Part shown: in pieces, positions 1-64,000 of the stretch
Position numbering within the stretch: the first letter of the stretch is position 1
Layout of the letters: each line of letters begins with the position of its first letter
Assembly: GCA_048937405.1 (NCBI GenBank)
Contig: JBHLNF010000005.1
Location: forward strand, 128,001-192,000
Reading direction: 5' to 3'
Origin: Promethearchaeota archaeon
GTDB taxonomy: Archaea; Asgardarchaeota; Lokiarchaeia; Sigyniarchaeales; SOKP01
DNA: 64,000 nucleotides
Program-made: the position numbers and the translations under genes
The notes under the pieces: generated by a model
The model's input: the letters and a program-made list of their open reading frames with translations, nothing else
Database searches by the model: none
Told to the model about the DNA's origin: nothing

Positions 1-2413
1 CTGATTTATTTAAATAATATGAAATAAAGAACTGTGAAATCAAGAGATACTGAATCCTTTCACTTTTCAGATATTCAATTTTTTCGATACATTGAGTTTC
101 ATTAAAATCTTCTTCAAAAATGTCATAAAAAAAGTATTGTCTCACAAACGTAATAGAGTCTGTACCAACTCCCATAAAAAAGTTATCTCCCACTAAAACA
201 CCTGAATGAATTGGAATATTTTCTGAAATCCAGTTAAGGGTGGTAATTGCCGATTTTGAATATCTAAAACGAGTGCTGCCGTTAATGATTCCTGATATAA
301 CAATCCCCGAGAAAGAAAATAGAATAAAACTTATAGCCATTATATTTTTTAGAATTGGGAATAAAAACTTATATTTTTGGGTAAACTTATAATTTTTCAA
401 TTTATTTAAAAGTTCAAAAAATGCAATTGATGCAAAGATACTTAATGCAGGTATAGAATAAAACCAGATTCTATTAAACCAATAATCCATCATATTGATA
501 TTTCTTTCAGAGATATCAGTTGGTTGTAAAGGATAATTTATGATATTCTCTATAAAAGTTAATGAAAAAGCAAGTAAAAAAGAAAATATCACCCATGAAA
601 GTAAAACTAAGAATAAATTTTTAGATTTTTTATAACAATAATAACAGAAAAAAATCCCTAAAATCCCTATAAATCCCAAGTTTAGATATATTTTATCTAA
701 ATAGAGAAAGAAGAAAGATTCATTACTTAAATTTATGTTTAAAATAAATTCCTCTAAAGAAATAATGAAAAGTTCAAGAATTAAGAAAATTGAAAATAAA
801 AGTAATATTAGTTTGAAGAGAAATTTAAATAGAATATTATTCTTCTGCTCATTTTTTTCTCTTTTCTTAGAATTTTTAAATAGAACGAGATATAGACAAT
901 AGAGTATTAAAAATAATACTATAAAGATTGGATATGTAATAATATATGGCGATTTAATTTTATCTAAAATAGATAAAAATTCAGGATTAAAAAAGTATGG
1001 AAATAATCGAAGTACCATATAACTTAAATAAAAATTCAATAATATATCAAAAAAAAGAAAAAAGATAATAAGAGAAAGCACAAAAAATAGGAAAAATCTG
1101 AATACATAGACTTTTTTTCTTTTTTCAGAGAATAAAGAATATAAGAAAAGAAAAACTAAACCGATCAAAAGAGGGAAAGCATAAGTCAAGAAACTTAATA
1201 TTAAAAAAAATGAACCCAATATGATGACTTTAAAGTCACTACTCTTCCAAAATCTTCTTATCTCAAAATTATCTATACTTTTGTTATTTGTTACTATAAA
1301 AAATAAAGCAATACTAATAAAAAATAAGAAATATGAATAGCTTTTAAATATAAAATGAAATTCACTAACGAAAATTAATCGTGAAATAAGAGGATAAGAA
1401 AATAATCCAGAAAACAACGCTATAACTATAGTAGAGAAAACTGCATATTGTTTTTTGAAATTAAATAATAGAGATTTCATAAAAAGATATACTGACGTAA
1501 TGAATAAATAATTAAAAGGTGCCAACAAGGTATTTACATTAATATAAGGTAATCCAGTTAAAACACCAATACCAAAAGAGATATATCCCCAGAAATTAGG
1601 ATAAAAGTCAATAAAGAGCGGATTAATCCCACTAACCCCAATAAGATTAGCATATTTAATACCATCCCAAGGATCTCCAGGAGGAAGATACTCCCAACCA
1701 CATTGAAATCCAATCGAAATAGTTGAAATTGCTAAAGCAAATAAAAGAACAAAAGCTGTATTTTTTGAGATGATAATTTGTGTTTTAGTTATATTCAAAT
1801 TTTTAAACCTGATTATTTGAAAAATAATATCTATGAAAAATAAGGTTAACATGACAAATAATAAACATATACTTATGGATTCTCTCAATAATCCAATCTG
1901 ATCAAAGATTATAACAAAAACACCAATAAACCCAAAAGAAATGAGAGGATATAAAGTTATTTTTAAAAAAAAAGGTTCAATAGCAAATTTCTTAGAAATT
2001 TCATTCTTTGGAAAAAAAATAGTATATAAATTAGATCCTGGTAAGAATGCACAGCTTATTATAAATACAATTGCTCTGAAATAATTTAATGGCAGAACAT
2101 ATTCCCAATTTATAAGTGAATTATTAGAAGTTATAGGAGGAATAAAAACAGATATAAACATTAGGATTAGAAGAATAAATTTGAAAGAATTTTCTGATAA
2201 AAATCTAAATTTATAATCAAGAGTATTATATTTCTTATGATTTGAATTTATATAGAGAAAAAAAGATGTAATAACTATAATAAAACCTAATAATAATATC
2301 AATGAAATTTCATATCCTCTCACTTTAATGTAAAATGAACTAAAGAGTAGAAATAAATAAATTGAAATTAAAATTATGATACCAACAGATTTAATGGTTA
2401 TTTTATTGTTCAA
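1..2413 (-). CDS. Large multi-pass membrane protein, GT-C/AglB(STT3)-like architecture (3' end truncated by window edge, >=804 aa)
   Basis: Not in ORF track. Manual minus-strand translation is open from TTG at 2413 (in-frame TGA three codons upstream) to position 2. Many hydrophobic segments, loop LPPGDPWDGIKY...FYPNFWG, C-terminal soluble part AITTLNWISENIP with N-x-S/T sequons; no WWDYG seen. Confidence 0.75.
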   Translation of the reverse strand, partial: MNNKITIKSVGIIILISIYLFLLFSSFYIKVRGYEISLILLLGFIIVITSFFLYINSNHKKYNTLDYKFRFLSENSFKFILLILMFISVFIPPITSNNSLINWEYVLPLNYFRAIVFIISCAFLPGSNLYTIFFPKNEISKKFAIEPFFLKITLYPLISFGFIGVFVIIFDQIGLLRESISICLLFVMLTLFFIDIIFQIIRFKNLNITKTQIIISKNTAFVLLFALAISTISIGFQCGWEYLPPGDPWDGIKYANLIGVSGINPLFIDFYPNFWGYISFGIGVLTGLPYINVNTLLAPFNYLFITSVYLFMKSLLFNFKKQYAVFSTIVIALFSGLFSYPLISRLIFVSEFHFIFKSYSYFLFFISIALFFIVTNNKSIDNFEIRRFWKSSDFKVIILGSFFLILSFLTYAFPLLIGLVFLFLYSLFSEKRKKVYVFRFFLFFVLSLIIFFLFFDILLNFYLSYMVLRLFPYFFNPEFLSILDKIKSPYIITYPIFIVLFLILYCLYLVLFKNSKKREKNEQKNNILFKFLFKLILLLFSIFLILELFIISLEEFILNINLSNESFFFLYLDKIYLNLGFIGILGIFFCYYCYKKSKNLFLVLLSWVIFSFLLAFSLTFIENIINYPLQPTDISERNINMMDYWFNRIWFYSIPALSIFASIAFFELLNKLKNYKFTQKYKFLFPILKNIMAISFILFSFSGIVISGIINGSTRFRYSKSAITTLNWISENIPIHSGVLVGDNFFMGVGTDSITFVRQYFFYDIFEEDFNETQCIEKIEYLKSERIQYLLISQFFISYYLNKS

Positions 2414-2777
2414 TTCTACTCAAGAAAATTTGTTGGGATATATTATAAAAACCAAATTATGAATATAACTAAAAGATTTTGATTTAAGATAATGAAATTA
2501 TAATTTAACAACTTTTTGAGTAATTATATAAATTGCAATTCTAATTGAATTAAGCTGTTGTATTCAGAACATAATTAATAATTTTAATAATGACTATAAT
2601 ATAAAAAAATTAGTAACAATTAACGATATAATAAAATCAAATTTCGATTATTAATGCTAATCTCAATAAAAATGAAGATTTATTTTTTGTGTCAACTTAA
2701 TTTAACAAAAAACCTATAATTTTTGATAAGGTAAAATAAAAAAAAGATAAATATAAATTACACAGGATTAATATAAG

Positions 2778-3959
2778 ATGAATATCTTATTAATATCTCA
2801 TTTCTTCCCACCGCATAGAGGAGGAGTTGAAACTGCTAGTTATAATACTATGAGAAATTTAGCTAAATTAGGGCATAATGTTGTAGTATTAACAAGTAAA
2901 GATAGAGATATTAAGTGTAAAGTCGAAGAGAAAAATGGGTCATTAATTTATAGGTTCAAGTCATATTATCCACCAGAAATAAAAGGCTTAACTCAAAGTT
3001 CAAATCTAGGGATAATGCCTAAAGCTATATTAAAATTACCAAAAATTATAAAAAAACATAAAATTCATCTTATTCATGTTGAGGGCCGTTTCTTTCCAAT
3101 ATCTTTTATCTCCGCTTTTTTGAATCATTTTATTTTTAAAAAGCCAATACTGGTCACTGCTCAGGGAAGGTTAAGAGGAGGGATAACTAAATTTGTTGAA
3201 AGAATATTTGATAAAACCATTACCAGAACTGTTTATCAAAAAACAAACAAAATAATTTGTGTGAGTAATTCTCTAAAGCAATATTTATTAAAAGAAAATA
3301 TTAATGAAAGAAAATTAATAGTAATTCCAAATGGAGTCGATACTGATCTTTTTACTAGGATCAAAACTTCAGATATTTTAGATAAATATATTGAGACAAA
3401 AAAAGACTGTAGAAAAGTAATTTTTGTAGGGAGATTAGATAAACAGAAAGGAGTTGAATATTTACTAAAAGCTATACCAAAAATCATTAAGGAATATGAA
3501 AAATCACATTTTTTCATATTAGGAAATGGAATTTTAGAAATGAAATTAAAAAACCTTGTTGAAAAATTAGATATTAAATCATATGTTACGTTTCTAGATA
3601 TGGTACCTTTGGAAAAAATGCCTGAGTATTATTCTGCAGCTGAGATTTTTTGTTTACCTTCTATTCATGAAGGTTTTCCCTTAACTATTAGTGAGGCATT
3701 GTCAATTGGTCTTGTTATAGTAGCTTCAAATACTGAAGGTATTCCAGATGCAATATTGGAAGGAGAACACGGTTTTTTATTTGAACCTGGTAATGTATCT
3801 CAATTAGCTGAGAAAATTGTAATGGCTTTGAATCTAACGTCACAGGAAGCTAAAAGAATTTCTGAAAATAATACTAAGTTAGCAAAAGAAAAATATTCAT
3901 GGGAGATTATTGTTAAAAAACTATTAAATGTGTATAAAAGTTGTTTTAAGTACAGTTGA
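2778..3959 (+). CDS. Glycosyltransferase family 4 (GT-B)
   Basis: FFPPHRGGVE, IPNGVD, FVGRLDKQKG, PSIHEGFPLTISEA (E-x7-E). Confidence 0.93.
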   Translation: MNILLISHFFPPHRGGVETASYNTMRNLAKLGHNVVVLTSKDRDIKCKVEEKNGSLIYRFKSYYPPEIKGLTQSSNLGIMPKAILKLPKIIKKHKIHLIHVEGRFFPISFISAFLNHFIFKKPILVTAQGRLRGGITKFVERIFDKTITRTVYQKTNKIICVSNSLKQYLLKENINERKLIVIPNGVDTDLFTRIKTSDILDKYIETKKDCRKVIFVGRLDKQKGVEYLLKAIPKIIKEYEKSHFFILGNGILEMKLKNLVEKLDIKSYVTFLDMVPLEKMPEYYSAAEIFCLPSIHEGFPLTISEALSIGLVIVASNTEGIPDAILEGEHGFLFEPGNVSQLAEKIVMALNLTSQEAKRISENNTKLAKEKYSWEIIVKKLLNVYKSCFKYS

Positions 3960-4017
3960 TTTCTAATTCTTTTTTTAAATCTATATTAAAATACATAAAA
4001 AATAAAGAACTAGTAAA

Positions 4018-5211
4018 ATGAATATAATAAGAATAAGTACAAGAATTTTTCCTGATAAAGGTGGCCCCGCAAAACAATCATATCTCTTGTCCAAATATTG
4101 TTCTAAAATAAATATCCGTGCTTTTAATATTGCATGCATTCTATCAAGGAAATATTATAGAGACAAAAAAAAAGTTAATCAAAATTTTGAAATTCAATAT
4201 CTCCCATTTAAAGCACCAGGCGTTAACGCCAATGTATTGAAACATGGACTTTTTTTCTTCAAATTTATGTTTTATGGGATATTAAAAATGATTAAAATAA
4301 TCAGAAGAGAGAAAATTGACTTAATTCATGCTCATACTCCACCACCCTCTGGATTCATAGCTCTTATAATAAGTAAACTTTTCCGAATTCCATATTTTTA
4401 TACTTTACATGGATCACAAGTTCCAGTTAATTTCCTCTTAGATCTAGATTATAAATTATGCGTGAAAAATGCAAAAAAAACATTTATTGTTAATAGGCGT
4501 TTATTGAATTTAATTAAAAAAAAGTATGATTTTCACAATTTAGAATGGTTTCCAAATGGTATCGAAATTTCTAATAAGGGTGATTCAAAATTTAAACAAG
4601 AAAAATCCTTGATAATTAAAAAAATTGATTTGGAAAAATATTGTCAAAAAGAGGATTTTATTATTTCATATATTGGTTATATGATTTTTCGTCATAAAGT
4701 AAAAGGTATGATCGATTTTTTAGAAGGCTTCAAAAAATTTATAGATAAATTACCTTCAGCAGAAGAAAGATCTAAAATTAAGTTACTTTTTATTGGTGAT
4801 GGTGAATTCTCTTATTTATTAAAAAATAAGATTAATCAATTAAAATTAGATGATCAGGTCTTTGTTTTAGGAGAACGAAAAGATATTAAAAAGGTTTTAT
4901 TGATCACAGATTTATTAGGTCTAACTTCTTATATAGAAGGTTTTCCCAATGTAATTTTAGAAGCAATGGCATCAAATGTTCCTTGCTTAGCCACAAATGT
5001 AGGAGAAGTTAAACATATCATTGGAGAAACAGGATATATTGTTCAACCAGGTGATATTGTAAGTATAGGACAAAAATTAGGAAATTTTTACAATTTAACA
5101 GAAACTAAACGCAAAAAAATGGGAGAAAAGGCTTTTAATCGAGTAAGAAACTTATTTGATATAAAAATTATTATAAAGAAATTAAAAGACTATTACATCT
5201 CTGTTGATTGA
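4018..5211 (+). CDS. Glycosyltransferase family 4
   Basis: FPDKGGPA, FPNGIE, IGDG, SYIEGFPNVILEAMAS. Confidence 0.92.
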   Translation: MNIIRISTRIFPDKGGPAKQSYLLSKYCSKINIRAFNIACILSRKYYRDKKKVNQNFEIQYLPFKAPGVNANVLKHGLFFFKFMFYGILKMIKIIRREKIDLIHAHTPPPSGFIALIISKLFRIPYFYTLHGSQVPVNFLLDLDYKLCVKNAKKTFIVNRRLLNLIKKKYDFHNLEWFPNGIEISNKGDSKFKQEKSLIIKKIDLEKYCQKEDFIISYIGYMIFRHKVKGMIDFLEGFKKFIDKLPSAEERSKIKLLFIGDGEFSYLLKNKINQLKLDDQVFVLGERKDIKKVLLITDLLGLTSYIEGFPNVILEAMASNVPCLATNVGEVKHIIGETGYIVQPGDIVSIGQKLGNFYNLTETKRKKMGEKAFNRVRNLFDIKIIIKKLKDYYISVD

Positions 5212-5214
5212 TTC

Positions 5215-5222
5215 TTTTTTTT
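5215..5222 (+). terminator. Oligo-T tract (archaeal-type intrinsic terminator candidate)
   Basis: T8 immediately after the stop codon, no GC hairpin. Similar tracts at 3970-3976, 26457-26464, 57245-57252 and 62413-62421. Weak evidence in such AT-rich DNA. Confidence 0.35.
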
Positions 5223-5349
5223 ACACTAGATTTTCAGTTATTTTTCAAATTCTTATAAATTTAGTGAAAAAATAATTATAATATGAATAATACTAAAACT
5301 TAATATCTCCTAAACAAAAAGGATTATTAGTCAAAATTTATTGAATTCT

Positions 5350-6471
5350 ATGAAAAAAAAGATTTTAATAGTGATTCCTTCATTGGAAATTGGTGGAGGA
5401 GCAGAGAGAGTTGCAGCTTCATTAACAAAAAAATTAGCAAAAAAGTATACTGTTTTTATAATTACATTTTATAATTTTCAAAAAACTTATCCATATGAGG
5501 GATTTTATCATTCTCTTAATCTAAAATTAAAGACTTGGCGCAGAATTTTCCTCCCTATTAACATTTTTAAAGTTATTCAACCAATTTCTCCGGATTTAAT
5601 AATTTCCTTTTTAGCCCACACGAATATCTTAATTATTTTAATAAAAATTTTATTTCGAATGAAGATACCATTAATCATATGTAATCATACTAATCTTAAA
5701 ATGGCATATAAAGATAGAAAAAAATATATAAATTTTTTTGTAAAAATATTATATCGATTAAATTGGATTAAAAAGATTATTACGATATCAAAGGAAAATC
5801 ACGCTTCTTTAGTAAATGATTACAATATAAAAAAGAGTTTAATAACAACAATTCATAATGGAATTGATCTCCAAGAGATCAGAGAATTAAGCAATGCTGA
5901 AGTAAATTACAGAGGAATATTTGAAAATAAAGAAATTATCAAATTTATCACAATTGGGAGATTACACGAATTAAAAAGACATAGAGATCTTATTATAGCG
6001 TTCTCTAGGGTTAAGTCTGAGATAATTAATGCAAAATTATTCATTATTGGAGATGGATCTTTAAGAAAAGAACTAGAAGAACTAATAAAACAAAAAGACT
6101 TAGAAAATGACATCATTTTACTAGGATTAGTAGAAAATCCATATAGTTATCTCTCAAAATCAGACATTTTTGTACTGTCCTCTAAATATGAAGTTTTTCC
6201 TATGGTTTTACTTGAAGCATTAGCATGTGGGCTTCCAATAATATCAACTAATTGTAAGACAGGGCCTCAAGAAATTCTAAACAACGGCCAATATGGAATC
6301 TTGACAAAAGTAATGGATTCTGATGAATTAGCTGAAAAAATGATTTATTTAGCTAAAAATGAAGACTTTAGAGAGAAGTATGCTAAGAAATCATTAGAAA
6401 GAGCTAAAATTTTTGATATTAATAATATTTCAGAAGAATGGTTCGATCTTATTGATTCCTATATTGGTTAA
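5350..6471 (+). CDS. Glycosyltransferase family 4 (PglJ/WabH-like)
   Basis: GGGAERV, IHNGID, IGRLHELKRH, SKYEVFPMVLLEALACG, CKTGPQEIL. ATG at 5350 preferred over TTG at 5341. Confidence 0.92.
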   Translation: MKKKILIVIPSLEIGGGAERVAASLTKKLAKKYTVFIITFYNFQKTYPYEGFYHSLNLKLKTWRRIFLPINIFKVIQPISPDLIISFLAHTNILIILIKILFRMKIPLIICNHTNLKMAYKDRKKYINFFVKILYRLNWIKKIITISKENHASLVNDYNIKKSLITTIHNGIDLQEIRELSNAEVNYRGIFENKEIIKFITIGRLHELKRHRDLIIAFSRVKSEIINAKLFIIGDGSLRKELEELIKQKDLENDIILLGLVENPYSYLSKSDIFVLSSKYEVFPMVLLEALACGLPIISTNCKTGPQEILNNGQYGILTKVMDSDELAEKMIYLAKNEDFREKYAKKSLERAKIFDINNISEEWFDLIDSYIG

Positions 6472-6690
6472 ACTGTTATATTAATAAATTTCTTCCTTTA
6501 TCTTAGCAGAGATTTCATTAAAAAAATTAATCCCAATTTATAACTTTTAAAGTTTGCCAGAAAATCATTTTATTTAACAAAAAACATGGATTTTGAAATA
6601 TAAAAACTAATGATCTCAACTTATTTGTATCATAAAATATTTTTTTTAATGATATAGTATTGATTTTTTATTGATCAAATAAATATAAAG

Positions 6691-7809
6691 ATGTATAAAA
6701 AATTAAAAATTTGCATTGTTTCACCGAGAATTTATTCACTATTCAATAACCAATGCAAAGTTCCTTATGGTGGAGCAGAAGTTCAATTATACTTACTATC
6801 TAAAGAATTTGTAAAAAACGAATTTATCAAATTGACAATAATTACAGGAGATTATGATTTAAAAAAAGCAAAAATAGAATATCATAATAATCTATTATTA
6901 TATATTACTCAACCTCTCTCTAAAAAATTTATAAATTTTTTAAAAAGACCTATTTTATTATTTCTTACATTAAAAAATATTAATCCAAACATAGTTATTC
7001 AAAGAGTTGGAGGTATTGAAACTGGAATCTGTGCTTTTTATGCGAAATTATTCAAAAAAAAGTTCATTTTTTCAATTGCTCATGAATATGATGTAATAAA
7101 AAATGGCAATATAGGCATATCTGGTTTCTTTTATAGATACGGATTAAAAAATGCTGATTTTATAGTAGCACAATCTAAAAGCCAAATTTCTAAATTAGAA
7201 TCATGGAGAAAAAAAAAAATTAATAATATTAAAGTTATAAAAAGTGGATATAGTATCTCCAATTTAGATATCAAAGAGAAGAATAATATTCTATGGGTAG
7301 GAAGAGCTGCTAAATGGAAAAGACCTGAATTATTTTTAAAGTTAGCAGAAAAGTTACCTAATGAACAATTCATCATAATATGTAATAAGAGTACGGATAT
7401 GGCATATTGGAATAAGATTTTTCTTGAATCAAAAGTTATGGAGAATATTGAATTCATAAAATATATCCCTTTCAATAATATTGAAGATTTTTTTAGAAAA
7501 GCCAAAATTTTTATTAGTACTTCACTTAAGGAAGGGTTTCCTAACACTTTTATTCAAGCCTTAAAGAATAGAACCCCTATTATTTCATTAAATGTAGATC
7601 CTGATAAATTTTTAACCAAAAATAAAATAGGATTTTTTTGTAACGATAATTTTATTGAGATGGTTAAAAATTTGAAATTACTGATAGAAAATCATGAATT
7701 ATATGAAAATTACTCTTTAAACGCATTATTATATGTTCAAAAACACCATGATATTAGTATAATTGGAAATAAATGGATTAAATTGATTTTAGGAATAAAT
7801 AAATCCTAA
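6691..7809 (+). CDS. Glycosyltransferase family 4
   Basis: YGGAEVQ, LWVGRAAKWKRPE, SLKEGFPNTFIQA. Confidence 0.9.
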   Translation: MYKKLKICIVSPRIYSLFNNQCKVPYGGAEVQLYLLSKEFVKNEFIKLTIITGDYDLKKAKIEYHNNLLLYITQPLSKKFINFLKRPILLFLTLKNINPNIVIQRVGGIETGICAFYAKLFKKKFIFSIAHEYDVIKNGNIGISGFFYRYGLKNADFIVAQSKSQISKLESWRKKKINNIKVIKSGYSISNLDIKEKNNILWVGRAAKWKRPELFLKLAEKLPNEQFIIICNKSTDMAYWNKIFLESKVMENIEFIKYIPFNNIEDFFRKAKIFISTSLKEGFPNTFIQALKNRTPIISLNVDPDKFLTKNKIGFFCNDNFIEMVKNLKLLIENHELYENYSLNALLYVQKHHDISIIGNKWIKLILGINKS

Positions 7810-8163
7810 AATTGTTAAAGTCAATAATTAAGGAAATTAGAGTTTGATTAAAAATAATTAATGAACTATATTTATTAGTTAAACTTAATACTTTTAAGAA
7901 GTAAAATCTAATAAGGCTAATTTTCTAATAGTTCAATTTAGTATAATTGAAATCTCGTGTATCAAATAACTTTTTTAGGAGATGCATTATCTCTTAATAG
8001 AGAAAAATAAAGTAATGTTTACTTATAGAAAAATCTATGATAGGTGTTGAAAAAATATATTTAAATTTGTTTAAATAATATAAACAGATAAATATCTCGT
8101 ATATACTTTTTAAAACCGCTTTTTTAAGGAGAAAAGAATTTATCTGTAAAATATAGATAATTT

Positions 8164-9624
8164 ATGAAAATCTTAATGAAACTGCTAAATTTATTGAGTA
8201 AAAATTTAAAAAATAAAGAATTACTAATTAATTTAATGATAAAGATTAAAATTCTAAAGAATCTCAATCATATTATAAAGAAGTTTATTTTCGAAAAGCT
8301 TTTAGGTCTGAACTTTTCATTTTTACATGATTCTTTTTTTGCGGATATCTACAATGATGTTTCATTTATAAGAAATCCCATTTTATTTGGAAAACGTATT
8401 TATAGTAGTTTTAGATACGTAAAAGATAAAAAAATTCAAGAATTTAAAGAATTTATAAGGTATGGGGAAAAAAAATTAAGTATTAGTAAAATTTATTGGG
8501 CTAATCCTAAAAACATAAAGTATAACTTAGAAGATAATTTTTTTAACTCATCTGATTACTCCTTAACTTTAACAGGTGATTGGGATCTACCTGTTAAATA
8601 CTTTAAAGATCTTTCTGTATATAGAGCTCTTAAACAGAGAATTAAAGAAGGAAAGAATTGGGAAGAAATTGAATTTTATAATCGAAGTCTGAATGAAATT
8701 TCTAAAGGAATAAATAAATTGGGTTGTAAAAATAAAGAAGAATTGGAAATTAAGATAAGAAATATAGATTCCTTATCTAATCAATTAAAAGAAGATAGTA
8801 GGCTTCTGATGGGAAATATTAAATATTTAAAAAAAATTTTTAGAAATCTAAGAACTCAAACGATTATAGATAAGATTATCGTTGTCATTGGAAGAAATGG
8901 ACAACTTATTCATGCTAGTGATGGAATTGGTCTATCAATTGCCAAATTATTTAATATTCCTTTAGTACCAATTTATATTACTGCTAGGCATAAGAAATGG
9001 ATGGATTTTAGAAAAGAACTAATCTACTTTATCAGAAAATATAATAATGGAATACTTTATCAACCCATAACTCATCCTGATCTTCAATATTTCCCCAATC
9101 AACATGGGGAAACCCGTTATTATATGATTAAAGAAAATATCTCCATTTCCCAGGGAAAAATTCTTGATATTGGAGCGAATTTAGGATATTTCTGTCATAG
9201 ATTTGAAGATGAGGGATATGATTGTTATGCTGCTGAAAAAAATCTAATTAATTCATATTTTTTAAAAAAACTACATCGTGCAGAAAATAAAAAGTTTAAA
9301 ATTATATTAGGTTCAATCTTTGAATATAAAAAAAATCAAGAGTTACATTTCGATATAGTTTTTGCTTTGAATATTTTTCATCATTTTTTAAAGACAAAGA
9401 ATCTTTATTTAAATTTAATCAAATTATTAAAAAGACTTAACGTAAAGGAGCTATACTTTGGTCCACATACACTAAACTATTTTCGAAATAAGCCGTTTTA
9501 TAGAAATTATAACCCAGAACAGTTCGTAAACTTTATAATTAAAAATTCTAGTTTAAAACGAGCAAAATTCATAGGAAAGACTATAGATGGAAGATCTTTA
9601 TACAAAATTACATCTTATGACTAA
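8164..9624 (+). CDS. Degenerate ParB/Srx-like domain + intact class I SAM methyltransferase (WbdD-methyltransferase-like)
   Basis: YQPITHPD, ILDIGANLG (motif I), AAEKN, FDIVFALNIFHH. N-terminal half is paralogous to 10977 but DGRHR is replaced by SDGIG. The real start may be downstream of 8164. Confidence 0.7.
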   Translation: MKILMKLLNLLSKNLKNKELLINLMIKIKILKNLNHIIKKFIFEKLLGLNFSFLHDSFFADIYNDVSFIRNPILFGKRIYSSFRYVKDKKIQEFKEFIRYGEKKLSISKIYWANPKNIKYNLEDNFFNSSDYSLTLTGDWDLPVKYFKDLSVYRALKQRIKEGKNWEEIEFYNRSLNEISKGINKLGCKNKEELEIKIRNIDSLSNQLKEDSRLLMGNIKYLKKIFRNLRTQTIIDKIIVVIGRNGQLIHASDGIGLSIAKLFNIPLVPIYITARHKKWMDFRKELIYFIRKYNNGILYQPITHPDLQYFPNQHGETRYYMIKENISISQGKILDIGANLGYFCHRFEDEGYDCYAAEKNLINSYFLKKLHRAENKKFKIILGSIFEYKKNQELHFDIVFALNIFHHFLKTKNLYLNLIKLLKRLNVKELYFGPHTLNYFRNKPFYRNYNPEQFVNFIIKNSSLKRAKFIGKTIDGRSLYKITSYD

Positions 9625-9742
9625 ATCCCCCTACATAAGAGTTATTCATCTGTTAATTTAGAAAATACTCTTTATTAAATAACTTAAATTGTTTGATATC
9701 ATTATTTAAATTTAAAATACAATGACTTATTTAAAATTTTAG

Positions 9743-10945
9743 ATGAAAATTGCTGTAATCACTGATCATATTCCTTCTAAATGGGCTCATAGTATTAATA
9801 CTATGAAGATGGCTCAGGGTTTTTTTAAATTAGGACATAAAGTAGAGGTTTTAGTTATCCAGAGATATAAAGAAGCCAAAAACAAGTTAAAAATAAAAGA
9901 TGTTCATAATTTTTATGGTGTCAATAAAAAAGTTAAAATAAAATATTTTCGGGATTATTCCCCATATTATTTTCGGGAAATTCGATATTTAGGAGGTTTT
10001 CTGGTTGAAGCTGCTAATTTTCTAACAAGATTTTTATATCCCTTAAAAATTTTTTTCGATCCTGAAAAGAAAATTAGTTATTATTGCAAAAAAGAAAAAT
10101 TCGATTTAGCGTTCTGCAGAAGAGCATATAAAACAGTATATTATAATACTTTCAATAAAATATCAACAATTTTAGATGTTCATGATTATAGAAATGCAGA
10201 ATTAAATGATATTGTAAAATTGAATAACAATGTATACTTTAAAGGTATAATGACAATCAATAATGTAATAAAAGAAAAATTGATTAAGTTTGGTTTCGCA
10301 AGAGAGAAATTTGCAGTTATGGATAATGCAGTAGAATTAAATAAATTTAACCAAATAACTGATAATAAATTAGAGTTAAGAAAAAAATTAAATCTACCAT
10401 TAAATAGAAGGATTATATTATATTCTGGAGCATTATATAATAATCGAGGTATTGATAGTATTTTAAATGCATCAAATTTGCTAAAACATAAAGATATTTC
10501 ATTTTTTTTTATTGGTGGAGATACAAAATCTATTAAACGGTGGAAAAAATTTATTTCGAAGAATTCAATTTTAGCAAATATAAGTTTTTTAGGATGGAAG
10601 GAACGGAATTTGGTTCCATTATATCTCAAAGCTTCTGATATTTTATTAGCAACATATTCAGTAAATTGTCCAACATTAGATATAATGTCCCCAGTAAAAC
10701 TTATCGAATACATGGCATCAAAAACTCCTTCTATTGTAACAAAAATAGGTAGAAATATTGAATTATGTGAAGATTATACTAATTGTTTATTTACTAAACC
10801 TGATGATCCAAGAGATTTGAGTGAAAAAATCGAAATTCTACTTTTAAATGATGAACTTAAGAATAAATTGATAACGAATGCTTATGCTAAAGCAAAAAAT
10901 TATACATTTGAAAAAAGATGCCAAAAAATTCTTGAATTATTATAA
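9743..10945 (+). CDS. Glycosyltransferase family 4
   Basis: AHSINTMKMA, DNAVE, YSGALYNNRG, SPVKLIEYMAS. Confidence 0.9.
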   Translation: MKIAVITDHIPSKWAHSINTMKMAQGFFKLGHKVEVLVIQRYKEAKNKLKIKDVHNFYGVNKKVKIKYFRDYSPYYFREIRYLGGFLVEAANFLTRFLYPLKIFFDPEKKISYYCKKEKFDLAFCRRAYKTVYYNTFNKISTILDVHDYRNAELNDIVKLNNNVYFKGIMTINNVIKEKLIKFGFAREKFAVMDNAVELNKFNQITDNKLELRKKLNLPLNRRIILYSGALYNNRGIDSILNASNLLKHKDISFFFIGGDTKSIKRWKKFISKNSILANISFLGWKERNLVPLYLKASDILLATYSVNCPTLDIMSPVKLIEYMASKTPSIVTKIGRNIELCEDYTNCLFTKPDDPRDLSEKIEILLLNDELKNKLITNAYAKAKNYTFEKRCQKILELL

Positions 10946-10976
10946 TTCAAAAACATCGTAGAAATAATGTTATACT

Positions 10977-12305
10977 ATGAAAAATGTAAAATTATTAATG
11001 AAAAAACTTGATTTAAGGAGATCTATTGAAAAATTAAAAGTGAAAAACTACTTCTTAGGGGGTGTGCTCTTAATTGTTTGGGACACACTCAAAGCTCTCA
11101 AATTTAATTTTAAAAAAAAAATATCAAAATTCCAAATACGTTTGAAATATGGCGTTAGTAAATTATTTTTTAATAGACTTTGTTGGATCAATCCAAAAGA
11201 GATACAATATTGTGTTGAAAGTGATTTTGATAAAAATGAAGATTTTTTGCATATAATTGATGGTAATTGGGATAATTCGAATAGGCTTTTCGAAGATCTA
11301 GATATTTTTCAATCATTTAAACAACGTTACGCTTATAATAAAAACTGGGATGAGACTGAATTTTATCATAGAGTACTCAACCAAATTTCAAGAGGGATTA
11401 AAAAATGGGGATGTGAGACCAAAGAAGGTTTAGATAATCGAGTTAGAACCATAGACGCTCTTTATTCTCAAATAAAGAAAAATGGATTCAAATCAAGAAA
11501 AGAATTAAACATTTCAACAAGCTGGTTTGGGAAAATAGCAAAACCTGAATATTCTGATGAGATTGCTTTAATGGTTGGCAGAAAAGGAGAACTATTGTTT
11601 TTCGATGGGAGGCATAGACTGTCAATTGCTAAATTGCTTAAAATCCCTGAAATTCCAATAAAGATTATAGCAAGACATAAAAAATGGATGGCGTTTCGCT
11701 ATAACTTTTTATTATATAGCAAGAATGAATTGAAAAAAAAATTTTCCCATTCTTTAAAGCATCCAGATTTACAAGATATCCCTATTCATGAGGAAGATTC
11801 GATTTTTAAGATAATAAAGAAGAATCTAACTCTAACTTGTGGTTCCTTATTAGATTTAAGTGCTAAATTGGGATATATCTGCCATAGATTTGATACTAAG
11901 GGATATAATTGCTTAGCATTTGAGAAAAATCCACATAACTTATACTTCTTAAAAATGCTAAAAATCATCGAGAAGTGGAATTTTAAAATTATCGAACCTA
12001 AACTATTAGAAAAAAATATGTACAAAAATTTGGATGTAGATATTATTTTAATATTAGATATTTTTGGTGATTATTTTACCAATAAGGAAAGTAACTTATT
12101 ATTAATTAAAATTTTAAGTAAATTTAAGCCAAAAGAATTATTAATTGGGATAAATATTCCTAATAATTTTCAAAAAATAGGATATCGGAAAAATTTAACA
12201 TCTAAAGATATCTTGAATCTAATTACTGAAACATCCAACTTGAATACACAACATTTCATTGGAGAAGCAAATGATGGAACCTTATTCTACAAATTTACGG
12301 CCTAA
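10977..12305 (+). CDS. ParB/Srx-like (DGRHR) domain + degenerate methyltransferase-like domain
   Basis: VGRKGELLFFDGRHRLSIAK...IPIKI; methyltransferase motifs degenerate (LLDLSAKLG, LDIFGD). Paralog of 8164. Confidence 0.68.
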   Translation: MKNVKLLMKKLDLRRSIEKLKVKNYFLGGVLLIVWDTLKALKFNFKKKISKFQIRLKYGVSKLFFNRLCWINPKEIQYCVESDFDKNEDFLHIIDGNWDNSNRLFEDLDIFQSFKQRYAYNKNWDETEFYHRVLNQISRGIKKWGCETKEGLDNRVRTIDALYSQIKKNGFKSRKELNISTSWFGKIAKPEYSDEIALMVGRKGELLFFDGRHRLSIAKLLKIPEIPIKIIARHKKWMAFRYNFLLYSKNELKKKFSHSLKHPDLQDIPIHEEDSIFKIIKKNLTLTCGSLLDLSAKLGYICHRFDTKGYNCLAFEKNPHNLYFLKMLKIIEKWNFKIIEPKLLEKNMYKNLDVDIILILDIFGDYFTNKESNLLLIKILSKFKPKELLIGINIPNNFQKIGYRKNLTSKDILNLITETSNLNTQHFIGEANDGTLFYKFTA

Positions 12306-12410
12306 ATCCAAAATAACTTTTCTTGGAACTCTATATAAAAATAGCATTAAAAATAAAAAAAAGATAGGATCTATCATATTTAATCATAATTTTTGAAATC
12401 CAGAATTTCA

Positions 12411-12959
12411 TTAAAGAAATTTTCCTTCTTTTTTTAGTTTCTTATAATGTTCAATATCTCTATAAGAAAAAGGTTCTGCAGGATGTCCTCCTGCAATAGC
12501 ATAATCTGGGATATCCATTGATACAACACTTCCTGCCTGAATTATCGCACCTTCTCCAATTCTCACACCCCCTAATAATGTAACTCGAGAACCTATCCAA
12601 ACATTATCCCCTATTATGACATCCTTATAAATACGTTTAGAATCGTAGGGTATTTTAGTTCCTTTATTATAATTATGTATTTGTGTAATAACTAAAATAT
12701 CATTACCAGAATGAAAATTATCTCCTACAATAAATTTACCTCTCCCTACTACTTTAATCCCATTGAAGGAGCAATTTTTACCTAAATATGTTTGACCAGT
12801 GAGACTTACTTTAGAGGATTTTATAATAGGAATACTATCATAACTAGCAATAATTCTTAAATTTTCTTCAATTGTAAGAGATAATTTTATATTTTCAATC
12901 AATTCCATGAATTTATTTCTTAATACAATTAAAAACCTTTTTATCAGTTTAGTCTTCAT
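12411..12959 (-). CDS. Hexapeptide-repeat (LbH) acyl/O-acetyltransferase
   Basis: VIIGDNVWIGSRVTLLGGVRIGEGAIIQAGSVV...GGHPA. Confidence 0.9.
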   Translation of the reverse strand: MKTKLIKRFLIVLRNKFMELIENIKLSLTIEENLRIIASYDSIPIIKSSKVSLTGQTYLGKNCSFNGIKVVGRGKFIVGDNFHSGNDILVITQIHNYNKGTKIPYDSKRIYKDVIIGDNVWIGSRVTLLGGVRIGEGAIIQAGSVVSMDIPDYAIAGGHPAEPFSYRDIEHYKKLKKEGKFL

Positions 12960-12976
12960 AATAATCTTTTTTTTAA

Positions 12977-14872
12977 TTATTTAAAAACAATTTTTTGAAT
13001 TAATTTTAATATCTTTTCTGCGGGAACTTCATTTTTATCATAATAAGAATAATTCAGGGCAGTTCTTTTTAAATCTTCAGAATATTTATTGTAAAGATCT
13101 TTATTTTTTACTAAATTCTTAATATTTTTAGCTAATTCTTTTTGATTCTTTACATTTATTAGAAGATCATTTTCTACAAAGAGATAAGATCCTATCTTGA
13201 TAAAATCTAGATTTACTAAATCCAATTTAATTGTTGGTATTCCAATTATCATTGCTTCTAAAATGGTAGTTGATTGTCTTGCTAATAATAAATTACATGT
13301 ATAGATAAGATCCAAGATGTTATAATCTTTTACAATAATAGGATCTACACCAAGTTTATTAAAAATTTGCTTATGAATTTTACCATTCTCACCAGGATGT
13401 AGCTTTATAATGAAATTCTCAACCAAATCCAAATCTTTTAAACAACTTATTATTGCCATAAAAATTTTCTCATAAGAGATCTCATCTAATGTATTTGTCG
13501 CCAATAATATGGTAAATTTATCTGGTGTAAATTCATAAGTTCGATCACTAAAAAGATCCTTTATTTCATTCAATTTTTTAATTTGGTTTTTAAACAAAAC
13601 CTCATAACGAGGTCTCCCAGTTATTATAATATTTTTCCCTGATTTTCCTTTGGATATCATGTATTCTTTATCTTTTTTGCATTCTAATGCATAAAAATCA
13701 ACATTTGGTTTGGTAACCATTTGATGAAAGATTGGATATGCTGAATGTGGAATATGAATCGTTGGAATTTGATTTTTTTTACAATAATTAATAAAAAGTC
13801 GACCATCTGTTTTGTAATCATTAGTTATTATTACCACAGAAGGCTTATTCATTTTAATTATCTGTTTGAAAAGATAAAAATCATTAAAAATATCGATTAA
13901 TAAGCTAAATAAATTATCAAAGTAAAAATCTTTTATTAAACCTGTTAATTTTATTGAACCATACTCTATATAATCAGCTGAACTTGCGAGATTGCCTAAC
14001 CAAATCTCTCTTTTGAGCTTCAAAAACTTGAATAATTGAGTAAATCGATTTAAGGGTATAAAATGATTTAAATTTCCCCTATTATATATAATAGGGTTAA
14101 TTAATTTATTTTTTTTAAGGAGCGAATATATTGGCTTGATACTTTCAATTTGATTTTTTGTTCTAGCAGTAATTAATACGTTTTCTTGTGATTTATTTAT
14201 GGAAGAACTCTTAGTTACAATTTTCTTGAACCAGAAGGATTTTAGATTTTCACTTAATAAATTAAGGAAATATTTTATGTGTGAAGATACTGCAAAACTA
14301 TTATTCAAAATTAAAATTGAATCTGAAAAAACTTCAACATTTCTAACCCTTTTGTTTAAAACCTTAAAAAAATCTAAGAAATTAGGGTTATAATTAAATA
14401 GAATAGTCTTATTATAATCATCTGAGGAAACGATGTTTTTGATTAATTCATATTCTCCAAAAACCTGGTTAAGATATCTTAACAATACAAGTTCGATAAG
14501 ATCTCCAATAAATACTCCCTTTAAATGAAAAATCTGTGATTCAATTAAAATATTAAATATTTTAGATAACATCTCTTTGTTTTCTTTCATGAGTTTATCT
14601 AAAATTTGTAAGAAGGTTAAATGGTCTAGTTTTACTCTAAAATGTGAAAGCATTTCAATCTTAGTATTATTTGATTTTATCGCGATTGTTTTCCTATTTG
14701 TTATTATTTTAATATCTAGCTTTTCATGATATGTCTTCTTTAACTTAGATATCAAACGATTTAATTTTTGATTTATATAAAAATTGAGAAACTTATTTAG
14801 CCTCTTCGTTAATTTTAAATAATCTCGGTTAAATAAATTATCCAAAATGAGAATTTTTTTCTCTTTTTCCAT
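12977..14872 (-). CDS. GT-B fold protein, candidate nonulosonate/polyol-phosphate transferase
   Basis: HIPHS, ITGRPRYE, IKLHP, STTILEAM. Divergent from neuB; paralog of 21144. Confidence 0.6.
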   Translation of the reverse strand: MEKEKKILILDNLFNRDYLKLTKRLNKFLNFYINQKLNRLISKLKKTYHEKLDIKIITNRKTIAIKSNNTKIEMLSHFRVKLDHLTFLQILDKLMKENKEMLSKIFNILIESQIFHLKGVFIGDLIELVLLRYLNQVFGEYELIKNIVSSDDYNKTILFNYNPNFLDFFKVLNKRVRNVEVFSDSILILNNSFAVSSHIKYFLNLLSENLKSFWFKKIVTKSSSINKSQENVLITARTKNQIESIKPIYSLLKKNKLINPIIYNRGNLNHFIPLNRFTQLFKFLKLKREIWLGNLASSADYIEYGSIKLTGLIKDFYFDNLFSLLIDIFNDFYLFKQIIKMNKPSVVIITNDYKTDGRLFINYCKKNQIPTIHIPHSAYPIFHQMVTKPNVDFYALECKKDKEYMISKGKSGKNIIITGRPRYEVLFKNQIKKLNEIKDLFSDRTYEFTPDKFTILLATNTLDEISYEKIFMAIISCLKDLDLVENFIIKLHPGENGKIHKQIFNKLGVDPIIVKDYNILDLIYTCNLLLARQSTTILEAMIIGIPTIKLDLVNLDFIKIGSYLFVENDLLINVKNQKELAKNIKNLVKNKDLYNKYSEDLKRTALNYSYYDKNEVPAEKILKLIQKIVFK

Positions 14873-15019
14873 CGAATTGCATCATGAAATCTATAACTTA
14901 AGTTTTTTTAATTAATACATTTATAAAAAAACAAATTAGATGAGAAAACATAAACTTTTATTTTAAATATTATTTTCTATTTTATACTATATTTAAGAAA
15001 CTTAATTATAACAAGATTT

Positions 15020-16057
15020 ATGGAAACCACTATGGAATATTTAGGTAAAAAGATTCAGAGTTGCGAATTTTTTATCATTGCAGAGGTTGGACTTAATCAT
15101 AATGGTAGTTTTGGTAATGCTTTAAGATTAATTGATGAAGCTCAAAAAGCGGGAGTAAATGCAGTGAAATTTCAACTTCACATCTCTGAGAAAGAAAGAA
15201 TGAAAAATGCTCCAATTCCAGAATATTTTACTCTTGAAACTCGGGATGAATATTTTGATAGAACCGCTTTTTCTTTAAACGAATGGATAAAAATAAAAAA
15301 CTATGCTCATGAAAATAAATTATATTTTATAGTGTCTCCTTTTTCGCATAAAGCAGTAGATATATTAGAACAAGTTAATGTTGATGCCTATAAAATCGCA
15401 TCAGGGGAAACTACAAATATTCCATTATTAGAATATATAAATTCTAAAAATAAACCTGTCTTACTCTCTACTGGGATGTCTAATTGGCAAGAAATTTTAA
15501 ATGCAATTGATACTTTGAAGAAAAATCTAATAGTTTTATTCCAATGCTCTTCTCAGTACCCATGTCCACCAGAAAATATTGGTTTGAATATAATCACTAA
15601 AATGAAACAAAAATTTAGTGATTTAACTATAGGATTTTCAGATCATACTCCGGATTGTTACACTTCTATTGGAGCATATATTATGGGTGCTAGAGTTTTC
15701 GAAAAACACTTTACATTATCAAAAAAAGTATATGGTCCTGACGCAAGTTTATCCTTAGAACCTCATGAATTAAAAGAATATGTTAATGGTATATCTTATA
15801 TCTCCAAAGCTTTGAACAATCCAGTTGATAAGGATAATATTGAAAAATATAAACTCGCGAAATTAAAATATGAAAAAAGTATTGTAGCGGCCAAAGATTT
15901 AGAAAAGGATCATATTTTAGAATACCAAGATTTAGATTTTAAAAAGCCGGGAGATGGGCTAAGAGCTGATAAATATAAGGACATCATCGGTATGAAAGTA
16001 ACTACAAATATAAAAAAAGATGAAAAAATAGAATTTGAAAAATTAATGGATAATTAG
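15020..16057 (+). CDS. neuB: N-acetylneuraminate/nonulosonate synthase family (NeuB + SAF domain)
   Basis: IIAEVGLNHNG, AVKFQ, KIASGE, LSTGM, GFSDHT, EKHFT, GPD, C-terminal KKPGDG. Confidence 0.92.
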   Translation: METTMEYLGKKIQSCEFFIIAEVGLNHNGSFGNALRLIDEAQKAGVNAVKFQLHISEKERMKNAPIPEYFTLETRDEYFDRTAFSLNEWIKIKNYAHENKLYFIVSPFSHKAVDILEQVNVDAYKIASGETTNIPLLEYINSKNKPVLLSTGMSNWQEILNAIDTLKKNLIVLFQCSSQYPCPPENIGLNIITKMKQKFSDLTIGFSDHTPDCYTSIGAYIMGARVFEKHFTLSKKVYGPDASLSLEPHELKEYVNGISYISKALNNPVDKDNIEKYKLAKLKYEKSIVAAKDLEKDHILEYQDLDFKKPGDGLRADKYKDIIGMKVTTNIKKDEKIEFEKLMDN

Positions 16058-16075
16058 TATTATAAAAATGAGATA

Positions 16076-17278
16076 ATGAATCAAAAAAATATAAGAAAGG
16101 TATGTGTTTTTCTAGGAAGCAGAGCCCATTATTCTAGTCTCATTTCAATTATGGAACATATTCAAAAATCAGATAAATTGGAACAAATATTAATAGTAGG
16201 AGCCTCTGCAATATTAGATAAATATGGAGAAGCGATTAATATAATTGAAAGAGATGGTTTTAAAGTTAATGAAAAACTTTTTATGATTATCGAAGGTGAG
16301 AATCCTCAAACGATGGCTAAATCTACAGGTTTAGGCTTAATTGAGTTATCTAGTATTTTTAATAAATACAAACCAAATTTTACTGTGATAGTAGCAGATA
16401 GGTTCGAAATGCTTGCATGTGCCATTGCCTCTGCGTATAATAATATACCTATTGCTCATATTCAAGGTGGTGAAGTATCAGGTAGTATCGATGAGAGTAT
16501 AAGACACGCAATCACTAAATTATCTCATCTTCATTTTCCATCAAATGAGTTAGCTAAACAGAGGATATTACAAATGGGAGAAGATGAACGGTATGTTTTT
16601 AATTTTGGTTGTCCTCGAATAGATACAGTTAAGAAAATCCTAGATCAACCATATAGGTTTGATGAAATTAATAATATAATAAGAACACAAGGAGTAGGAG
16701 ATGTTTTCGATATTAACAACCACTTTTTATTAATAGCCCAACATCCTGTTACAACAGAGTATGGAGAAGGAAAGCAACAAATTACTAATACACTTCAAGC
16801 AATTAAAGAAATTACTCAAGAGAGAGACATACCCGCTATCATATTATGGCCAAACGCTGATGCCGGAAGTGATGATATTGCTGAAGGTATCAGATACTTT
16901 AGAGAACACGAAGAAGAAAAAAATTTACATTTTATCAAAAATTTCTCATTTGAGCATTATATTTGGTTAATGGATAAAACTTTATGCCTTATTGGAAATT
17001 CCAGTAGTGGAATCAGAGAAGGTGGTTTCATTGGAACTCCCGTGGTTAATATCGGAACAAGGCAAAATGATAGAGCTCGTGCTAGCAATGTACTGGATTG
17101 TGATTATTCTTATGAAAATATTAAAGAATCTATTGAAAAACAAATTACTCATGGTAAATATAAATCAGAAACCATATATGGCGATGGAAATGCTGGAAAA
17201 AACATAATCAGGATATTAGAGACTATTGATATTAAGGTTCAAAAAAGATTTATGACACGTAACATTTCAAATATATAA
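16076..17278 (+). CDS. neuC: Hydrolysing UDP-GlcNAc(-like) 2-epimerase
   Basis: DRFE, HIQGGEVSGSIDESIRHAITKLSHLHF, QHPVT, WPNADAG, GNSSSG, NIGTRQ, YGDG. Confidence 0.92.
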   Translation: MNQKNIRKVCVFLGSRAHYSSLISIMEHIQKSDKLEQILIVGASAILDKYGEAINIIERDGFKVNEKLFMIIEGENPQTMAKSTGLGLIELSSIFNKYKPNFTVIVADRFEMLACAIASAYNNIPIAHIQGGEVSGSIDESIRHAITKLSHLHFPSNELAKQRILQMGEDERYVFNFGCPRIDTVKKILDQPYRFDEINNIIRTQGVGDVFDINNHFLLIAQHPVTTEYGEGKQQITNTLQAIKEITQERDIPAIILWPNADAGSDDIAEGIRYFREHEEEKNLHFIKNFSFEHYIWLMDKTLCLIGNSSSGIREGGFIGTPVVNIGTRQNDRARASNVLDCDYSYENIKESIEKQITHGKYKSETIYGDGNAGKNIIRILETIDIKVQKRFMTRNISNI

Positions 17279-17280
17279 AC

Positions 17281-17985
17281 ATGAGTTTACCTAAAAATAA
17301 GTATCTAGCAATAATTCCTGCTAGATGTGGTTCAAAAGGTATTAAGAAAAAAAACATTGTCGATGTTAATGGTAAACCTTTAATAGAATATACAATTAAA
17401 CCCGCGGTAGAAACATTAAAAAAGCGGATTGTTGAAAAAGTTATTGTTTCGACGGATTGTAAGGAAATTAAGAAAATTTGCGAAGATTTAGGTGCTGAAG
17501 TTCCTTTTTTAAGGCCAATTGAAATTTCTGGTGATAAAGCAAAATCGATAAGTTATATTTTACATGCATTAGACTTTTTTGAAAAAAGAAATCAGTTTTT
17601 TGATGCTGTAATCATTCTTCAGCCCACAGCGCCTTTAAGAACTGAAAATGATATTGAAGAGGCAATAAATTTATTTGAAGCCAACCCAAAAAGCGAATCA
17701 CTAATTTCATGTTATAGGGAAGAATATATCAATGATTTAGTAACTTATAGAAAGGAAAATAATTTTGCAATTCCTATAAATCCTAACCATAATAAAGGAG
17801 TTAGACGACAAGAACATGGGAGTATATTTGTAAGAAATGGAGCAATTTATATTACAACAGTGAAATATTTAAAAAATACTAAACAAGTTATTTCCGATAA
17901 ACCTTTAATGTATGAAATACCAAAAAGTCGATCATTAAATATAGATACATTAGAGGATTTAAAGATTTTAAGGAAATTTTTATGA
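17281..17985 (+). CDS. neuA: CMP-nonulosonate synthetase (acylneuraminate cytidylyltransferase)
   Basis: IIPARCGSKGIKKKN, VSTD, PFLRP, LQPTAPLR, NGAIY, NIDT. Confidence 0.92.
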   Translation: MSLPKNKYLAIIPARCGSKGIKKKNIVDVNGKPLIEYTIKPAVETLKKRIVEKVIVSTDCKEIKKICEDLGAEVPFLRPIEISGDKAKSISYILHALDFFEKRNQFFDAVIILQPTAPLRTENDIEEAINLFEANPKSESLISCYREEYINDLVTYRKENNFAIPINPNHNKGVRRQEHGSIFVRNGAIYITTVKYLKNTKQVISDKPLMYEIPKSRSLNIDTLEDLKILRKFL

Positions 17986-18917
17986 ATATTGGAATAATAG
18001 AACCAAGAGATTTTTCAAAAAAAGCAATAGAGATATTAAACCAATTAGGAACTGTTGAAGTATTACATGAGAGTGATACTCTAAGTGATTTCATTAAGGA
18101 TAAAGAAATTATTTTTATACGTTTAAGGTATTATATAGGTAAGGAGTTTCTCGATGTAGCAATTAATCTCAAATTTCTTTGTACACCTACCACAGGTCTT
18201 ACTCATATTGATTTATCTGAAATTAAAAAAAGAAACATAGAAATAATATCATTAAAGGGAGAAAGTGAATTTCTTTCAAATATTCGGGCTACTCCAGAGC
18301 ATACTATTGGTTTAGTTATTAGCTTACTTAGAAATTATAGAAACTCTTTTTTAAATTTAAATAATCCAATTTGGAATAGAGATAAATATTGGGGTCATGA
18401 ATTATTTAATAATAGAGTTGGGTTAATTGGATTTGGTCGTATTGGAAAGATCTTAGCAAAGTATTTTAATAGTTTTGAAGCCGAAGTTTATTTTTATGAT
18501 ATTGATGTAGCAATTAATTCAACTTATAATGCCATTAGATTGGATAATCTTGAAGAATTAATAAAAAAATCAAAAATAATTATCCTATGTGCTTCTTATA
18601 ACAAAAGAAATAAGAAGTTCTTTGATCATAGATATATAGATCTATTGAAAGATAAATACTTTATTAATATTTCAAGAGGGGAATTAATTGATGAAATATA
18701 TCTAATAAAAAAAATAAAGAATAATTTCTTTAAAGGTATAGCTTTAGACGTTATATCGGACGAAACAAAAGATAATAATAATTTATCGGAGTTTTTGAGA
18801 TTGACTAAAAAAAGAAATTTCATTTTGACTCCTCATATCTCAGGAGCTACTTATAAATCAATTCATGCAACAGAAGAATTTATTGCAGGAAAATTAAAGA
18901 GTATAATTAAAAAATAA
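17982..18917 (+). CDS. D-isomer-specific 2-hydroxyacid dehydrogenase family
   Basis: TTGLTHID, ATPEHT, GLIGFGRIG, NISRGE, ALDV, TPHISG; start overlaps neuA stop. Confidence 0.88.
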   Translation: MNIGIIEPRDFSKKAIEILNQLGTVEVLHESDTLSDFIKDKEIIFIRLRYYIGKEFLDVAINLKFLCTPTTGLTHIDLSEIKKRNIEIISLKGESEFLSNIRATPEHTIGLVISLLRNYRNSFLNLNNPIWNRDKYWGHELFNNRVGLIGFGRIGKILAKYFNSFEAEVYFYDIDVAINSTYNAIRLDNLEELIKKSKIIILCASYNKRNKKFFDHRYIDLLKDKYFINISRGELIDEIYLIKKIKNNFFKGIALDVISDETKDNNNLSEFLRLTKKRNFILTPHISGATYKSIHATEEFIAGKLKSIIKK

Positions 18918-19071
18918 AAAGACTTCTAATAAACTATATAAATTCCTCTTTTCAAAATAGAGATTATATAATGTTTTGAGAATATTTTCATATAAAATTA
19001 TCTTAAAATTTTTTATTTTTGATAATTTATATTTCCTAATGGATTTATACTAATTTTATTGCCAAAAGATC

Positions 19072-20028
19072 ATGACAGAAGAGAAAAATGAAAAAATTTT
19101 GTTAATTGGGGCTGGAACTATGGCAATGGACTATGCTAAAGTTCTGAAAGCTATGAAGAAACAGTTTATTGTAATTGGAAGAGGCAAAAAGTCTGCTCAA
19201 GATTTTGAAGACACTTTAGGGATTCCTGTTGAGATTGGGGGTATTAATAAATGGTTAGAAAACAATCAAATAATTCCGGATTATGCTATTGTAGCAGTGA
19301 CAGGTAATCAATTAGGAAAAGTATGTATTTCACTTCTTAGAAAAAAGGTTACTAATATCCTTTTAGAAAAACCTGGAGGCTTAAATGAGGATGAAATAAA
19401 ATCTGTGGCGAATGAAACTGATAAATATAATGCTAATGTTTTATTAGCTTATAATCGTCATTTTTTTGCTTCTGTTATTAAAGCTAAAGAAATCATTCAA
19501 GAAGACGGAGGAGTAACCTCATTTAATTTTGAATTTACTGAATGGAGCCACATTGTAGAAAAACGTGATTATGATCCTGAAATAAAAAAATTCTGGCTAA
19601 TACATAATTCTTCTCATGTTATTGATTTAGCTTTTTATTTAGGAGGCACCCCAGAGAAATTAGAATGCTTCACCACCGGAGGCTTTAAATGGCATCCTTC
19701 AAGTACTATTTTTACTGGAGCAGGAATGACTAAGGAGAATGTCCCATTTTCTTATCATTCGAATTGGGATGCTCCAGGAAGATGGGGTGTGGAAATCCTA
19801 ACAAAGAATCACAGATTAATTTTTCGACCTTTAGAAAAATTGCAAATCCAAAAGAAAGCAAGTATTGCTATTGAGGAAGTAGATATTGATTATAATTTGG
19901 ATACTAAATTCAAACCAGGATTATTTAAACAAGTTGATGCTTTTTTGAATAAAAATTGGATGGAATTTATAGATATTCATCAACAATTACATCATCTAAA
20001 GTTTTATAATATGATTGCCAATTATTAA
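19072..20028 (+). CDS. Gfo/Idh/MocA family oxidoreductase (type A, copy 1)
   Basis: LIGAGTMA, LLEKPG, YNRHF, FEFTEWSH, NSSHVIDLAF, NWDAPGRW. Confidence 0.85.
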   Translation: MTEEKNEKILLIGAGTMAMDYAKVLKAMKKQFIVIGRGKKSAQDFEDTLGIPVEIGGINKWLENNQIIPDYAIVAVTGNQLGKVCISLLRKKVTNILLEKPGGLNEDEIKSVANETDKYNANVLLAYNRHFFASVIKAKEIIQEDGGVTSFNFEFTEWSHIVEKRDYDPEIKKFWLIHNSSHVIDLAFYLGGTPEKLECFTTGGFKWHPSSTIFTGAGMTKENVPFSYHSNWDAPGRWGVEILTKNHRLIFRPLEKLQIQKKASIAIEEVDIDYNLDTKFKPGLFKQVDAFLNKNWMEFIDIHQQLHHLKFYNMIANY

Positions 20029-20032
20029 CTAT

Positions 20033-21010
20033 ATGAGAAAAATTGCTATAATTGGTGTTGGGAATATCGGAAGCCGTCACTTGCAAGCTTTAAAGGCCGT
20101 TAAAAATCCATTGAATATAAATGTAATAGATCCTAACCCTGATTCTTTAGATATAGCAAAAAATCGTTACAATACATTTCAAAATATTGGAAATGAGCAT
20201 CAAATAAGTTATTCAAATAACATTTCAGATATTAGCAAGGAAATAGAAATTGCGATAATTGCGACTAGTTCTTTAGTAAGAAGAGATGTGATTGAGAAAT
20301 TATTACATCATACTAAAGTTAAATTTATGATACTTGAAAAAGTATTATTCCAAAAAGAAGAAGATTATTATTTTATTCAAGATTTATTAAGTTCGAGCAA
20401 CTGTCTTTGCTGGATAAATTGTACACGCAGAATTATACCAGTTTACCAATACACAATTAAAAATTGGTTTGAAAAAAAAAAAATATATTATAGTTTGTCA
20501 GGAAGCAATTTTGATTTAATTACAAATATTATCCATCATATAGATTATATGGCTTATATATTAGAGAGTACTGAATTTAATGTTGATACATCATACTTAA
20601 ATCCTGCATTAATTCCAAGCAAAAGAGCAAACTTTTTAGAGTTAGAAGGAATTCTGCAGATTCATTTTGAGAATGGGAGTCATGGAATATTTTCTTGTAA
20701 TTCCTCCGGAGATCTTCCTGAAATTCTTATTATTGATTCTGATACAAATAGGTGTGTCATTAATCAAAAAAACCCATTCTCATTTAAATGGGATAATGAA
20801 ACAGAAACTAAATGGAAAAGTATAGATGCAAAACTTCATTATACAAGTGAATTAACCACTCAAATTGTAGAGAATCTGTTAAATAACGAACAGTGCAATT
20901 TAACAAGCTATGAGGAATCTATGGAGATTCATTTAAACCTACTTAAACCTCTACTTATTTTTATTAATAAATTTTCTGAAAAAAAATTTGATTATTATCC
21001 TTTCACTTAA
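20033..21010 (+). CDS. Gfo/Idh/MocA-like NAD(P)-dependent oxidoreductase (type B, copy 1)
   Basis: IIGVGNIGSRHLQAL, ILEKVLFQ, WINCTRR, HHID, ends YPFT. ATG at 20033 preferred over TTG at 20015. Confidence 0.83.
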   Translation: MRKIAIIGVGNIGSRHLQALKAVKNPLNINVIDPNPDSLDIAKNRYNTFQNIGNEHQISYSNNISDISKEIEIAIIATSSLVRRDVIEKLLHHTKVKFMILEKVLFQKEEDYYFIQDLLSSSNCLCWINCTRRIIPVYQYTIKNWFEKKKIYYSLSGSNFDLITNIIHHIDYMAYILESTEFNVDTSYLNPALIPSKRANFLELEGILQIHFENGSHGIFSCNSSGDLPEILIIDSDTNRCVINQKNPFSFKWDNETETKWKSIDAKLHYTSELTTQIVENLLNNEQCNLTSYEESMEIHLNLLKPLLIFINKFSEKKFDYYPFT

Positions 21011-21104
21011 AAACTTCTAAAAATAAACAAATCATAAGATTAATTCTTTGTCCATAAACAATTTAAGAATTGAAGAATTTCTACATATAATTTTACATTT
21101 GTAT

Positions 21105-21117
21105 AAAGATTTATAAA
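21105..21117 (+). promoter_or_regulatory. Archaeal-type BRE-TATA promoter candidate (AAAGA-TTTATAAA)
   Basis: Ends 26 nt before ATG 21144, the spacing expected for a leaderless or short-leader archaeal mRNA; no Shine-Dalgarno. Confidence 0.45.
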
Positions 21118-21143
21118 ATATTCTAAAAAAAATAGTCCCATAT

Positions 21144-23048
21144 ATGAAAATCCTGATTCTAGATAACATTTTTAATAAAGAAATTAAAAAGAAATCCAAA
21201 TTGATTAATAAATTATTATTTAATTATAAACGGATGAAATTATACGGATTATTAGATAAATTAAAAAGAATTTATAACCAGAATATAGATATCACACTAG
21301 TCTCTAATGATACAAAATTATCTAATATTAAATTTAAAATTAATGTTGAATTACTCTCAGACTTTAGAATTGATTTAGAGCGAAGAGAATTCTTAAAAAT
21401 TTTAAAAAAAGTAAAAGAATCTACTAAATCAAATTATTCTAATCTTATTAGAAATCTGAAAAATTTAAAGCAATTCTATATAAACAAAATCTTTATGGGC
21501 GATCTATTTGAAGGTAATTTTGTACGATTTTTCAATTTAATTTTTGGAGAATATGAATTAATAAAAAAAATAATTCAATCAAATAATTTTGATCAAATTT
21601 TATTGTTTAATTGTAATTTAAATTTAGTTGAATTCTTCAAGAATTTGAACCTCAAAAATCATAATATTAAAATATTTAAAAATCCAATTTTTAAGAAAAA
21701 AAAACTAATAGTTAGACTGCATAATGCGTTCTATCTCTTAAAGGGATTAATTGAAAATATATTTGAGCAATTTCTTCGATCCCAAAAGTTAGTATATCAA
21801 CAGAATAACTTCCAAAATGATCCTGGGAGAAAAAAAGTTGTATTCCATGGCACTTCAAAAAATCAGAAAAAAAGTTTAGAACCTATATACGAATACGTTA
21901 AAATAAATAGGACTGACTTAAATCCAATTAAATATTTTTATACATTTAAACACACAATTCCAAGAAATTCTATTACTGATTATCTAAGATTCTTGTTTTT
22001 AATGAAAAGAGTATGGTTTAATAATCTGGATACTATCTCAAGAAACATGAATTATGCCGAATCAGTAGATATAGTTAATATATTAGATGATTTTTATCAT
22101 TATGAATTATTATTTATCTTAATTATAATTTTTAATAATTTCTGGCATTTCAAGGAATTTCTAAAAATGGTTGATCCAGATATTTTGGTAATCGCTAATC
22201 ATTTTAGAGTTGAGCCAAAACTTTTTACGAAATATTGTTATTTAAAAAATATCCCAACTTTATTCGTTCCTCATTCTGCAATCGTAACTTTTGATGAATT
22301 AATTACTAAATCTTATATTAGATATTTTACTGTTCCAGGTGAAAGAGATAAAGCTTATTTGGTTGAAAATGAGGACAGGATCAGTAATATCATAGTTACC
22401 GGAAGGCCTAGATATGAAATTTTCTATAAGGGTGAGATAAATCGCTTAAAGGAAGTTAAGGATATGTACTCCAACAGGATTTATAAGTTTGAACAAAATA
22501 AATTTACTGTTGTATTAACAACAAGTCATTTTAATGAAAAAACTACTGAAAAAATAATATCGTCTGCTGTTCAAGCATTAAAACCGTTAGGATTGATTAA
22601 TAATTTAGTTATAAAAATCCATCCTCAAGAAGAAGGAACAATTCATAAGAAGGTTTCTCAAAATTTAAATGTTAATCCAATAATCATTAGAGATTATAAC
22701 ATATTAGAGATTATCCAATCCAGTAATTTATTATTAACTGTTCCTTCAACAACTGTCTTAGAGGCAATGGTTATTGGCACTCCGGTTATTATATTAGATT
22801 TTATAAATTTAGAATTTAATAATACAGGTAAATTTATTTTTCAAGAAGAGGAATCAATAATAACTGCATCTGATGGAATAAATTTATCTGAAAATATTAA
22901 AAAACTATATGAAAATAAAGATTTTTATCAAAAATACTCAAAGAGAATAAAGGAATTAGGTAATGGATACTCTTATTATAATGAAAACGAAGGACCTATA
23001 TTAAAAATAGTTAATCTTATCCAAAAATCGACTAAATTAGCAGATTGA
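21144..23048 (+). CDS. GT-B fold protein, candidate nonulosonate/polyol-phosphate transferase (paralog of 12977)
   Basis: MKILILDN, FVPHS, VTGRPRYE, IKIHP, STTVLEAM. Confidence 0.6.
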   Translation: MKILILDNIFNKEIKKKSKLINKLLFNYKRMKLYGLLDKLKRIYNQNIDITLVSNDTKLSNIKFKINVELLSDFRIDLERREFLKILKKVKESTKSNYSNLIRNLKNLKQFYINKIFMGDLFEGNFVRFFNLIFGEYELIKKIIQSNNFDQILLFNCNLNLVEFFKNLNLKNHNIKIFKNPIFKKKKLIVRLHNAFYLLKGLIENIFEQFLRSQKLVYQQNNFQNDPGRKKVVFHGTSKNQKKSLEPIYEYVKINRTDLNPIKYFYTFKHTIPRNSITDYLRFLFLMKRVWFNNLDTISRNMNYAESVDIVNILDDFYHYELLFILIIIFNNFWHFKEFLKMVDPDILVIANHFRVEPKLFTKYCYLKNIPTLFVPHSAIVTFDELITKSYIRYFTVPGERDKAYLVENEDRISNIIVTGRPRYEIFYKGEINRLKEVKDMYSNRIYKFEQNKFTVVLTTSHFNEKTTEKIISSAVQALKPLGLINNLVIKIHPQEEGTIHKKVSQNLNVNPIIIRDYNILEIIQSSNLLLTVPSTTVLEAMVIGTPVIILDFINLEFNNTGKFIFQEEESIITASDGINLSENIKKLYENKDFYQKYSKRIKELGNGYSYYNENEGPILKIVNLIQKSTKLAD

Positions 23049-23213
23049 AAAAAATTTTTTTAGAAAATATTGATTCCATATCATTTTTTTGAGTTAAAAT
23101 GAGATAGAAAAGTTTTTTAAACTAAAAATGATACCCTTATATTTTTTTCTTCGTTTAAGAATATAAAAAAAGATAGATTCATTATTCTTTTTTCAGCATA
23201 TTGATTTGTATTT

Positions 23214-24458
23214 ATGACAAACATAATTTTCAGAGCGGTTTATTTACTAAAAGAAAAATTAATTCAAAATTTTAAAGATTTGAGTAATTACCATCACTAT
23301 AAATACTACATTGAATCAATTAAACGAAGATTCCAATATTTAATTCCTTTTAAGAATTATTATAAAACCATACATTACTACATAGAAAGATCAGATATAG
23401 ATATTATTCATAGGAAACGAGAAATTCCCAAAAGTGCAGGAATTGGAATAACTAATGTATGCAATTTAAATTGTATCATGTGTAATATAAAATTAGCAAA
23501 GGTACCTCCGGGTTACATGGATCCAAGGATATTTGAAATTATTTTAAAAGAACTGAAGAAAATAAGAATAAATTCAGTAGCAATTCATACAATTGGAGAA
23601 CCACTTATGCACAAAGACATAGATCAATTATTCCAAATAATCAAGAAAAATAAAATTAAAATTAAATTTAGTACGAATGGACAATTACCAGAAAGACTTA
23701 TAAAATTAATTCATTATTACTCAAATCAAATTGAATTTGTACGTTTCTCTATTGATGCGGCTAAACCTAAAACCTACGAATTTATTCGAAAAGGAGCAAA
23801 TTTTAAAAAGTTGATTAAATCTCTCGAACTTGTTCATAAATTCAATCAAAATAGGATAAATTTTAATGTTAGCGTAAAAATTGACTCAATTCTCAGTTTA
23901 ACAAATATAAATGAAATTCCATTGTTCTTTAAAAAATATGGAAAGTATTGTAAACCTGAATCAATTAATTTTACTCTTGTCAATGGATTATCTCCTGATA
24001 CTGCTTATTTTAAAAAAGCATTCCCCTTTCCCAACTTGATTAAAAAAGAAGTTCCATGTAGTTTACCTTTTAATGCAGTATATTTTACTAATGATGGGAA
24101 AGTAACTCTATGTTGTGAGGATTTTAATGAAGAACTTACTGTTGGTAATATAAAAGATAATTCACTTATTAAAATATGGAGTAATGATTATTCGAGTGAA
24201 ATACGAAGACAGCATTTAAGTCCAGAAACAATAAGCATTACAGCTTGCAAAAATTGTTATGGTCCTTATAAATTTATTTCAAATATAACTAATTATTTCA
24301 TTCATTTATTATATTATTATCATCCAGAATACTCAAACAAGGAATTTGGAGATAGATTAATATATTTTCTTCATAAAATGGATAAAACAATAAAAAATAA
24401 AGGTTTACATCGGTTAGAACAAGTAATATTAAATATTTTTAGAAAAGAAATTAAATAA
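23214..24458 (+). CDS. Radical SAM protein with SPASM/twitch domain
   Basis: CNLNCIMC (CxxxCxxC), GEPL, STNG, CSLPF...CCED...GN...IW...CKNC. Confidence 0.9.
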   Translation: MTNIIFRAVYLLKEKLIQNFKDLSNYHHYKYYIESIKRRFQYLIPFKNYYKTIHYYIERSDIDIIHRKREIPKSAGIGITNVCNLNCIMCNIKLAKVPPGYMDPRIFEIILKELKKIRINSVAIHTIGEPLMHKDIDQLFQIIKKNKIKIKFSTNGQLPERLIKLIHYYSNQIEFVRFSIDAAKPKTYEFIRKGANFKKLIKSLELVHKFNQNRINFNVSVKIDSILSLTNINEIPLFFKKYGKYCKPESINFTLVNGLSPDTAYFKKAFPFPNLIKKEVPCSLPFNAVYFTNDGKVTLCCEDFNEELTVGNIKDNSLIKIWSNDYSSEIRRQHLSPETISITACKNCYGPYKFISNITNYFIHLLYYYHPEYSNKEFGDRLIYFLHKMDKTIKNKGLHRLEQVILNIFRKEIK

Positions 24459-24483
24459 TAAATGTCATAAAAACGGTTAAATT

Positions 24484-25458
24484 ATGAAGAATATAGCTAT
24501 AATTGGAGCTGGAAAGATTGGAAGTAGACATTTACAAGCACTTAAAGCAGTCAATATCCCTTTAAATATTTTTGTTGTAGATCCAAGTGAATCTTCATTA
24601 AAAAAAGCTAAGAAAATATACGATTCAATTAATAATACTCAAATTCAACATAAGGTTAGATACCTTTCCGAGATTGACATTAATGATAAACTCGACTTGG
24701 CAATTAATGCAACTAATTCAGATATGAGAAGAGAATCTACTGAAAAATTATTTCAAAGTTGTCAAGTTAATTTTTTAATTTTAGAAAAAATATTATTTCA
24801 GAAGGCTGAAGATTACTACGCAATCAATGATCTTCTGAAAAAAAGAAATTGTACCACTTGGGTTAATTGCAATATAAGAACAATGCCAGATTATAGAAAT
24901 TTAGTGAAAAAATGGTTTAATAAAGAGAAATTATTATTTACTGTTACTGGTAGTCAATGGGGTTTAATGTGTAATGCGGTTCATTTTATTGATTATTTAT
25001 CATTTCTAACTGAGTGTAATGAATTCGAAGTCAACACTGAGTATTTAGATAAAAAACTTATTCCTAGTAAAAGAGAGGGATTTTATGAACTATCAGGAAT
25101 TATCCAAACTCACTTAAGTGATGGTAGCCATGGAATACTATCTTGTCAACCTAGTGGAGATCTTCCGATAATAATTAATATTTCCTCTGATACAACAAAT
25201 TGTTCAATCAATTTATTAAAAAATGAAGAAAATATGTTAATATGTAAAGGAAATTCTGACTGGAAAACTTATAATGTCGAATATCTTAATGTTAGCAGTT
25301 TGACTACTTCTCTAGTTGAAAATATTCTTACTAGTGGTAAGTGTCTGTTGCCTACATACGAATATGCCATGAAACTTCACTTATCTTTCTTTGAACCTGT
25401 ATTAGAATTTTTAAATATGCATATTGGAAAAGATTTTACTAATTATCCATTCACTTAA
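24484..25458 (+). CDS. Gfo/Idh/MocA-like oxidoreductase (type B, copy 2)
   Basis: IIGAGKIGSRHLQAL, ILEKILFQ, WVNC, HFID, ends YPFT; paralog of 20033. Confidence 0.83.
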   Translation: MKNIAIIGAGKIGSRHLQALKAVNIPLNIFVVDPSESSLKKAKKIYDSINNTQIQHKVRYLSEIDINDKLDLAINATNSDMRRESTEKLFQSCQVNFLILEKILFQKAEDYYAINDLLKKRNCTTWVNCNIRTMPDYRNLVKKWFNKEKLLFTVTGSQWGLMCNAVHFIDYLSFLTECNEFEVNTEYLDKKLIPSKREGFYELSGIIQTHLSDGSHGILSCQPSGDLPIIINISSDTTNCSINLLKNEENMLICKGNSDWKTYNVEYLNVSSLTTSLVENILTSGKCLLPTYEYAMKLHLSFFEPVLEFLNMHIGKDFTNYPFT

Positions 25459-25476
25459 ACATAGAGATTATGAAAT

Positions 25477-26451
25477 ATGGAAAAAAAAAAAAATAAATCA
25501 GTCTTATTAGTTGGTCCTGGAAAAATGGGTAGGGAATATGCAAAAATATTAATTGATATGAAATTACCCTTAGAGATTGTTGGAATAGAAGATAAATCTT
25601 CTATTGAGTTTGAGAAATTAACATTATTACCAGTATATAAAAAAGGGATTGATAATTGGTTAGCAGAAACAGAAGAATATCCACAATTTGCTATAGTTTC
25701 AGTAATCAATCAAGACCTCGGTAATGTAGCAAGATCACTTATTCAAGCAGGATTGAAAAATATCCTCTTGGAAAAACCAGGTGGGTTGGATATCTCAGAT
25801 ATAGGAGCTGTAGCTAAAGAAGCAGAAAAAAATAAAACAAATGTATTTCTTGGTTACAATCGCCGATTTTACACATCAACTCTTAAAGCTAAGCAGATTA
25901 TTAAAGAGGACGGAGGAGTTAAGTCCTTTTTATTTGAATTTACTGAATGGAGTCATGTAATGGAAACTTATCCTCTTATACCTGAAGTTAAAAAAAATTG
26001 GTTATTACATAACTCCACCCATGTAATAGATTTAGCATTTTATTTAGGGGGTAAACCAAAAGAACTTTACTCTCTTAAAACAGGCACTTTATCATGGCAT
26101 CCAATAGGTTCTACTTTTACAGGGGCAGGAAAAACTGAAGGGGGAGCATTGTTTTCTTATCATTCCAATTGGGATGCTCCAGGAAGATGGGCTACGGAGA
26201 TCCTTACTAAAAAACACCGTTTAATTTTTAAACCTTTAGAAAAACTCAAAATTCAGAAAAGAGCAAGTGTGAAGATTGAAGAGGTAAAACTCAATGATAA
26301 ATTAGATATTGACTTTAAACCTGGACTTTATCGTCAAGTAGATGCTTTTCTAAACAATAATTGGAGCGAATTTAAAAATATCCATCAGCAACTAAAAGAT
26401 CTAGAACTATACGATACCATACGTAAAGGTGGAGTTATTAAAAATCAATAA
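25477..26451 (+). CDS. Gfo/Idh/MocA family oxidoreductase (type A, copy 2)
   Basis: VGPGKMG, LLEKPG, YNRRF, FEFTEWSH, NWDAPGRW; paralog of 19072. Confidence 0.85.
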   Translation: MEKKKNKSVLLVGPGKMGREYAKILIDMKLPLEIVGIEDKSSIEFEKLTLLPVYKKGIDNWLAETEEYPQFAIVSVINQDLGNVARSLIQAGLKNILLEKPGGLDISDIGAVAKEAEKNKTNVFLGYNRRFYTSTLKAKQIIKEDGGVKSFLFEFTEWSHVMETYPLIPEVKKNWLLHNSTHVIDLAFYLGGKPKELYSLKTGTLSWHPIGSTFTGAGKTEGGALFSYHSNWDAPGRWATEILTKKHRLIFKPLEKLKIQKRASVKIEEVKLNDKLDIDFKPGLYRQVDAFLNNNWSEFKNIHQQLKDLELYDTIRKGGVIKNQ

Positions 26452-26478
26452 AAATCTTTTTTTTGATAATATTTGAAC

Positions 26479-28383
26479 TTATTCATCTCTAATGATTTCT
26501 GAAATACGATTCAATGCTTCTAAAAAACCTCTACCATTATAATTATGTCCTAACCATATTTCAGGAGTATATGAAACATTAGTTTTAATTAATTCAGGTA
26601 AAAACGCCTTAAAATTTATCATACCATCACCCACCTGTATACCTTCACCCATAATGCCAATAGCATCAGCTATATGAACATGTCTTATTAAATGTTTGAT
26701 TTCTTGATAAAATTGTGCTACTGTCATATGCTCTCCCTCTAAACTATTAACATACATTCCGGCGTGACTAGTATCAAACGTCATTTTAAGTTTTTCTTTC
26801 TCTAAAAAAGCACGAATTTCTCTTGGATTACAAAAAAGATTTAAATAACTGTGTCCCCCATAATACCATCCATTAGGGGGCAAATTTTCAATCAATAGTT
26901 CAATTCCATCAAAATCAATACTTGTTAGAACATCATGTAATTTATGATAAAGATGGCCATTACCAATAATTCTTTCAAATTGACTGAATCCAGGAATGTG
27001 CAGCACTAACTTAACTGGTTTATCTTTTTGCTTTAAAAAGTACTTAGACATTCTTCTTGTTAAATCAACAGTATTTATTAAGCTATCTATAGATCGCTTT
27101 TGAATTAATCGATTTTCTGAACTGATATCCATAACATCATCTTCCCAATTAGTTGGTGCATGAATAACTAATCCTGCATTAATAGGTTCAGAAAACCATT
27201 CACCTAAATCAACAAATACGTCTTGGTCTGTAAGATGAAATTCAAAAAAATTTGGTTTATAATCAAGGTAATTTTTATAGTCGGAAAATCTAACAATCAA
27301 ACCCCAATTATAAGATGCTGTAAGCTTAATTTCTTTAAATTTTTGCCCTAGATCCAAAAACTTAAGATATTCTTCAGCTTCAATATCTCTAATTGCTGTC
27401 CTTCCTAAAAGATCAAAATAAAACTGAGGTGAAATACCTTTAGCAGGACTTTTAGTAGTTAACATATCTTCTTTAAAAATTTCTCCTTTCTTTATCGATC
27501 TTGTAGAAACTATACTTTTTCCTAAAATTTCTCTATTAAAGTATTCACCACGAGAAATATAACGTTTATCAGCTCCGATAGCCTGCTTAACATGTTTAAT
27601 ATCCCTTATTACTCTTCTAAGACCTTCTGGTTCTAAGCTAGCGGAGTGATCTGGACCTTTCATAGTTCTATCAAGAGTAATATGTCTTTCAACGATACAA
27701 GCACCAAATAGAGTAGATGCTACAGAAATAGCAAGCCCTCTTTCATGACCAGAATATCCAACAGGAACTCTAAATTTCTTAAGTGTTGTAATAAATTTTA
27801 AATTAATTTCCTCATTTAATGCAGGATAAGTACTATTACAATGCAGTAGACAAAATGATGTATCTCTTGATTTAAGAAATTCAACTGTCTGTTCAATTTC
27901 AGAATAAGTTGACATACCAGTAGAAATAATAATTGGCTTTTTCATTTTACAAATATAATCTAGTAATGGAAGATTTGTCAAATCCGCTGAAGCTACTTTA
28001 TATGCCGAAACATTTAGTTTCTCTAAAAAGTCAACACTTGCTTTATCAAATGCTGTACATAAAAAATCCATATTTTTACTCTCTGCATATTCTTTAAGAT
28101 ATTTTAATTCACTTTCTGACAAATCTGCTCGTTTTTGAGCAAATAAAGAATATTGAATCTGTTGATCAAAGACAGATGGATTTTCGATAATTCTATTTAA
28201 GTAAAGATCACCAAAATCTCTTTTTTGAAATTTCACACAATCTGCACCATATTTGGCACAATAGTCGATTAAATTCTGGGCAATTTGAATCGAACCGTTA
28301 TGATTTATTCCAATTTCTCCTATAAAATAGACAGGATAATCATTACCAATTTTTCTTCCATTAATCACTATATATGGTTCCAT
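26479..28383 (-). CDS. NeuB-family synthase + SAF + xylose-isomerase-like (AP_endonuc_2) TIM-barrel fusion
   Basis: GEIGINHNG, KFQKR, KVASAD, HCNSTYP, GYSGHE, ERHITLDR; C-terminal ENLPP, FDTSHA, HVHIAD, PEIW. Confidence 0.87.
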   Translation of the reverse strand: MEPYIVINGRKIGNDYPVYFIGEIGINHNGSIQIAQNLIDYCAKYGADCVKFQKRDFGDLYLNRIIENPSVFDQQIQYSLFAQKRADLSESELKYLKEYAESKNMDFLCTAFDKASVDFLEKLNVSAYKVASADLTNLPLLDYICKMKKPIIISTGMSTYSEIEQTVEFLKSRDTSFCLLHCNSTYPALNEEINLKFITTLKKFRVPVGYSGHERGLAISVASTLFGACIVERHITLDRTMKGPDHSASLEPEGLRRVIRDIKHVKQAIGADKRYISRGEYFNREILGKSIVSTRSIKKGEIFKEDMLTTKSPAKGISPQFYFDLLGRTAIRDIEAEEYLKFLDLGQKFKEIKLTASYNWGLIVRFSDYKNYLDYKPNFFEFHLTDQDVFVDLGEWFSEPINAGLVIHAPTNWEDDVMDISSENRLIQKRSIDSLINTVDLTRRMSKYFLKQKDKPVKLVLHIPGFSQFERIIGNGHLYHKLHDVLTSIDFDGIELLIENLPPNGWYYGGHSYLNLFCNPREIRAFLEKEKLKMTFDTSHAGMYVNSLEGEHMTVAQFYQEIKHLIRHVHIADAIGIMGEGIQVGDGMINFKAFLPELIKTNVSYTPEIWLGHNYNGRGFLEALNRISEIIRDE

Positions 28384-28598
28384 TACGTAACAAAAGGATA
28401 AATTTTTTTCAAATCTAATTTTTATAATGTATAAATTAATAATAACCTTTTCTTTGATAAAAAATGAAAATATTTAATGAAATTCAGATATACATTGAGA
28501 TTTTATATAACTTTAAGGGATTTTGAAGTATTTCATGAACTTATAGCAAAAATATTTATACTATTAAAAATTATAAATTTTTTGGAGTAATTTATAAT

Positions 28599-29369
28599 TT
28601 ACCATATACTCCATCCACCATCTACCAAAAGAATATGACCTGTTATGTAAGAAGCTGCATTAGAGATGAGAAAAATTACTGGTCCTACGATATCATTAGG
28701 ATTAGCCATTCTTTTTAATGGTGTTTTTTTATTATAACTATTTACAAATTTGCTAGGTTGATTGTTGAAAACACCACCAGGAGCAATTATGTTCGCTCGA
28801 ACATTATTCTCTCCATATCTTGTTGCTATATATTTTGTTAATATGTTAATTGCTCCCTTATTAGAAGCATAAGAAATTTTGTTTGTCATATTGGTACCCT
28901 CATATATTGAAAAATCAGGAGCTGTAATACCATAAATGGAACTAAAATTAATTATGGATCCATAATTTTGGTTTTTCATGATTTCAGCTACTTTTATCGA
29001 AGTAAGATAATACCCCCCCAAATGCTTTTTCAAACTTTGCGTAAACGTTTCATAATCATATAACTTTTCTTTATTATTATAATCCTCTGTTTTTGGCCAA
29101 GCCATATTTACTAAAGCATCTATTTTGTTGTATCTTTCTATAATAAATTTAAAGAAATTATCAACAGATTCTTCATTAGACATATTTATTTTTTTATAGA
29201 ATACTTCTAAATTTTTTTTTTTTAATTTTGTTTCTAATTCTGCTCCAATTTTTTCATCGATATCTCCAATTATAACTCGTGCGCCTGCTTCTGCTAAACC
29301 TCTAACTACTTCAGATCCAATTAAGCCAGCACCTATTGCTATTACAACTTTTTCTTCAAGACTAAACAA
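28599..29369 (-). CDS. Short-chain dehydrogenase/reductase (PtmA/ElaC-like)
   Basis: GAGLIG, FSSIYG, YASNK (YxxxK), NIIAPGG, ITGHILLVDGGW. Confidence 0.85.
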   Translation of the reverse strand: MFSLEEKVVIAIGAGLIGSEVVRGLAEAGARVIIGDIDEKIGAELETKLKKKNLEVFYKKINMSNEESVDNFFKFIIERYNKIDALVNMAWPKTEDYNNKEKLYDYETFTQSLKKHLGGYYLTSIKVAEIMKNQNYGSIINFSSIYGITAPDFSIYEGTNMTNKISYASNKGAINILTKYIATRYGENNVRANIIAPGGVFNNQPSKFVNSYNKKTPLKRMANPNDIVGPVIFLISNAASYITGHILLVDGGWSIW

Positions 29370-29382
29370 ACCTGGTCCGTAC

Positions 29383-30090
29383 TTAAAAGTCGAAATTAAA
29401 TTTCTCCTCTCTTATCATGAATTCTATAAAATCAATATCAATTTGTCTATCAATATCTATCGATGTATCAGGCATCTCATAAATAAGGGTTTTTCCAGAT
29501 AAAACATAAGATGTTTCAAGTAAATAATTTCTTTTAAAAACCCAAATCGAAGCATTTAATGAATAAACTAAGGGAGCTTGTTGTCTAGCAACAATCGGTT
29601 TCTCTGGAATTTTACAAAGTACAGCATAACCATTTTCGTCTAATTCAACCATATTAAAATAAGGATTTCTTTCTGCTAAATACGCACTTGTAATTAGGTC
29701 TGCATCTGAATTTTCAAGGCGATTAAAACTAGTTTCAATATCTTTTATAGTTCTTAATGGAGAAGTAGCATCTAGATCGATAAGGTAATCATATCTTTTT
29801 TTTTCCTCGTTCTCACAAAATTTGAGAGCATGTCTTAAAACATCAAGCTTAGCCATCTCATCTGTAGCTAACTCTGCTGGTCTTAAAAAGGGGGTTTCTG
29901 CTCCATACTTACGAGCTATTTTTTGTAATTCTAAACTATCTGTTGAACATATAATTCGATCTGCTCTACCCCATGCTTTAAAAGCTTTAAATGTGTAAGA
30001 TAAAAGCGGTTTCCCATTAATTAATCTAAAATTCTTATTTTTTAAGCCTTTCGAACCGCCCCGAACACATACAGTTCCAAGAATTCTCAT
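29383..30090 (-). CDS. CMP-nonulosonate synthetase (PtmB/ElaB-like)
   Basis: CVRGGSKGLKNKN, STD, PFLRP, DLDATSPLR, NPYFNMVE, RQQAP, DID. Confidence 0.9.
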   Translation of the reverse strand: MRILGTVCVRGGSKGLKNKNFRLINGKPLLSYTFKAFKAWGRADRIICSTDSLELQKIARKYGAETPFLRPAELATDEMAKLDVLRHALKFCENEEKKRYDYLIDLDATSPLRTIKDIETSFNRLENSDADLITSAYLAERNPYFNMVELDENGYAVLCKIPEKPIVARQQAPLVYSLNASIWVFKRNYLLETSYVLSGKTLIYEMPDTSIDIDRQIDIDFIEFMIREEKFNFDF

Positions 30091-30152
30091 TTTCTTTAAT
30101 TATTTTTTCTGTTTAATAATTTTAATTTTAAAATTTAATTTTTCACTTCAAA

Positions 30153-31118
30153 TTAATTAATTATGATTTTTTCTTTTCTCTTAAATTTAAGTATTTTTTC
30201 CAGTAATCCTCTCGCATCCTCAACATTAATAATCTCTTTTGATTGCTTTTCAATTCCTTCTAAAAAAAGTGCTAATTGTTCTTCAAAATAATCATTACGT
30301 TCAAAGTGAAAAGTTTCTTTTCTAACTTTTTGTTCGCTTATAAAACTAATTTCCTTTTTTATCATATCTGCCAAAATTTCTCTCTGAGGAGTGAGGAGAC
30401 GGACGAATCTTTGAGCTTTAAATCCAAAGTAGTCGAGATGAATTGTAGCATGCATATTATTCTCGAAATTAATAATTACATCACAAAAATCCTCAGAATC
30501 AATTTCAAGAGAACTTATTTTTCCATAGATCCCATTAATTGACTTTATTTTTCCAAAAAACCACTCATTAAAATCAAATTCATGAATAAGATCTAAAATG
30601 ACCCCTCCTCCTTGTGCATTTTTAGAACTATAAATTTCTCTATAGTCTCTTCCTGGTCGCCAATTAGGTAAGTAAGAACTGTTTAATGTCTGTGCATAAA
30701 ATATTTCATCTCTTATTTCATCAATAAGTTCTTTCATCCGTTTAATAATTGGATTATGCCTCATACTATAACCTACATGTACAATGGCACTTGATTTCTT
30801 TATTTCATTAAAAAAAATATCCAAATTATCTAAGGAATCTGATAAAGGTTTTTCAATAAAAAGATTTGTTATCCCAGCTTTAAGACAAATAATTGCTGTT
30901 TCAATATGAAAAGATGTTGGATTAGTAATAAATGCAATATCAGGTTTAACTTTTAATGCTTCTTCTAAATCATAAATATTGTGAATACCTGGAAATACAT
31001 CTTCTTTTCTTGTTCTATACGCATAGATCTCATGGTTATAGTTTTTCTTTAATAATTTCAAGTGTCTAGTACCAATGGACCCAAGACCAAAAAAGAGTAT
31101 TTTCATATTTTTTATCAT
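30153..31118 (-). CDS. Gfo/Idh/MocA oxidoreductase (PtmF/ElaA-like)
   Basis: GLGSIGTRH, IEKP, YLPNWRPGRDYR, GGGVILDLIHEFD. Confidence 0.87.
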   Translation of the reverse strand: MIKNMKILFFGLGSIGTRHLKLLKKNYNHEIYAYRTRKEDVFPGIHNIYDLEEALKVKPDIAFITNPTSFHIETAIICLKAGITNLFIEKPLSDSLDNLDIFFNEIKKSSAIVHVGYSMRHNPIIKRMKELIDEIRDEIFYAQTLNSSYLPNWRPGRDYREIYSSKNAQGGGVILDLIHEFDFNEWFFGKIKSINGIYGKISSLEIDSEDFCDVIINFENNMHATIHLDYFGFKAQRFVRLLTPQREILADMIKKEISFISEQKVRKETFHFERNDYFEEQLALFLEGIEKQSKEIINVEDARGLLEKILKFKRKEKIIIN

Positions 31119-31150
31119 TTACTTGTTATAATATCTCTTAATTGATATAA

Positions 31151-32089
31151 TTACTCTTTCTGTCCAATAAAAAGAATGCTTTCCGAAATTAGGTGCTTTT
31201 CTAATAATTTCTGATATTCCTTATTTACATTTGTAAACCATATATTAATTTCTTTTTTGATTTGTGAATCTAATCCCTCATCCTTAATTAAAATAGGTTC
31301 TGACCACCCCATCTCTATACTTTTTTGAGGTTTCTTTAAAAATATCCAATTAAAATGATTCATAAGATTATAACATTGGAATCCTTTTATATTTCCTTTA
31401 AATCCTGCTTTTTCCATAACCATAGTGAGTGTTTTAGGTGAAAAATTAAATAAATGTGGTTCACGAAACCAAAAATCTAAATAATTATCAATTTTATATC
31501 CCGATATCAAGATATCTTGAATATTCGGAACTTCTACGACCAAATAGCCATCATCTCTAAGATATTTCTTATAAATCTTTAATGATTTAATTGGATCCTC
31601 AAAATGTTCAAGGACTTGATATAAAGTTATCATGTCATAATAGGCTAAAGGGAGCCCTGTTTTTTCAATCGAAGTTGAATATGTCTTAATTCCTAATTCA
31701 TTTTGCGTAAAATCTGCATCTTTCTGATTATATTCAATTCCTACACACTCTTTAACATATTCTTTTATAGTATATAAAAAATGTCCTGTGGAGCAACCTA
31801 CATCCAAAATTTTAATTTCAGGATGCAGTAAATGTTTAATTTCTTCTACTCTTGCCATTTGATAGGGTAATAGAAGTTCAAACATTTCCTTACATTTTAA
31901 TGGTTCTCCTAATATTGGTTTATAATTCTTTCTATAATCAGCAGCATAATAATCTTCTAAATCTTCAGAAGTTGGTTTTAAATAGTTTAACCCACAGTTT
32001 TGACATTCAAGTACTTTTCGTGGGATGTTATATCTAACTTTTTCCCTAACTATTTTAAGTTCTTCACTTCCACATAAATAGCATTTCAT
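31151..32089 (-). CDS. Class I SAM-dependent methyltransferase with N-terminal Zn ribbon
   Basis: CYLC...CQNCGL, ILDVGCSTG, QVLEH, EVPN, PHLFNF. ATG at 32089 (track starts at TTG 32101). Confidence 0.87.
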   Translation of the reverse strand: MKCYLCGSEELKIVREKVRYNIPRKVLECQNCGLNYLKPTSEDLEDYYAADYRKNYKPILGEPLKCKEMFELLLPYQMARVEEIKHLLHPEIKILDVGCSTGHFLYTIKEYVKECVGIEYNQKDADFTQNELGIKTYSTSIEKTGLPLAYYDMITLYQVLEHFEDPIKSLKIYKKYLRDDGYLVVEVPNIQDILISGYKIDNYLDFWFREPHLFNFSPKTLTMVMEKAGFKGNIKGFQCYNLMNHFNWIFLKKPQKSIEMGWSEPILIKDEGLDSQIKKEINIWFTNVNKEYQKLLEKHLISESILFIGQKE

Positions 32090-32435
32090 ATTTTTAATCA
32101 ATTAAGTACTTTTTAATACTCTTTTGTAATTTTAATATATTTAAGTTTCTATAGCGAAATTTTCCTAAATTTAAAAGATCTCTATTTTATTCTAATTTTA
32201 TATTATTTTTTGGGATATCTTCAATAAAGCTATTTTTAATTTTATATTATTTTATTTCAAATGGCCCATACAATTTATTTTTGTGTTGTACCCTAGAGTA
32301 AGATTATTTATAATTCAGTAGTATATTATGAGGGTGCTATTTAAAATATTCAAGGTTCCAATCAAAAAAAAGAAATATGAAATTTACTATAGAATATTAT
32401 AAGAATTCTTTTATGGGACTAATATTTGAATTAAT

Positions 32436-33209
32436 ATGAAGGTTATAATTCTAGCTGGTGGATGGGGAACTAGACTTGGTAATTTAACAGAACTTATACC
32501 AAAACCAATGGTTAACATTGGTACTAAACCAATATTATGGCATATCATGAAAATATACTCTTTTTATGGCTTTAATGATTTTATTATATGTTTAGGTGTA
32601 AAAGCTGATGTTATTAAAGATTACTTTTATCATTATAAAACAAAAATAAATGATTTTACAATAAATTTATCAAATGATAAGATTGAATTCTATAATAAAC
32701 AAGTTGAACAATGGAGAGTGACGCTTATTGATACGGGATTAAACACTTTAAAAGGAGGAAGAATTAAAAGAGTGGAAAAATATCTAGATCCTGGAATAAA
32801 TATGGTTACATATGGAGATGGTTTAGCTGACATTAATATTCTAGAACTGACAGAATTTCACAAATCGCATAAAAAATTATGTACAATAACAGGGGTTCAT
32901 AAACCTGCTCGGTTCGGAGAGTTAATAGAAAAAGACGGAATTGTCTATTCTTTTCGAGAGAAACCACATTCTTCACATGGGTTAATAAATGGTGGATTCA
33001 TGGTGTTCAATAATGAATTATTAGAGTATTTAACGACCGATGAAATCTGTGACCTTGAGAGAGGAGTACTTGACGAATTATCATTGAAAGGAGAAGTAAT
33101 GGTGTTTAAGCATAAAGGAAAATGGGAATGTATGGATCATGAGAGAGATGTTAACTATTTAAATAAGTTATGGAACTCAAATAAAGCATTCTGGAAGGTT
33201 TGGGAATGA
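32436..33209 (+). CDS. rfbF: Glucose-1-phosphate cytidylyltransferase
   Basis: ILAGGWGTRL, PKPMV, ILWHIMK, DTG...GGRIKR, TYGDG, INGGF. Confidence 0.93.
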   Translation: MKVIILAGGWGTRLGNLTELIPKPMVNIGTKPILWHIMKIYSFYGFNDFIICLGVKADVIKDYFYHYKTKINDFTINLSNDKIEFYNKQVEQWRVTLIDTGLNTLKGGRIKRVEKYLDPGINMVTYGDGLADINILELTEFHKSHKKLCTITGVHKPARFGELIEKDGIVYSFREKPHSSHGLINGGFMVFNNELLEYLTTDEICDLERGVLDELSLKGEVMVFKHKGKWECMDHERDVNYLNKLWNSNKAFWKVWE

Positions 33210-34282
33210 ATAATTTATATGGTACCTTTTTTCAAGATAAAATCATATTATTAACTGGACATACAGGATTTATCGGTTCATGGTTAACTATTCTATTAAA
33301 TGAGCTTGATGCGAAAGTAATAGGTTATGCTCTCCCGCCTCTTACTCAAAATGATAATTTTGTATTATCAAAGCTTGATCAGAAAATTGAGAGCAATATA
33401 GGTGATATTCGGGATTATAAAAAATTACTTAAAATAGTTGAGAAATCTCAACCAGATATAATATATCATCTTGCAGCTCAGCCTATTGTGAGAAAATCTT
33501 ATTCAATTCCAAAGGAGACCTATGATATAAACGTTGGAGGAACAATTAATATTATTGAAAGCTTTAAAAATTCTGAAACAGCAAAATGTTTGATAAATTT
33601 TACAACAGATAAATGTTATGAAAATTTAGAACAAAAAAGAGGGTATAAAGAAACAGACCGTCTGGGGGGATATGATCCTTATAGTTCAAGTAAAGCTTGC
33701 TCCGAATTGATTACATTAGCATATCGAAATTCCTTTTTTAATCCAGAGAATAGTAATAAAATTAAAAATATATCTTCTATTAGATGTGGGAATGTTTTTG
33801 GAGGGGGAGATTGGCAAGAAGATAGATTAATTCCCGATTTAATGAAAGCAATAAAACAAAAAATTGAGTTTAATGTCAGAAATCCTGAATCTATAAGACC
33901 ATGGCAATTTGTATTAGAAGCTTTACGCGGCCTTTTAACTCTTACAAAAAGAATGTGGAGTGGCGATACTAAATACTCCGGGGCATGGAATTTCGGTCCC
34001 GATGCAAAAAGCTTTTTAACGGTTAAAGAACTCGTTAAAAAGATTTTAAATTATTTAAATTTAAACAATTATTCTGTAAAGTATATTGCTGAAAGTGGAT
34101 TACATGAAACAAAAGTTTTATTGCTTAATACAGATAAAGCTAGGACACTTTTAGGATGGAAACCTGAACTAGATATAGACAATAGCATTAAACTGTTAAG
34201 TGACTGGTATATGGAAGAAGAAGTTGATTATAATTTTAATGTAAAACAAATTAAAAATTATTTTAAAATTATTACAAGTTAA
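33206..34282 (+). CDS. rfbG: CDP-glucose 4,6-dehydratase
   Basis: TGHTGFIGSWL, HLAAQPIVR, TTDKCY, DPYSSSK, GGGDW, RPWQ; ATGA overlap with rfbF stop. Confidence 0.92.
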   Translation: MNNLYGTFFQDKIILLTGHTGFIGSWLTILLNELDAKVIGYALPPLTQNDNFVLSKLDQKIESNIGDIRDYKKLLKIVEKSQPDIIYHLAAQPIVRKSYSIPKETYDINVGGTINIIESFKNSETAKCLINFTTDKCYENLEQKRGYKETDRLGGYDPYSSSKACSELITLAYRNSFFNPENSNKIKNISSIRCGNVFGGGDWQEDRLIPDLMKAIKQKIEFNVRNPESIRPWQFVLEALRGLLTLTKRMWSGDTKYSGAWNFGPDAKSFLTVKELVKKILNYLNLNNYSVKYIAESGLHETKVLLLNTDKARTLLGWKPELDIDNSIKLLSDWYMEEEVDYNFNVKQIKNYFKIITS

Positions 34283-34292
34283 ATTTAAATTC

Positions 34293-34844
34293 ATGAAAAT
34301 TAAAGAAACTAATTTAGATGGACTATACATTATTAAGCTTGAACCAATACAGGATGAGCGAGGCAGATTCCAAAGGATCTTTTGCAAAGATGAGTTGAAT
34401 AAAATAATCCTTAAGAAAAATATAGTTCAAATTAATCATTCTATAACCAAACAAAAAGGAACAGTTAGAGGTTTGCATTTTCAATTTCCCCCAAAAGCAG
34501 AAATAAAAATCATCACCTGCTTAAGGGGAAGCGTATTTGATGTCTCTGTGGACCTAAGAAAAAACTCCCCGACTTTTTTAAAATGGCATAGCGAAATCCT
34601 TTCATCAGATAATAAAAAAGTCTTCTTTATACCCGAAGGATATGCACACGGTTTCCAAACTCTGGAAGAAAATTCAGAATTATTATATCTTCATACTGAA
34701 TTTTATAGTCCTGAAAATGAAGGAGGGATTAGATATGATGATCCTAAAATAAATATTGAATGGCCAATAGAAATTACTTTAGTTTCAAAAAGAGATAAAC
34801 ATTTTAAACTATTAAATGAAAAATTTCAGGGGTTATCAATATGA
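34293..34844 (+). CDS. rfbC: NDP-4-keto-6-deoxyhexose 3,5-epimerase (RmlC family)
   Basis: DERG, QINHS, RGLHFQ, VDLR, IPEGYAHGFQTL. Confidence 0.88.
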   Translation: MKIKETNLDGLYIIKLEPIQDERGRFQRIFCKDELNKIILKKNIVQINHSITKQKGTVRGLHFQFPPKAEIKIITCLRGSVFDVSVDLRKNSPTFLKWHSEILSSDNKKVFFIPEGYAHGFQTLEENSELLYLHTEFYSPENEGGIRYDDPKINIEWPIEITLVSKRDKHFKLLNEKFQGLSI

Positions 34845-36067
34845 AATGCCGGTTTTGTAGTAAAGAATTACACTTCCAATTCATTGATCTTGTAAATTCT
34901 CCTCCATCAAATTCTTATCTAACTAAAGAAGAACTTAATGAGCCTGAAATTTTTTACCCTATTAAATTATTCGTATGTGACAATTGTTATTTAGTCCAAA
35001 TTGATGAATATAAAAAATCAAAAGAAATATTTAATGAAACATACGCATATTTTTCATCCTTCTCAAAAAGTTGGTTAGATCATTCAAAAGAATATGTAGA
35101 GATGATTATAGAACGATTTGGTTTTAATTCTTATACTTTTGTAATAGAGATTGCGTCAAATGATGGATATTTACTTCAATTTTTTAAAGAAAGAGAAATA
35201 CCATGCTTGGGTATTGAACCTTCCCCTAATACAGCAGCTATAGCGAAAAAGAAAGGGATTAATGTAATAGAAGATTATTTTGGGGTTGAACTGGCAGAAA
35301 GTCTCATTAAAACTCATAAAAAACCTGATTTATTAATAGGAAACAATGTTTTAGCTCATATCCCTGATATCAATGATTTTGTAAAAGGTCTAAAGATACT
35401 CTTAAGCGAAGAGGGAGTTATTACAATGGAATTTCCACATATTATGAAATTAATAGAAAATATACAATTTGATACGATATATCATGAACATTTTTCCTAT
35501 TTCTCTTTTTTAACTGTTAAATCGATATTTGAATATCATAATCTTGAAATTTTTGATGTTGATGAATTGTCTACTCATGGGGGTTCATTAAGGATATACG
35601 CTAAACATAAAAATGATCAAACTAAAGAAGTATCATCAAAAGTTTATCAACTCTATGATTTAGAGATTTCTAAAAAAATGAATACACTTGATTATTACAA
35701 AGGGTTTCAGGAAAAAGTTAATAAATTAAAATATGAATTTGTAGATTTTCTTATAGAAAAAAAAAAATTGGGAAAATTAGTTGCTGCGTATGGAGCTGCA
35801 GCTAAAGGAAACACACTTCTTAATTATTGCGGAGTTAAAAATGATTTAATTGAATTTGTATGCGATTTGTCTCCTTACAAGCAAGGTAAATATTTACCCG
35901 CGAGCCACATTCCAGTTTTTAGTGAAGAAAAAATCAAAGAAACGAAGCCAGATTATATAATTATTCTACCGTGGAATATTAAAACGGAGATCATGAAACA
36001 ACTAGCGTATATAAAAGACTGGGGAGGGAATTTCGTAATTCCAATACCTAAGGTGAAATTTTTATGA
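34841..36067 (+). CDS. NDP-sugar C-methyltransferase (NovU/TylC3-like)
   Basis: CRFC...CDNCYLVQ, EIASNDG, NNVLAH, YHEHFSYF, HGGSLR, YGAAAKG, ILPWN. Confidence 0.9.
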   Translation: MKCRFCSKELHFQFIDLVNSPPSNSYLTKEELNEPEIFYPIKLFVCDNCYLVQIDEYKKSKEIFNETYAYFSSFSKSWLDHSKEYVEMIIERFGFNSYTFVIEIASNDGYLLQFFKEREIPCLGIEPSPNTAAIAKKKGINVIEDYFGVELAESLIKTHKKPDLLIGNNVLAHIPDINDFVKGLKILLSEEGVITMEFPHIMKLIENIQFDTIYHEHFSYFSFLTVKSIFEYHNLEIFDVDELSTHGGSLRIYAKHKNDQTKEVSSKVYQLYDLEISKKMNTLDYYKGFQEKVNKLKYEFVDFLIEKKKLGKLVAAYGAAAKGNTLLNYCGVKNDLIEFVCDLSPYKQGKYLPASHIPVFSEEKIKETKPDYIIILPWNIKTEIMKQLAYIKDWGGNFVIPIPKVKFL

Positions 36068-36927
36068 AAATCCTTGTTACTGGAGCCACTGGATTTATTG
36101 GAAAGTATGTAATAAATGAATTATTAAAATTTAACCACCATAATATTATTGCTTCTGGTATAGAGAATAAAGAAGAGGTTAAAAAGTTCGATTGGTTCAA
36201 TGAAGTAGAATATCTAGTTTGTGATCTGAATGAACCTATGGAAAACTTCTTTACTTTTTTTAAAGAACCAGAACTATTAATCCATTTAGCTTGGCAAGGC
36301 TTACCCAATTATAAGGAATTATTTCATTTTGAAAAGAATGTTCCTTCTAATTATTATTTTATAAAAAATTTAATCAAAAATGGTTTAAAGGATATTTCTG
36401 TTATAGGTACTTGTTTAGAATATGGCATGATTGAAGGGAAATTATCAGAAGCAATGAAAACAAATCCAGTTACTCCCTATGGACTAGCTAAGGATACTCT
36501 TAGGAAATATCTTCAACAACTCAAAAACAAATATGAATTTAAATTTAGGTGGATTCGATTATTTTATATGTATGGTGAAGGTCAAAATCCCAATTCTATC
36601 ATTCCTCACCTTAATAAAGCATTAGATGCTAATAAAGAAGTTTTTAACATGTCTGGAGGAGAACAAATAAGAGATTATTTACCCATTGAAAAAGTGGCAG
36701 AATATATTGTAGAAATATCACTTCAGGAAAAAGTATTGGGAATAATCAATTGTTGTAATGGAGAACCTATCTCCATCAGAAAACTTGTAGAAAATATTCT
36801 AAAGAAAAGGAATAAAACCATAAAATTAAATTTAGGTTATTATCCTTATCCAGATTATGTTCCTATGTCTTTTTGGGGAGATAATTCTAAACTAAAACAA
36901 ATTATTGAAGGTAATAGGAAATTATAG
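36064..36927 (+). CDS. NAD-dependent epimerase/4-ketoreductase (extended SDR)
   Basis: VTGATGFIG, HLAW, GTCLEYG, YGLAK, RLFYMYG. Confidence 0.88.
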   Translation: MKILVTGATGFIGKYVINELLKFNHHNIIASGIENKEEVKKFDWFNEVEYLVCDLNEPMENFFTFFKEPELLIHLAWQGLPNYKELFHFEKNVPSNYYFIKNLIKNGLKDISVIGTCLEYGMIEGKLSEAMKTNPVTPYGLAKDTLRKYLQQLKNKYEFKFRWIRLFYMYGEGQNPNSIIPHLNKALDANKEVFNMSGGEQIRDYLPIEKVAEYIVEISLQEKVLGIINCCNGEPISIRKLVENILKKRNKTIKLNLGYYPYPDYVPMSFWGDNSKLKQIIEGNRKL

Positions 36928-37064
36928 AAAAATAAAAATATATTGCATAATAACAATTATTGAAAGTGATAACAAGATACATTTTCAAGATATTTAAAGA
37001 ATAAATAAGTTTAAACTGAAAAAATATTTTTTGTTAAAATATTGAGTGAGATCAAGGGGAGATT

Positions 37065-38105
37065 GTGGACAATTTAAAAGTTTTTAAAGGAAAGGAAGAT
37101 ATAAAAGTAAAAATTAAACCAAGAATAGATCTCAAAAATAGAACAAAGCTTGAGACTGTCATTCCTCTTAAGGTTCCGTTTATTATTTTTGTTGATCCTT
37201 CTGATTTATGCAATTTCAAATGTAAATTTTGTCCCTCTGGAGATATATTTTTAATGAAAGAGGTCGGTAGAAGTCTGAATACCATGGATTTCGATCTTTA
37301 CAAAAAAATAATTGATGATATTTGTGAATTCGAAAAACAAATTAAAGTTTTAAGGCTTTATAAGGATGGAGAACCTTTACTCAACCCTAGATTCGTCGAT
37401 ATGGTTAAATATGCCAGAAAAAAAAAATGTGCTGAAAGGATTGACACAACCACTAATGCTTCGCTTCTTAATCCTAAATTAAATCTGGAAATTATTGAAG
37501 CTGGACTTGATCGTATAAATATCTCAATTGAGGGCGTCAATGAAAAGCAATATCTTGAATTTTCAAATTTTAGAATCAAATTTGATAAATTTGTGAATAA
37601 TATTCGACACTTCTATGAAAATAAAAACGAAAATTGTGAAGTCATCATAAAAATCAATGGTGATACAATATCAGATGAAGATAAATTAAAATTTTATGAG
37701 ATTTTTGGAGATATCGCCGATGGTGTATTTATTGAACATATTATGTCTTGTTGGCCTGAATTTGAACTTAAGGATGTTGAAGTCAACCAAGAATATGGCA
37801 TATATGGACAAAAAATAAAAGAAGTCATGGTATGCCCTTATGTTTTTTATTCATTTTCTATCAATTCTGATGGCTCAGTTAGTGCATGTTTTCTTGATTG
37901 GTCGAGAAAACTAATCATCGGTGATGCTAGAAAGGAAAGTGTTAAAGATATTTGGAACGGAGAAAAGCTTTTGAAATATCAAAAAATGTTTTTAAGAAAA
38001 GAAAGAAAACAACATTCTGTATGTAAGAATTGCGGTCAATTATCGCATGGATTACCTGATAACATTGATGATTATGCGGAAATATTATTAGGTCGTTTAA
38101 AATAA
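37065..38105 (+). CDS. Radical SAM protein with SPASM/twitch domain
   Basis: CNFKCKFC, GEPLL, TTN, CPYVF...C...IW...CKNC; GTG start preceded by GGGGAG. Confidence 0.88.
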   Translation: MDNLKVFKGKEDIKVKIKPRIDLKNRTKLETVIPLKVPFIIFVDPSDLCNFKCKFCPSGDIFLMKEVGRSLNTMDFDLYKKIIDDICEFEKQIKVLRLYKDGEPLLNPRFVDMVKYARKKKCAERIDTTTNASLLNPKLNLEIIEAGLDRINISIEGVNEKQYLEFSNFRIKFDKFVNNIRHFYENKNENCEVIIKINGDTISDEDKLKFYEIFGDIADGVFIEHIMSCWPEFELKDVEVNQEYGIYGQKIKEVMVCPYVFYSFSINSDGSVSACFLDWSRKLIIGDARKESVKDIWNGEKLLKYQKMFLRKERKQHSVCKNCGQLSHGLPDNIDDYAEILLGRLK

Positions 38106-38106
38106 C

Positions 38107-39291
38107 ATGATCCCTGAAAAAGATTTAGAATTAAAACCGTATTCTGCGGTAAAAATTGAAATTAATACTCGAGAGGAAGCCAACACAGTTTTAGAAAGAA
38201 TATTAATGTCAGAAATTGTACTTTCACCGCGAAAAATAGATAAACCAGTAATTCTTTATGGTGCTGGAAGTCTGGGTAAAATAGCAAAGGATTTTTTCAA
38301 TTATTTAGATCATAATTTTTTGTATTTTGTTGATAGAAATTCTGAAACTATAAAAATGGATACAAACTGGATTAATACAAAAATTATCCATCCAGATGAA
38401 GTAAAAGAAGATGATAAAAATAATTGTCTTCTTATAATTTGCATTGTTACAACTCCACTGATTTCTTTACTTGAAGATCTAAAAAATCAAGGGTGGAAGG
38501 ATATTTCTTTTTTCTATGATATATCTGAAGCCTACACTGATCAATATCCACTAACTAATGGCTGGTTTTTAAATAAACCAAATGAAAAAGAATTTAATGA
38601 CTATAAAAAAATATTTTTAATGTTAGATGATGTTTCACGTATGCATTATCTCCAATTTTTCGCTTGGCGGAGGTTAAGAATCGAACTCTTAATAAATAAT
38701 TTCCAATTAATGAATAATAGATATTTTATTCCAGAACTTATAAATTTATTAGATGAGAATGAAGTTTTTGTAGATTGTGGAGCTTTCAATGGCACTATTT
38801 CGAAAAAATTTATAGAAATAACTCATGGAAAATATAATCATATATATGCAATTGAAGCAGATATAAAAAATTATGAATTGCTTGAAAAATCTTTAAAATC
38901 CATTCCAAATGTGATAATCTTGAATTGTGCTATAGGAGATAAAGAAGGAATAGAGAATTTTTATCAAGGATTTGATTACGCTTCAAAAGTAAATAAAAAA
39001 GGAAATAGTACCGTCAAAATTACAACATTAGACAATTTAAAAATCCCTGCATCTTTCATTAAAATGCATTTGGAAGGTGGAGAACTCTCTGCATTAATAG
39101 GTGCCAAATCAACGATAAGGAAACATCGTCCAATTTTAGCAATAACAATTTATCATAATATCTTTGGAGTAAGAGAAATACCCCTTTTTTTAATGAGCTG
39201 TGTTAAAAATTATAAATATTTTATGAGATTGGATGCTTGGGCAGGAACAGGGGCAGTCTTTTATGCGATTCCAAAAGAAAGATATAATTAG
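38107..39291 (+). CDS. FkbM family methyltransferase with N-terminal Rossmann-like domain
   Basis: LYGAG; VDCGAFNG, IEAD, IKMHLEGGE, LAITIYH. Confidence 0.85.
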   Translation: MIPEKDLELKPYSAVKIEINTREEANTVLERILMSEIVLSPRKIDKPVILYGAGSLGKIAKDFFNYLDHNFLYFVDRNSETIKMDTNWINTKIIHPDEVKEDDKNNCLLIICIVTTPLISLLEDLKNQGWKDISFFYDISEAYTDQYPLTNGWFLNKPNEKEFNDYKKIFLMLDDVSRMHYLQFFAWRRLRIELLINNFQLMNNRYFIPELINLLDENEVFVDCGAFNGTISKKFIEITHGKYNHIYAIEADIKNYELLEKSLKSIPNVIILNCAIGDKEGIENFYQGFDYASKVNKKGNSTVKITTLDNLKIPASFIKMHLEGGELSALIGAKSTIRKHRPILAITIYHNIFGVREIPLFLMSCVKNYKYFMRLDAWAGTGAVFYAIPKERYN

Positions 39292-39296
39292 GAGGG
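39291..39296 (+). promoter_or_regulatory. Shine-Dalgarno (GGAGGG)
   Basis: 7 nt before ATG 39304, overlapping the upstream TAG. Confidence 0.6.
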
Positions 39297-39303
39297 TTTT
39301 ATA

Positions 39304-40044
39304 ATGAATAATGAAATTATTTTTGATTTAGGTTTCCATAATGGCGATGATACAAATTTTTATCTTAAAAAAGGATTTAAAGTTGTTGCACTTGAAGCAA
39401 ATCAAGAATTAGTAAAACGAGGATTAGAAAGATTTTACGATTATATTGATGAAAAACGCTTAATATTAATTAATAAAGCTATATCCGATAAAATAGGGAT
39501 GATTAATTTTTATATACATCCTAAAAAATCTGATTGGAGTAGTTGTGACCAGAAGATGGCAGAGAGTGATGGCACGAAATCAAAAGTAATCTCAGTAGAA
39601 TCAGTGTCGCTTATAGACCTATGTAAAGAATTTGGGACTCCTAGATATATTAAAGTTGATGTTGAGGGATGTGAAATAATGGTTGCTAAGCAACTTTTTA
39701 GCTTAAACGTTAAACCTCAATTTATTTCTTTTGAGACTTCAAAAACTAATTATGCTGGGATTTTCTCATGGTTGTATGTATCTGGGTATAAAAGATTTCA
39801 ATTAGTCAACCAATTAATTCATTTAAATCGCAAACCCGAAGACAATCAAAATCAAACTGAAGGAAAAAAGTTAGAGTTTCAATTTTCGAAATATTCATCA
39901 GGATTTTTTGGTAATGATTTGCCTAAAGATAAATGGCTTAGATATGATGAAGCTTTAACTCGTTATATAAAATATAAAGAATTAAAATATCTTGATAATC
40001 AGGAATTAGCATTAGGCTGGTTAGATGTGCATGCAAGCTTATAA
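39304..40044 (+). CDS. FkbM family methyltransferase
   Basis: IFDLGFHNGDDT, LEAN, YIKVDVEG, ISFE. Confidence 0.85.
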   Translation: MNNEIIFDLGFHNGDDTNFYLKKGFKVVALEANQELVKRGLERFYDYIDEKRLILINKAISDKIGMINFYIHPKKSDWSSCDQKMAESDGTKSKVISVESVSLIDLCKEFGTPRYIKVDVEGCEIMVAKQLFSLNVKPQFISFETSKTNYAGIFSWLYVSGYKRFQLVNQLIHLNRKPEDNQNQTEGKKLEFQFSKYSSGFFGNDLPKDKWLRYDEALTRYIKYKELKYLDNQELALGWLDVHASL

Positions 40045-41389
40045 AAGCAATAAAAAAAAAATTCTACACATAACTGCCCATCTAGGTGGTGGTGTTGGAA
40101 GGGTTGTTTTAAGTTATCTTATTAGGAATAAACAAGATCCGTTATTTGAGCATGAAGTAGCATGTCTGGATTATGCGAATGATTATGCTGTTGATGTATC
40201 TAAAAATTTTGGTTTATTAATACTTGAAAAGATGTCAGAAAGAAAAAAATTATTACTTGAAAAAACAGCAGATTCAGATATAGTACTTATTCATTGGTGG
40301 AATCACCCACTTCTTTTTGATTTTTTAGTACGTGAAGAATTACCACCAAGTCGAGTAATTATGTGGAGTCATATCTCAGGTTTCCATTCTCCAAATGTTT
40401 TTACAGATAAAGTTCTGAGATACCCGGATATCTTTGTTTTTACTACTCCCTTAAGCTATAAAACAAAAGAAGTGCAAAATCTATCTAAAAACATAAAAAA
40501 AAAATTACGTGTTGTCTGGTCTACAGGAGGTGTAGAAAATTTCAGTTCTATTAAACTAGAAAATCATAATGGGTTTAATATTGGATATATTGGAACTGTA
40601 GATTATTCTAAAATGCACCCAGACTTTTTAAATATGTGTAAAGGGATTGAGATTCCAGATGCTAAGTTTATAGTTGTAGGAGGTCCAAAAGAGAAGGAGC
40701 TAGAACAAGAAGCGAAAAATATGGGCATCTTGGAGAAGTTCACATTTACTGGACATGTACCAGATTTAACAAAATATTATTCAATACTCGATGTCTTTGG
40801 TTATCCACTCGCACCATATCATTATGGAACCTGTGATCAAGTCCTACAGATGAGTATGGCAGTGGGTATCGTTCCAGTTGTGTTTTCCAATCCAATGGAA
40901 AGCTATATGGTTAAAGATGGAATAACTGGGATTATTGCAAAGAATAAAGTGGAATATATTGAAGGAATAAAAAAATTATATCGAGACCAAAACTTAAGAA
41001 CCACTTTATCGAAGAATGCGAAACAATATGCTAAACAAGCATTTACATTAGAAAAAATGTCAAATGCATGGAAGAGCGTTTTTCTAGATGTCTTAAAATT
41101 CCCAAAAACTAATAAAAAATGGACAAATAGTAAATTAGTTTCAGATTTAACTCCTATGGATGTTTTTCTAGAAGCACTTGGAAAACATGGAGTAGATTTT
41201 ATTTCTTACTATAATGCAAAAGATGGAGAAGACAGAAGAAAAGCAACAAAAAAAATTAAAAACTTATCCAAATCGCCTGCTTGGCAAGCAAAAACAAAAG
41301 GTACCGTTCAACATTATTGTACATTCTTTCCAAATGATAATAATCTTTCAGTTTTGAGTAAAATTTTTAATGAAAGTGAGGAAAATTGA
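40025..41389 (+). CDS. Glycosyltransferase, GT4-like
   Basis: HLGGGVG, HWWNHP, GYIGT, VFGYPL; the E-x7-E region is atypical. Start uncertain (GTG 40025 or ATG 40031). Confidence 0.78.
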   Translation: MCMQAYKSNKKKILHITAHLGGGVGRVVLSYLIRNKQDPLFEHEVACLDYANDYAVDVSKNFGLLILEKMSERKKLLLEKTADSDIVLIHWWNHPLLFDFLVREELPPSRVIMWSHISGFHSPNVFTDKVLRYPDIFVFTTPLSYKTKEVQNLSKNIKKKLRVVWSTGGVENFSSIKLENHNGFNIGYIGTVDYSKMHPDFLNMCKGIEIPDAKFIVVGGPKEKELEQEAKNMGILEKFTFTGHVPDLTKYYSILDVFGYPLAPYHYGTCDQVLQMSMAVGIVPVVFSNPMESYMVKDGITGIIAKNKVEYIEGIKKLYRDQNLRTTLSKNAKQYAKQAFTLEKMSNAWKSVFLDVLKFPKTNKKWTNSKLVSDLTPMDVFLEALGKHGVDFISYYNAKDGEDRRKATKKIKNLSKSPAWQAKTKGTVQHYCTFFPNDNNLSVLSKIFNESEEN

Positions 41390-42141
41390 GTAAGGATCCA
41401 TTAAAACAATATTTTATTGATGCTCTTGAAAGGGTAAAATTATATCAAAAGAATGACGACCTTCAAGAAACTTGGCAGAGCTTTCATAAGGAATTAGTTA
41501 AGGCAAAATATGCTTATAATTTTTCTTGGTTGGGTGTTCCAGTCCTTCAGGCACCTCAAGACCTACAAGCGTTTCAGGAAATTATCTGGAGAATTAAACC
41601 CGATTTAATTATTGAGACAGGTATAGCATACGGGGGTTCCATTATATTTAGTGCTTCAATGTTAGCTCTTTTAGAAATGTGTGGTGAAATAGAGAAGGGA
41701 GAAGTGCTAGGAATAGATATTGAGATTCGTCCTCATAATAAAGAAGCGATTCTTGCTCATCCGATGAGCAGTAAAATCACAATGCTTGAAGGCTCAAGCA
41801 TAGATGATAGTATAATAGCAAAAACAAGAGAGTATGCAAAAGTTAAAAAAAGGATAGTTGTCATCCTAGATAGCAATCATACTCATGAACATGTTTTAGC
41901 AGAACTAAGAGCTTATGCTCCACTTGTAAGTATAGGAAGCTATTGCGTTGTAGGAGACACGGGCATCGAGGATCTACCTAATGGAACAATATCTAATCGC
42001 CCTTGGGGAAAGGGTAATAATCCAAAGACTGCTGTTTGGGAGTATCTGAAAGAAAACAATAACTTTGAGATAGATAAAAATATAGACACAAAGTTAATTC
42101 TCACGGCTTCTCCTGATGGGTATTTAAAGAGGATAAAATAA
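41386..42141 (+). CDS. CmcI (cephalosporin hydroxylase)/rhamnosyl O-methyltransferase family
   Basis: YNFSWLG, PQD, KPDLIIETGIAYGGS, LDSNHTHEHV, WGKGNNPKTAV. Confidence 0.88.
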   Translation: MSKDPLKQYFIDALERVKLYQKNDDLQETWQSFHKELVKAKYAYNFSWLGVPVLQAPQDLQAFQEIIWRIKPDLIIETGIAYGGSIIFSASMLALLEMCGEIEKGEVLGIDIEIRPHNKEAILAHPMSSKITMLEGSSIDDSIIAKTREYAKVKKRIVVILDSNHTHEHVLAELRAYAPLVSIGSYCVVGDTGIEDLPNGTISNRPWGKGNNPKTAVWEYLKENNNFEIDKNIDTKLILTASPDGYLKRIK

Positions 42142-42550
42142 CTTAACATCACTATTAAAGTATTAAATCCTAAAAATATATGAAAAAAAGTGCCTGGAAA
42201 AAAAAAGTATATTAAACAACAGAAATTATATGTTGATGAAAATTTCAGATAAATTGAATGATATAATTTAAAAGTATAAAGTAATTTTTTGAATTTGAAG
42301 TTTTGCAAGTCATTTAAAAGCTCAAAGCTGAATATTGTTAAGATTGGATTCGATTGCTTATTTCTTGATAATCATCTTAATTAAATTCCTTTTTGAAATA
42401 ATACTAAAGATATAATTACAGAATTAAATATTTATAAACCAATTTAAAAAAGAATTAAAAAAAGAAATGCTTAGATTAGATATATACAAAAGAATTTGTC
42501 AAATTTGATCAAATTGATATCATATTAAAAATAGAAAGGAGAAATTAGAA

Positions 42551-43330
42551 ATGGTCAAAAAAGAGGAAATAGTTGGTGGAAGAAATCCATTCGATATGAA
42601 AATTTGGGATAGAATAGAGAAAGTTGTAGAGGAAAAAGGACATTCTCTGAGACAAGTTTTAGAATCATTCCCGATATACGTTCGTCGTGTAAATTTGAGT
42701 AGATTTATTATGTTATATGAACTTTTTAAAAAAATTGTAGAGATCCCCGGAAGTATTGTAGAGTGTGGTGTCTTTAGAGGAAGTAGTTTACTTACTTGGG
42801 CAAAACTTCTTGAAATCTTTTGTCCTGGTGATAGAGAGAGAAGAGTTATCGGTTTTGATAATTTTGCTGGATTTACAGAGTTTGTACAACAAGATGGACC
42901 ATCACTTCCTATAAGATCTAAAGTTGTTGGAGGTTGGAGTGCTGAAGATTATTATGATGAACTTCTTAAACATCTGCAAATTTTTAAGGATGATAGTTTT
43001 TTGTCTAGAGCCCCAAATCGTATAGAATTAGTTGTGGGAAATATTGAAAAAACAGCGCATGAATATTTAAAAAATAATTCAGGTTTAAGAATTTGTCTCC
43101 TTAATATAGATTGCGATATGTATAAACCAACTAAAGCAGCATTAGATGCATTTTATCCATTAGTTATTACAGGTGGAATTATCATTTTAGATGATTATGG
43201 TGTTCCTGAATGGGCTGGGGAAAGTGCTGCTTTCGATGAATATTTTGCAGAAAAAGGGGAAAAAGCTCCAAAATTGAAGACACTTCCTTATTTTTCAGCA
43301 CCTACATCATATTTTATTAAAGGAGAATAA
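42551..43330 (+). CDS. TylF/MycF/NovP family sugar O-methyltransferase
   Basis: PGSIVECGVFRG, GFDNFAGF, IDCDMYKPT, GGIIILDDY; SD AAGGAG at 42536-42541. Confidence 0.88.
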   Translation: MVKKEEIVGGRNPFDMKIWDRIEKVVEEKGHSLRQVLESFPIYVRRVNLSRFIMLYELFKKIVEIPGSIVECGVFRGSSLLTWAKLLEIFCPGDRERRVIGFDNFAGFTEFVQQDGPSLPIRSKVVGGWSAEDYYDELLKHLQIFKDDSFLSRAPNRIELVVGNIEKTAHEYLKNNSGLRICLLNIDCDMYKPTKAALDAFYPLVITGGIIILDDYGVPEWAGESAAFDEYFAEKGEKAPKLKTLPYFSAPTSYFIKGE

Positions 43331-43382
43331 ATATTATATTTTCAATTAAGGCTATGTTAAAAATTATTCCGGTTTTTTAAAA

Positions 43383-44549
43383 ATGTGCAAAGAAAAAGTG
43401 AATTATACCTTGAAAGGCAAAATTACTTTGATTATACCAACTCATAATAGACATGATCATTTAGACAGAATTTTAAATTACTACAAAACTTTTGATATAA
43501 GAAAATTGATTGCTGATTCTTCAAAAGAAGAATATGGTAATAAAAATAAATATGATATAGAGTATTTTCATTACCCAGACGTCCCTATTTTAGTAAAAAT
43601 TGCTGACATTGTCAAAAAGGTTAAAACGCCATATGTTTTTATGTGTGCTGATGATGATTTTATAGTTCCAGAGAGTATTAAGAAGTGTATAGATTTTTTA
43701 GAAAATCATCCTGATTATTCCTCTGTACAGGGACGCTATATCAAGTTTATCCCTATTGAAGGTGATGTTTTATTTAAACCCACATACTTACATTGTATTA
43801 ACTATCATATTGATGCTGAAGATCCTGTGAGTAGGATGAAGCAACATATGTCTTTATTCATGCATGTAATTTATTCAATCCATAAAACTGAAAGTTTTCA
43901 ACAAGTTTACAGTTTATTAAAGAATTTTTCAATCGAAAAGGTAGGAAGATTAGTTGAAATAGCTGCTTGTCTAATTATAGTTATAAATGGAAAACATAAA
44001 ATGATTCCCGTTTTTTATAGTGGAAGAGAATCAAACCCATATTCTATGGGGGCTACTCATGAAGTATTCGAGAACATAATAAATAATCCTGAATTTTCTA
44101 GTCAGTATCAAGCATTTATTAAATTAATATCAACCCATCTTTCAAAAAGTCAAGGATTTGATATCGATGAAGCAAAAATCTATGTATTAGAGGCAATTGA
44201 TAATTATATAAATAAATTTTTGCCATATTTCAAGAAATTTCAATCAGGCGAATATGAAAAAATAAAAGGAATAAAACTCTATTTACATAGATTAAAAAAG
44301 TTAATTTATCAATCCCTTGAAATATTTTTTCCACACACATTTAAAATACTAAGAAATCGGGAATTTTTTCGAAGATATGCTTATATTTTCCTTAAAAATT
44401 ATAATGAAATATTTAAAATTAGAAGATTCGTTTTGACTTATCCAATTAAAACTCAAGATGCTTTCATAAATCAAAAAATCAATTTTAAGAATTTTATATC
44501 CTTTTCATTTTGGAAAGGTCTTATTAATTCATATTTAATTAATCAATAA
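43383..44549 (+). CDS. GT-A glycosyltransferase, TIGR00180-like
   Basis: IIPTHNR, IADSS, VKTPYVFMCADDDF. Confidence 0.78.
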   Translation: MCKEKVNYTLKGKITLIIPTHNRHDHLDRILNYYKTFDIRKLIADSSKEEYGNKNKYDIEYFHYPDVPILVKIADIVKKVKTPYVFMCADDDFIVPESIKKCIDFLENHPDYSSVQGRYIKFIPIEGDVLFKPTYLHCINYHIDAEDPVSRMKQHMSLFMHVIYSIHKTESFQQVYSLLKNFSIEKVGRLVEIAACLIIVINGKHKMIPVFYSGRESNPYSMGATHEVFENIINNPEFSSQYQAFIKLISTHLSKSQGFDIDEAKIYVLEAIDNYINKFLPYFKKFQSGEYEKIKGIKLYLHRLKKLIYQSLEIFFPHTFKILRNREFFRRYAYIFLKNYNEIFKIRRFVLTYPIKTQDAFINQKINFKNFISFSFWKGLINSYLINQ

Positions 44550-44671
44550 ATATTCCATTGAATATGAGGAGATTTGACCTTAGATAAAATTCCCCGTGAA
44601 ATTGCATACAACATTTTAAATACATTGATTAAAGAATTTAACGGTTTTAATATTTAGGATTGCGGTGAAAT

Positions 44672-45598
44672 TTATTTGTTATAAATTAGTTTTACGAATA
44701 AATCTTCGAGTGAATATTCAATTTCTTTTATTTTTGTAATCTTATATTTTCCTAAAATAGATAGTATCTCTTGGTAATAATCTCGATCTTTGATATGGAT
44801 CTCAAGTCCTTTATTATTTCCATTAATTTCTTTAATAAAGGCTTGTTGTTCTAATTCATTTTTTAATTGATCTTTATTTCTATTTATTTCTACTTCTATT
44901 GCTATATCTACTCGTTCAAGTTTCTGAATATCTTCCTTAGTTCCAATTTTAATAAGATTTCCATTATTAATAAAGGCAATTCTATCACACACTTTTTCAA
45001 CTACTTTCATATCATGACTCGTAATAAATATTGTGCTGTCAGAATTTTTTATTCTATCAACTATGAATGATTTGGTTTGTACATCTAGACCCGCTGTTGG
45101 TTCATCTAAGAAAAGAATCTTGCGATCTAATAACATTGTTCTAAGTAAAGCGAGTTTCATCATCATACCGCTTGAAAAATTCTCAACATATTGGTTAATC
45201 CATTTTTTTAAACCAAATTCTTCAGCCATTCTAAATATTTTTTCTTTATAGTTATGGATTTTATATATTCTGCAAAAAAATTTCAAATTATCATAAGCAG
45301 TAATCCTGTAATACAACATCTTGAATCCTAACATCAGTGCTATTTTTTGTTTTGCTAGAATAGGATTTTTAATTATGTCATGTCCATCAATGACAGCATA
45401 ACCCCCTGTAGGTTGTATTAATGTCGTTAGAATTTGAATAAAGGTCGTTTTCCCAGCTCCATTTGGTCCTAATAATCCAAATATCTCTCCTTCTTTTATT
45501 GAAAGATTAACATTATTTAATGCTTCGATATCTTTGTTTTTATCTCTTAATTTATAAATCTTAGTTAAATTGAAAGTTTCGATTATATTTTTTGTCAT
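44672..45598 (-). CDS. ABC-2 type exporter, ATP-binding subunit
   Basis: Walker A GPNGAGKT, signature FSSGM, LFLDEPT, TSHDM. Confidence 0.93.
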   Translation of the reverse strand: MTKNIIETFNLTKIYKLRDKNKDIEALNNVNLSIKEGEIFGLLGPNGAGKTTFIQILTTLIQPTGGYAVIDGHDIIKNPILAKQKIALMLGFKMLYYRITAYDNLKFFCRIYKIHNYKEKIFRMAEEFGLKKWINQYVENFSSGMMMKLALLRTMLLDRKILFLDEPTAGLDVQTKSFIVDRIKNSDSTIFITSHDMKVVEKVCDRIAFINNGNLIKIGTKEDIQKLERVDIAIEVEINRNKDQLKNELEQQAFIKEINGNNKGLEIHIKDRDYYQEILSILGKYKITKIKEIEYSLEDLFVKLIYNK

Positions 45599-45603
45599 TT
45601 TGG

Positions 45604-46425
45604 TTAATATCCTACTATACCGTATTTTTTATAAATTAGATTAAATATAAGAACTCCAATACTCGGGAGAATTATAGCACTTATAATCAAGACAATAAAA
45701 TTAGGATAATGAGATGTAAAAGTTATTATAATATCATTTTCAATCCATGTTAATCGCAAAATATCAAAGATATAATATAAAGGATTTAAATTAATTATAT
45801 TTTGAATTAGTCCAGGAAACAGTTCAAATGGATAGGAAATACAACTAAACCAAAAGACAAATGTAAGTAAAAAAGATAATAAAGACCAAAGATTTTCTCT
45901 AGAGATGGCAAATATACCAAATATCAGTCCTATTCCCCCAAATATAAGTACAATGAGGAGATATATAGCAATAACAAGTAAAAAAGTTAAAAAGTTTATT
46001 GGGAAAAAAACATAACTTAAAATTAAAAAAGCTGTAAACGGTATAGCCATCACTATCAAATATGAAAGAGCAATTCCGAATAATAGATTAAATCTATTAA
46101 ATGGGGCAATTATCATTGCGGGAAGTGTTTGCCAGAATTTTTCCTGACGAAATTGAGATGGAAACATGCCGATAATTTTTTGTAATAATAATATAGTATA
46201 TGATATAAAAATAAATATAAGATAATTACTTGAATTCCATGGACCAAATCTTAAATTATTTTCAAATAATTTTCCCAATATAATAATTGGTAAAAATATT
46301 GAAATAATAGGGGTGACGAGAGAAAAAATCAAAGCAAGTTTGAATCTTAATTGCAATTTTATATTTTTATCTACAATTGCATAAATTTGATAAAAATTAT
46401 CTTTAATTGTGCCAAGTTTTTTCAT
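45604..46425 (-). CDS. ABC-2 type exporter, permease
   Basis: About 6 TM segments, YP..L...NPLYY; directly upstream of the ATPase. Confidence 0.85.
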   Translation of the reverse strand: MKKLGTIKDNFYQIYAIVDKNIKLQLRFKLALIFSLVTPIISIFLPIIILGKLFENNLRFGPWNSSNYLIFIFISYTILLLQKIIGMFPSQFRQEKFWQTLPAMIIAPFNRFNLLFGIALSYLIVMAIPFTAFLILSYVFFPINFLTFLLVIAIYLLIVLIFGGIGLIFGIFAISRENLWSLLSFLLTFVFWFSCISYPFELFPGLIQNIINLNPLYYIFDILRLTWIENDIIITFTSHYPNFIVLIISAIILPSIGVLIFNLIYKKYGIVGY

Positions 46426-46757
46426 TTCTTACCGTTTTTTTGCTTATCTTTAATTCTATTAATATTATATTGTTTCAGTTATTGATATTTCCTTTTTTAG
46501 CACTACGATTAATATTAGTAAATGTGTAAAATCTGTAATCTAATAAAAAATTTCGGTTTTAAGTAGATATAAATTTCAACATGTAGTTGATAGTCTTACA
46601 AAAATATATGTGACTCTTATTAAAATAAATTTTGAAAAGAATTAGTTAAATAATTCAACTTGATTTTAATTTATAATTATATTTTATAGGATGATTTTTC
46701 AGTGATTTATTTAATTTCTCTCGTACTTCTTTTTGAAATGTTATCTCTCAATTATAG

Positions 46758-47108
46758 TTATAGTTTTAATTTCTAATTCTGTATTCGACTTTTATAACTT
46801 TTAGTATGTCCTAAATAGTAAAAATAAAGAATATTGATTGTATTTATATCTAATGGATTACTTGCTATTACTTCAGATTTAATTTTTAAAAATGTTTCCT
46901 AGCCCATACATTGTTTATTATCTTTAATTTCATCTATAATTAACATCTATTGAATATCTGTTAAGACAAAGAGTGATGGTTCTAAATTCTTCCACTTTTC
47001 ATTACACTAATTTGATAATTTACCCAATCTTCGATTTTGTGGATCTACCAATCTTTCCCACCAACTCAATACAAGCACTGAAATTGATACTGTTTTTATA
47101 ACAATCAT
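46758..47108 (-). pseudogene. Cryptic or relic ORF interrupted only by four TAG codons; possible ribbon-helix-helix-like N-terminus
   Basis: ATG 47108 to TAA 46758 is 116 codons with TAG at codons 34, 54, 70 and 112 and no TAA/TGA. Reads MIVIKTVSISVLVLSWWERLVDPQNRRLGKLSN*CNEKWKNLEP... Confidence 0.45.
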
Positions 47109-47205
47109 AAGATTTGTAACAATGAAAATGTTGAAAAAATCCAAAAAATTATAAATTTTTTATCATGAAATAAATTAAAAAGAGATTTTTTCATTTAGGC
47201 TAAAA

Positions 47206-49497
47206 ATGTCGTATTTTGTAGATGGATACTATACAATTTCTTTTTTTTTCTTTATTTTATATTTTGTTGTTATCTCGATTTTTGGGTATTCGATTTTTTC
47301 GATTTTAAATAAAGAGGGAGTTAAGAAGAATTTTACAATATCCTCTATTTTAAAATACTTTACATTAGGATTAATCACCCATTTGGTTTATTCTATGATT
47401 ATTGTTTCTTTTCAAATTTTTAACTTTTTCTCAGTATATTTACCTTTCATAATATGTGATGTGTGTTTTTTAACATTTTCAGTAAAGAAAAATTTTAAAT
47501 TGAAAATTCAAGATTTTGATTGGCGTAAGGTTTCCTTTTTATTTAAGCGAAATATAACGTCTTTTCTAATATTAATAATAATATTCTTTATGCAATATAC
47601 ATTAATGATGTTTTTTATTTGGAATCGCTTAGCTTTTCCCTCCAGTGATCCTTACGCTTGGTTTAGAAATGTATGGTTTGTTCATAATAACGGGGCAATA
47701 AATTATAATTCTATTGAAGGTTATCCTCCTGGTTATATATTATTTGGTGCAAGTATGATATCTCTGACAAATGATTATTATACAATTTATTTTTTTTGTA
47801 AATATTTACCAATATTTCTATCATCGATAAATTTACTCGTTTTATTCGCAATATCGAAAAATCTTTTTAAAAAAAAAATTTACGTGTTTTTTACTTTATC
47901 GATGTATTTAAGTGTAAATTACTTGTTCTATCGCTATGAAATGTTTATACCATCCACTTTAGCTACTACTTTAGGATTTTTATTTCTATTATTTTTAAGA
48001 GATGGTTCAATTGTGCAAAGGGTATTAAATGATCTAAGTCCAAGTAAAAATTCAGTAAATACTCTAAAAAAAAGTGAATTTTTATTTAGAGGCGCAATAA
48101 TTTCAGGAATTATTATGATACATGCGTTATATGGATTGTTTTATTTATGCTTTTACCTTCTTTATGAATTTTATTTGTTTATTGTATTATTAAAATCTAA
48201 TAGAAAAATCCTAAATTCAAAATCTTTTTTTACAATCAAATTTTTAAAATATTTCTCATCTTTCTTTTTAATTATTGTTTTTATGCTATTACCATGGTAT
48301 ATAGGAACATCAATATATTTGGATTATCCTTTATATCAAGCATTCACCTATTACATATCATCCCTTAATTCGTTTCAATCTCCATCTTTTATTAATAAAT
48401 TGGGAAGATTTTTTTATGAATTAGCAAGCTTTATTTTTGATAATACAGCATATAGAGATCTTGATAACTTTTTTCATAATGACATCATGTATTTTTTTAA
48501 CTTTCAGAATAGTCTTCATTTCTATATTAATACTATTGGAACTGGAATAATACTAATTGTTATCGGGATTTTCCTTCCATTTAAAAAATTCTTTAATTTA
48601 GATGAAAAGCAAAAAAATCTTGTAAGGTTCGTTAAATTTACATTTATTCTTTCGCTTTTATTATATTTAATAAATGACTTAATTAACTTCAAAAAAATAC
48701 CATTTACATCTAGATTAAATTATTTTCTTAGTGTTTATCTTAGGAGGGTATTTGAATTATTTGCTGGATATTGGGTCATATTATTTGTGTTAGCGTTTAA
48801 TTTTATTATTTTATATTTTTCAAGATTATTCCTCAAAACGAAATATATAAGGAAGATCACTAAAAATGATTCAATAGATAAGTTTTTCAGTATATCTTTT
48901 TTAAAAAAAAATTTTAAAAAAGTGAAATTTACCAGCAAAATTTTAAAAAATAATTCCGTTGCTCGTACTTTAAATTTCAAATTAATTAAAAGATCATTAA
49001 ATAGATTAAAATCGATTAAAAAGATTTCTAAAAAGAAATTTATTAGAAAAATTCTTGGAATCCCTGTTATAATCGTTGGAATTTTTATAAGTGGGTTCTA
49101 TTATACGATAAACTATAGAAGAATTTATTATCTAAACCATTTTTCTGATGATTATGCTAAAGCAGTTTTATTTGCTGGTAATTATTTTAATAAAAATCCA
49201 CTCGAAGAAGAGACCACGATTGTTGTTGAATTGGTAGAATCTAAAAAGTTTATCTACAAATTATTAGTATCTGATAATTTGAATAAAAGATATTACACTT
49301 TTTATGATTATAATGAAACTCATTTTCTAAATTATACAGACTATATTGAATTTAAAGAATATATAGAATTGATGAATGCTTCATATGTATTATTAAATGT
49401 TGTATTTACTGACGTGGATTTTCAATCTAATTTATATTCGGATATAAATCTTTTATATAGAAACAGGGGATTTTGGATTTTTGGGGAAATTCTATAA
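47206..49497 (+). CDS. Large multi-pass membrane protein, GT-C-like
   Basis: More than 12 hydrophobic segments; loop FPSSDPYAWF...GYPPGY; Lys-rich loop; C-terminal domain with NET/NYT/NAS sequons. Confidence 0.7.
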   Translation: MSYFVDGYYTISFFFFILYFVVISIFGYSIFSILNKEGVKKNFTISSILKYFTLGLITHLVYSMIIVSFQIFNFFSVYLPFIICDVCFLTFSVKKNFKLKIQDFDWRKVSFLFKRNITSFLILIIIFFMQYTLMMFFIWNRLAFPSSDPYAWFRNVWFVHNNGAINYNSIEGYPPGYILFGASMISLTNDYYTIYFFCKYLPIFLSSINLLVLFAISKNLFKKKIYVFFTLSMYLSVNYLFYRYEMFIPSTLATTLGFLFLLFLRDGSIVQRVLNDLSPSKNSVNTLKKSEFLFRGAIISGIIMIHALYGLFYLCFYLLYEFYLFIVLLKSNRKILNSKSFFTIKFLKYFSSFFLIIVFMLLPWYIGTSIYLDYPLYQAFTYYISSLNSFQSPSFINKLGRFFYELASFIFDNTAYRDLDNFFHNDIMYFFNFQNSLHFYINTIGTGIILIVIGIFLPFKKFFNLDEKQKNLVRFVKFTFILSLLLYLINDLINFKKIPFTSRLNYFLSVYLRRVFELFAGYWVILFVLAFNFIILYFSRLFLKTKYIRKITKNDSIDKFFSISFLKKNFKKVKFTSKILKNNSVARTLNFKLIKRSLNRLKSIKKISKKKFIRKILGIPVIIVGIFISGFYYTINYRRIYYLNHFSDDYAKAVLFAGNYFNKNPLEEETTIVVELVESKKFIYKLLVSDNLNKRYYTFYDYNETHFLNYTDYIEFKEYIELMNASYVLLNVVFTDVDFQSNLYSDINLLYRNRGFWIFGEIL

Positions 49498-49531
49498 TTA
49501 AAACAGGTAAAAACAGTAAAATTTTAGCTGT

Positions 49532-50386
49532 TTAAGAAAATATTTTCTTATTTTTAATTTTTCTATAAAAGTAATCAATGATTTTCTTAAGAATCAAATT
49601 GTTTATGTCTAATCTAAATTTTTTTAAAATATAATATATAATACATGAAGAGATGGATCTTATAATCTTAATAAGGTTTACATAAGATGTCCCATAAGTT
49701 CTTGGGTCTACTGAGATTGGGATTTCTATAATTCTAAAGTTATGAAATGCTACTTTAAATAATAGTTCAGTTGAAAAACCCATATCTGTATAACGCATTT
49801 TTCTTAAAACAGTTTTAATATCTTTTCTAAAAGCTCTAAAACCACATTGATTATCATAAATTTCTTGAAGAAATAATAATTTTAAAAAAATATGAATAAA
49901 ATAACCCCCCACTTTAGCATAAAGAGGCATTTTATAATTACATTGACCCAAGTATCTTGATCCAACAACCAAATCCGCTTTATCATCAATAATTGGTTTT
50001 ATTAAGTTAGCAATTTCTTCAGGATTATGTTGTCCATCTGAATCTAATGTAATAATTATATCTCCAGTTGCATGTTTCATACCAGTTATTACTGCTGCTC
50101 CATAACCTTGATTTTCTTTATGTTTCACAATTTTTATATCCATATTCTCGATTTCTTTTACTCTTTCTACACTTTTATCAGTTGAACCATCATCAACTAG
50201 AATAACTTCACACTGGTGATGATTAGGTATTCTTTCAATAACATTTTTGATAGTATTTTCTTCATTGAAAAGTGGAATTATGACTGAAATTTTATGTAAT
50301 TCCCTATAATTAACTTTCTTGTCACTATTGTTGAGATTATAATTTTTTAGATTACTCTTTTCTACAGAAATTGGCGTCGTGTTCAT
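49532..50386 (-). CDS. GT2 polyprenol-phosphate glycosyltransferase (DPM1-like)
   Basis: IIPLFNEE, VDDGSTD, NQGYG, LDSDGQH, GSRY, QCGFRAF. Confidence 0.92.
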   Translation of the reverse strand: MNTTPISVEKSNLKNYNLNNSDKKVNYRELHKISVIIPLFNEENTIKNVIERIPNHHQCEVILVDDGSTDKSVERVKEIENMDIKIVKHKENQGYGAAVITGMKHATGDIIITLDSDGQHNPEEIANLIKPIIDDKADLVVGSRYLGQCNYKMPLYAKVGGYFIHIFLKLLFLQEIYDNQCGFRAFRKDIKTVLRKMRYTDMGFSTELLFKVAFHNFRIIEIPISVDPRTYGTSYVNLIKIIRSISSCIIYYILKKFRLDINNLILKKIIDYFYRKIKNKKIFS

Positions 50387-50593
50387 TTTTTTAACAACAT
50401 TTAATCATTTTTAAGTAAAGTCAATTATTTGTCTTGTTATTGATATAATTTAATTACAGTTAAATATTAAAATTTTATTATATTTTTAATAAAATTAATT
50501 ATATATTAATTTCTCCATTAGAAAAATCCAATTTAGGTTTGATAAGTATTGCATAAGATGCTAAATGAAGAACGGTTATTTTTAAGATCAAAT

Positions 50594-51451
50594 TCAAAAA
50601 ATCTTAATATCTCTAGCTCTTTTATAAAAAAAATTAATGATTTTCTTAAGAAATGAATTTTTTAAGCTCAATTTTAATTTTTTTAGTAAATAAAATAAAA
50701 TACATGAACTAACTGATATAATAATCTTAATTAGATTTACATAAGAGGTTCCAAATAATCTAGAGTTTACTGAAATAGAAATTTCAATAATTCTGTATTT
50801 ATTATATGCTGCTTTAAACAAGATTTCAGTGGAAAATCCCATACCAAGATGTCGTATATTTTTAATTATTTTATAGGTATCTTTTTTATAAGCTCTAAAT
50901 CCACATTGGCTATCATAAACTTTTTGGAGATATAATATCCATAAAAAGAGATTTATGACATAACTTCCTACACGGCATATAAAGGCATCCTATAATGATA
51001 CGTTCTTAGAAATCTAGAACCAACAACAATATCGGCTTTATTTTCGATAAGATGTTTAATTAAATTAGAAATTTCTTCTGGATTATGTTGTCCATCTGAA
51101 TCTAATGTTATAATTATATTTCCAGTAGCATTTTCAAAACCAGATAAGATTACTGCTCCATAACCTTGGTTTGATTGATGCTTAATTATTTTATTGTCTT
51201 TATCTTTTACCTCTTTAACTTTTTCAATACTTTTATCAGTTGAACCATCATCTACTATAATAATTTCATATTGATAATGATTTGAGATTCTATCTAAAAT
51301 AGTTTTGATAATATTCTGTTCGTTATAAACAGGATTATTATGGAAATTAAAGCCTCCTTTTTTTTATATTCTTTAAAATGATAAAAATAATTATTGAGTT
51401 AAAGTTATGAGTTTTAGAGTAATCATCTAAAAAATTTTGATTCGCTCTCAT
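50594..51451 (-). pseudogene. Frameshifted DPM1-like GT2 (tandem paralog of 49532)
   Basis: Reconstructs as ISII[fs]PVYNEQ..VDDGSTD..LDSDGQH..MPLYA[fs]VGSY..QCGFRAY..MGFSTEIL. -1 shifts at ~51333 and ~50974, probably also ~51394. ATG 51451 is in frame with the final segment. Confidence 0.85.
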
Positions 51452-51617
51452 AATTAAAGTTAATATTTATATTACTATAACTAAAATTAATAATCTTATT
51501 GATAAACTTTTCCCAAATTGTTGATCAAATATTTACTCACATGAAATAAAAAATTAATATTCCATTATTTGCGTTTATACAGGCTTAAAAGAGTAATAAA
51601 AAAGGTTAATTTCTTAT

Positions 51618-52454
51618 TTAAGTTTTTAAGAGATTTCCCATTCTTTCTCTAGTATCCTTACTTAATAATCTATGAGTAATCCACGTGATTTTCGGAAAAA
51701 CATAATATTTAATGAAGAATAAAATTATTTTGGTAAAATAATTTTTCAGTTTAATAAATGACTGACCATATTCCCTTTGTTTTACTTTAACTGGAATTTC
51801 TTTAAAGTTATAGTAGGGTATTATTTTAAAAAGCATCTCTTGTGTTAAAGAGTATTCTGATTCAAATCCAATTTTATTTATTAATTTTGAAGATAATGCT
51901 CGGTATCCATTTGTAGGATCTGATATCTTTTTTCGGAGAAGGAGAAAATAAAAAGCAGTCATTAATTTTGAACATAATTTTCTATATATATTCATATTAT
52001 AATAATTCATAAATCGGTTTCCAATAACAAAATCAATGTTATCTTTAAAAATTGGTTCAATAAAGTCGTTTATATATTTTGGATCATGTTGCCCATCACC
52101 ATCCAATAAGACAACTACATCACATTTGACTTCTTTACAGTAATTTAATCCCGTTTTAGTAGCCGCTCCATTACCTCTATTTTTATGATGCCTAATGATG
52201 TTTACATCATATTTACTTGCTATTTGATATGTATTATCATCAGAACCATCATCAATCACTATTATTTCCATTTTATTAGAGATATTTCTGGGTATTTTGT
52301 CTAATGTCTTTCCAATATTCATTTCTTCATTATATGCTGGAATTACCACCCCAATTCTTAAACTCGGGAAACGATAATCTTCATATTGCTCTTTTTTATT
52401 CATTTTAGTAGTAGAATCATAGCTTGGTTTTTGTGATGGTAGTAATGTCTTCAA
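51618..52454 (-). CDS. GT2 polyprenol-phosphate glycosyltransferase (DPM1-like)
   Basis: VIPAYNEE, IDDGSDD, NRGNG, LDGDGQH, GNRF, DPTNGYRA. Confidence 0.9.
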   Translation of the reverse strand: MKTLLPSQKPSYDSTTKMNKKEQYEDYRFPSLRIGVVIPAYNEEMNIGKTLDKIPRNISNKMEIIVIDDGSDDNTYQIASKYDVNIIRHHKNRGNGAATKTGLNYCKEVKCDVVVLLDGDGQHDPKYINDFIEPIFKDNIDFVIGNRFMNYYNMNIYRKLCSKLMTAFYFLLLRKKISDPTNGYRALSSKLINKIGFESEYSLTQEMLFKIIPYYNFKEIPVKVKQREYGQSFIKLKNYFTKIILFFIKYYVFPKITWITHRLLSKDTRERMGNLLKT

Positions 52455-52749
52455 AATAATATTCCCACTATATAGTAAAATTAATGCATAATTTTGAAAG
52501 GTAATCTAGATGAATACAAACTTAAGATATTTTTTAATAATAATTTTTAATATAAAAAATAAATCAATTTTACAGATTTATAATTTGTCCTATTAACCAT
52601 ATGATTAAGACTGTTAGTCAATAAAAGCTTTCAATTTGGATTTGATTTATTTTTTTACATTTTATCTAAATAATTTTATGTTTTAGTTGGAGATGACTAA
52701 AATTTAATTAATTGATAAAAAAAGTTAATTAATAATTTCACAATAACTT

Positions 52750-53922
52750 TTGTTATTTATGGGTATTCATTACATAAATATTTGTTTTGTAAATCCTGGT
52801 ATCAACATTAGACGCCCTATCTCTTTAATAATGAGTTTATTAGAGAAAAATAAATATAAAATATCCATTTTAACCCCCAGAGAAAAATCTAGTGTCAGAA
52901 GAGAAAATACAAGGCATTACGATGATTTTAAAGATATAAATTTACTAACATACCCTATATGGACAAAATCGTCAGGATTCATTTGGCCAATTCCCGTTAA
53001 TTTGGATTTTATTAAAAAAACTTGGAAGATATTAAAAGAAAATGATATAATTCATGTATGGGTTCCATTTTATCCTAATACATTTATAGTTTGTTTATTA
53101 AAACTCTTATTTTTCAGAAAGAAAAAATTAATTCTAACAATGGACACATTTCCAGCATACTCTTTTAAAGTATCATCATTATTGGATGTATTGTTTAAAT
53201 TCTTTTTTAAGACTTTAGGAAAACTTGCTTTTATTGCATCTAATTATATTTTAGTTTATGGAGACTCATTTGTTAAACATGCTGAAAGCTCAGGAGTACC
53301 TAAAAGGAAGATAAAAGTTACTCCTACTGGAATCCAACTTAATCCTAAATCTTCAGATATAAATATTAGTAATTTACTAAATATTAAGAATAATGAAAAG
53401 ATTGTTTTATTTATTGGAATTCATAATAAAAGGAAAGGAATTGATACAATTATAAAAACAGCATCTTTATTGAGAGATGAAGACATTAGATTTATATTAA
53501 TAGGCGATGGTCCAGAAAGAGAGAAATTAATTAAATTGGTTTCAACTTTAGAATTATCTGAAAAGATTAATTTTTTAGGAAATCGTCTAGATGTTCATAA
53601 TTTTTATAACCATGCAGATATTTTTTTTTTCCCTAGTAGAGGTGAAGGATTGCCTGGTGTTTTAATGGAAGCAATGATTTATCAAGTCCCTATTATATCA
53701 AGTAATATTTCGGGTGTAAGAGATTTAATAGAACACATGAAAAACGGAATTTTATGTAAAACAGAAGATATAATCTGTTATAAAAATGCTATAAATTTAC
53801 TTTTAAGAGACCAAAAAATAAGAAATAGATTTAAAAAGAACGGATTAGATATGATAAAAACTAATTATATGTGGAAAAAAAATTTTCTAAAATTTGAATC
53901 TATCTATAAAAAGTTAGTTTAA
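52750..53922 (+). CDS. Glycosyltransferase family 4
   Basis: FIGIHNKRKG, IGDG, PSRGEGLPGVLMEAM; probable start ATG 52759. Confidence 0.9.
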   Translation: MLFMGIHYINICFVNPGINIRRPISLIMSLLEKNKYKISILTPREKSSVRRENTRHYDDFKDINLLTYPIWTKSSGFIWPIPVNLDFIKKTWKILKENDIIHVWVPFYPNTFIVCLLKLLFFRKKKLILTMDTFPAYSFKVSSLLDVLFKFFFKTLGKLAFIASNYILVYGDSFVKHAESSGVPKRKIKVTPTGIQLNPKSSDINISNLLNIKNNEKIVLFIGIHNKRKGIDTIIKTASLLRDEDIRFILIGDGPEREKLIKLVSTLELSEKINFLGNRLDVHNFYNHADIFFFPSRGEGLPGVLMEAMIYQVPIISSNISGVRDLIEHMKNGILCKTEDIICYKNAINLLLRDQKIRNRFKKNGLDMIKTNYMWKKNFLKFESIYKKLV

Positions 53923-54097
53923 AGTAAAGATTTCTAATATTTAAAATCATCAATTCTGTTCAATCATAGATTTTTCACACAAAAATCATTAGTAATGATG
54001 ATCACTAATTAAAATTTGAATAAATCATCTTTTTCTAAATAAAATCATTGTTGAATTTGAGTGAATTTCAATATAAAATTCATAATTCTGATTAATT

Positions 54098-55741
54098 TTA
54101 TTTTCTAGTAAATTTCTTAGTAAAGTTTAAACTTTTAAATAAAATTTTATCAAAGAATCTCTTTTTGTCTAAAAGAGACTGGAAATAAGATATATCAGAA
54201 GAAGTAACTGTTCTTAACAAGTAATTTGTTATAATAAAGAGAATAAAAAATGTAAAAATTGATAAGAAATCAAAATTCTTAAAGAGTGAAAATCCTAGAA
54301 GTAGAATAAACCCTTCAGCTGCATTTTTGAATATAAATTCCTTTAGAATTATTGTAATAGACAAAGGAATGAAAAATGTTATGTATTGAATTGCAATTTT
54401 TTTGATAATCAATTTAATTTTCCCAAATTTATATGTTGAATAGATTTGAATTATCATTGAAATAATATTTCCTATTATCAATCCATAGATAATTGCTCCT
54501 TCTACTCCAAAAAAGTAAAGCCCAATAAAAAATAATGGAATACTAATCGAAGTATAAATTATTCTTAAGATTAAGGTTAACTTTACTTTATGTTGAGCAT
54601 TTAAATGACTTTGTACAAATATCATGAGAATTTTGAAAATAGATGCAAGTACCATTAATCGAAGAAAATTTGAGTAAATTAACCGGTCTTCAAGAAATAC
54701 AAAATCTATAACAAATTCCACGCTAAAAAAAAGGACGCCTGACATAATTAGCAAAAGAAATAAGGTTACTCTATAAGTAATTCTAAAAATCTCTTCTATT
54801 TGCTTATAACTTTGTTTCGTGTTTAATGATGTAAAAGAGGTTAATAGTGGAAAATTAAAAGAATGAACAGCATAATCATTCAATTTTTGATAGTTTTGTG
54901 CAATATTATATCCCGTAACAACATCACTGGAGATTATATACCCAATTCCTTGAACTTGTGATTGGGTCCAAATTCTATCAATAAGATCATTGAGGCTCAT
55001 ATATCCACCATATTTAAATGTTTTAGAAACATCTTCCTTAAATGAATCTGTTTTGTTTCTCGTTAGTTTAATTTTATTAACCATTATAAAGACAAAAATA
55101 GAATTAAATATAAACGGAATTAAGCTTGAAATTAAAACTATCCATGCTGCAATTTCAATCTTAATTTCAATACTATTTATCCAAAAAATAATTAAAGGGA
55201 TAATATGTATCGTATTTTTTACTATTAAAAAAAGGAAATTATAATTAAACTTATTGAAACCACGATTAATGGCTTCTACTATATTATTCATATTATTTAT
55301 TAAAATACAAGGACTCAAAATAAAGAAAAGAGATACTAAAGTTTCTACAAGAAAATTAGAAAATAGAATAAAAATCAAAATACTGATAATAAAAATAGGA
55401 AATAGAAAAATCAGTTTTATTATAATAGTGTTTCGGATTAATGATTTCACCTTGGATCTTTCATTTAAGGCAAAATATCTTGGAATATAATAATTTAGAG
55501 TAAAATTGAGACCTGGAGGTAATAGGGATGTTATAGTTACTAAAATCATAATAATTGATGTGGCCATTATGAGAAGGCCCCAAATATCATCTACAAATAA
55601 ACGGGCTAAAAGAAAAGAATAGATAAAAGTGAAAAATAACGAGCTATAATTAAACAAAAATGAAAAGAAAGTATTTGTCGCCAAATTTCTGTATTCTGAA
55701 TTACCATTTGAATTTTTATTTTTATTATCTGAGTTTTCCAT
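54098..55741 (-). CDS. Oligosaccharide flippase (MOP superfamily, Wzx/AglR-like)
   Basis: 12-14 TM pattern; LATNTFFSF...LLARL, GL..T..YYIP, VTGYNIA, FGVEGA. Confidence 0.8.
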   Translation of the reverse strand: MENSDNKNKNSNGNSEYRNLATNTFFSFLFNYSSLFFTFIYSFLLARLFVDDIWGLLIMATSIIMILVTITSLLPPGLNFTLNYYIPRYFALNERSKVKSLIRNTIIIKLIFLFPIFIISILIFILFSNFLVETLVSLFFILSPCILINNMNNIVEAINRGFNKFNYNFLFLIVKNTIHIIPLIIFWINSIEIKIEIAAWIVLISSLIPFIFNSIFVFIMVNKIKLTRNKTDSFKEDVSKTFKYGGYMSLNDLIDRIWTQSQVQGIGYIISSDVVTGYNIAQNYQKLNDYAVHSFNFPLLTSFTSLNTKQSYKQIEEIFRITYRVTLFLLLIMSGVLFFSVEFVIDFVFLEDRLIYSNFLRLMVLASIFKILMIFVQSHLNAQHKVKLTLILRIIYTSISIPLFFIGLYFFGVEGAIIYGLIIGNIISMIIQIYSTYKFGKIKLIIKKIAIQYITFFIPLSITIILKEFIFKNAAEGFILLLGFSLFKNFDFLSIFTFFILFIITNYLLRTVTSSDISYFQSLLDKKRFFDKILFKSLNFTKKFTRK

Positions 55742-56060
55742 GTCGAAAATTAAATTATTAATTTGAATAAATTAAGGGAAAAAATAGTAAGTCTCAAATT
55801 AAATTTATGGTTTGGGAAAGTTTAATATATCTTTTTAAGAAGCTAATTAAATTTACTATTCATATTATACTATAAATTTTATTAAAGAAAAGTTTAATAG
55901 GATAACGCTAAATTTTTATTTTTTACCTTTTTTCCCCTAGTTCTTTGACTTCTATAAATATTATAAGATTTTAATCCTTAATCTCATCATAAAGGATGAA
56001 AACCAATTAATATTAATTTTAAATAAAATTAAAATAATAAGCTTTTTAATCTTTATAGAA

Positions 56061-57227
56061 ATGAAATTAGATATATCAAAGAATCTGCATTCAAATCAAG
56101 AATTTAACAAAACTATGAAATTACAATATAAACCTAAAATTGGTATATTTACTAAACCAATCGACCAAGGTACAAGTGGTAGTGGGAGTTATTTAAGGCA
56201 GTTAGTGAATCAGATTCTAAAATTAAATAAAAAATTTAATATTGTTCTTATACATCATTCTAAAAATGATAATGAAGTGTATAAGAAAGCGAAAGATTTA
56301 ATTATTTCAAAAAATCCATTATTTGCTTATATAAAACTTAAAAAAGAAAATTTTGATCTACTTCATTATTATCCATTAACTATAACTTCTCCAATTTGGA
56401 TAAAAAAACCAAAAAAAGTTACTTCTGTTCATGGAGGTGGAGCAGCAGAGCTTTACTTTCCAAGTCAGTTTAGCTATATAAAACGGTTACATTCTAAATT
56501 AATTAAACCTAAATTTTTTAGGAAAATGGATTATATTTTTGTAGGATCTAATATTGGAAAAAAATTTCTTACACGTCAATATAATGTGAAAGAAGATAAA
56601 ATATTTTTTACTTATAGTGCGGTAAATGAAGATTTCAGAATTTATGAAAATAAACCTATCGAAATTAAGAAAAAATATGGAATTGAGGGGCCATTTATTT
56701 TCCATCTAAGTAAATTCTCAGAGAGAAAAAATCCATGGACAATAATGAAAGCTTTTCAAAAAGTAAAAATAATTAATGATAAGATTAAGTTAGTACTAGG
56801 AGGAAAAGGTTGGAAAAATATAAAAGTTATTGATTTTGCCAGAAAGAATGAAATTTTTAAAGATATCATATTTACTGGTTTTATTCCCCAAGAAGATCTT
56901 ATTCATCTTTTAAATTTAGCTGATGTCTTTGTTTTCCCCTCGTTTTTTGAAGGCTTTGGTATACCTAATTTGGAAGCAATGGCATGTGGTTGTCCAGTAA
57001 TTACTTCAAATGCCTTCGCAATACGAGAAATTGTAGGGGATGCCGCACTACTTTTAGAAGATAATTCAAATCCTGAAGAGTTAGCAAAAAAAATAATTTT
57101 ATTAATTAGTGATAAAAAATTACGAGATGAATTTATTAAAAAAGGTCTAGCAAGATTAAAATTATTCTCGTGGGAAAAAAGTGCCCAGACAGTATTAAAA
57201 ATATATGAAAGATGCTTGAACCTATAA
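56061..57227 (+). CDS. Glycosyltransferase family 4 (MtfB/WbaZ-like)
   Basis: ERKN, FTGFIP, FVFPSFFEGFGIPNLEAMACG, FSWEKSA. Confidence 0.92.
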   Translation: MKLDISKNLHSNQEFNKTMKLQYKPKIGIFTKPIDQGTSGSGSYLRQLVNQILKLNKKFNIVLIHHSKNDNEVYKKAKDLIISKNPLFAYIKLKKENFDLLHYYPLTITSPIWIKKPKKVTSVHGGGAAELYFPSQFSYIKRLHSKLIKPKFFRKMDYIFVGSNIGKKFLTRQYNVKEDKIFFTYSAVNEDFRIYENKPIEIKKKYGIEGPFIFHLSKFSERKNPWTIMKAFQKVKIINDKIKLVLGGKGWKNIKVIDFARKNEIFKDIIFTGFIPQEDLIHLLNLADVFVFPSFFEGFGIPNLEAMACGCPVITSNAFAIREIVGDAALLLEDNSNPEELAKKIILLISDKKLRDEFIKKGLARLKLFSWEKSAQTVLKIYERCLNL

Positions 57228-57491
57228 TTATCTCTTTTAAATTCTTTTTTTTAGAAAATATATTTAATTTTCTATTTATTTAAAAATCTAATCCCTTAGA
57301 TTTAATAGATATTTTTTCAACCTCTTAAATTCATGTTTAAAGTAAAAAGTTCTATCAATTTTTAACATCAATATTTGAAAAATTGATAAATATTGGAAGG
57401 TTTTATCCTTTAGAAAACTGAATCTATTACCATGATTAAAATTATAAACTTTCTAATTTTTATACATTTAATAACTATTTTTTAGTGAAAT

Positions 57492-58310
57492 ATGCCGAGA
57501 GAAAGTTTTAAAGAATTTAGACAAATTATTCAAGGAACAAAACTTGAAAAACAAAGAAAAAAGAAAGATTGGTGGCATTGGATTTACAGATTTTTCTCAA
57601 GATATATTACTTGGGTTCTTGTAAAAACCCCTATTTCTGCTAATATTATTACAATTACAGGAATATTGATTGGGTTAATAGGATTATTCTTAATAGGAAT
57701 AGGAAATAATTTTTTAATAATTTTTGGATTTATTTTATTATATATTTATTACTTATCTGATGAAGTTGATGGTGAAGTCGCTAGATATAAGAAACAAACA
57801 TCTTCACGAGGTATATATTATGATGAAATCGGACATTTATTCTTTCAAGGATGGTTTTTCTTTTCTTTTGGATACAGTATTTATAGGCTCAATTTTGAGT
57901 TTATGTATATTTTTCTTGCATTTATCGCAACTTTTTTCCTAATAGGAATTAGAACAGTTAGGAAAATATCCATCATAGCATTTGCTAAAGGTAATATTAA
58001 AAAAGGGAATGAAATTAAAACAAGAGGAGACGAAGAAAAATCCTCAAAAAAATCTTTTATTAAATTAGTTAAAAGTATATCTATCAATCTAGTAAATGGT
58101 TTTAGTCATACACACATGATAACAACAATGTTTTTTGTTGGATTCTTATTATATATCTATTTTGAAATTATTTGGGTAATAGAACTTTTGATGATTAGCT
58201 ACGTTCTATTTCTACTTTTTGTATTTCTAACATTTATGATTTTAAAAGCTAGAACTATTGAAAAAGATGCTCGAAAACATTATGAAAAAAAATTCTTGGA
58301 AAATCCATAA
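57492..58310 (+). CDS. CDP-alcohol phosphotransferase family membrane protein
   Basis: SANIIT...DEVDGEVARYKKQTSSRGIYYDEIGH matches D-x2-DG-x2-AR-x8-G-x3-D-x3-D with the last D replaced by H. Confidence 0.88.
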   Translation: MPRESFKEFRQIIQGTKLEKQRKKKDWWHWIYRFFSRYITWVLVKTPISANIITITGILIGLIGLFLIGIGNNFLIIFGFILLYIYYLSDEVDGEVARYKKQTSSRGIYYDEIGHLFFQGWFFFSFGYSIYRLNFEFMYIFLAFIATFFLIGIRTVRKISIIAFAKGNIKKGNEIKTRGDEEKSSKKSFIKLVKSISINLVNGFSHTHMITTMFFVGFLLYIYFEIIWVIELLMISYVLFLLFVFLTFMILKARTIEKDARKHYEKKFLENP

Positions 58311-58343
58311 TAAGTTTGAATTAAAAATTACGAAGGCATTTTA

Positions 58344-59849
58344 ATGAATATTTTTTGGATTGTTACTGACTCAATTTGCAATTATGAAAGGTCTGATTTA
58401 CATGGTTTACTTCCGACCTATAATAAATTAAAAAATGAAAATGAAGGTTTTTATTTTGAAGATTGTATCTCTCAATTTCCTTCAACAAATTTATCACTTT
58501 TATCATTTCTAACAGGTAGATTTCCTTATTATATATTCCCTGACTACTATCGTTCAATTAAGAATTTGCCCAGTTTGAAATATAAGAATTTTATTGCACC
58601 ATTGAAACAAGAGAATTACAGAGTTCAATCAATTTTTTTTGGTAGAGAACAAGCTGTAATTTTAAAAGAAATTCTCAATCCATTTTATGAAACAGATATG
58701 TATAAAGGAGATCACTGGCTGGATGCTAAGGAAGTATATCAATATTTTATTCAGAAAGTTGAAAAATTTCAGCCTGATGAAAAAAACTTTTTATTCACGT
58801 TTTTTAGACCAAGTGGCCCTCAAACAGATAAATATTTAAGGAAAATAATAGAATATTTAAAAAAGAATAATTATTGGGAAAATTCAGTAATAATCATCAA
58901 TTCGGATCATGGATATTATGATAAGAATTTATATAAGAAGACTAAATTACTCCATTTTGATGATATTCATCAATCATCGATGCAACCTGTTTTATTTATT
59001 AAATTACCAACGAGTTTGACTTTATCTCAGCCCAAGATAATAGAAAATAGGACATATTTAATTGATCTGATGGAGACGATTCTGGATTATCTAAATATTA
59101 AGATTTCTCATGAGAGGGATTCAATTTCTTTCAAAGATTTAATTGAAAAGGATATTGATGTGAACAATCAGAGAATAATCCGAGGAGATTGCTATTTAAT
59201 GTTCCAAGCAATTAAAAGAACTATGATAATAAAATCTAATTGGAAATTAGTAAATAATAATGGAATATTTTCATTATACAATTTATCTGAAGATCACTTA
59301 GAAAGAAAAGATATAAAAAACCAATATAATAAGATTTACAATGAACTATATCAATTCTATTTAATGACAGAATTGAAGGCATATAAGGTATTTGAATCAC
59401 TACTCTTTTCTCTTTATGATAAGAGTATATTACCAAAATTAAAATTATCAAAAATTTTTATTCCTAAACAATTTCCTCCTCAACTTGTAAGATTTCTCAA
59501 AGAAAATCTAGCGAAAAATAACATCATTATAAATAGTCAAGATCTAAATGAACTTCAATTAAACGATGATCAAAAACTTACTACTATACTCTTTTATAAC
59601 AGACTAACTGGAATTAGATTAAGCAAATTAATAAGAAAATATAAAGAACAAACCAAGCGATTCATAATTTTGGACACAGAATTAAATGAAGTTTCTGATC
59701 AATTAAATCAAACTGGGTACTTAAAATTCGTACTCAGATCAATTTGGGTCCGGAGAAAACTCTTATTTCAAAGATGGAAGGAGATTGTTGTTTGGATTTT
59801 ATATTTCCCATTATATTTCAACAAGCATGCAAGAAAATATTACAAATAA
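58344..59849 (+). CDS. Alkaline phosphatase/sulfatase superfamily protein (Thr at nucleophile position; possible phospho(no)transferase or hydrolase)
   Basis: NIFWIVTDS, FPSTNLSLLSFLTGRFP, NSDHG, IDLMETILD, WKL, LYNL..D..E; no CxPxR. Confidence 0.75.
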   Translation: MNIFWIVTDSICNYERSDLHGLLPTYNKLKNENEGFYFEDCISQFPSTNLSLLSFLTGRFPYYIFPDYYRSIKNLPSLKYKNFIAPLKQENYRVQSIFFGREQAVILKEILNPFYETDMYKGDHWLDAKEVYQYFIQKVEKFQPDEKNFLFTFFRPSGPQTDKYLRKIIEYLKKNNYWENSVIIINSDHGYYDKNLYKKTKLLHFDDIHQSSMQPVLFIKLPTSLTLSQPKIIENRTYLIDLMETILDYLNIKISHERDSISFKDLIEKDIDVNNQRIIRGDCYLMFQAIKRTMIIKSNWKLVNNNGIFSLYNLSEDHLERKDIKNQYNKIYNELYQFYLMTELKAYKVFESLLFSLYDKSILPKLKLSKIFIPKQFPPQLVRFLKENLAKNNIIINSQDLNELQLNDDQKLTTILFYNRLTGIRLSKLIRKYKEQTKRFIILDTELNEVSDQLNQTGYLKFVLRSIWVRRKLLFQRWKEIVVWILYFPLYFNKHARKYYK

Positions 59850-60007
59850 CTAATTCTTGGTTTTTCTCGGGAACTTATTGAATTATAAAAAATTAATTTT
59901 AACTTTCTTAAGACTTTTTTTAGAGAAATTAATGAGAAAGAAAAGATAATTAAAGTTAGGATAATAATAGTTTAGATATCCAATAAAAGGATGAATAAAG
60001 TAACTCC

Positions 60008-60088
60008 TTACCTATATAAGACTTCATAAGTTTCGAGATAACAAAAAGAATATATAAATATCAAATCTCTAAAAGTTTATATAGGTAA
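60008..60088. repeat. Perfect 12-bp inverted repeat TTACCTATATAA / TTATATAGGTAA (twin outward-facing TATA elements)
   Basis: Arms at 60008-60019 and 60077-60088; similarity extends inward with gaps (ACTT/AAGT, TTCGAGAT/ATCTCTAA). Confidence 0.65.
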
Positions 60089-60115
60089 CCGTACTTGTAA
60101 GGTTATTAAACTTTT
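60071..60115 (+). promoter_or_regulatory. BRE-TATA (AAAAG-TTTATATA) followed by palindromic operator candidate TAACCGTAC-TT-GTAAGGTTA
   Basis: TATA 60076-60083; palindrome 60086-60105 (8/9 arm match); outer 9-bp arms AAAAGTTTA (60071-79) and TAAACTTTT (60107-15). Confidence 0.55.
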
Positions 60116-60126
60116 CATGTAATTAT

Positions 60127-61050
60127 ATGCCGAAACAAAAATTTTCTGATCCTGAAGAAATTAAGAAGATTTATGAGAGTGTTAAAAAAATCGGATATAA
60201 AAAAACATCTGAGAAATTTAATGAGCATATTTCACTTCTAGAGCGAATTGTAAGAAGATATGAAGAAAACAAGGAAGTAAAAAAGATGAAAGTAATTATT
60301 ATAGCCGCGGGTCCAAGTACAAGATTAAGACCCTTAACTGAATATAAGCCAAAATGTTTATTAGAAATTGAAGAAAAAAGCATTCTTGAACGTATAATAG
60401 AAATTTTTAAATATTTTGGTCTTGATAACTTTGTAATTATTCGAGGATATCAAAAAGAAAAAATTGATTTACCAAATATTTCCTACTATGATAATGATGA
60501 TTACTATAACAATAATATTCTCGAATCATTGTTTTACGCTGAGGAGGCAATGAAAGATGGATTTATTTTCACCTATTCAGATATATTGTACAGTAAAAAT
60601 GTCGTTAAAAAATTATTAGATTCCCCTCATGATTTTAGTTTTATCGTAGATACTGATTGGAGGAAAAGATATGAAGGACGCACAAAACATCCTACAGACG
60701 AAGCTGAATTAGTTATTGTAGAAGATGGGAAAATAAAACATCTATCAAAATTTTATAATCCAGATATTGCTTACGGAGAATTCATAGGACTTGGTAAATT
60801 TACAAAAAAAGCGGCAGAAATTTTAAGCCGTAACTATAATCGTGCAAAATACAATAAAACTTGTAAATTTGAGGGAAGATTTCATGATGCAACGACTATG
60901 CAAAAAGCATACTTAACAGATATGCTTGAAGAACTTATTTTTCGAGGATATTCAATGCATTCGGTTGACATTCAAGGAGAATGGGTAGAAATGGATACCG
61001 AGGAAGATTATGAATATGCTAAAGAATTAATAAAAAATGGAAAAATATAA
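60127..61050 (+). CDS. LicC/PntC-like phosphocholine/phosphonate cytidylyltransferase with N-terminal HTH-like extension
   Basis: From Met54: KVIIIAAGPSTRLRPLT..KPKCLL, YSDILY, GEFIGL, WVEMDT.ED. Residues 1-53 include GYKKTSEKFNEHISLLERIVRRYEE (HTH-like). Confidence 0.82.
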   Translation: MPKQKFSDPEEIKKIYESVKKIGYKKTSEKFNEHISLLERIVRRYEENKEVKKMKVIIIAAGPSTRLRPLTEYKPKCLLEIEEKSILERIIEIFKYFGLDNFVIIRGYQKEKIDLPNISYYDNDDYYNNNILESLFYAEEAMKDGFIFTYSDILYSKNVVKKLLDSPHDFSFIVDTDWRKRYEGRTKHPTDEAELVIVEDGKIKHLSKFYNPDIAYGEFIGLGKFTKKAAEILSRNYNRAKYNKTCKFEGRFHDATTMQKAYLTDMLEELIFRGYSMHSVDIQGEWVEMDTEEDYEYAKELIKNGKI

Positions 61051-61067
61051 AATTAGGTTAAAAAAAT

Positions 61068-62399
61068 ATGAGCGAAGTTGAAATTACTAATAATAAAAAT
61101 GAAATTAAAAAAGCATTTGATACTGGTTATAAACTAGCCAATTGGCGAATGCGAATATTTTTTACTGGTTGGATTACTTACATGATTTACTATATAGGAC
61201 GAAATAATTATGGAGTAGCAAAACCATTTATCATGAATGAATTTGGATATACTGCTACTTTAATGGGAGTTGTGAGTTCTATCTTTCTTATTGCATATGC
61301 ATTTGGACAATTCTTTAATGGTTTTTTAGGTGACAAAATCGGTGCCAGACGCTTTATTACATTAGGATTAATTGTATCATCAGTTTTAAATTTGATGATG
61401 GGAGTTGCATTTGACTTTATTTGGGTAGCTTTTCTTTTTTGGGGTTTAAATGGCTATTTTCAATCAATGGGATGGGCACCTTCAGTGAAAACAATTGCTA
61501 ATTGGCATCCTGCTGAAGAAAGAGGTAAATGGTCTAGTAGACTTGCCACTTCATATCTACTTGGGGGAGTTCTATCATGGGGTATCGCCATTCTTATTAC
61601 TGATACATTTAGTCTAGATTGGCGTTATTCTTTTATTATTCCAGGAATTATAATGTTTCTCATGACGTTTCATTTTTATTTCCGTATTAGAAATGCCCCT
61701 GAAGAGGTTGGTTTACCAACTTTGGAAGAAGAATGTGAAGGTGTAATAGTAATGGGTGACTGCCGTCCAGATGAATTTGTAGGCTTTAAATATATTTTTA
61801 ATACAGTAATTAAAACTAAAACTGTTCTTTTTGCAGCTTTTGGATTATTTTGCCTAAATATAGTTCGATATGGGTTAACTGATTGGCTCCCATATTTATT
61901 AAGTCCTGAAATAACAGGTGCAGAAGAATTTGGTACTTGGAAATCAATTTTTTACCCTATTGGAGGTACATTTGGTGTCATTGTTGCTGCATGGATTTCA
62001 AATAAATATCTTAAAAAAAGAAGAATACCTGTAGTTTGTGCTCTTTTTCTGACTTTAGGATTAACATTATTCATATATACTTTCCTACCTCCACTTGATA
62101 TGGTTTTTGGAATTCCTGTATTGATGTTAATTGGTTTCTTAAATTTTGGACCTCATGCACTTTTAGTTTCTACAATACCCATGGAATTTGGGACAAGAAA
62201 AGCATCATCTGCAGCTACAGGATTTATTGATGGTGTTGGTTATATAGGAGCCGCTATTACAACTTTTTCCTCAGGAGCTCTTATTGATGCTGCTGGTTCT
62301 GGAGCTGCTTTTTTACTCTGGATTATAGTTGCACTAATAGGAGGTTTAGTCCTATTATTAGATTGGAAAAGTATACCAGAAAGAAGAGAATATGTTTAA
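61068..62399 (+). CDS. MFS organophosphate:Pi antiporter family (GlpT/UhpT/PgtP-like)
   Basis: WITYMIYYIGRNN, G.LGDK.G.R, QSMGWAPS, W....ERG, PEEVGLP, VRYG..DW.P, A.GFID..GY.G. Confidence 0.88.
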   Translation: MSEVEITNNKNEIKKAFDTGYKLANWRMRIFFTGWITYMIYYIGRNNYGVAKPFIMNEFGYTATLMGVVSSIFLIAYAFGQFFNGFLGDKIGARRFITLGLIVSSVLNLMMGVAFDFIWVAFLFWGLNGYFQSMGWAPSVKTIANWHPAEERGKWSSRLATSYLLGGVLSWGIAILITDTFSLDWRYSFIIPGIIMFLMTFHFYFRIRNAPEEVGLPTLEEECEGVIVMGDCRPDEFVGFKYIFNTVIKTKTVLFAAFGLFCLNIVRYGLTDWLPYLLSPEITGAEEFGTWKSIFYPIGGTFGVIVAAWISNKYLKKRRIPVVCALFLTLGLTLFIYTFLPPLDMVFGIPVLMLIGFLNFGPHALLVSTIPMEFGTRKASSAATGFIDGVGYIGAAITTFSSGALIDAAGSGAAFLLWIIVALIGGLVLLLDWKSIPERREYV

Positions 62400-62567
62400 A
62401 CAAAAATATATATTTTTTTTTATTAATTATTTTATAGATAATTCTAATTAATCTCGATAAATTTATTTAGTTAAATTATAAAGAATTTATTGATAATGGA
62501 TTCAATTTTTATTCAAAAATAACTATATATTATTAGATCATGCTTAATCAAATATTTAAATCAAACT

Positions 62568-62574
62568 AAGGTGA
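62568..62574 (+). promoter_or_regulatory. Shine-Dalgarno-like AAGGTGA
   Basis: 5 nt before ATG 62580; matches part of the GGAGGTGA consensus. Confidence 0.45.
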
Positions 62575-62579
62575 CATGG

Positions 62580-64000
62580 ATGGAATTAAAATTGAGAAGA
62601 AGGATCTTACCTAATGAAAGAAGGAGTATTTTGAAAAATTTACTTAATAAAAAGGGTTTTGCTAGAATTCTCGAAACCCATAATGGTTTGAGTGCCATAA
62701 TTGCTAATAATATAAAGGAAATAAATAAGGGTGAAATTCTTGAATTTAATGGATTTTGGGTGAGTAGTTTTACGGATAGCGCTGCTAAAGGATATCCTGA
62801 TATTGAAATTATTGGTATGGAGTCACGATATGAAACGATTCGTCAAATTCTAAATAATACAAATAAACCTATAATAATAGATGGCGATACTGGAGGGGAA
62901 GCAGCAAATTTCGAATATTTTGTAAGATCTTTAGAAGACATGGGAGTTTCAATGGTTATTATTGAAGATAAAAAGTTTCCAAAAAGAAATAGTTTGGAAA
63001 GTGGTACAATCCAAGATCAAGAAGATCCAGAGATTTTCTCAATAAAAATCAAAAGAGGCAAAGAGGTTCAAATATCAAAAGATTTCATGATTGTTGCTAG
63101 AATCGAAAGTTTAATTTCAGGATTAGGGTTAAAGGATGCTCTCTTTAGAGCAAAGAAGTATTTATTAGCAGGAGCAGATGGAATTATGATTCATTCCAAA
63201 AGTATTGATCCTAAAGAAATATTAGAATTTGCTGTGGAGTATAATAAATTATCAAAAGAATTAGGTTTTAGGAAACCACTGGTCTGTGTTCCTACAACGT
63301 ATAATACCGTTTCAGAGGAAAATTTACAAGATTATGGTTTTAATATTGTTATATATGCTAATCATCTCTTAAGAGCTGCTCATAAGGCTATGAAGGAAAC
63401 AGCTTCAATAATTTTAAGAAATAAAAGAGCATTTGAAGCAGAAACTATGTGCAGCCCTGTAAAATCAGTTTTTAGAGATGTTGGGTTTCTAGATGTTAAA
63501 GAAAAGGATATGAAATATATTAAAGGTATTACAAAAGTTATTATTCCTGCAGCTGGTGAAGATCCTGAATTTGAAATTCCTAAAGCAATGACGACTTTAA
63601 AGGGTAAAACAATTCTACAACGACAAATAGAAACATTGAAGAATTGTGGAATTACTGATATTATTGTAATAAGAGGATTTAAAAAAGAGGATATTAATGT
63701 TGATGGCATAAGATACATTGATAATGATGAATACAACAAGTACCATATTTTACATTCATTATTTAAAGCAGAAAATGAAATGCAAGGAGGTTTCATATTT
63801 ATTTATTCAGATATTTTATTCAATGAGCAAATAATCAAAAATTTGTTAATGGTAAAAGGAGATATTATTTTAGTTTTGGATAATTCTTATACTTATCATA
63901 AACACAAGATTGATAAAAACCTTGATTTAATTTTAACAAAAAATAAACCAAGTGAACAGTCTAGAGATTTATACCAAAAAAAGAATGAAATTATACGAAT
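62580..64000 (+). CDS. pepM: Phosphoenolpyruvate mutase fused to C-terminal nucleotidyltransferase-like domain (truncated by window edge)
   Basis: Not in ORF track. Manual translation MELKLRRR...ETHNGLS...GFWVSS..DS..KG.PD.E...IIDGDTGG...EDKKFPKRNS (EDK-x5-NS, 62964-62993)...ARIES...GADGIMIHS...VPTTY...IYANHLLRA, then KVIIPAAG...PK...RGFKKE...YSDILF; open to the window end. Confidence 0.93.
   Translation, partial: MELKLRRRILPNERRSILKNLLNKKGFARILETHNGLSAIIANNIKEINKGEILEFNGFWVSSFTDSAAKGYPDIEIIGMESRYETIRQILNNTNKPIIIDGDTGGEAANFEYFVRSLEDMGVSMVIIEDKKFPKRNSLESGTIQDQEDPEIFSIKIKRGKEVQISKDFMIVARIESLISGLGLKDALFRAKKYLLAGADGIMIHSKSIDPKEILEFAVEYNKLSKELGFRKPLVCVPTTYNTVSEENLQDYGFNIVIYANHLLRAAHKAMKETASIILRNKRAFEAETMCSPVKSVFRDVGFLDVKEKDMKYIKGITKVIIPAAGEDPEFEIPKAMTTLKGKTILQRQIETLKNCGITDIIVIRGFKKEDINVDGIRYIDNDEYNKYHILHSLFKAENEMQGGFIFIYSDILFNEQIIKNLLMVKGDIILVLDNSYTYHKHKIDKNLDLILTKNKPSEQSRDLYQKKNEIIR

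What the first reader, a model, noticed from the sequence alone, without database searches (positions are those of the whole stretch)
8164..12305. Paralogous ParB/Srx-like + WbdD-type methyltransferase fusions with reciprocally inactivated domains: candidate new kinase/methyl glycan-capping system
Seen: both genes share one two-domain layout. 10977 keeps the ParB/Srx-fold motif DGRHR (11604-11618) but has a broken methyltransferase (LDLSAKLG; YQPITHPD to SHSLKHPD; LNIFHH to LDIFGD). 8164 has DGRHR replaced by SDGIG but an intact methyltransferase (YQPITHPD, LDIGANLG, FDIVFALNIFHH). From memory these motifs parallel the methyltransferase of E. coli O9a WbdD (YQTIFGHP...LDLG...LSVFHH), which methylates a terminal phosphate added by its own kinase domain. 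The ParB/Srx fold includes kinases (SerK, SbnI). Inference: a methyl-phosphate (or phosphonate methyl ester) cap in which a ParB/Srx domain replaces WbdD's protein-kinase fold, with the work split between the two copies, perhaps as a heteromer. They flank a GT4.
Basis: partly seen in the sequence, partly recalled or inferred. Interest (0 to 1): 0.8.

Follow-up and report, generated by a model that had tools for sequence, protein, structure and literature searches.

The report
Split ParB/Srx-methyltransferase glycan enzyme pair
Two sister genes in an Asgard archaeon's sugar-chain cluster each keep one working half of a two-part enzyme (a ParB/sulfiredoxin-type nucleotide-binding domain plus a methyltransferase resembling the E. 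coli enzyme that methylates a phosphate on a glycan), so together they probably add a methyl-phosphate group to a surface glycan, using a kinase fold I found no report of in glycan synthesis.

Summary

**The two genes.** Genes 8164-9624 and 10977-12305 are paralogues, 38% identical over 396 aa with no gaps. They flank a GT4 glycosyltransferase.

**N-domain.** It is a ParB/Srx-fold core with a helical insert. Two structure searches and an SbnI profile match agree on this. Pfam does not detect it.

**C-domain.** It is a class I SAM methyltransferase. A profile of intact family members has E. coli O9a WbdD as its best solved relative (E 1.4e-8). The family's Y and HH align with WbdD Y16, H132 and H133, which are essential for methylating phosphate.

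**Reciprocal loss.**
- 10977 keeps DGRHR but has lost the Y, the motif I glycine and HH.
- 8164 shows the reverse.
- Domain scores confirm this: 219/148 bits against 153/265, with intact medians of 218/270.

**Wider family.** Most homologues (59 of 90 locus-derived copies) are single proteins with both sites intact. They sit in glycan loci and are sometimes fused to GT2, GT4 or GT26. Reciprocally degenerate pairs recur: a second pair lies in this genome, and others occur in two more Promethearchaeota and two Anaerolineae.

**Limits.** Kinase activity, the methyl-phosphate product and a heteromer are inferred, not shown. Thirteen related genomes carry only the methyltransferase-live form, and five of them re-searched have no intact partner, so a heteromer is not obligatory.

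The scan has noted this family before on other DNA.

The parts
8164..9624 (+). B-type paralogue (P0001, 486 aa). Its ParB/Srx-like domain has a destroyed P-motif and its WbdD-like SAM methyltransferase is intact.
   Evidence: Translation. Alignment to P0002. Weak Methyltransf_12/23/11 hits. Domain scores: N 153.0 bits, MT 264.6 bits.
8467..9045 (+). Degenerate ParB/Srx-like domain of P0001. GDWD (8575-8586) and RHKKW (8983-9000) are kept. The GxHR motif is replaced by SDGIG (8917-8931).
   Evidence: Row in N-domain alignment A2. Motif coordinates. Reduced N-domain score.
9025..9612 (+). Intact methyltransferase domain of P0001: YQPITHPD 9058-9081, motif I LDIGANLG 9163-9186, LNIFHH 9367-9384, and a near-invariant family Arg (DGR) at 9586-9594.
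   Evidence: First row of alignment A3. The A3 profile's top solved hit is WbdD, with Y and HH aligned to Y16, H132 and H133.
9743..10945 (+). GT4 glycosyltransferase lying between the two paralogues.
   Evidence: Glycos_transf_1 E 2.3e-23, Glyco_trans_1_4 E 1.7e-17. Across family loci, a GT4 is the immediate same-strand neighbour in 51 of the adjacencies tallied.
10977..12305 (+). A-type paralogue (P0002, 442 aa). Its ParB/Srx-like domain is intact and its methyltransferase domain is degenerate.
   Evidence: Translation. AF2 model, pLDDT 87.2, pTM 0.80. Domain scores: N 218.9 bits, MT 147.9 bits. No Pfam or NCBIfam hit.
11154..11732 (+). Intact ParB/Srx-like domain of P0002. DGRHR lies at 11604-11618. 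The core is interrupted by a helical insert of about 65 residues.
   Evidence: AF2 model of this segment, pLDDT 90.7. Foldseek and VIA top hits are sulfiredoxin, KorB, PadC, SerK, SbnI and ParB. Profile hit to SbnI across the DGxHR strand-helix-strand, E 0.009.
11733..12302 (+). Dead methyltransferase domain of P0002: SHSLKHPD 11745-11768 (Y lost), LDLSAKLG 11850-11873 (motif I Gly to Ser), LDIFGD 12054-12071 (HH lost), DGT 12273-12281 (Arg lost). The fold is retained.
   Evidence: Motif coordinates. Class I MT fold, Z 14-16. Still 77% identical to the orthologue P0004, against 84% for the N-domain.
2778..7809 (+). Four consecutive GT4 genes upstream on the same strand. They probably belong to the same transcription unit or glycan assembly line.
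   Evidence: Pfam Glycos_transf_1 and Glyco_transf_4 hits for all four.

Best explanation
The two genes are diverged copies of one widespread, uncharacterised glycan-locus enzyme. That enzyme has an N-terminal ParB/sulfiredoxin-fold nucleotide-binding domain and a C-terminal WbdD-like SAM methyltransferase.

In most organisms one polypeptide carries both active sites. In this Promethearchaeia (Asgard) genome the work is divided between the two copies:
- The 10977 protein keeps the GxHR phosphate-binding motif and has a dead methyltransferase.
- The 8164 protein has lost GxHR and keeps the SAM site and the Tyr/His-His cluster.

Most likely mechanism, all steps inferred:
1. On the cytoplasmic face of the membrane, the neighbouring GT4 enzymes build a lipid-linked glycan.
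2. The live ParB/Srx domain uses an NTP (probably ATP) to phosphorylate a sugar hydroxyl.
3. The live methyltransferase methylates that phosphate. The product is a methyl-phosphate group like the one WbdD puts on the E. coli O9a O-antigen.
4. The dead domains are kept as folded scaffolds, plausibly to hold the two paralogues together as a heterodimer.

Shown here: homology, folds, motif states, family distribution and gene context. Inferred: kinase chemistry, the product and the complex.
For: Paralogy.

ParB/Srx core:
- N-domain model pLDDT 90.7.
- Foldseek top hits are all Srx/KorB/Noc/SbnI/ParB/SerK, best E 5e-3.
- An independent all-against-48,161-chain search puts Srx first (Z 5.9), then PadC, KorB, Atu1540, SerK and SbnI.
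- The N-domain profile's best PDB hits are the three SbnI sequences, E 0.009-0.017, aligned on GRxG...DGxHR...IPV.
- An Atlas structural neighbour is automatically named 'ParB/Sulfiredoxin domain-containing protein'.
- ParB-annotated SerK is a real kinase (PMC5120207).
- ParB-fold/methyltransferase fusions of other families bind ATP (PMC12704722).

Methyltransferase:
- The profile of intact domains hits WbdD first (E 1.4e-8). PH0226 follows at 5.5e-8 and the next hit is at 3.6e-5.
- The family YQ..HP aligns to WbdD I15-Y16-Q17..HPE, and FHH aligns to F131-H132-H133.
- Y16F, H132A, H133A and R203A abolish phosphate methylation. The authors assign the ability to use a phosphate nucleophile to H132, H133 and R203 (PMC3482155).
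- These same positions are the ones lost in P0002.

Glycan role:
- GT4 is present in 63 of 80 loci and is usually adjacent.
- Epimerases, DegT, Wzx and ABC transporters are nearby.
- Natural fusions exist: N+MT+GT2+GT4, N+MT+GT4 and GT26+N+MT.

Division of labour:
- Domain scores are reciprocal.
- The pattern repeats in a second pair in this genome and in loci L011, L016, L045, L082 and L055/L088.
- The dead MT is still 77% identical between orthologues.

Precedent: methyl-phosphate terminators already use two different kinase types, in WbdD and in K. pneumoniae O7 ORF6 (PMC11231755).
Against: - No assay was done. Kinase activity is only an analogy with SerK, SbnI and Srx.
- ParB/Srx structural scores are modest (Z under 6, Foldseek E above 1e-3). 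Pfam ParBc does not match any of 63 members.
- The Asp of DGxHR varies within the family (D, N, E, H).
- A clade of 13 related genomes each has a single N-dead/MT-live copy. In the five re-searched with the N-domain profile, no intact N-domain was found. Either the methyltransferase does not need this kinase, or its nucleophile is not a phosphate.
- Per the WbdD paper, one of NodS/RebM also has two His at the HH positions, so HH is not unique to phosphate methylation.
- The WbdD R203 equivalent could not be aligned.
- By fold, using the dead MT model, WbdD is not separated from dozens of class I methyltransferases.
- Family loci hold Wzx flippases (20 loci) more often than ABC transporters (12), unlike classical chain terminators.
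- No C-terminal coiled-coil ruler is present.
Confidence: 0.4

Rival explanations
1. The ParB/Srx-like domain is not a kinase. It would be a nucleotide-dependent switch, a dimerisation module or a substrate-binding module (nucleotide-sugar or lipid-pyrophosphate). The methyltransferase would O-methylate a sugar hydroxyl or esterify a uronic or nonulosonic acid carboxylate. The pair would then be an enzyme (8164) plus a regulatory or scaffolding pseudoenzyme (10977).
For: - Most characterised ParB-fold proteins are CTP or ATP switches, not kinases (PMC12704722).
- MT-live/N-dead proteins work without any intact partner in related genomes.
- Basic near-invariant residues (R143, H154, R155, R174, H175 of A2) could bind any phosphorylated ligand.
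- A NeuB/NeuC/CMP-synthetase block lies 3 kb downstream.
- HH also occurs in a non-phosphate methyltransferase.
Against: - The MT profile's best solved relative is the phosphate-methylating WbdD, and the catalytic Tyr and His-His align.
- The N-domain motif is HR, as in the phosphotransferases Srx, SerK and SbnI (from my own knowledge ParB has RR at these positions).
- Stand-alone N-domain proteins sit in glycan loci without this methyltransferase. That fits an autonomous catalytic role better than a regulatory one.
Confidence: 0.3
2. The two paralogues are independent single-function enzymes that do not form a complex. One would be a phosphotransferase only, leaving an unmethylated phosphate. 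The other would be a methyltransferase only. They would act on different sugars or on different glycans of this very large island.
For: - Each half-function exists alone elsewhere: the B-only clade; A-type alone in L063 and with only an N-domain-only copy nearby in L043; and hundreds of stand-alone N-domain proteins.
- The genome has two such pairs, plus both ABC-2 and Wzx export routes.
Against: - In seven loci the A-type (or N-domain-only, or near-intact) copy and the B-type copy lie adjacent, divergently adjacent or one gene apart.
- The dead domains are retained and conserved, at 77% identity between orthologues. That is unexpected if they have no role.
- The ancestral protein joins both activities in one chain.
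Confidence: 0.15
3. The system is linked to sulfation. The ParB/Srx-like domain would use APS or PAPS, or act on a sulfated sugar, rather than ATP.
For: - The second pair in this genome lies directly after an ATP sulfurylase, a PF01663 phosphodiesterase-like gene and an APS kinase.
- The same cassette accompanies the family in two other Promethearchaeota loci, L016 and L078.
Against: - The cassette is seen in only three of about 80 loci, with an APS kinase alone in a fourth (L067), and it is absent next to the window pair.
- I know of no ParB/Srx-fold sulfotransferase.
- The PAPS genes could serve a separate sulfotransferase of the same glycan.
Confidence: 0.05
4. It is a nucleic-acid enzyme, a DNA or RNA methyltransferase with a ParB domain like the phage ParB-methyltransferase fusions.
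For: ParB-fold fusions to N6/N4 and Methyltransf_23 domains are common in phages and are predicted to act on DNA (PMC12704722).
Against: - Neighbours are glycan genes throughout.
- The family is fused to GT2, GT4 and GT26.
- Neither Pfam nor the AF2 model shows an HTH domain.
- A scan of 2.9 million viral contigs found only one 41-residue match.
Confidence: 0.02

Closest known systems
WbdD of E. coli O9a / Klebsiella pneumoniae O3 (bifunctional kinase-methyltransferase O-antigen terminator; PDB 4azs, 4azw, 4ax8, 4uw0)
   Same: - A two-activity protein of a glycan locus.
- Its class I SAM methyltransferase is the best solved sequence relative of the family's intact MT domain (E 1.4e-8).
- Y16, H132 and H133, essential for methylating the sugar phosphate, align with the family's near-invariant Y and HH.
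   Different: - Domain order is reversed. Here the nucleotide-binding domain is N-terminal.
- The partner domain is ParB/Srx fold, not a protein-kinase-like fold.
- There is no C-terminal coiled-coil ruler.
- Family loci often use Wzx rather than ABC export.
- The R203 equivalent is unverified.
- Here the two activities sit on two half-dead paralogues.
K. pneumoniae O7 ORF6 N-terminal methyltransferase-kinase terminator (PMC11231755)
   Same: It shows that methyl-phosphate capping has been built more than once from a methyltransferase and an unrelated kinase. It is fused to glycosyltransferase modules, as some members of this family are.
   Different: Its kinase is AmiN-like and its methyltransferase is CgnL-like. 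It carries a coiled coil. I found no sequence relationship to this family.
SerK (Thermococcus kodakarensis TK0378) and SbnI (Staphylococcus) free serine kinases; sulfiredoxin
   Same: ParB/Srx fold used for phosphoryl transfer from a nucleotide. They share the strand-DGxHR-helix-strand core. SbnI is the best PDB sequence hit of the N-domain profile and Srx is the best structural hit.
   Different: The match covers only about 40 residues by sequence and 46-95 by structure. This family has a helical insert of about 65 residues and its own conserved motifs (GDWD, RHKKW). Its substrate would be a glycan, not serine or a sulfinic acid. The C-terminal domains differ.
ParB-CTPase-fold fusions to methyltransferases surveyed in PMC12704722
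   Same: The architecture is a ParB-fold domain followed by a SAM methyltransferase. ATP binding was shown for such fusions, and it was abolished by an Arg-to-Ala change in the P-motif.
   Different: Those fusions were found through the ParB Pfam model, are enriched in phages and prophages, and are read as DNA methyltransferases. This family is invisible to Pfam ParBc, is almost absent from viral contigs and lies in glycan loci.

Membership tests
ParB/Srx (ParB-CTPase) fold superfamily | Core fold of the ParB N-terminal domain / sulfiredoxin | tested here: met
   On the N-domain model (pLDDT 90.7), Foldseek's top 14 rows are sulfiredoxin. KorB, Noc, SbnI, ParB, PadC and SerK follow, best E 5e-3. 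VIA wide search: Srx Z 5.9 (rmsd 4.5, 85 aligned), PadC 4.5, KorB 4.5, SerK 4.3, SbnI 4.0. Scores are modest but consistent across two aligners and the sequence profile.
ParB/Srx (ParB-CTPase) fold superfamily | Box II / P-motif Gly-x-x-Arg that binds the nucleotide phosphates | tested here: met
   P0002 DGRHR aligns with SbnI DGVHR. G, H and R are at least 90% conserved in 76 N-domains. It is not met in P0001 (SDGIG), which is the point of the finding.
ParB/Srx (ParB-CTPase) fold superfamily | Match to the Pfam ParB N-terminal domain model (PF02195) | tested here: not met
   No ParBc hit at E up to 1 in P0001, P0002 or any of 63 family members.
ParB/Srx (ParB-CTPase) fold superfamily | Binds or hydrolyses an NTP | not testable with these tools
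   Needs DRaCALA, ITC or an activity assay.
SerK/SbnI free serine kinases | Full-length homology including their C-terminal domain | tested here: not met
   Sequence alignment to SbnI covers only about 40 residues. Structural alignments cover at most 85 residues of SerK and SbnI chains of about 240-254 residues. The rest of the protein is a methyltransferase.
WbdD-type kinase-methyltransferase glycan terminators | Class I SAM methyltransferase with an intact SAM motif I | tested here: met
   P0001 has LDIGANLG and weak Methyltransf_12/23/11 hits. The family profile hits WbdD first. Fold Z is 14-16 to class I MTs. Not met in P0002 (LDLSAKLG).
WbdD-type kinase-methyltransferase glycan terminators | Residues essential for methylating phosphate: Y16, H132, H133 | tested here: met
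   The HMMER alignment places the family Y of YQPLTHPD on Y16 and FHH on F131-H132-H133 (4uw0 numbering). Mutant data are in PMC3482155. These residues are present in P0001 and lost in P0002.
WbdD-type kinase-methyltransferase glycan terminators | R203 equivalent completing the phosphate site | tested here: inconclusive
   The family has a near-invariant Arg 70 residues after HH (R190 of A3). That is the same spacing as H133 to R203. The alignment to WbdD stops before it, and no residue-level structural alignment was available.
WbdD-type kinase-methyltransferase glycan terminators | Protein-kinase-like (eukaryotic-type) kinase domain | tested here: not met
   No kinase family in Pfam or NCBIfam. 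The non-MT domain has a ParB/Srx fold.
WbdD-type kinase-methyltransferase glycan terminators | C-terminal coiled-coil ruler and membrane/polymerase-binding region | tested here: not met
   The AF2 model ends with the MT beta-hairpin at residue 441. Only an N-terminal helical hairpin (residues 2-58) is extra.
WbdD-type kinase-methyltransferase glycan terminators | ABC-transporter-dependent pathway context | tested here: inconclusive
   ABC-2 permease/ATPase pairs lie in the island (window 44672-46425; L005 11863-13603), but so does a Wzx-like flippase (54098-55741). Across family loci, Wzx is in 20 and the ABC ATPase in 12.
WbdD-type kinase-methyltransferase glycan terminators | Product is a methyl-phosphate on the glycan | not testable with these tools
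   Needs 1H-31P NMR or MS of reaction products or of the native glycan.

The most novel reading that the evidence does not exclude
A ParB/sulfiredoxin-fold domain is a bona fide glycan kinase, a third and unrelated kinase type for methyl-phosphate modification of glycans. In Asgard archaea the bifunctional enzyme has evolved into an obligate heterodimer of two reciprocally half-dead paralogues, which decorates the cell-surface glycan.
Probability: 0.3. Interest if true: 0.8.

Novelty: new variant of a known kind. Interest (0 to 1): 0.68.

Why it matters
**A new role for the ParB/Srx fold.** If the mechanism holds, the fold known from chromosome partition, sulfiredoxin and free serine kinases gains a role in polysaccharide chemistry. 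Methyl-phosphate decoration, so far documented in the sources read here only for a few enterobacterial O-antigens, would be widespread. The N-domain profile finds 4804 representative proteins, across CPR bacteria, Chloroflexota, Planctomycetota, Proteobacteria, haloarchaea, Bathyarchaeia and Asgard archaea.

**A natural separation of function.** The reciprocal pairs give one protein per activity, and each keeps the other domain as a pseudoenzyme. That makes the two steps separately assayable. It is also a clean case of subfunctionalisation, with an apparent intermediate stage: in L011 the partner still looks nearly intact.

**Asgard surface glycans.** Almost nothing is known about the surface glycans of Asgard archaea, so this points to a concrete and testable modification.

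Tried and rejected
- **Single-sequence Pfam, NCBIfam and PDB searches.** They gave nothing for P0002 and only sub-threshold methyltransferase hits for P0001.
- **Foldseek on the full-length model.** Methyltransferase hits swamped the list and hid the N-domain. Folding the N-domain alone solved this.
- **VIA second look on the full model.** It does not rank WbdD in the top 50; all rows are tied at Z 14-16.3. Fold alone therefore does not make the MT 'WbdD-type'. That model is of the dead domain.
- **The look-up of encoding contigs.** Per-domain amino-acid identity was used instead.
- **Viral contigs.** One 41-residue match only. A phage origin or phage family was rejected.
- **Independent origins of the N-dead form.** Trees favour at least two origins. 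An AU test does not reject a single clade of all N-dead copies (p 0.15, lnL difference 36.6), so convergence is not proven.
- **Archaeal SSU rRNA.** Not found in the assembly. Lineage was inferred from identical family sequences shared between unnamed relatives and named Promethearchaeia MAGs.
- **Atlas feature search.** It returned only unnamed clusters.
- **Primary SbnI paper.** It is not in the library.

Full report
**1. Observation**

The window is AT-rich (24-33% GC) and is C18:128001-192000 of a 4.47-Mb, 29-contig assembly.

ORFs 8164-9624 (P0001, 486 aa) and 10977-12305 (P0002, 442 aa) lie on the + strand with ORF 9743-10945 (P0003) between them.

P0001 and P0002 align over 396 residues without a gap, at 38% identity and E 6e-84. 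P0003 is a GT4 glycosyltransferase. Four more GT4 genes precede the trio on the same strand. A hexapeptide acyltransferase and a NeuB/NeuC/CMP-synthetase block follow.

**2. The family and its normal state**

A word-indexed search found 77 relatives, nearly all unnamed. They come from CPR bacteria, Dehalococcoidia, WOR-3, Desulfococcaceae and Thorarchaeota.

A scan of one genome per GTDB species found 142 encoding loci, and 79 were kept with 10-kb flanks. In almost all of them one polypeptide carries both of the following:
- x-G-[RKA]-H-R-L-[SA]-I-A
- YQPLTHPD, LDIGAxxG and LNIFHH

Of 90 copies of at least 370 aa taken from the loci (GTDB species representatives, relatives in the same phylum, and this genome), I scored 59 as intact in both domains, 22 as N-dead/MT-live ('B') and 9 as N-live/MT-dead or MT-missing ('A'). 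The degenerate variants are therefore not the norm. It is partly met for the B form (section 6).

**3. N-domain**

Pfam and NCBIfam see nothing in this domain, in any of 63 members.

I aligned 76 N-domains cut out by reference (A2) and folded the P0002 segment alone, giving pLDDT 90.7.
- Foldseek's list is headed by sulfiredoxin (best E 5e-3). It continues with KorB, Noc, SbnI, ParB, PadC and SerK.
- An independent aligner run against 48,161 representative chains puts Arabidopsis sulfiredoxin first (Z 5.9). PadC, KorB, human Srx, Atu1540, SerK and a Pnob8-like ParB take ranks 2-7, and SbnI is rank 9.
- The A2 profile's best PDB sequence hits are the three SbnI sequences (E 0.009-0.017). They align on the strand-DGxHR-helix-strand core.
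- An ESM Atlas structural neighbour (TM 0.85) carries the automatic name 'ParB/Sulfiredoxin domain-containing protein'.

Each score is modest, but all agree. The domain is a ParB/Srx core split by a helical insert of about 65 residues, and it has family-specific invariant residues (GDWD, IGRxG, RHxxW).

The N-domain family is large. It has 4804 representatives at E up to 1e-3, and about half of the best 150 are stand-alone proteins of 230-290 aa.

**4. C-domain**

By fold it is an ordinary class I methyltransferase. On the P0002 model (the dead copy), WbdD is one of many tied hits.

The sequence signal is more specific. A profile of 54 catalytically intact MT domains (A3) has the four WbdD entries as its best PDB hits (E 1.4e-8 to 1.8e-8). 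PH0226 follows at 5.5e-8, and everything else is at 3.6e-5 or worse.

The alignment begins at the family's YQPLT-HPD opposite WbdD I15-Y16-Q17-T-I-F-G-H-P-E. It places the family FHH on WbdD F131-H132-H133.

The WbdD structure paper reports that Y16F, H132A, H133A and R203A keep kinase activity but abolish methylation. [quoted passage not shown] A caveat from the same paper: one of NodS/RebM also has two His at these positions.

The family has a near-invariant Arg 70 residues after HH, the same spacing as H133 to R203. I could not obtain an alignment that reaches it.

**5. Reciprocal loss, quantified**

P0002 has lost the Tyr (SHSLKHPD), the first motif I glycine (LDLSAKLG), the His-His (LDIFGD) and that Arg (DGT). 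P0001 keeps all four but has SDGIG in place of DGRHR.

Scores against HMMs built only from intact members:

| Protein | N-domain (bits) | MT domain (bits) |
|---|---|---|
| P0002 | 218.9 | 147.9 |
| P0001 | 153.0 | 264.6 |
| Intact median | 217.7 | 270.1 |

The dead MT domain of P0002 still folds (model pLDDT 87.2). It is 77% identical to its orthologue P0004, against 84% for the N-domain. It is therefore retained under constraint.

**6. Recurrence and evolution**

The same genome has a second pair 36 kb upstream, at C18:91653-94299:
- Copy 1: NGKHR, IDINANLG, LNIFES.
- Copy 2: SGDFS, LDIGTNLG, LYIFHH.

Comparable pairs occur elsewhere:

| Locus | Lineage | N-live copy | N-dead copy |
|---|---|---|---|
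| L016 | Promethearchaeota | MT degenerate | MT live |
| L011 | Promethearchaeota | MT nearly intact (FNIFHK), a plausible intermediate stage | MT live |
| L045 | Anaerolineales | MT degenerate | MT live |
| L082 | Anaerolineae | N-domain-only | MT live |
| L055/L088 | Uncultured archaeon (L055) / same-genus genome G222 (L088) | N-domain-only ORF that stops about 15 bases from the contig end, so possibly truncated | MT live |

In a maximum-likelihood tree the Asgard sequences form one well-supported group with some CPR sequences (SH-aLRT 99). Within it, an intact/A lineage separates from a B lineage, which suggests one old duplication followed by stepwise decay.

The Anaerolineae B copies group with each other (99), and their nearest rows are bacterial intact members. 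However, an AU test does not reject a single clade of all B copies (p 0.15). Independent origin is therefore likely but not proven.

One result limits the heteromer idea. A separate clade of 13 genomes, mostly of a sister genus, has a single B-type copy each. In five of these genomes (95-100% complete), a search with the N-domain profile finds only that degenerate domain. The live methyltransferase can therefore function without an intact ParB/Srx partner of this family.

Conversely, stand-alone or MT-dead N-domain proteins occur without a B partner nearby (L063, L043, L075, L084).

Within the phylum sample the family is patchy. It is present in 16 of 301 genomes, all in the window's own family.

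**7. Context**

I clustered the neighbours of 80 loci and annotated the cluster representatives:

| Neighbour | Loci |
|---|---|
| GT4 | 63 |
| NAD epimerase/dehydratase | 31 |
| DegT aminotransferase | 22 |
| Wzx-type flippase | 20 |
| Hexapeptide acyltransferase | 14 |
| ABC ATPase | 12 |
| MurJ | 10 |

A GT4 is the immediate same-strand neighbour in 51 of the adjacencies tallied.

Natural fusions tie the enzyme physically to glycosyltransferases:
- N+MT+GT2+GT4 (P0203, 1559 aa).
- N+MT+GT4 (P0222, and Desulfovibrionaceae L067/L074).
- GT26(WecG/TagA)+N+MT (Rhodoferax L072).

The window's island holds both ABC-2 transporter pairs and a Wzx-like flippase.

The second pair follows an ATP sulfurylase, a PF01663 phosphodiesterase-like gene and an APS kinase. 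The same cassette accompanies the family in L016 and L078.

The family is almost absent from 2.9 million viral contigs. It is therefore distinct from the phage ParB-methyltransferase fusions surveyed in PMC12704722.

**8. Organism**

No SSU rRNA was found in the assembly. The nearest GTDB loci are Promethearchaeota. This phylum sits in the kingdom Promethearchaeati; that it is the Asgard group is from my own knowledge.

**9. Mechanism**

Shown:
- Two paralogues.
- A ParB/Srx-like fold with a live P-motif in one copy only.
- A WbdD-like methyltransferase with live SAM and Tyr/His-His sites in the other copy only.
- Ancestral single-chain enzymes with both sites.
- Tight coupling to GT4 enzymes.

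Inferred:
- The ParB/Srx domain transfers phosphate from an NTP to a sugar. This is by analogy with SerK (PMC5120207), SbnI and sulfiredoxin, which share the HR form of the motif.
- The methyltransferase methylates that phosphate, by analogy with WbdD.
- The two proteins act together, perhaps as a heterodimer descended from an ancestral homodimer.
- The N-terminal amphipathic helical hairpin holds them at the membrane.

I put about 0.4 on this full chain. About 0.3 goes to a non-kinase nucleotide-binding role with ordinary O- or carboxyl-methylation. About 0.15 goes to independent single-function enzymes without a complex. Small weights go to a sulfate link or a nucleic-acid role.

**10. Comparison and novelty**

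It works like WbdD (O9a/O3) and like the K. pneumoniae O7 ORF6 terminator. The latter already shows that the kinase partner of a methyl-phosphate terminator can be swapped (PMC11231755).

It is not a member of the WbdD family as a whole:
- The kinase fold differs.
- The domain order is reversed.
- There is no coiled-coil ruler.
- The export context is mixed.

My literature searches found no description of a ParB/Srx-methyltransferase enzyme in glycan synthesis.

Earlier notes of this scan describe the same family on other DNA, and the second pair in this genome, with the same reading. They agree with what I derived independently but are not independent evidence.

I rate the finding a new variant of a known kind. 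Its added value is the natural, recurrent split into enzyme/pseudoenzyme pairs in an Asgard archaeon.

Noticed in passing
G000:C18:87999-94299 (loci L005 17999-19147; L006 610-1155, 1629-2975, 3001-4305), 34-40 kb upstream of the window: A second reciprocally degenerate pair (NGKHR/MT-dead, then SGDFS/MT-live) lies directly after ATP sulfurylase, a PF01663 phosphodiesterase-like gene and APS kinase. The same cassette plus the family recurs in Promethearchaeota loci L016 and L078. This suggests a sulfated glycan or a functional link to PAPS.
   Followed up: partly
Loci L089-L100, L104, L105 (genomes G071, G099, G109, G113, G125, G141, G174, G222, G225, G228, G231, G261, G297): A clade of 13 related Promethearchaeia genomes carries a single copy. 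Its ParB/Srx domain is strongly decayed (about 60-90 bits against 218) and its methyltransferase is fully conserved. In five genomes searched, no intact partner was found.
   Followed up: yes
P0203 (1559 aa), P0222 (749 aa), L067:10010-12286, L072:8888-11062: Natural multidomain fusions of the ParB/Srx-MT module with GT2+GT4, GT4, or an N-terminal WecG/TagA (GT26) domain.
   Followed up: partly
L016:7742-9226, L078:9439-10824 and 14355-15752, L023:15356-17026, L042:15906-17516, L077:12047-13561; window 58344-59849: Alkaline-phosphatase-superfamily genes (PF01663 type I phosphodiesterase, and in the window a sulfatase-like gene) recur near family members. Their role in these glycan loci is unknown.
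   Followed up: no
window 12977-14872 (-) and 21144-23048 (+): Two paralogous proteins of about 630 aa bracket the neuB/neuC/neuA block. One has no Pfam hit. The other has weak C-terminal similarity to Epimerase_2 (below the curated cut-off) and Capsule_synth (KpsC/KpsS-like). They are possibly nonulosonic-acid transferases.
   Followed up: partly
window 44672-46425 (-), 54098-55741 (-); L005:11863-15296: The island holds two ABC-2 permease/ATPase pairs and a Wzx-like flippase. In L005 the ATPase is followed at once by a 566-aa protein with a C-terminal methyltransferase domain, a possible classical chain modifier.
   Followed up: no
whole assembly G000: No archaeal SSU rRNA match was found in the 29-contig assembly, although completeness is given as 100% (contamination 5.69%).
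   Followed up: no
L011:9881-12626: In this Promethearchaeota pair the N-live copy still has an almost intact methyltransferase (YQVLSHPD, LDIGANLG, FNIFHK), while its neighbour has already lost GxHR. This is a possible intermediate stage of the split.
   Followed up: partly

Follow-up and report, generated by a model that had tools for sequence, protein, structure and literature searches.

A predicted 2-hydroxyethylphosphonate cassette in a Lokiarchaeial surface-glycan locus

Introduction

A 64,000-nt stretch of archaeal DNA (here called the window) ends in a row of co-oriented genes, the last of which resembles a PEP mutase (PepM). This raises the question of which phosphonate, if any, is made here and where it goes. 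An earlier note proposed a C-P pathway attached to a surface-glycan island of a possibly Asgard archaeon, with CMP-activated 2-aminoethylphosphonate (AEP) as the starting point of a relay to a surface glycan. Taxonomic assignment bears out the Asgard origin, as contig and genome are both Lokiarchaeial, and all five genes on which the proposal was built (CDP-alcohol phosphotransferase, alkaline-phosphatase-superfamily (AP) enzyme, LicC-like nucleotidyltransferase, antiporter-like transporter and PepM) were found where they had been placed. The glycan island was also recovered and is large: the PepM locus is embedded between genes for a Wzx flippase and a GT4 glycosyltransferase on one side and further glycan genes on the other. 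The features, including those downstream of the window (L004), are:

54098..55741, minus strand: Wzx-type polysaccharide flippase, 547 aa, bounding the variable locus on the left (PF01943 Polysacc_synt, 55.6 bits)
56061..57227, plus strand: GT4 glycosyltransferase, 388 aa (PF00534, 139 bits)
57492..58310, plus strand: CDP-alcohol phosphotransferase, Asgard subfamily, 272 aa, about 6 TM (PF01066)
58344..59849, plus strand: AP-superfamily (Sulfatase/AP) enzyme, 501 aa (PF00884/PF01663)
60127..61050, plus strand: LicC/PntC-like nucleotidyltransferase NTP1 (NTP_transf_3), 307-aa ORF (PF12804)
61068..62399, plus strand: MFS transporter with organophosphate:phosphate-antiporter-like matches, 443 aa (PF07690, 164.6 bits)
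62571..64000, plus strand, running past the window: PEP mutase (PEP_mutase) fused to a C-terminal PF12804 nucleotidyltransferase domain (NTP2)
L004:2305-3441, downstream: Fe-alcohol dehydrogenase (Fe-ADH), phosphonoacetaldehyde-reductase type
L004:3438-4154, downstream: nucleotidyltransferase NTP3
L004:4171-5316, downstream: phosphonopyruvate decarboxylase, Ppd (TIGR03297)
L004:5460-6431, downstream: NAD epimerase
L004:6446-8731, downstream: 761-aa polytopic membrane protein

From PEP to CMP-HEP

The PepM reading frame extends to L004:2280 (window-equivalent 64280) and likely starts at the ATG at 62580 given in the earlier note, since this start fits the 566 aa length of database homologues. 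The extension and the fused nucleotidyltransferase domain had escaped the earlier note, as had the lack of a TM segment or signal peptide in the AP enzyme. In profile searches it reaches 339.9 bits on TIGR02320 (cutoff 319.55), as opposed to 158 bits for phosphonopyruvate hydrolase and 98 bits for methylisocitrate lyase. The motif EDKKFPKRNS lies at residue 132 (nt 62964-62993), and the protein aligns over its full length with the solved PEP mutases PDB 5unc and 1m1b. At the level of sequence, the last reading frame of the window is confirmed as a true PEP mutase, as first proposed. The canonical GxGxRLxPLT loop is missing from its fused NTP2 domain across 115 homologues, an observation which sits uneasily with our preferred explanation.

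The predicted C-P pathway proved real and complete once the adjoining DNA was included, as the earlier note had advised; Ppd and Fe-ADH follow there. PepM and Ppd are each single-copy in the genome and both exceed curated equivalog cutoffs (Ppd: 419.4 bits on TIGR03297, cutoff 312.5). The Fe-ADH gene lies between them; the protein scores 197.7 on the phosphonate-specific equivalog, below the cutoff of 423.7, which counts against the preferred explanation, and its role is therefore assigned from context. No AEP transaminase was found in the cluster or genome, the best class-V aminotransferase being encoded on another contig and reaching 169 bits against a cutoff of 361. Together with the presence of Fe-ADH, this indicates that the product of the cassette should be 2-hydroxyethylphosphonate (HEP) and CMP-HEP rather than the AEP and CMP-AEP named in the earlier note. 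Neither phosphonatase nor C-P lyase was found in the genome, as has been reported for phosphonate producers (PMC8931226).

We give roughly even chances to the explanation that the region is a HEP biosynthesis and cytidylyl-activation cassette, a single exchangeable unit within the surface-glycan locus of a Lokiarchaeial genome, and that it places HEP-phosphonyl groups onto a glycan or glycolipid. With families assigned from sequence, the PepM domain would convert PEP to phosphonopyruvate, Ppd would yield phosphonoacetaldehyde and Fe-ADH would reduce the latter to HEP, which a LicC/PntC-like nucleotidyltransferase would then activate to CMP-HEP. All three nucleotidyltransferase domains are nearest to LicC and the phosphonate cytidylyltransferase PntC; NTP3 is the conserved candidate for this step, with NTP1 and the fused NTP2 as paralogues. 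The phosphonyl group of CMP-HEP would most probably pass, at the cytoplasmic face of the membrane, to a hydroxyl of a glycan or glycolipid precursor anchored in it. This transfer could be catalysed by the His-variant CDP-alcohol phosphotransferase in loci that have one, by the cytoplasmic Thr-type AP enzyme, or by both, and the neighbouring Wzx is proposed to flip the product outward.

The glycan locus across the genus

Throughout this genus, the cassette is part of the glycan locus. The 100% complete genome G204 has no PepM and carries Wzx, CDP-alcohol phosphotransferase, GT4, AP, NTP1 and MFS, directly followed by the 761-aa gene; G215 has the AP gene in the same locus, with neither PepM nor a match to the CDP-alcohol phosphotransferase. 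A divergent Wzx adjoins the CDP-alcohol phosphotransferase/AP block in G204, G215, L037 and L039, and GT4 travels with the AP gene in locus forms 1, 3 and 4. Within the genus, the CDP-alcohol phosphotransferase gene is present in 5 PepM-less genomes and missing from five or six that have PepM, and it occurs, like NTP1, MFS and AP, in complete genomes without PepM. Accordingly, the cassette is not bound to any one transferase, which speaks against the preferred explanation. The CDP-alcohol phosphotransferase, NTP1 and MFS form a separable module and the PepM block a swap-in cassette.

The NTP1 catalytic core begins at M54, and its best PDB matches are LicC 1jyk (60 bits) and PntC 6pd1. The transporter reaches 222.6 bits on TIGR00881 (PgtP subfamily), 190 on UhpC and 178 on GlpT, all under cutoffs; the organophosphate/phosphate exchangers of this group are importers. 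The MFS and NTP1 pair, which recurs in G204 and in ‘Ca. Lokiarchaeum ossiferum’, looks like an import-and-activate side module able to work without endogenous C-P synthesis.

These arrangements lend some weight to an unlikely alternative, in which the CDP-alcohol phosphotransferase, AP, NTP1 and MFS genes have no functional link to the phosphonate cassette: glycerol-3-phosphate or another organophosphate would be imported, activated as a CDP-alcohol and used to place a teichoic-acid-like, phosphodiester-linked group on the glycan, with the PepM block merely adjacent. The PepM-less loci fit this view, as do the transporter's best matches and two additional TagF-like CDP-glycerol glycerophosphotransferases in the distant orthologue loci L039/L040. 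However, NTP1 is the closest paralogue of the PepM-fused domain (35% identical over about 250 aa), and in L. ossiferum, which belongs to a different family, both NTP1 and MFS adjoin the PepM core although glycan genes are absent. Signature-divergent CDP-alcohol phosphotransferases also adjoin PepM in a Bathyarchaeia locus beside GT2 genes, and PepM-less strains could equally import exogenous phosphonate.

The CDP-alcohol phosphotransferase

The CDP-alcohol phosphotransferase matches PF01066 at 25.1 bits (GA 22), and all 51 detected relatives with a source name are Asgard. Among PDB entries, AF2299 is nearest to it in sequence as well as in fold (TM 0.54). With AF2299, IPCT-DIPPS and the PIP synthases (PDB 4o6m, 4mnd, 5d91) it shares the fold and six-helix core, part of the signature (D1xxD2GxxAR...G...D3) and the cytidine-binding N/T motif (PMC4634129). 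The signature reads D90xxD93GxxAR-x8-G107xxxD111xxxH115 (nt 57759-57836). All three Asp residues that bind metal are kept, as are the cytidine-binding N51 and T54 (motif roles: PMC4634129), whereas the catalytic Asp (D4) of known family members is replaced by His115; neither this His nor N51 or T54 varies among 16 orthologues. D4 is the proposed catalytic base, and a D-to-N mutant is nearly inactive (PMC4634129); its replacement here is a further observation which runs against the preferred explanation.

The enzyme might alternatively be a lipid head-group synthase joining a CDP-archaeol donor to HEP as acceptor, which would give an archaeal lipid ending in a non-hydrolysable phosphonate. HEP is similar to glycerol-3-phosphate and inositol-1-phosphate, which serve as phospho-alcohol acceptors, the compact architecture of roughly six helices is that of family members with small polar acceptors (PMC4634129), and the best NCBIfam match is archaetidylinositol-phosphate synthase. 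We consider this improbable, as that match (47.8 bits) is far under the AIPS cutoff of 180, the gene lies among Wzx and glycosyltransferase rather than lipid genes and is missing from several PepM-bearing relatives, and the three nucleotidyltransferases of the cluster argue for CMP activation of the phosphonate itself (PMC6697681).

The core in other Asgard archaea

The four-gene core PepM/Fe-ADH/NTP3/Ppd stands together in 18-19 of the 20 Asgard PepM loci examined, from at least four families. These include the cultured L. ossiferum and a contig from an MK-D1 expression run, and a related cassette is very probably present in this second cultured Asgard strain (MK-D1). With relatives in cultured Asgard archaea, the prediction is directly testable. 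The L. ossiferum PepM has a different fusion partner, a PF01467 cytidylyltransferase; the same type of fusion occurs in Fom1, where the fused domain produces CMP-HEP (PMC6697681). The genes flanking the core are housekeeping rather than glycan genes in both the L. ossiferum locus and the contig from the MK-D1 run, a setting which does not match the preferred explanation.

This setting would suit a cassette making a free small-molecule phosphonate (antibiotic-like, a signalling compound or a solute) exported by the MFS protein, as would the linkage of a transporter to the core in two families and the identity of the core with the first fosfomycin steps (Fom1/Fom2/FomC logic; PMC6697681). Such a fate is nevertheless very unlikely: no late tailoring enzyme (Fom3-type B12 radical SAM, epoxidase, HEPD/MpnS, ATP-grasp or NRPS) was found adjoining the core, the cassette keeps to the glycan locus in this genus, and the transporter resembles importers.

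The AP-superfamily enzyme

The AP enzyme carries Thr48 at the nucleophile position and the metal ligands D9, D188 and H189; the ligands are invariant and T48 is near-invariant. LtaS and EptA have a Thr nucleophile with Asp and Asp-His metal ligands, a residue set which we take the window enzyme to share. T48 also aligns with the sulfatase Cys/Ser(fGly) position, the P-x-R part of that motif being absent. Comparison of the structural model (pLDDT 81.5) with known folds gave TM values of about 0.5 for sulfatases, PMH and YejM, the best overall fold scores being those of S1 sulfatases and phosphonate monoester hydrolases. While the AP fold is common to LtaS and EptA (MCR-1), these have an N-terminal membrane domain, whereas the window enzyme carries long helices and an additional alpha/beta domain at its C-terminus. 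Its sequence shows neither a TM segment nor a signal peptide, and it is therefore considered cytoplasmic. Its gene is a fixed part of the glycan locus with or without PepM, found in 17/17 genomes of the genus with PepM and 5 without.

The relay first proposed, from CMP-AEP via an archaeol phosphonolipid made by the CDP-alcohol phosphotransferase to LtaS/EptA-like head-group transfer onto glycan outside the membrane, stands only partly and as a whole is hardly tenable: its families are all present and co-oriented and the AP residue set fits, but AEP and the external step fall away with the lack of an AEP transaminase in the genome, the cytoplasmic AP protein and its persistence in PepM-less loci, one of which (G215) also has no CDP-alcohol phosphotransferase match.

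Comparison with known phosphonate systems

The locus is less novel than first claimed. In NCBI, dozens of proteins from Asgard MAGs already bear the name PEP mutase, the most frequent PepM architecture is the fusion to PF12804 (PMC6697681), and clusters of the HEP branch account for 8.5% of known PepM neighbourhoods (PMC8942020). Only 12 archaeal neighbourhoods appear in the inventory of Li & Horsman (RefSeq June 2020; PMC8942020).

The bacterial phosphonyl-tailoring (Pnt) clusters with PepM-nucleotidyltransferase fusions and PntC, such as Treponema denticola Tde1415 and Atopobium rimae Ari1348 (Rice et al., 2019; PMC6697681), share with the window the PepM-PF12804 fusion, further LicC-like nucleotidyltransferases one or two genes away, a neighbourhood of cell-surface glycan genes and the logic of CMP activation. 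In contrast to the archaeal cluster, they make AEP with an AEP transaminase and use LicD-like transferases, where the window cluster has Fe-ADH of the HEP branch and, instead of LicD, the His-variant CDP-alcohol phosphotransferase and the cytoplasmic Thr-type AP enzyme.

The predicted route itself is that of Fom1/Fom2/FomC in Streptomyces wedmorensis, from PEP via phosphonopyruvate, phosphonoacetaldehyde and HEP to CMP-HEP (PMC6697681; PMC8942020), with the same set of PepM, Ppd, Fe-ADH and a PepM-fused cytidylyltransferase. The fused domain is an N-terminal PF01467 in Fom1, an arrangement also found in L. ossiferum, and a C-terminal PF12804 in the window. Unlike the fosfomycin cluster, the window cluster is missing Fom3, FomD and Fom4 genes and has a glycan rather than an antibiotic context. 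HEP-branch (PhpC-type) PepM neighbourhoods likewise combine Ppd with Fe-ADH (Li & Horsman, 2022; PMC8942020). HEP is present in marine high-molecular-weight organic matter (PMC8931226), and HEP phosphonoglycans share the glycan fate predicted here. What is new about the window cluster is its lineage; clusters of this kind are already known.

The phosphonate cluster

Five open reading frames on the same strand lie at the end of the window, all belonging to the families to which an earlier note on this DNA had assigned them.

Genes at the end of the window
57492-58310, +, CDP-alcohol phosphotransferase (CDP-OH; PF01066)
58344-59849, +, alkaline-phosphatase/sulfatase-superfamily protein (AP)
60127-61050, +, LicC-like nucleotidyltransferase NTP1 (PF12804)
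61068-62399, +, MFS transporter (best matches GlpT/UhpC/PgtP)
62571-64000, continuing past the window end to L004:2280, +, PEP mutase (PepM; TIGR02320)

The last of these scores 339.9 bits against TIGR02320 (curated equivalog cutoff 319.55), compared with 158 bits for phosphonopyruvate hydrolase and 98 bits for methylisocitrate lyase (PrpB). The EDKxxxxxNS motif is present as EDKKFPKRNS (residue 132), residues E129 to S138 are invariant in an alignment of 10 diverse homologues, and solved PEP mutases align with the protein over its full length. Judged by equivalog scores, motif and context, the predicted product is a PEP mutase, as the earlier note had proposed; its C-terminal PF12804 nucleotidyltransferase domain (NTP2), which makes it a 569-aa fusion, had gone unnoticed there.

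The 19 kb past the window were fetched (locus L004) and annotated. The PepM-nucleotidyltransferase fusion is followed by an iron-containing alcohol dehydrogenase (Fe-ADH), a further nucleotidyltransferase (NTP3, 238 aa), phosphonopyruvate decarboxylase (Ppd), an NAD-dependent epimerase and a 761-aa membrane protein. Ppd, three genes downstream of PepM, scores 419.4 bits against TIGR03297 (cutoff 312.5) and is one of the driving enzymes for which the earlier note had advised inspecting this adjoining DNA. With both scores above curated cutoffs, PepM and Ppd would lead from PEP through phosphonopyruvate (PnPy) to phosphonoacetaldehyde (PnAA). The cluster is real, complete, Asgard and of a well-known kind. 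A split ComD/ComE-like (sulfopyruvate/phosphonopyruvate-decarboxylase-like) pair, whose scores with the Ppd model are 106 and 156 bits, lies elsewhere on the contig (C18:19586-20583), outside the window and apart from this cluster.

Neighborhoods of PepM have been classed into 2-hydroxyethylphosphonate (HEP) and 2-aminoethylphosphonate (AEP) branches (Li and Horsman; PMC8942020). The earlier note had favored AEP, yet profile searches found no AEP transaminase (PhnW/AepZ) in the cluster or the whole genome, where the best class-V aminotransferase reaches 169 bits (cutoff 360.8) and lies on a different contig (C16). Because this enzyme is absent and Fe-ADH lies between PepM and Ppd, the cluster is assigned to the HEP branch. 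Fe-ADH (PF00465 and PF25137) is encoded inside the PepM/Ppd cluster and kept beside these genes in 18 of 20 Asgard loci. Its score of 197.7 on the phosphonate-specific equivalog TIGR03405 is below the cutoff of 423.7, so that a PnAA reductase role rests on context, and a lactaldehyde reductase model scores it about equally (203.7).

Nucleotidyltransferases and transporter

NTP1, NTP2 and NTP3 are all predicted to adopt the LicC/PntC-type fold (PF12804/PF00483): the best PDB matches of both NTP1 and NTP3 include the structures 1jyk and 6pd1, and for NTP2 1jyk ranks first. NTP1 and NTP2 share 35% identity. The canonical nucleotide loop GxGxRLxPLT occurs in NTP1 and NTP3 and is missing from NTP2, where residues ~320-345 of the fusion (L004:571-2280) instead carry IIPAAG-x-D-x-x-F-x-IPK, conserved across 115 homologues. 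The fused domain may therefore have altered nucleotide binding or no catalysis.

The MFS protein falls below the organophosphate:Pi antiporter cutoffs (TIGR00881, 222.6 vs 407.75; GlpT, 178 vs 632), and its resemblance to GlpT/UhpT/PgtP antiporters is one of family level only. Neither phosphonatase nor PhnJ was found in the source genome, and for this reason less weight is given to the transporter as a phosphorus-scavenging importer. Such an absence is reported to be typical of phosphonate producers (Acker et al.; PMC8931226).

Distribution among Asgard archaea

The source genome comprises 4.47 Mb in 29 contigs at ~25% GC, and the window covers positions 128001-192000 of its contig C18. Its closest PepM proteins (66-90% identical) are annotated by NCBI as "phosphoenolpyruvate mutase" in Lokiarchaeota/Promethearchaeota MAGs, and the nearest named species genomes are likewise Promethearchaeota (68-91%), confirming the assignment of the contig to Asgard archaea. 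The nearest PepMs outside this group (50-61%) come from Nitrospinaceae, a Deltaproteobacteria MAG, Thermoplasmata, Methanosarcinales, Bathyarchaeia, Falkowbacteria and Dehalococcoidia. Distribution is patchy, with TIGR02320 matches in 43/399 genomes of the phylum, 30/133 of the family and 16/53 of the genus.

A tblastn comparison of the cluster proteins with 20 Asgard PepM neighborhoods showed that 18-19 of these, distant families included, have the full set of PepM, Fe-ADH, NTP3 and Ppd. Among the genomes with this core is that of the cultured 'Ca. Lokiarchaeum ossiferum' (GenBank CP104013), in which the order is MFS - NTP1, then PF01467-PepM - Ppd - Fe-ADH - NTP3. A second closed genome, G143, shares this core. 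A protein identical to its NTP3 is encoded on a contig of 15 kb (L135) assembled from run DRR199588, and this contig carries a cluster of CyTase-PepM, Ppd, Fe-ADH and NTP3 at 4188-8570; an exact look-up of the G143 PepM matched no record. A small UbiE-like methyltransferase gene follows NTP3 on this contig. The run is named as gene-expression data in the MK-D1 paper, and the core on its contig hints at transcription, with DNA carry-over possible. The runs listed as holding the window stretch are sediment metagenomes from two studies, one of them perhaps its source, with no RNA sequencing runs among them.

A mosaic locus in a glycan island

A large glycan island fills the remainder of the window. 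Its genes specify enzymes of nucleotide-sugar metabolism, a radical SAM-SPASM enzyme, a C-methyltransferase, methyltransferases of the FkbM and other types, glycosyltransferases of families GT2 and GT4, an ABC-2 exporter and NeuB. The last is part of a 634-aa fusion (26479-28383, -) of a NeuB-type nonulosonic-acid synthase (SAF domain) with a xylose-isomerase-like TIM-barrel (AP_endonuc_2). The radical SAM-SPASM gene is followed by two FkbM-type methyltransferase genes (37065-40044, +). A 763-aa ORF (47206-49497, +) has no Pfam match even at E<=5. The sole TagF-like CDP-glycerol glycerophosphotransferase of the genome (PF04464, 238 bits; C18:75324-76412) shares the contig with the island, 52 kb upstream of the window.

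Within the genus, the region between the flippase gene Wzx and the gene of the 761-aa protein, at one and the same chromosomal site, takes four forms.

Forms of the locus between Wzx and the 761-aa gene
Form 1 (window): GT4 - CDP-OH - AP - NTP1 - MFS - PepM·NTP2 - FeADH - NTP3 - Ppd - epimerase
Form 2 (G178, G182, G209): AP, then the PepM block directly
Form 3 (G204, 100% complete): CDP-OH - GT4 - AP - NTP1 - MFS, no C-P genes
Form 4 (G215): GT4 - sulfotransferase - AP - epimerase

In form 3, the gap between the MFS and 761-aa genes is only 177 bp. The sulfotransferase beside AP in the PepM-less form 4 belongs to PF00685 (L138, G215:C87, 11053-11967, -); its presence in that slot suggests that strains exchange one kind of anionic glycan modification for another at this locus. 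When presence was cross-tabulated across the genus, the AP gene was found in 17/17 genomes with PepM and in five lacking it (G195, G202, G204, G213 and G215); the CDP-OH gene was found in 11 genomes with PepM and 5 lacking it, and was unmatched in five with PepM and in G207, where a contig end cuts the gene. The cross-tabulation and the four forms together identify the AP enzyme as a backbone of the glycan locus, and CDP-OH/NTP1/MFS and the PepM block as separable cassettes. More distant orthologous loci also contain two genes of the TagF-like CDP-glycerol glycerophosphotransferase type and another CDP-OH gene.

The 761-aa gene (L004:6446-8731, +), conserved at the right border, encodes a polytopic membrane protein with no Pfam or NCBIfam match even at E<=5; in the ESM Atlas it meets only DUF6541/DUF2206-type clusters of unnamed membrane proteins. 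Paralogy with the 763-aa ORF was considered and rejected, the two being unrelated. Relatives also keep, at the right-hand end of this locus, the gene of a 612-aa protein (L004:10207-12045, +) in which long extensions flank a small-GTPase domain of Arf/Roc/Ras type (residues 112-258).

Candidate transferases

The CDP-OH protein scores 25.1 bits against PF01066 (GA 22), and a Foldseek search with its structural model gave significant E-values with CDP-alcohol phosphotransferases alone (AF2299, TM 0.54). The family signature D1xxD2G1xxAR...G2xxxD3xxxD4 comprises eight residues, of which D4 is treated as the catalytic base and a D-to-N mutant is nearly dead (Clarke et al.; PMC4634129). Seven of the eight absolutely conserved residues are kept (D1, D2, G, AR, G, D3), as are the cytidine-binding N51/T54; the complete signature is absent, the D4 position being occupied by His115, invariant in 16 orthologues. 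All detectable relatives with a named source are Asgard (51/51). A Bathyarchaeia MAG locus combines a PepM·NTase fusion, Fe-ADH, NTP3, split Ppd and GT2 genes with two divergently oriented CDP-OH genes (L065 11243-13162), whose signatures read G-x3-E-x3-E and G-x3-E-x3-N as opposed to the usual G-x3-D-x3-D. As this locus joins both, PepM is tied to signature-divergent CDP-OH enzymes outside Asgard archaea too.

The AP protein contains no hydrophobic segment (Kyte-Doolittle, window 19, threshold 1.6), and its first beta-strand begins at residue 3. These two features indicate a cytoplasmic protein and hence argue against LtaS/EptA-like action outside the membrane, the role which the earlier note had given to a protein that in fact lacks an N-terminal multi-TM anchor. 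D9, D188 and H189 are invariant and T48 is near-invariant, a set which we take to be that of Thr-type phosphotransferases; in the alignment, T48 falls at the sulfatase formylglycine position. The protein thus has a putative AP catalytic domain with a Thr nucleophile, and model comparison indicates a generic sulfatase/PMH/YejM-like AP fold. A formylglycine (S1) sulfatase was rejected, since T-N-L-S-L replaces the C/S-x-P-x-R motif. The family is essentially confined to Asgard archaea; an AP profile gave 0 matches in five genomes from outside Asgard archaea that encode close PepMs, in an uninformative search that had no positive control.

Proposed pathway and alternatives

Given their families and genomic context, Fe-ADH would reduce PnAA to HEP and a LicC/PntC-like nucleotidyltransferase would activate HEP as CMP-HEP. 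Much more tentatively, the CDP-OH enzyme with its variant His, the AP enzyme or both might transfer the HEP-phosphonyl group, at the cytoplasmic face, onto a glycan or glycolipid anchored in the membrane, and Wzx might then flip the decorated product.

Several alternatives have to be weighed. The upstream module could form an independent phosphodiester decoration, a reading that suits the C-P-gene-free G204. The CDP-OH enzyme could instead join CDP-archaeol and HEP as a lipid head-group synthase. A free small-molecule phosphonate could also be the product. The AEP-type relay of the earlier note, with an LtaS-type step, is the reading weakened most by the data.

A broader proposal, which we consider unlikely as a whole, is that Asgard archaea, cultured strains included, coat part of their unusual envelope with HEP through a transfer chemistry uncharacterised in any organism, by a His-for-Asp CDP-OH subfamily with CMP-phosphonate donors and/or a cytoplasmic Thr-nucleophile AP phosphonyl transferase, at a locus that swaps phosphonate, phosphodiester and sulfate modules. 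Even a teichoic-acid-like poly(phosphonate) is conceivable as product, because HEP keeps a free hydroxyl.

Comparison with known systems

Models of eukaryote origin discuss syntrophic contacts that Asgard archaea are believed to make through their cell surfaces, and to our knowledge almost nothing is known of the chemistry of these surfaces. New here are the modular picture of the locus, two concrete, lineage-specific candidates for phosphonate transfer and an easily testable prediction, phosphonate production by cultured Asgard archaea. The locus also offers one chromosomal site with natural "knock-in/knock-out" variants. Sediment Asgard archaea may also contribute to the HEP pool of marine organic matter.

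In the literature consulted on phosphonates, no enzyme moving a CMP-activated phosphonate to a cell-surface acceptor was found described, and the steps after C-P bond formation have been called "enigmatic" (Rice et al., 2019; PMC6697681). The string "phosphon" is absent from the main text of the L. ossiferum and MK-D1 papers. What was found on phosphonates in Asgard archaea is limited to phnWX assignments on the catabolic side and a tally, made with antiSMASH, of "six archaeal phyla" that have phosphonate clusters, with no dedicated description. The novelty had been overstated in the earlier note, as the cluster is of a known kind and PepM annotations already exist at NCBI for Asgard MAGs. PF12804 fusions occur on ~33% of PepMs (PMC6697681), and the HEP branch accounts for 8.5% of known neighborhoods (PMC8942020). 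In cultured 'Ca. L. ossiferum', the PF01467-PepM fusion has the architecture of Fom1; the fused cytidylyltransferase of Fom1 makes CMP-HEP (PMC6697681), and this likeness backs the proposed CMP-HEP step.
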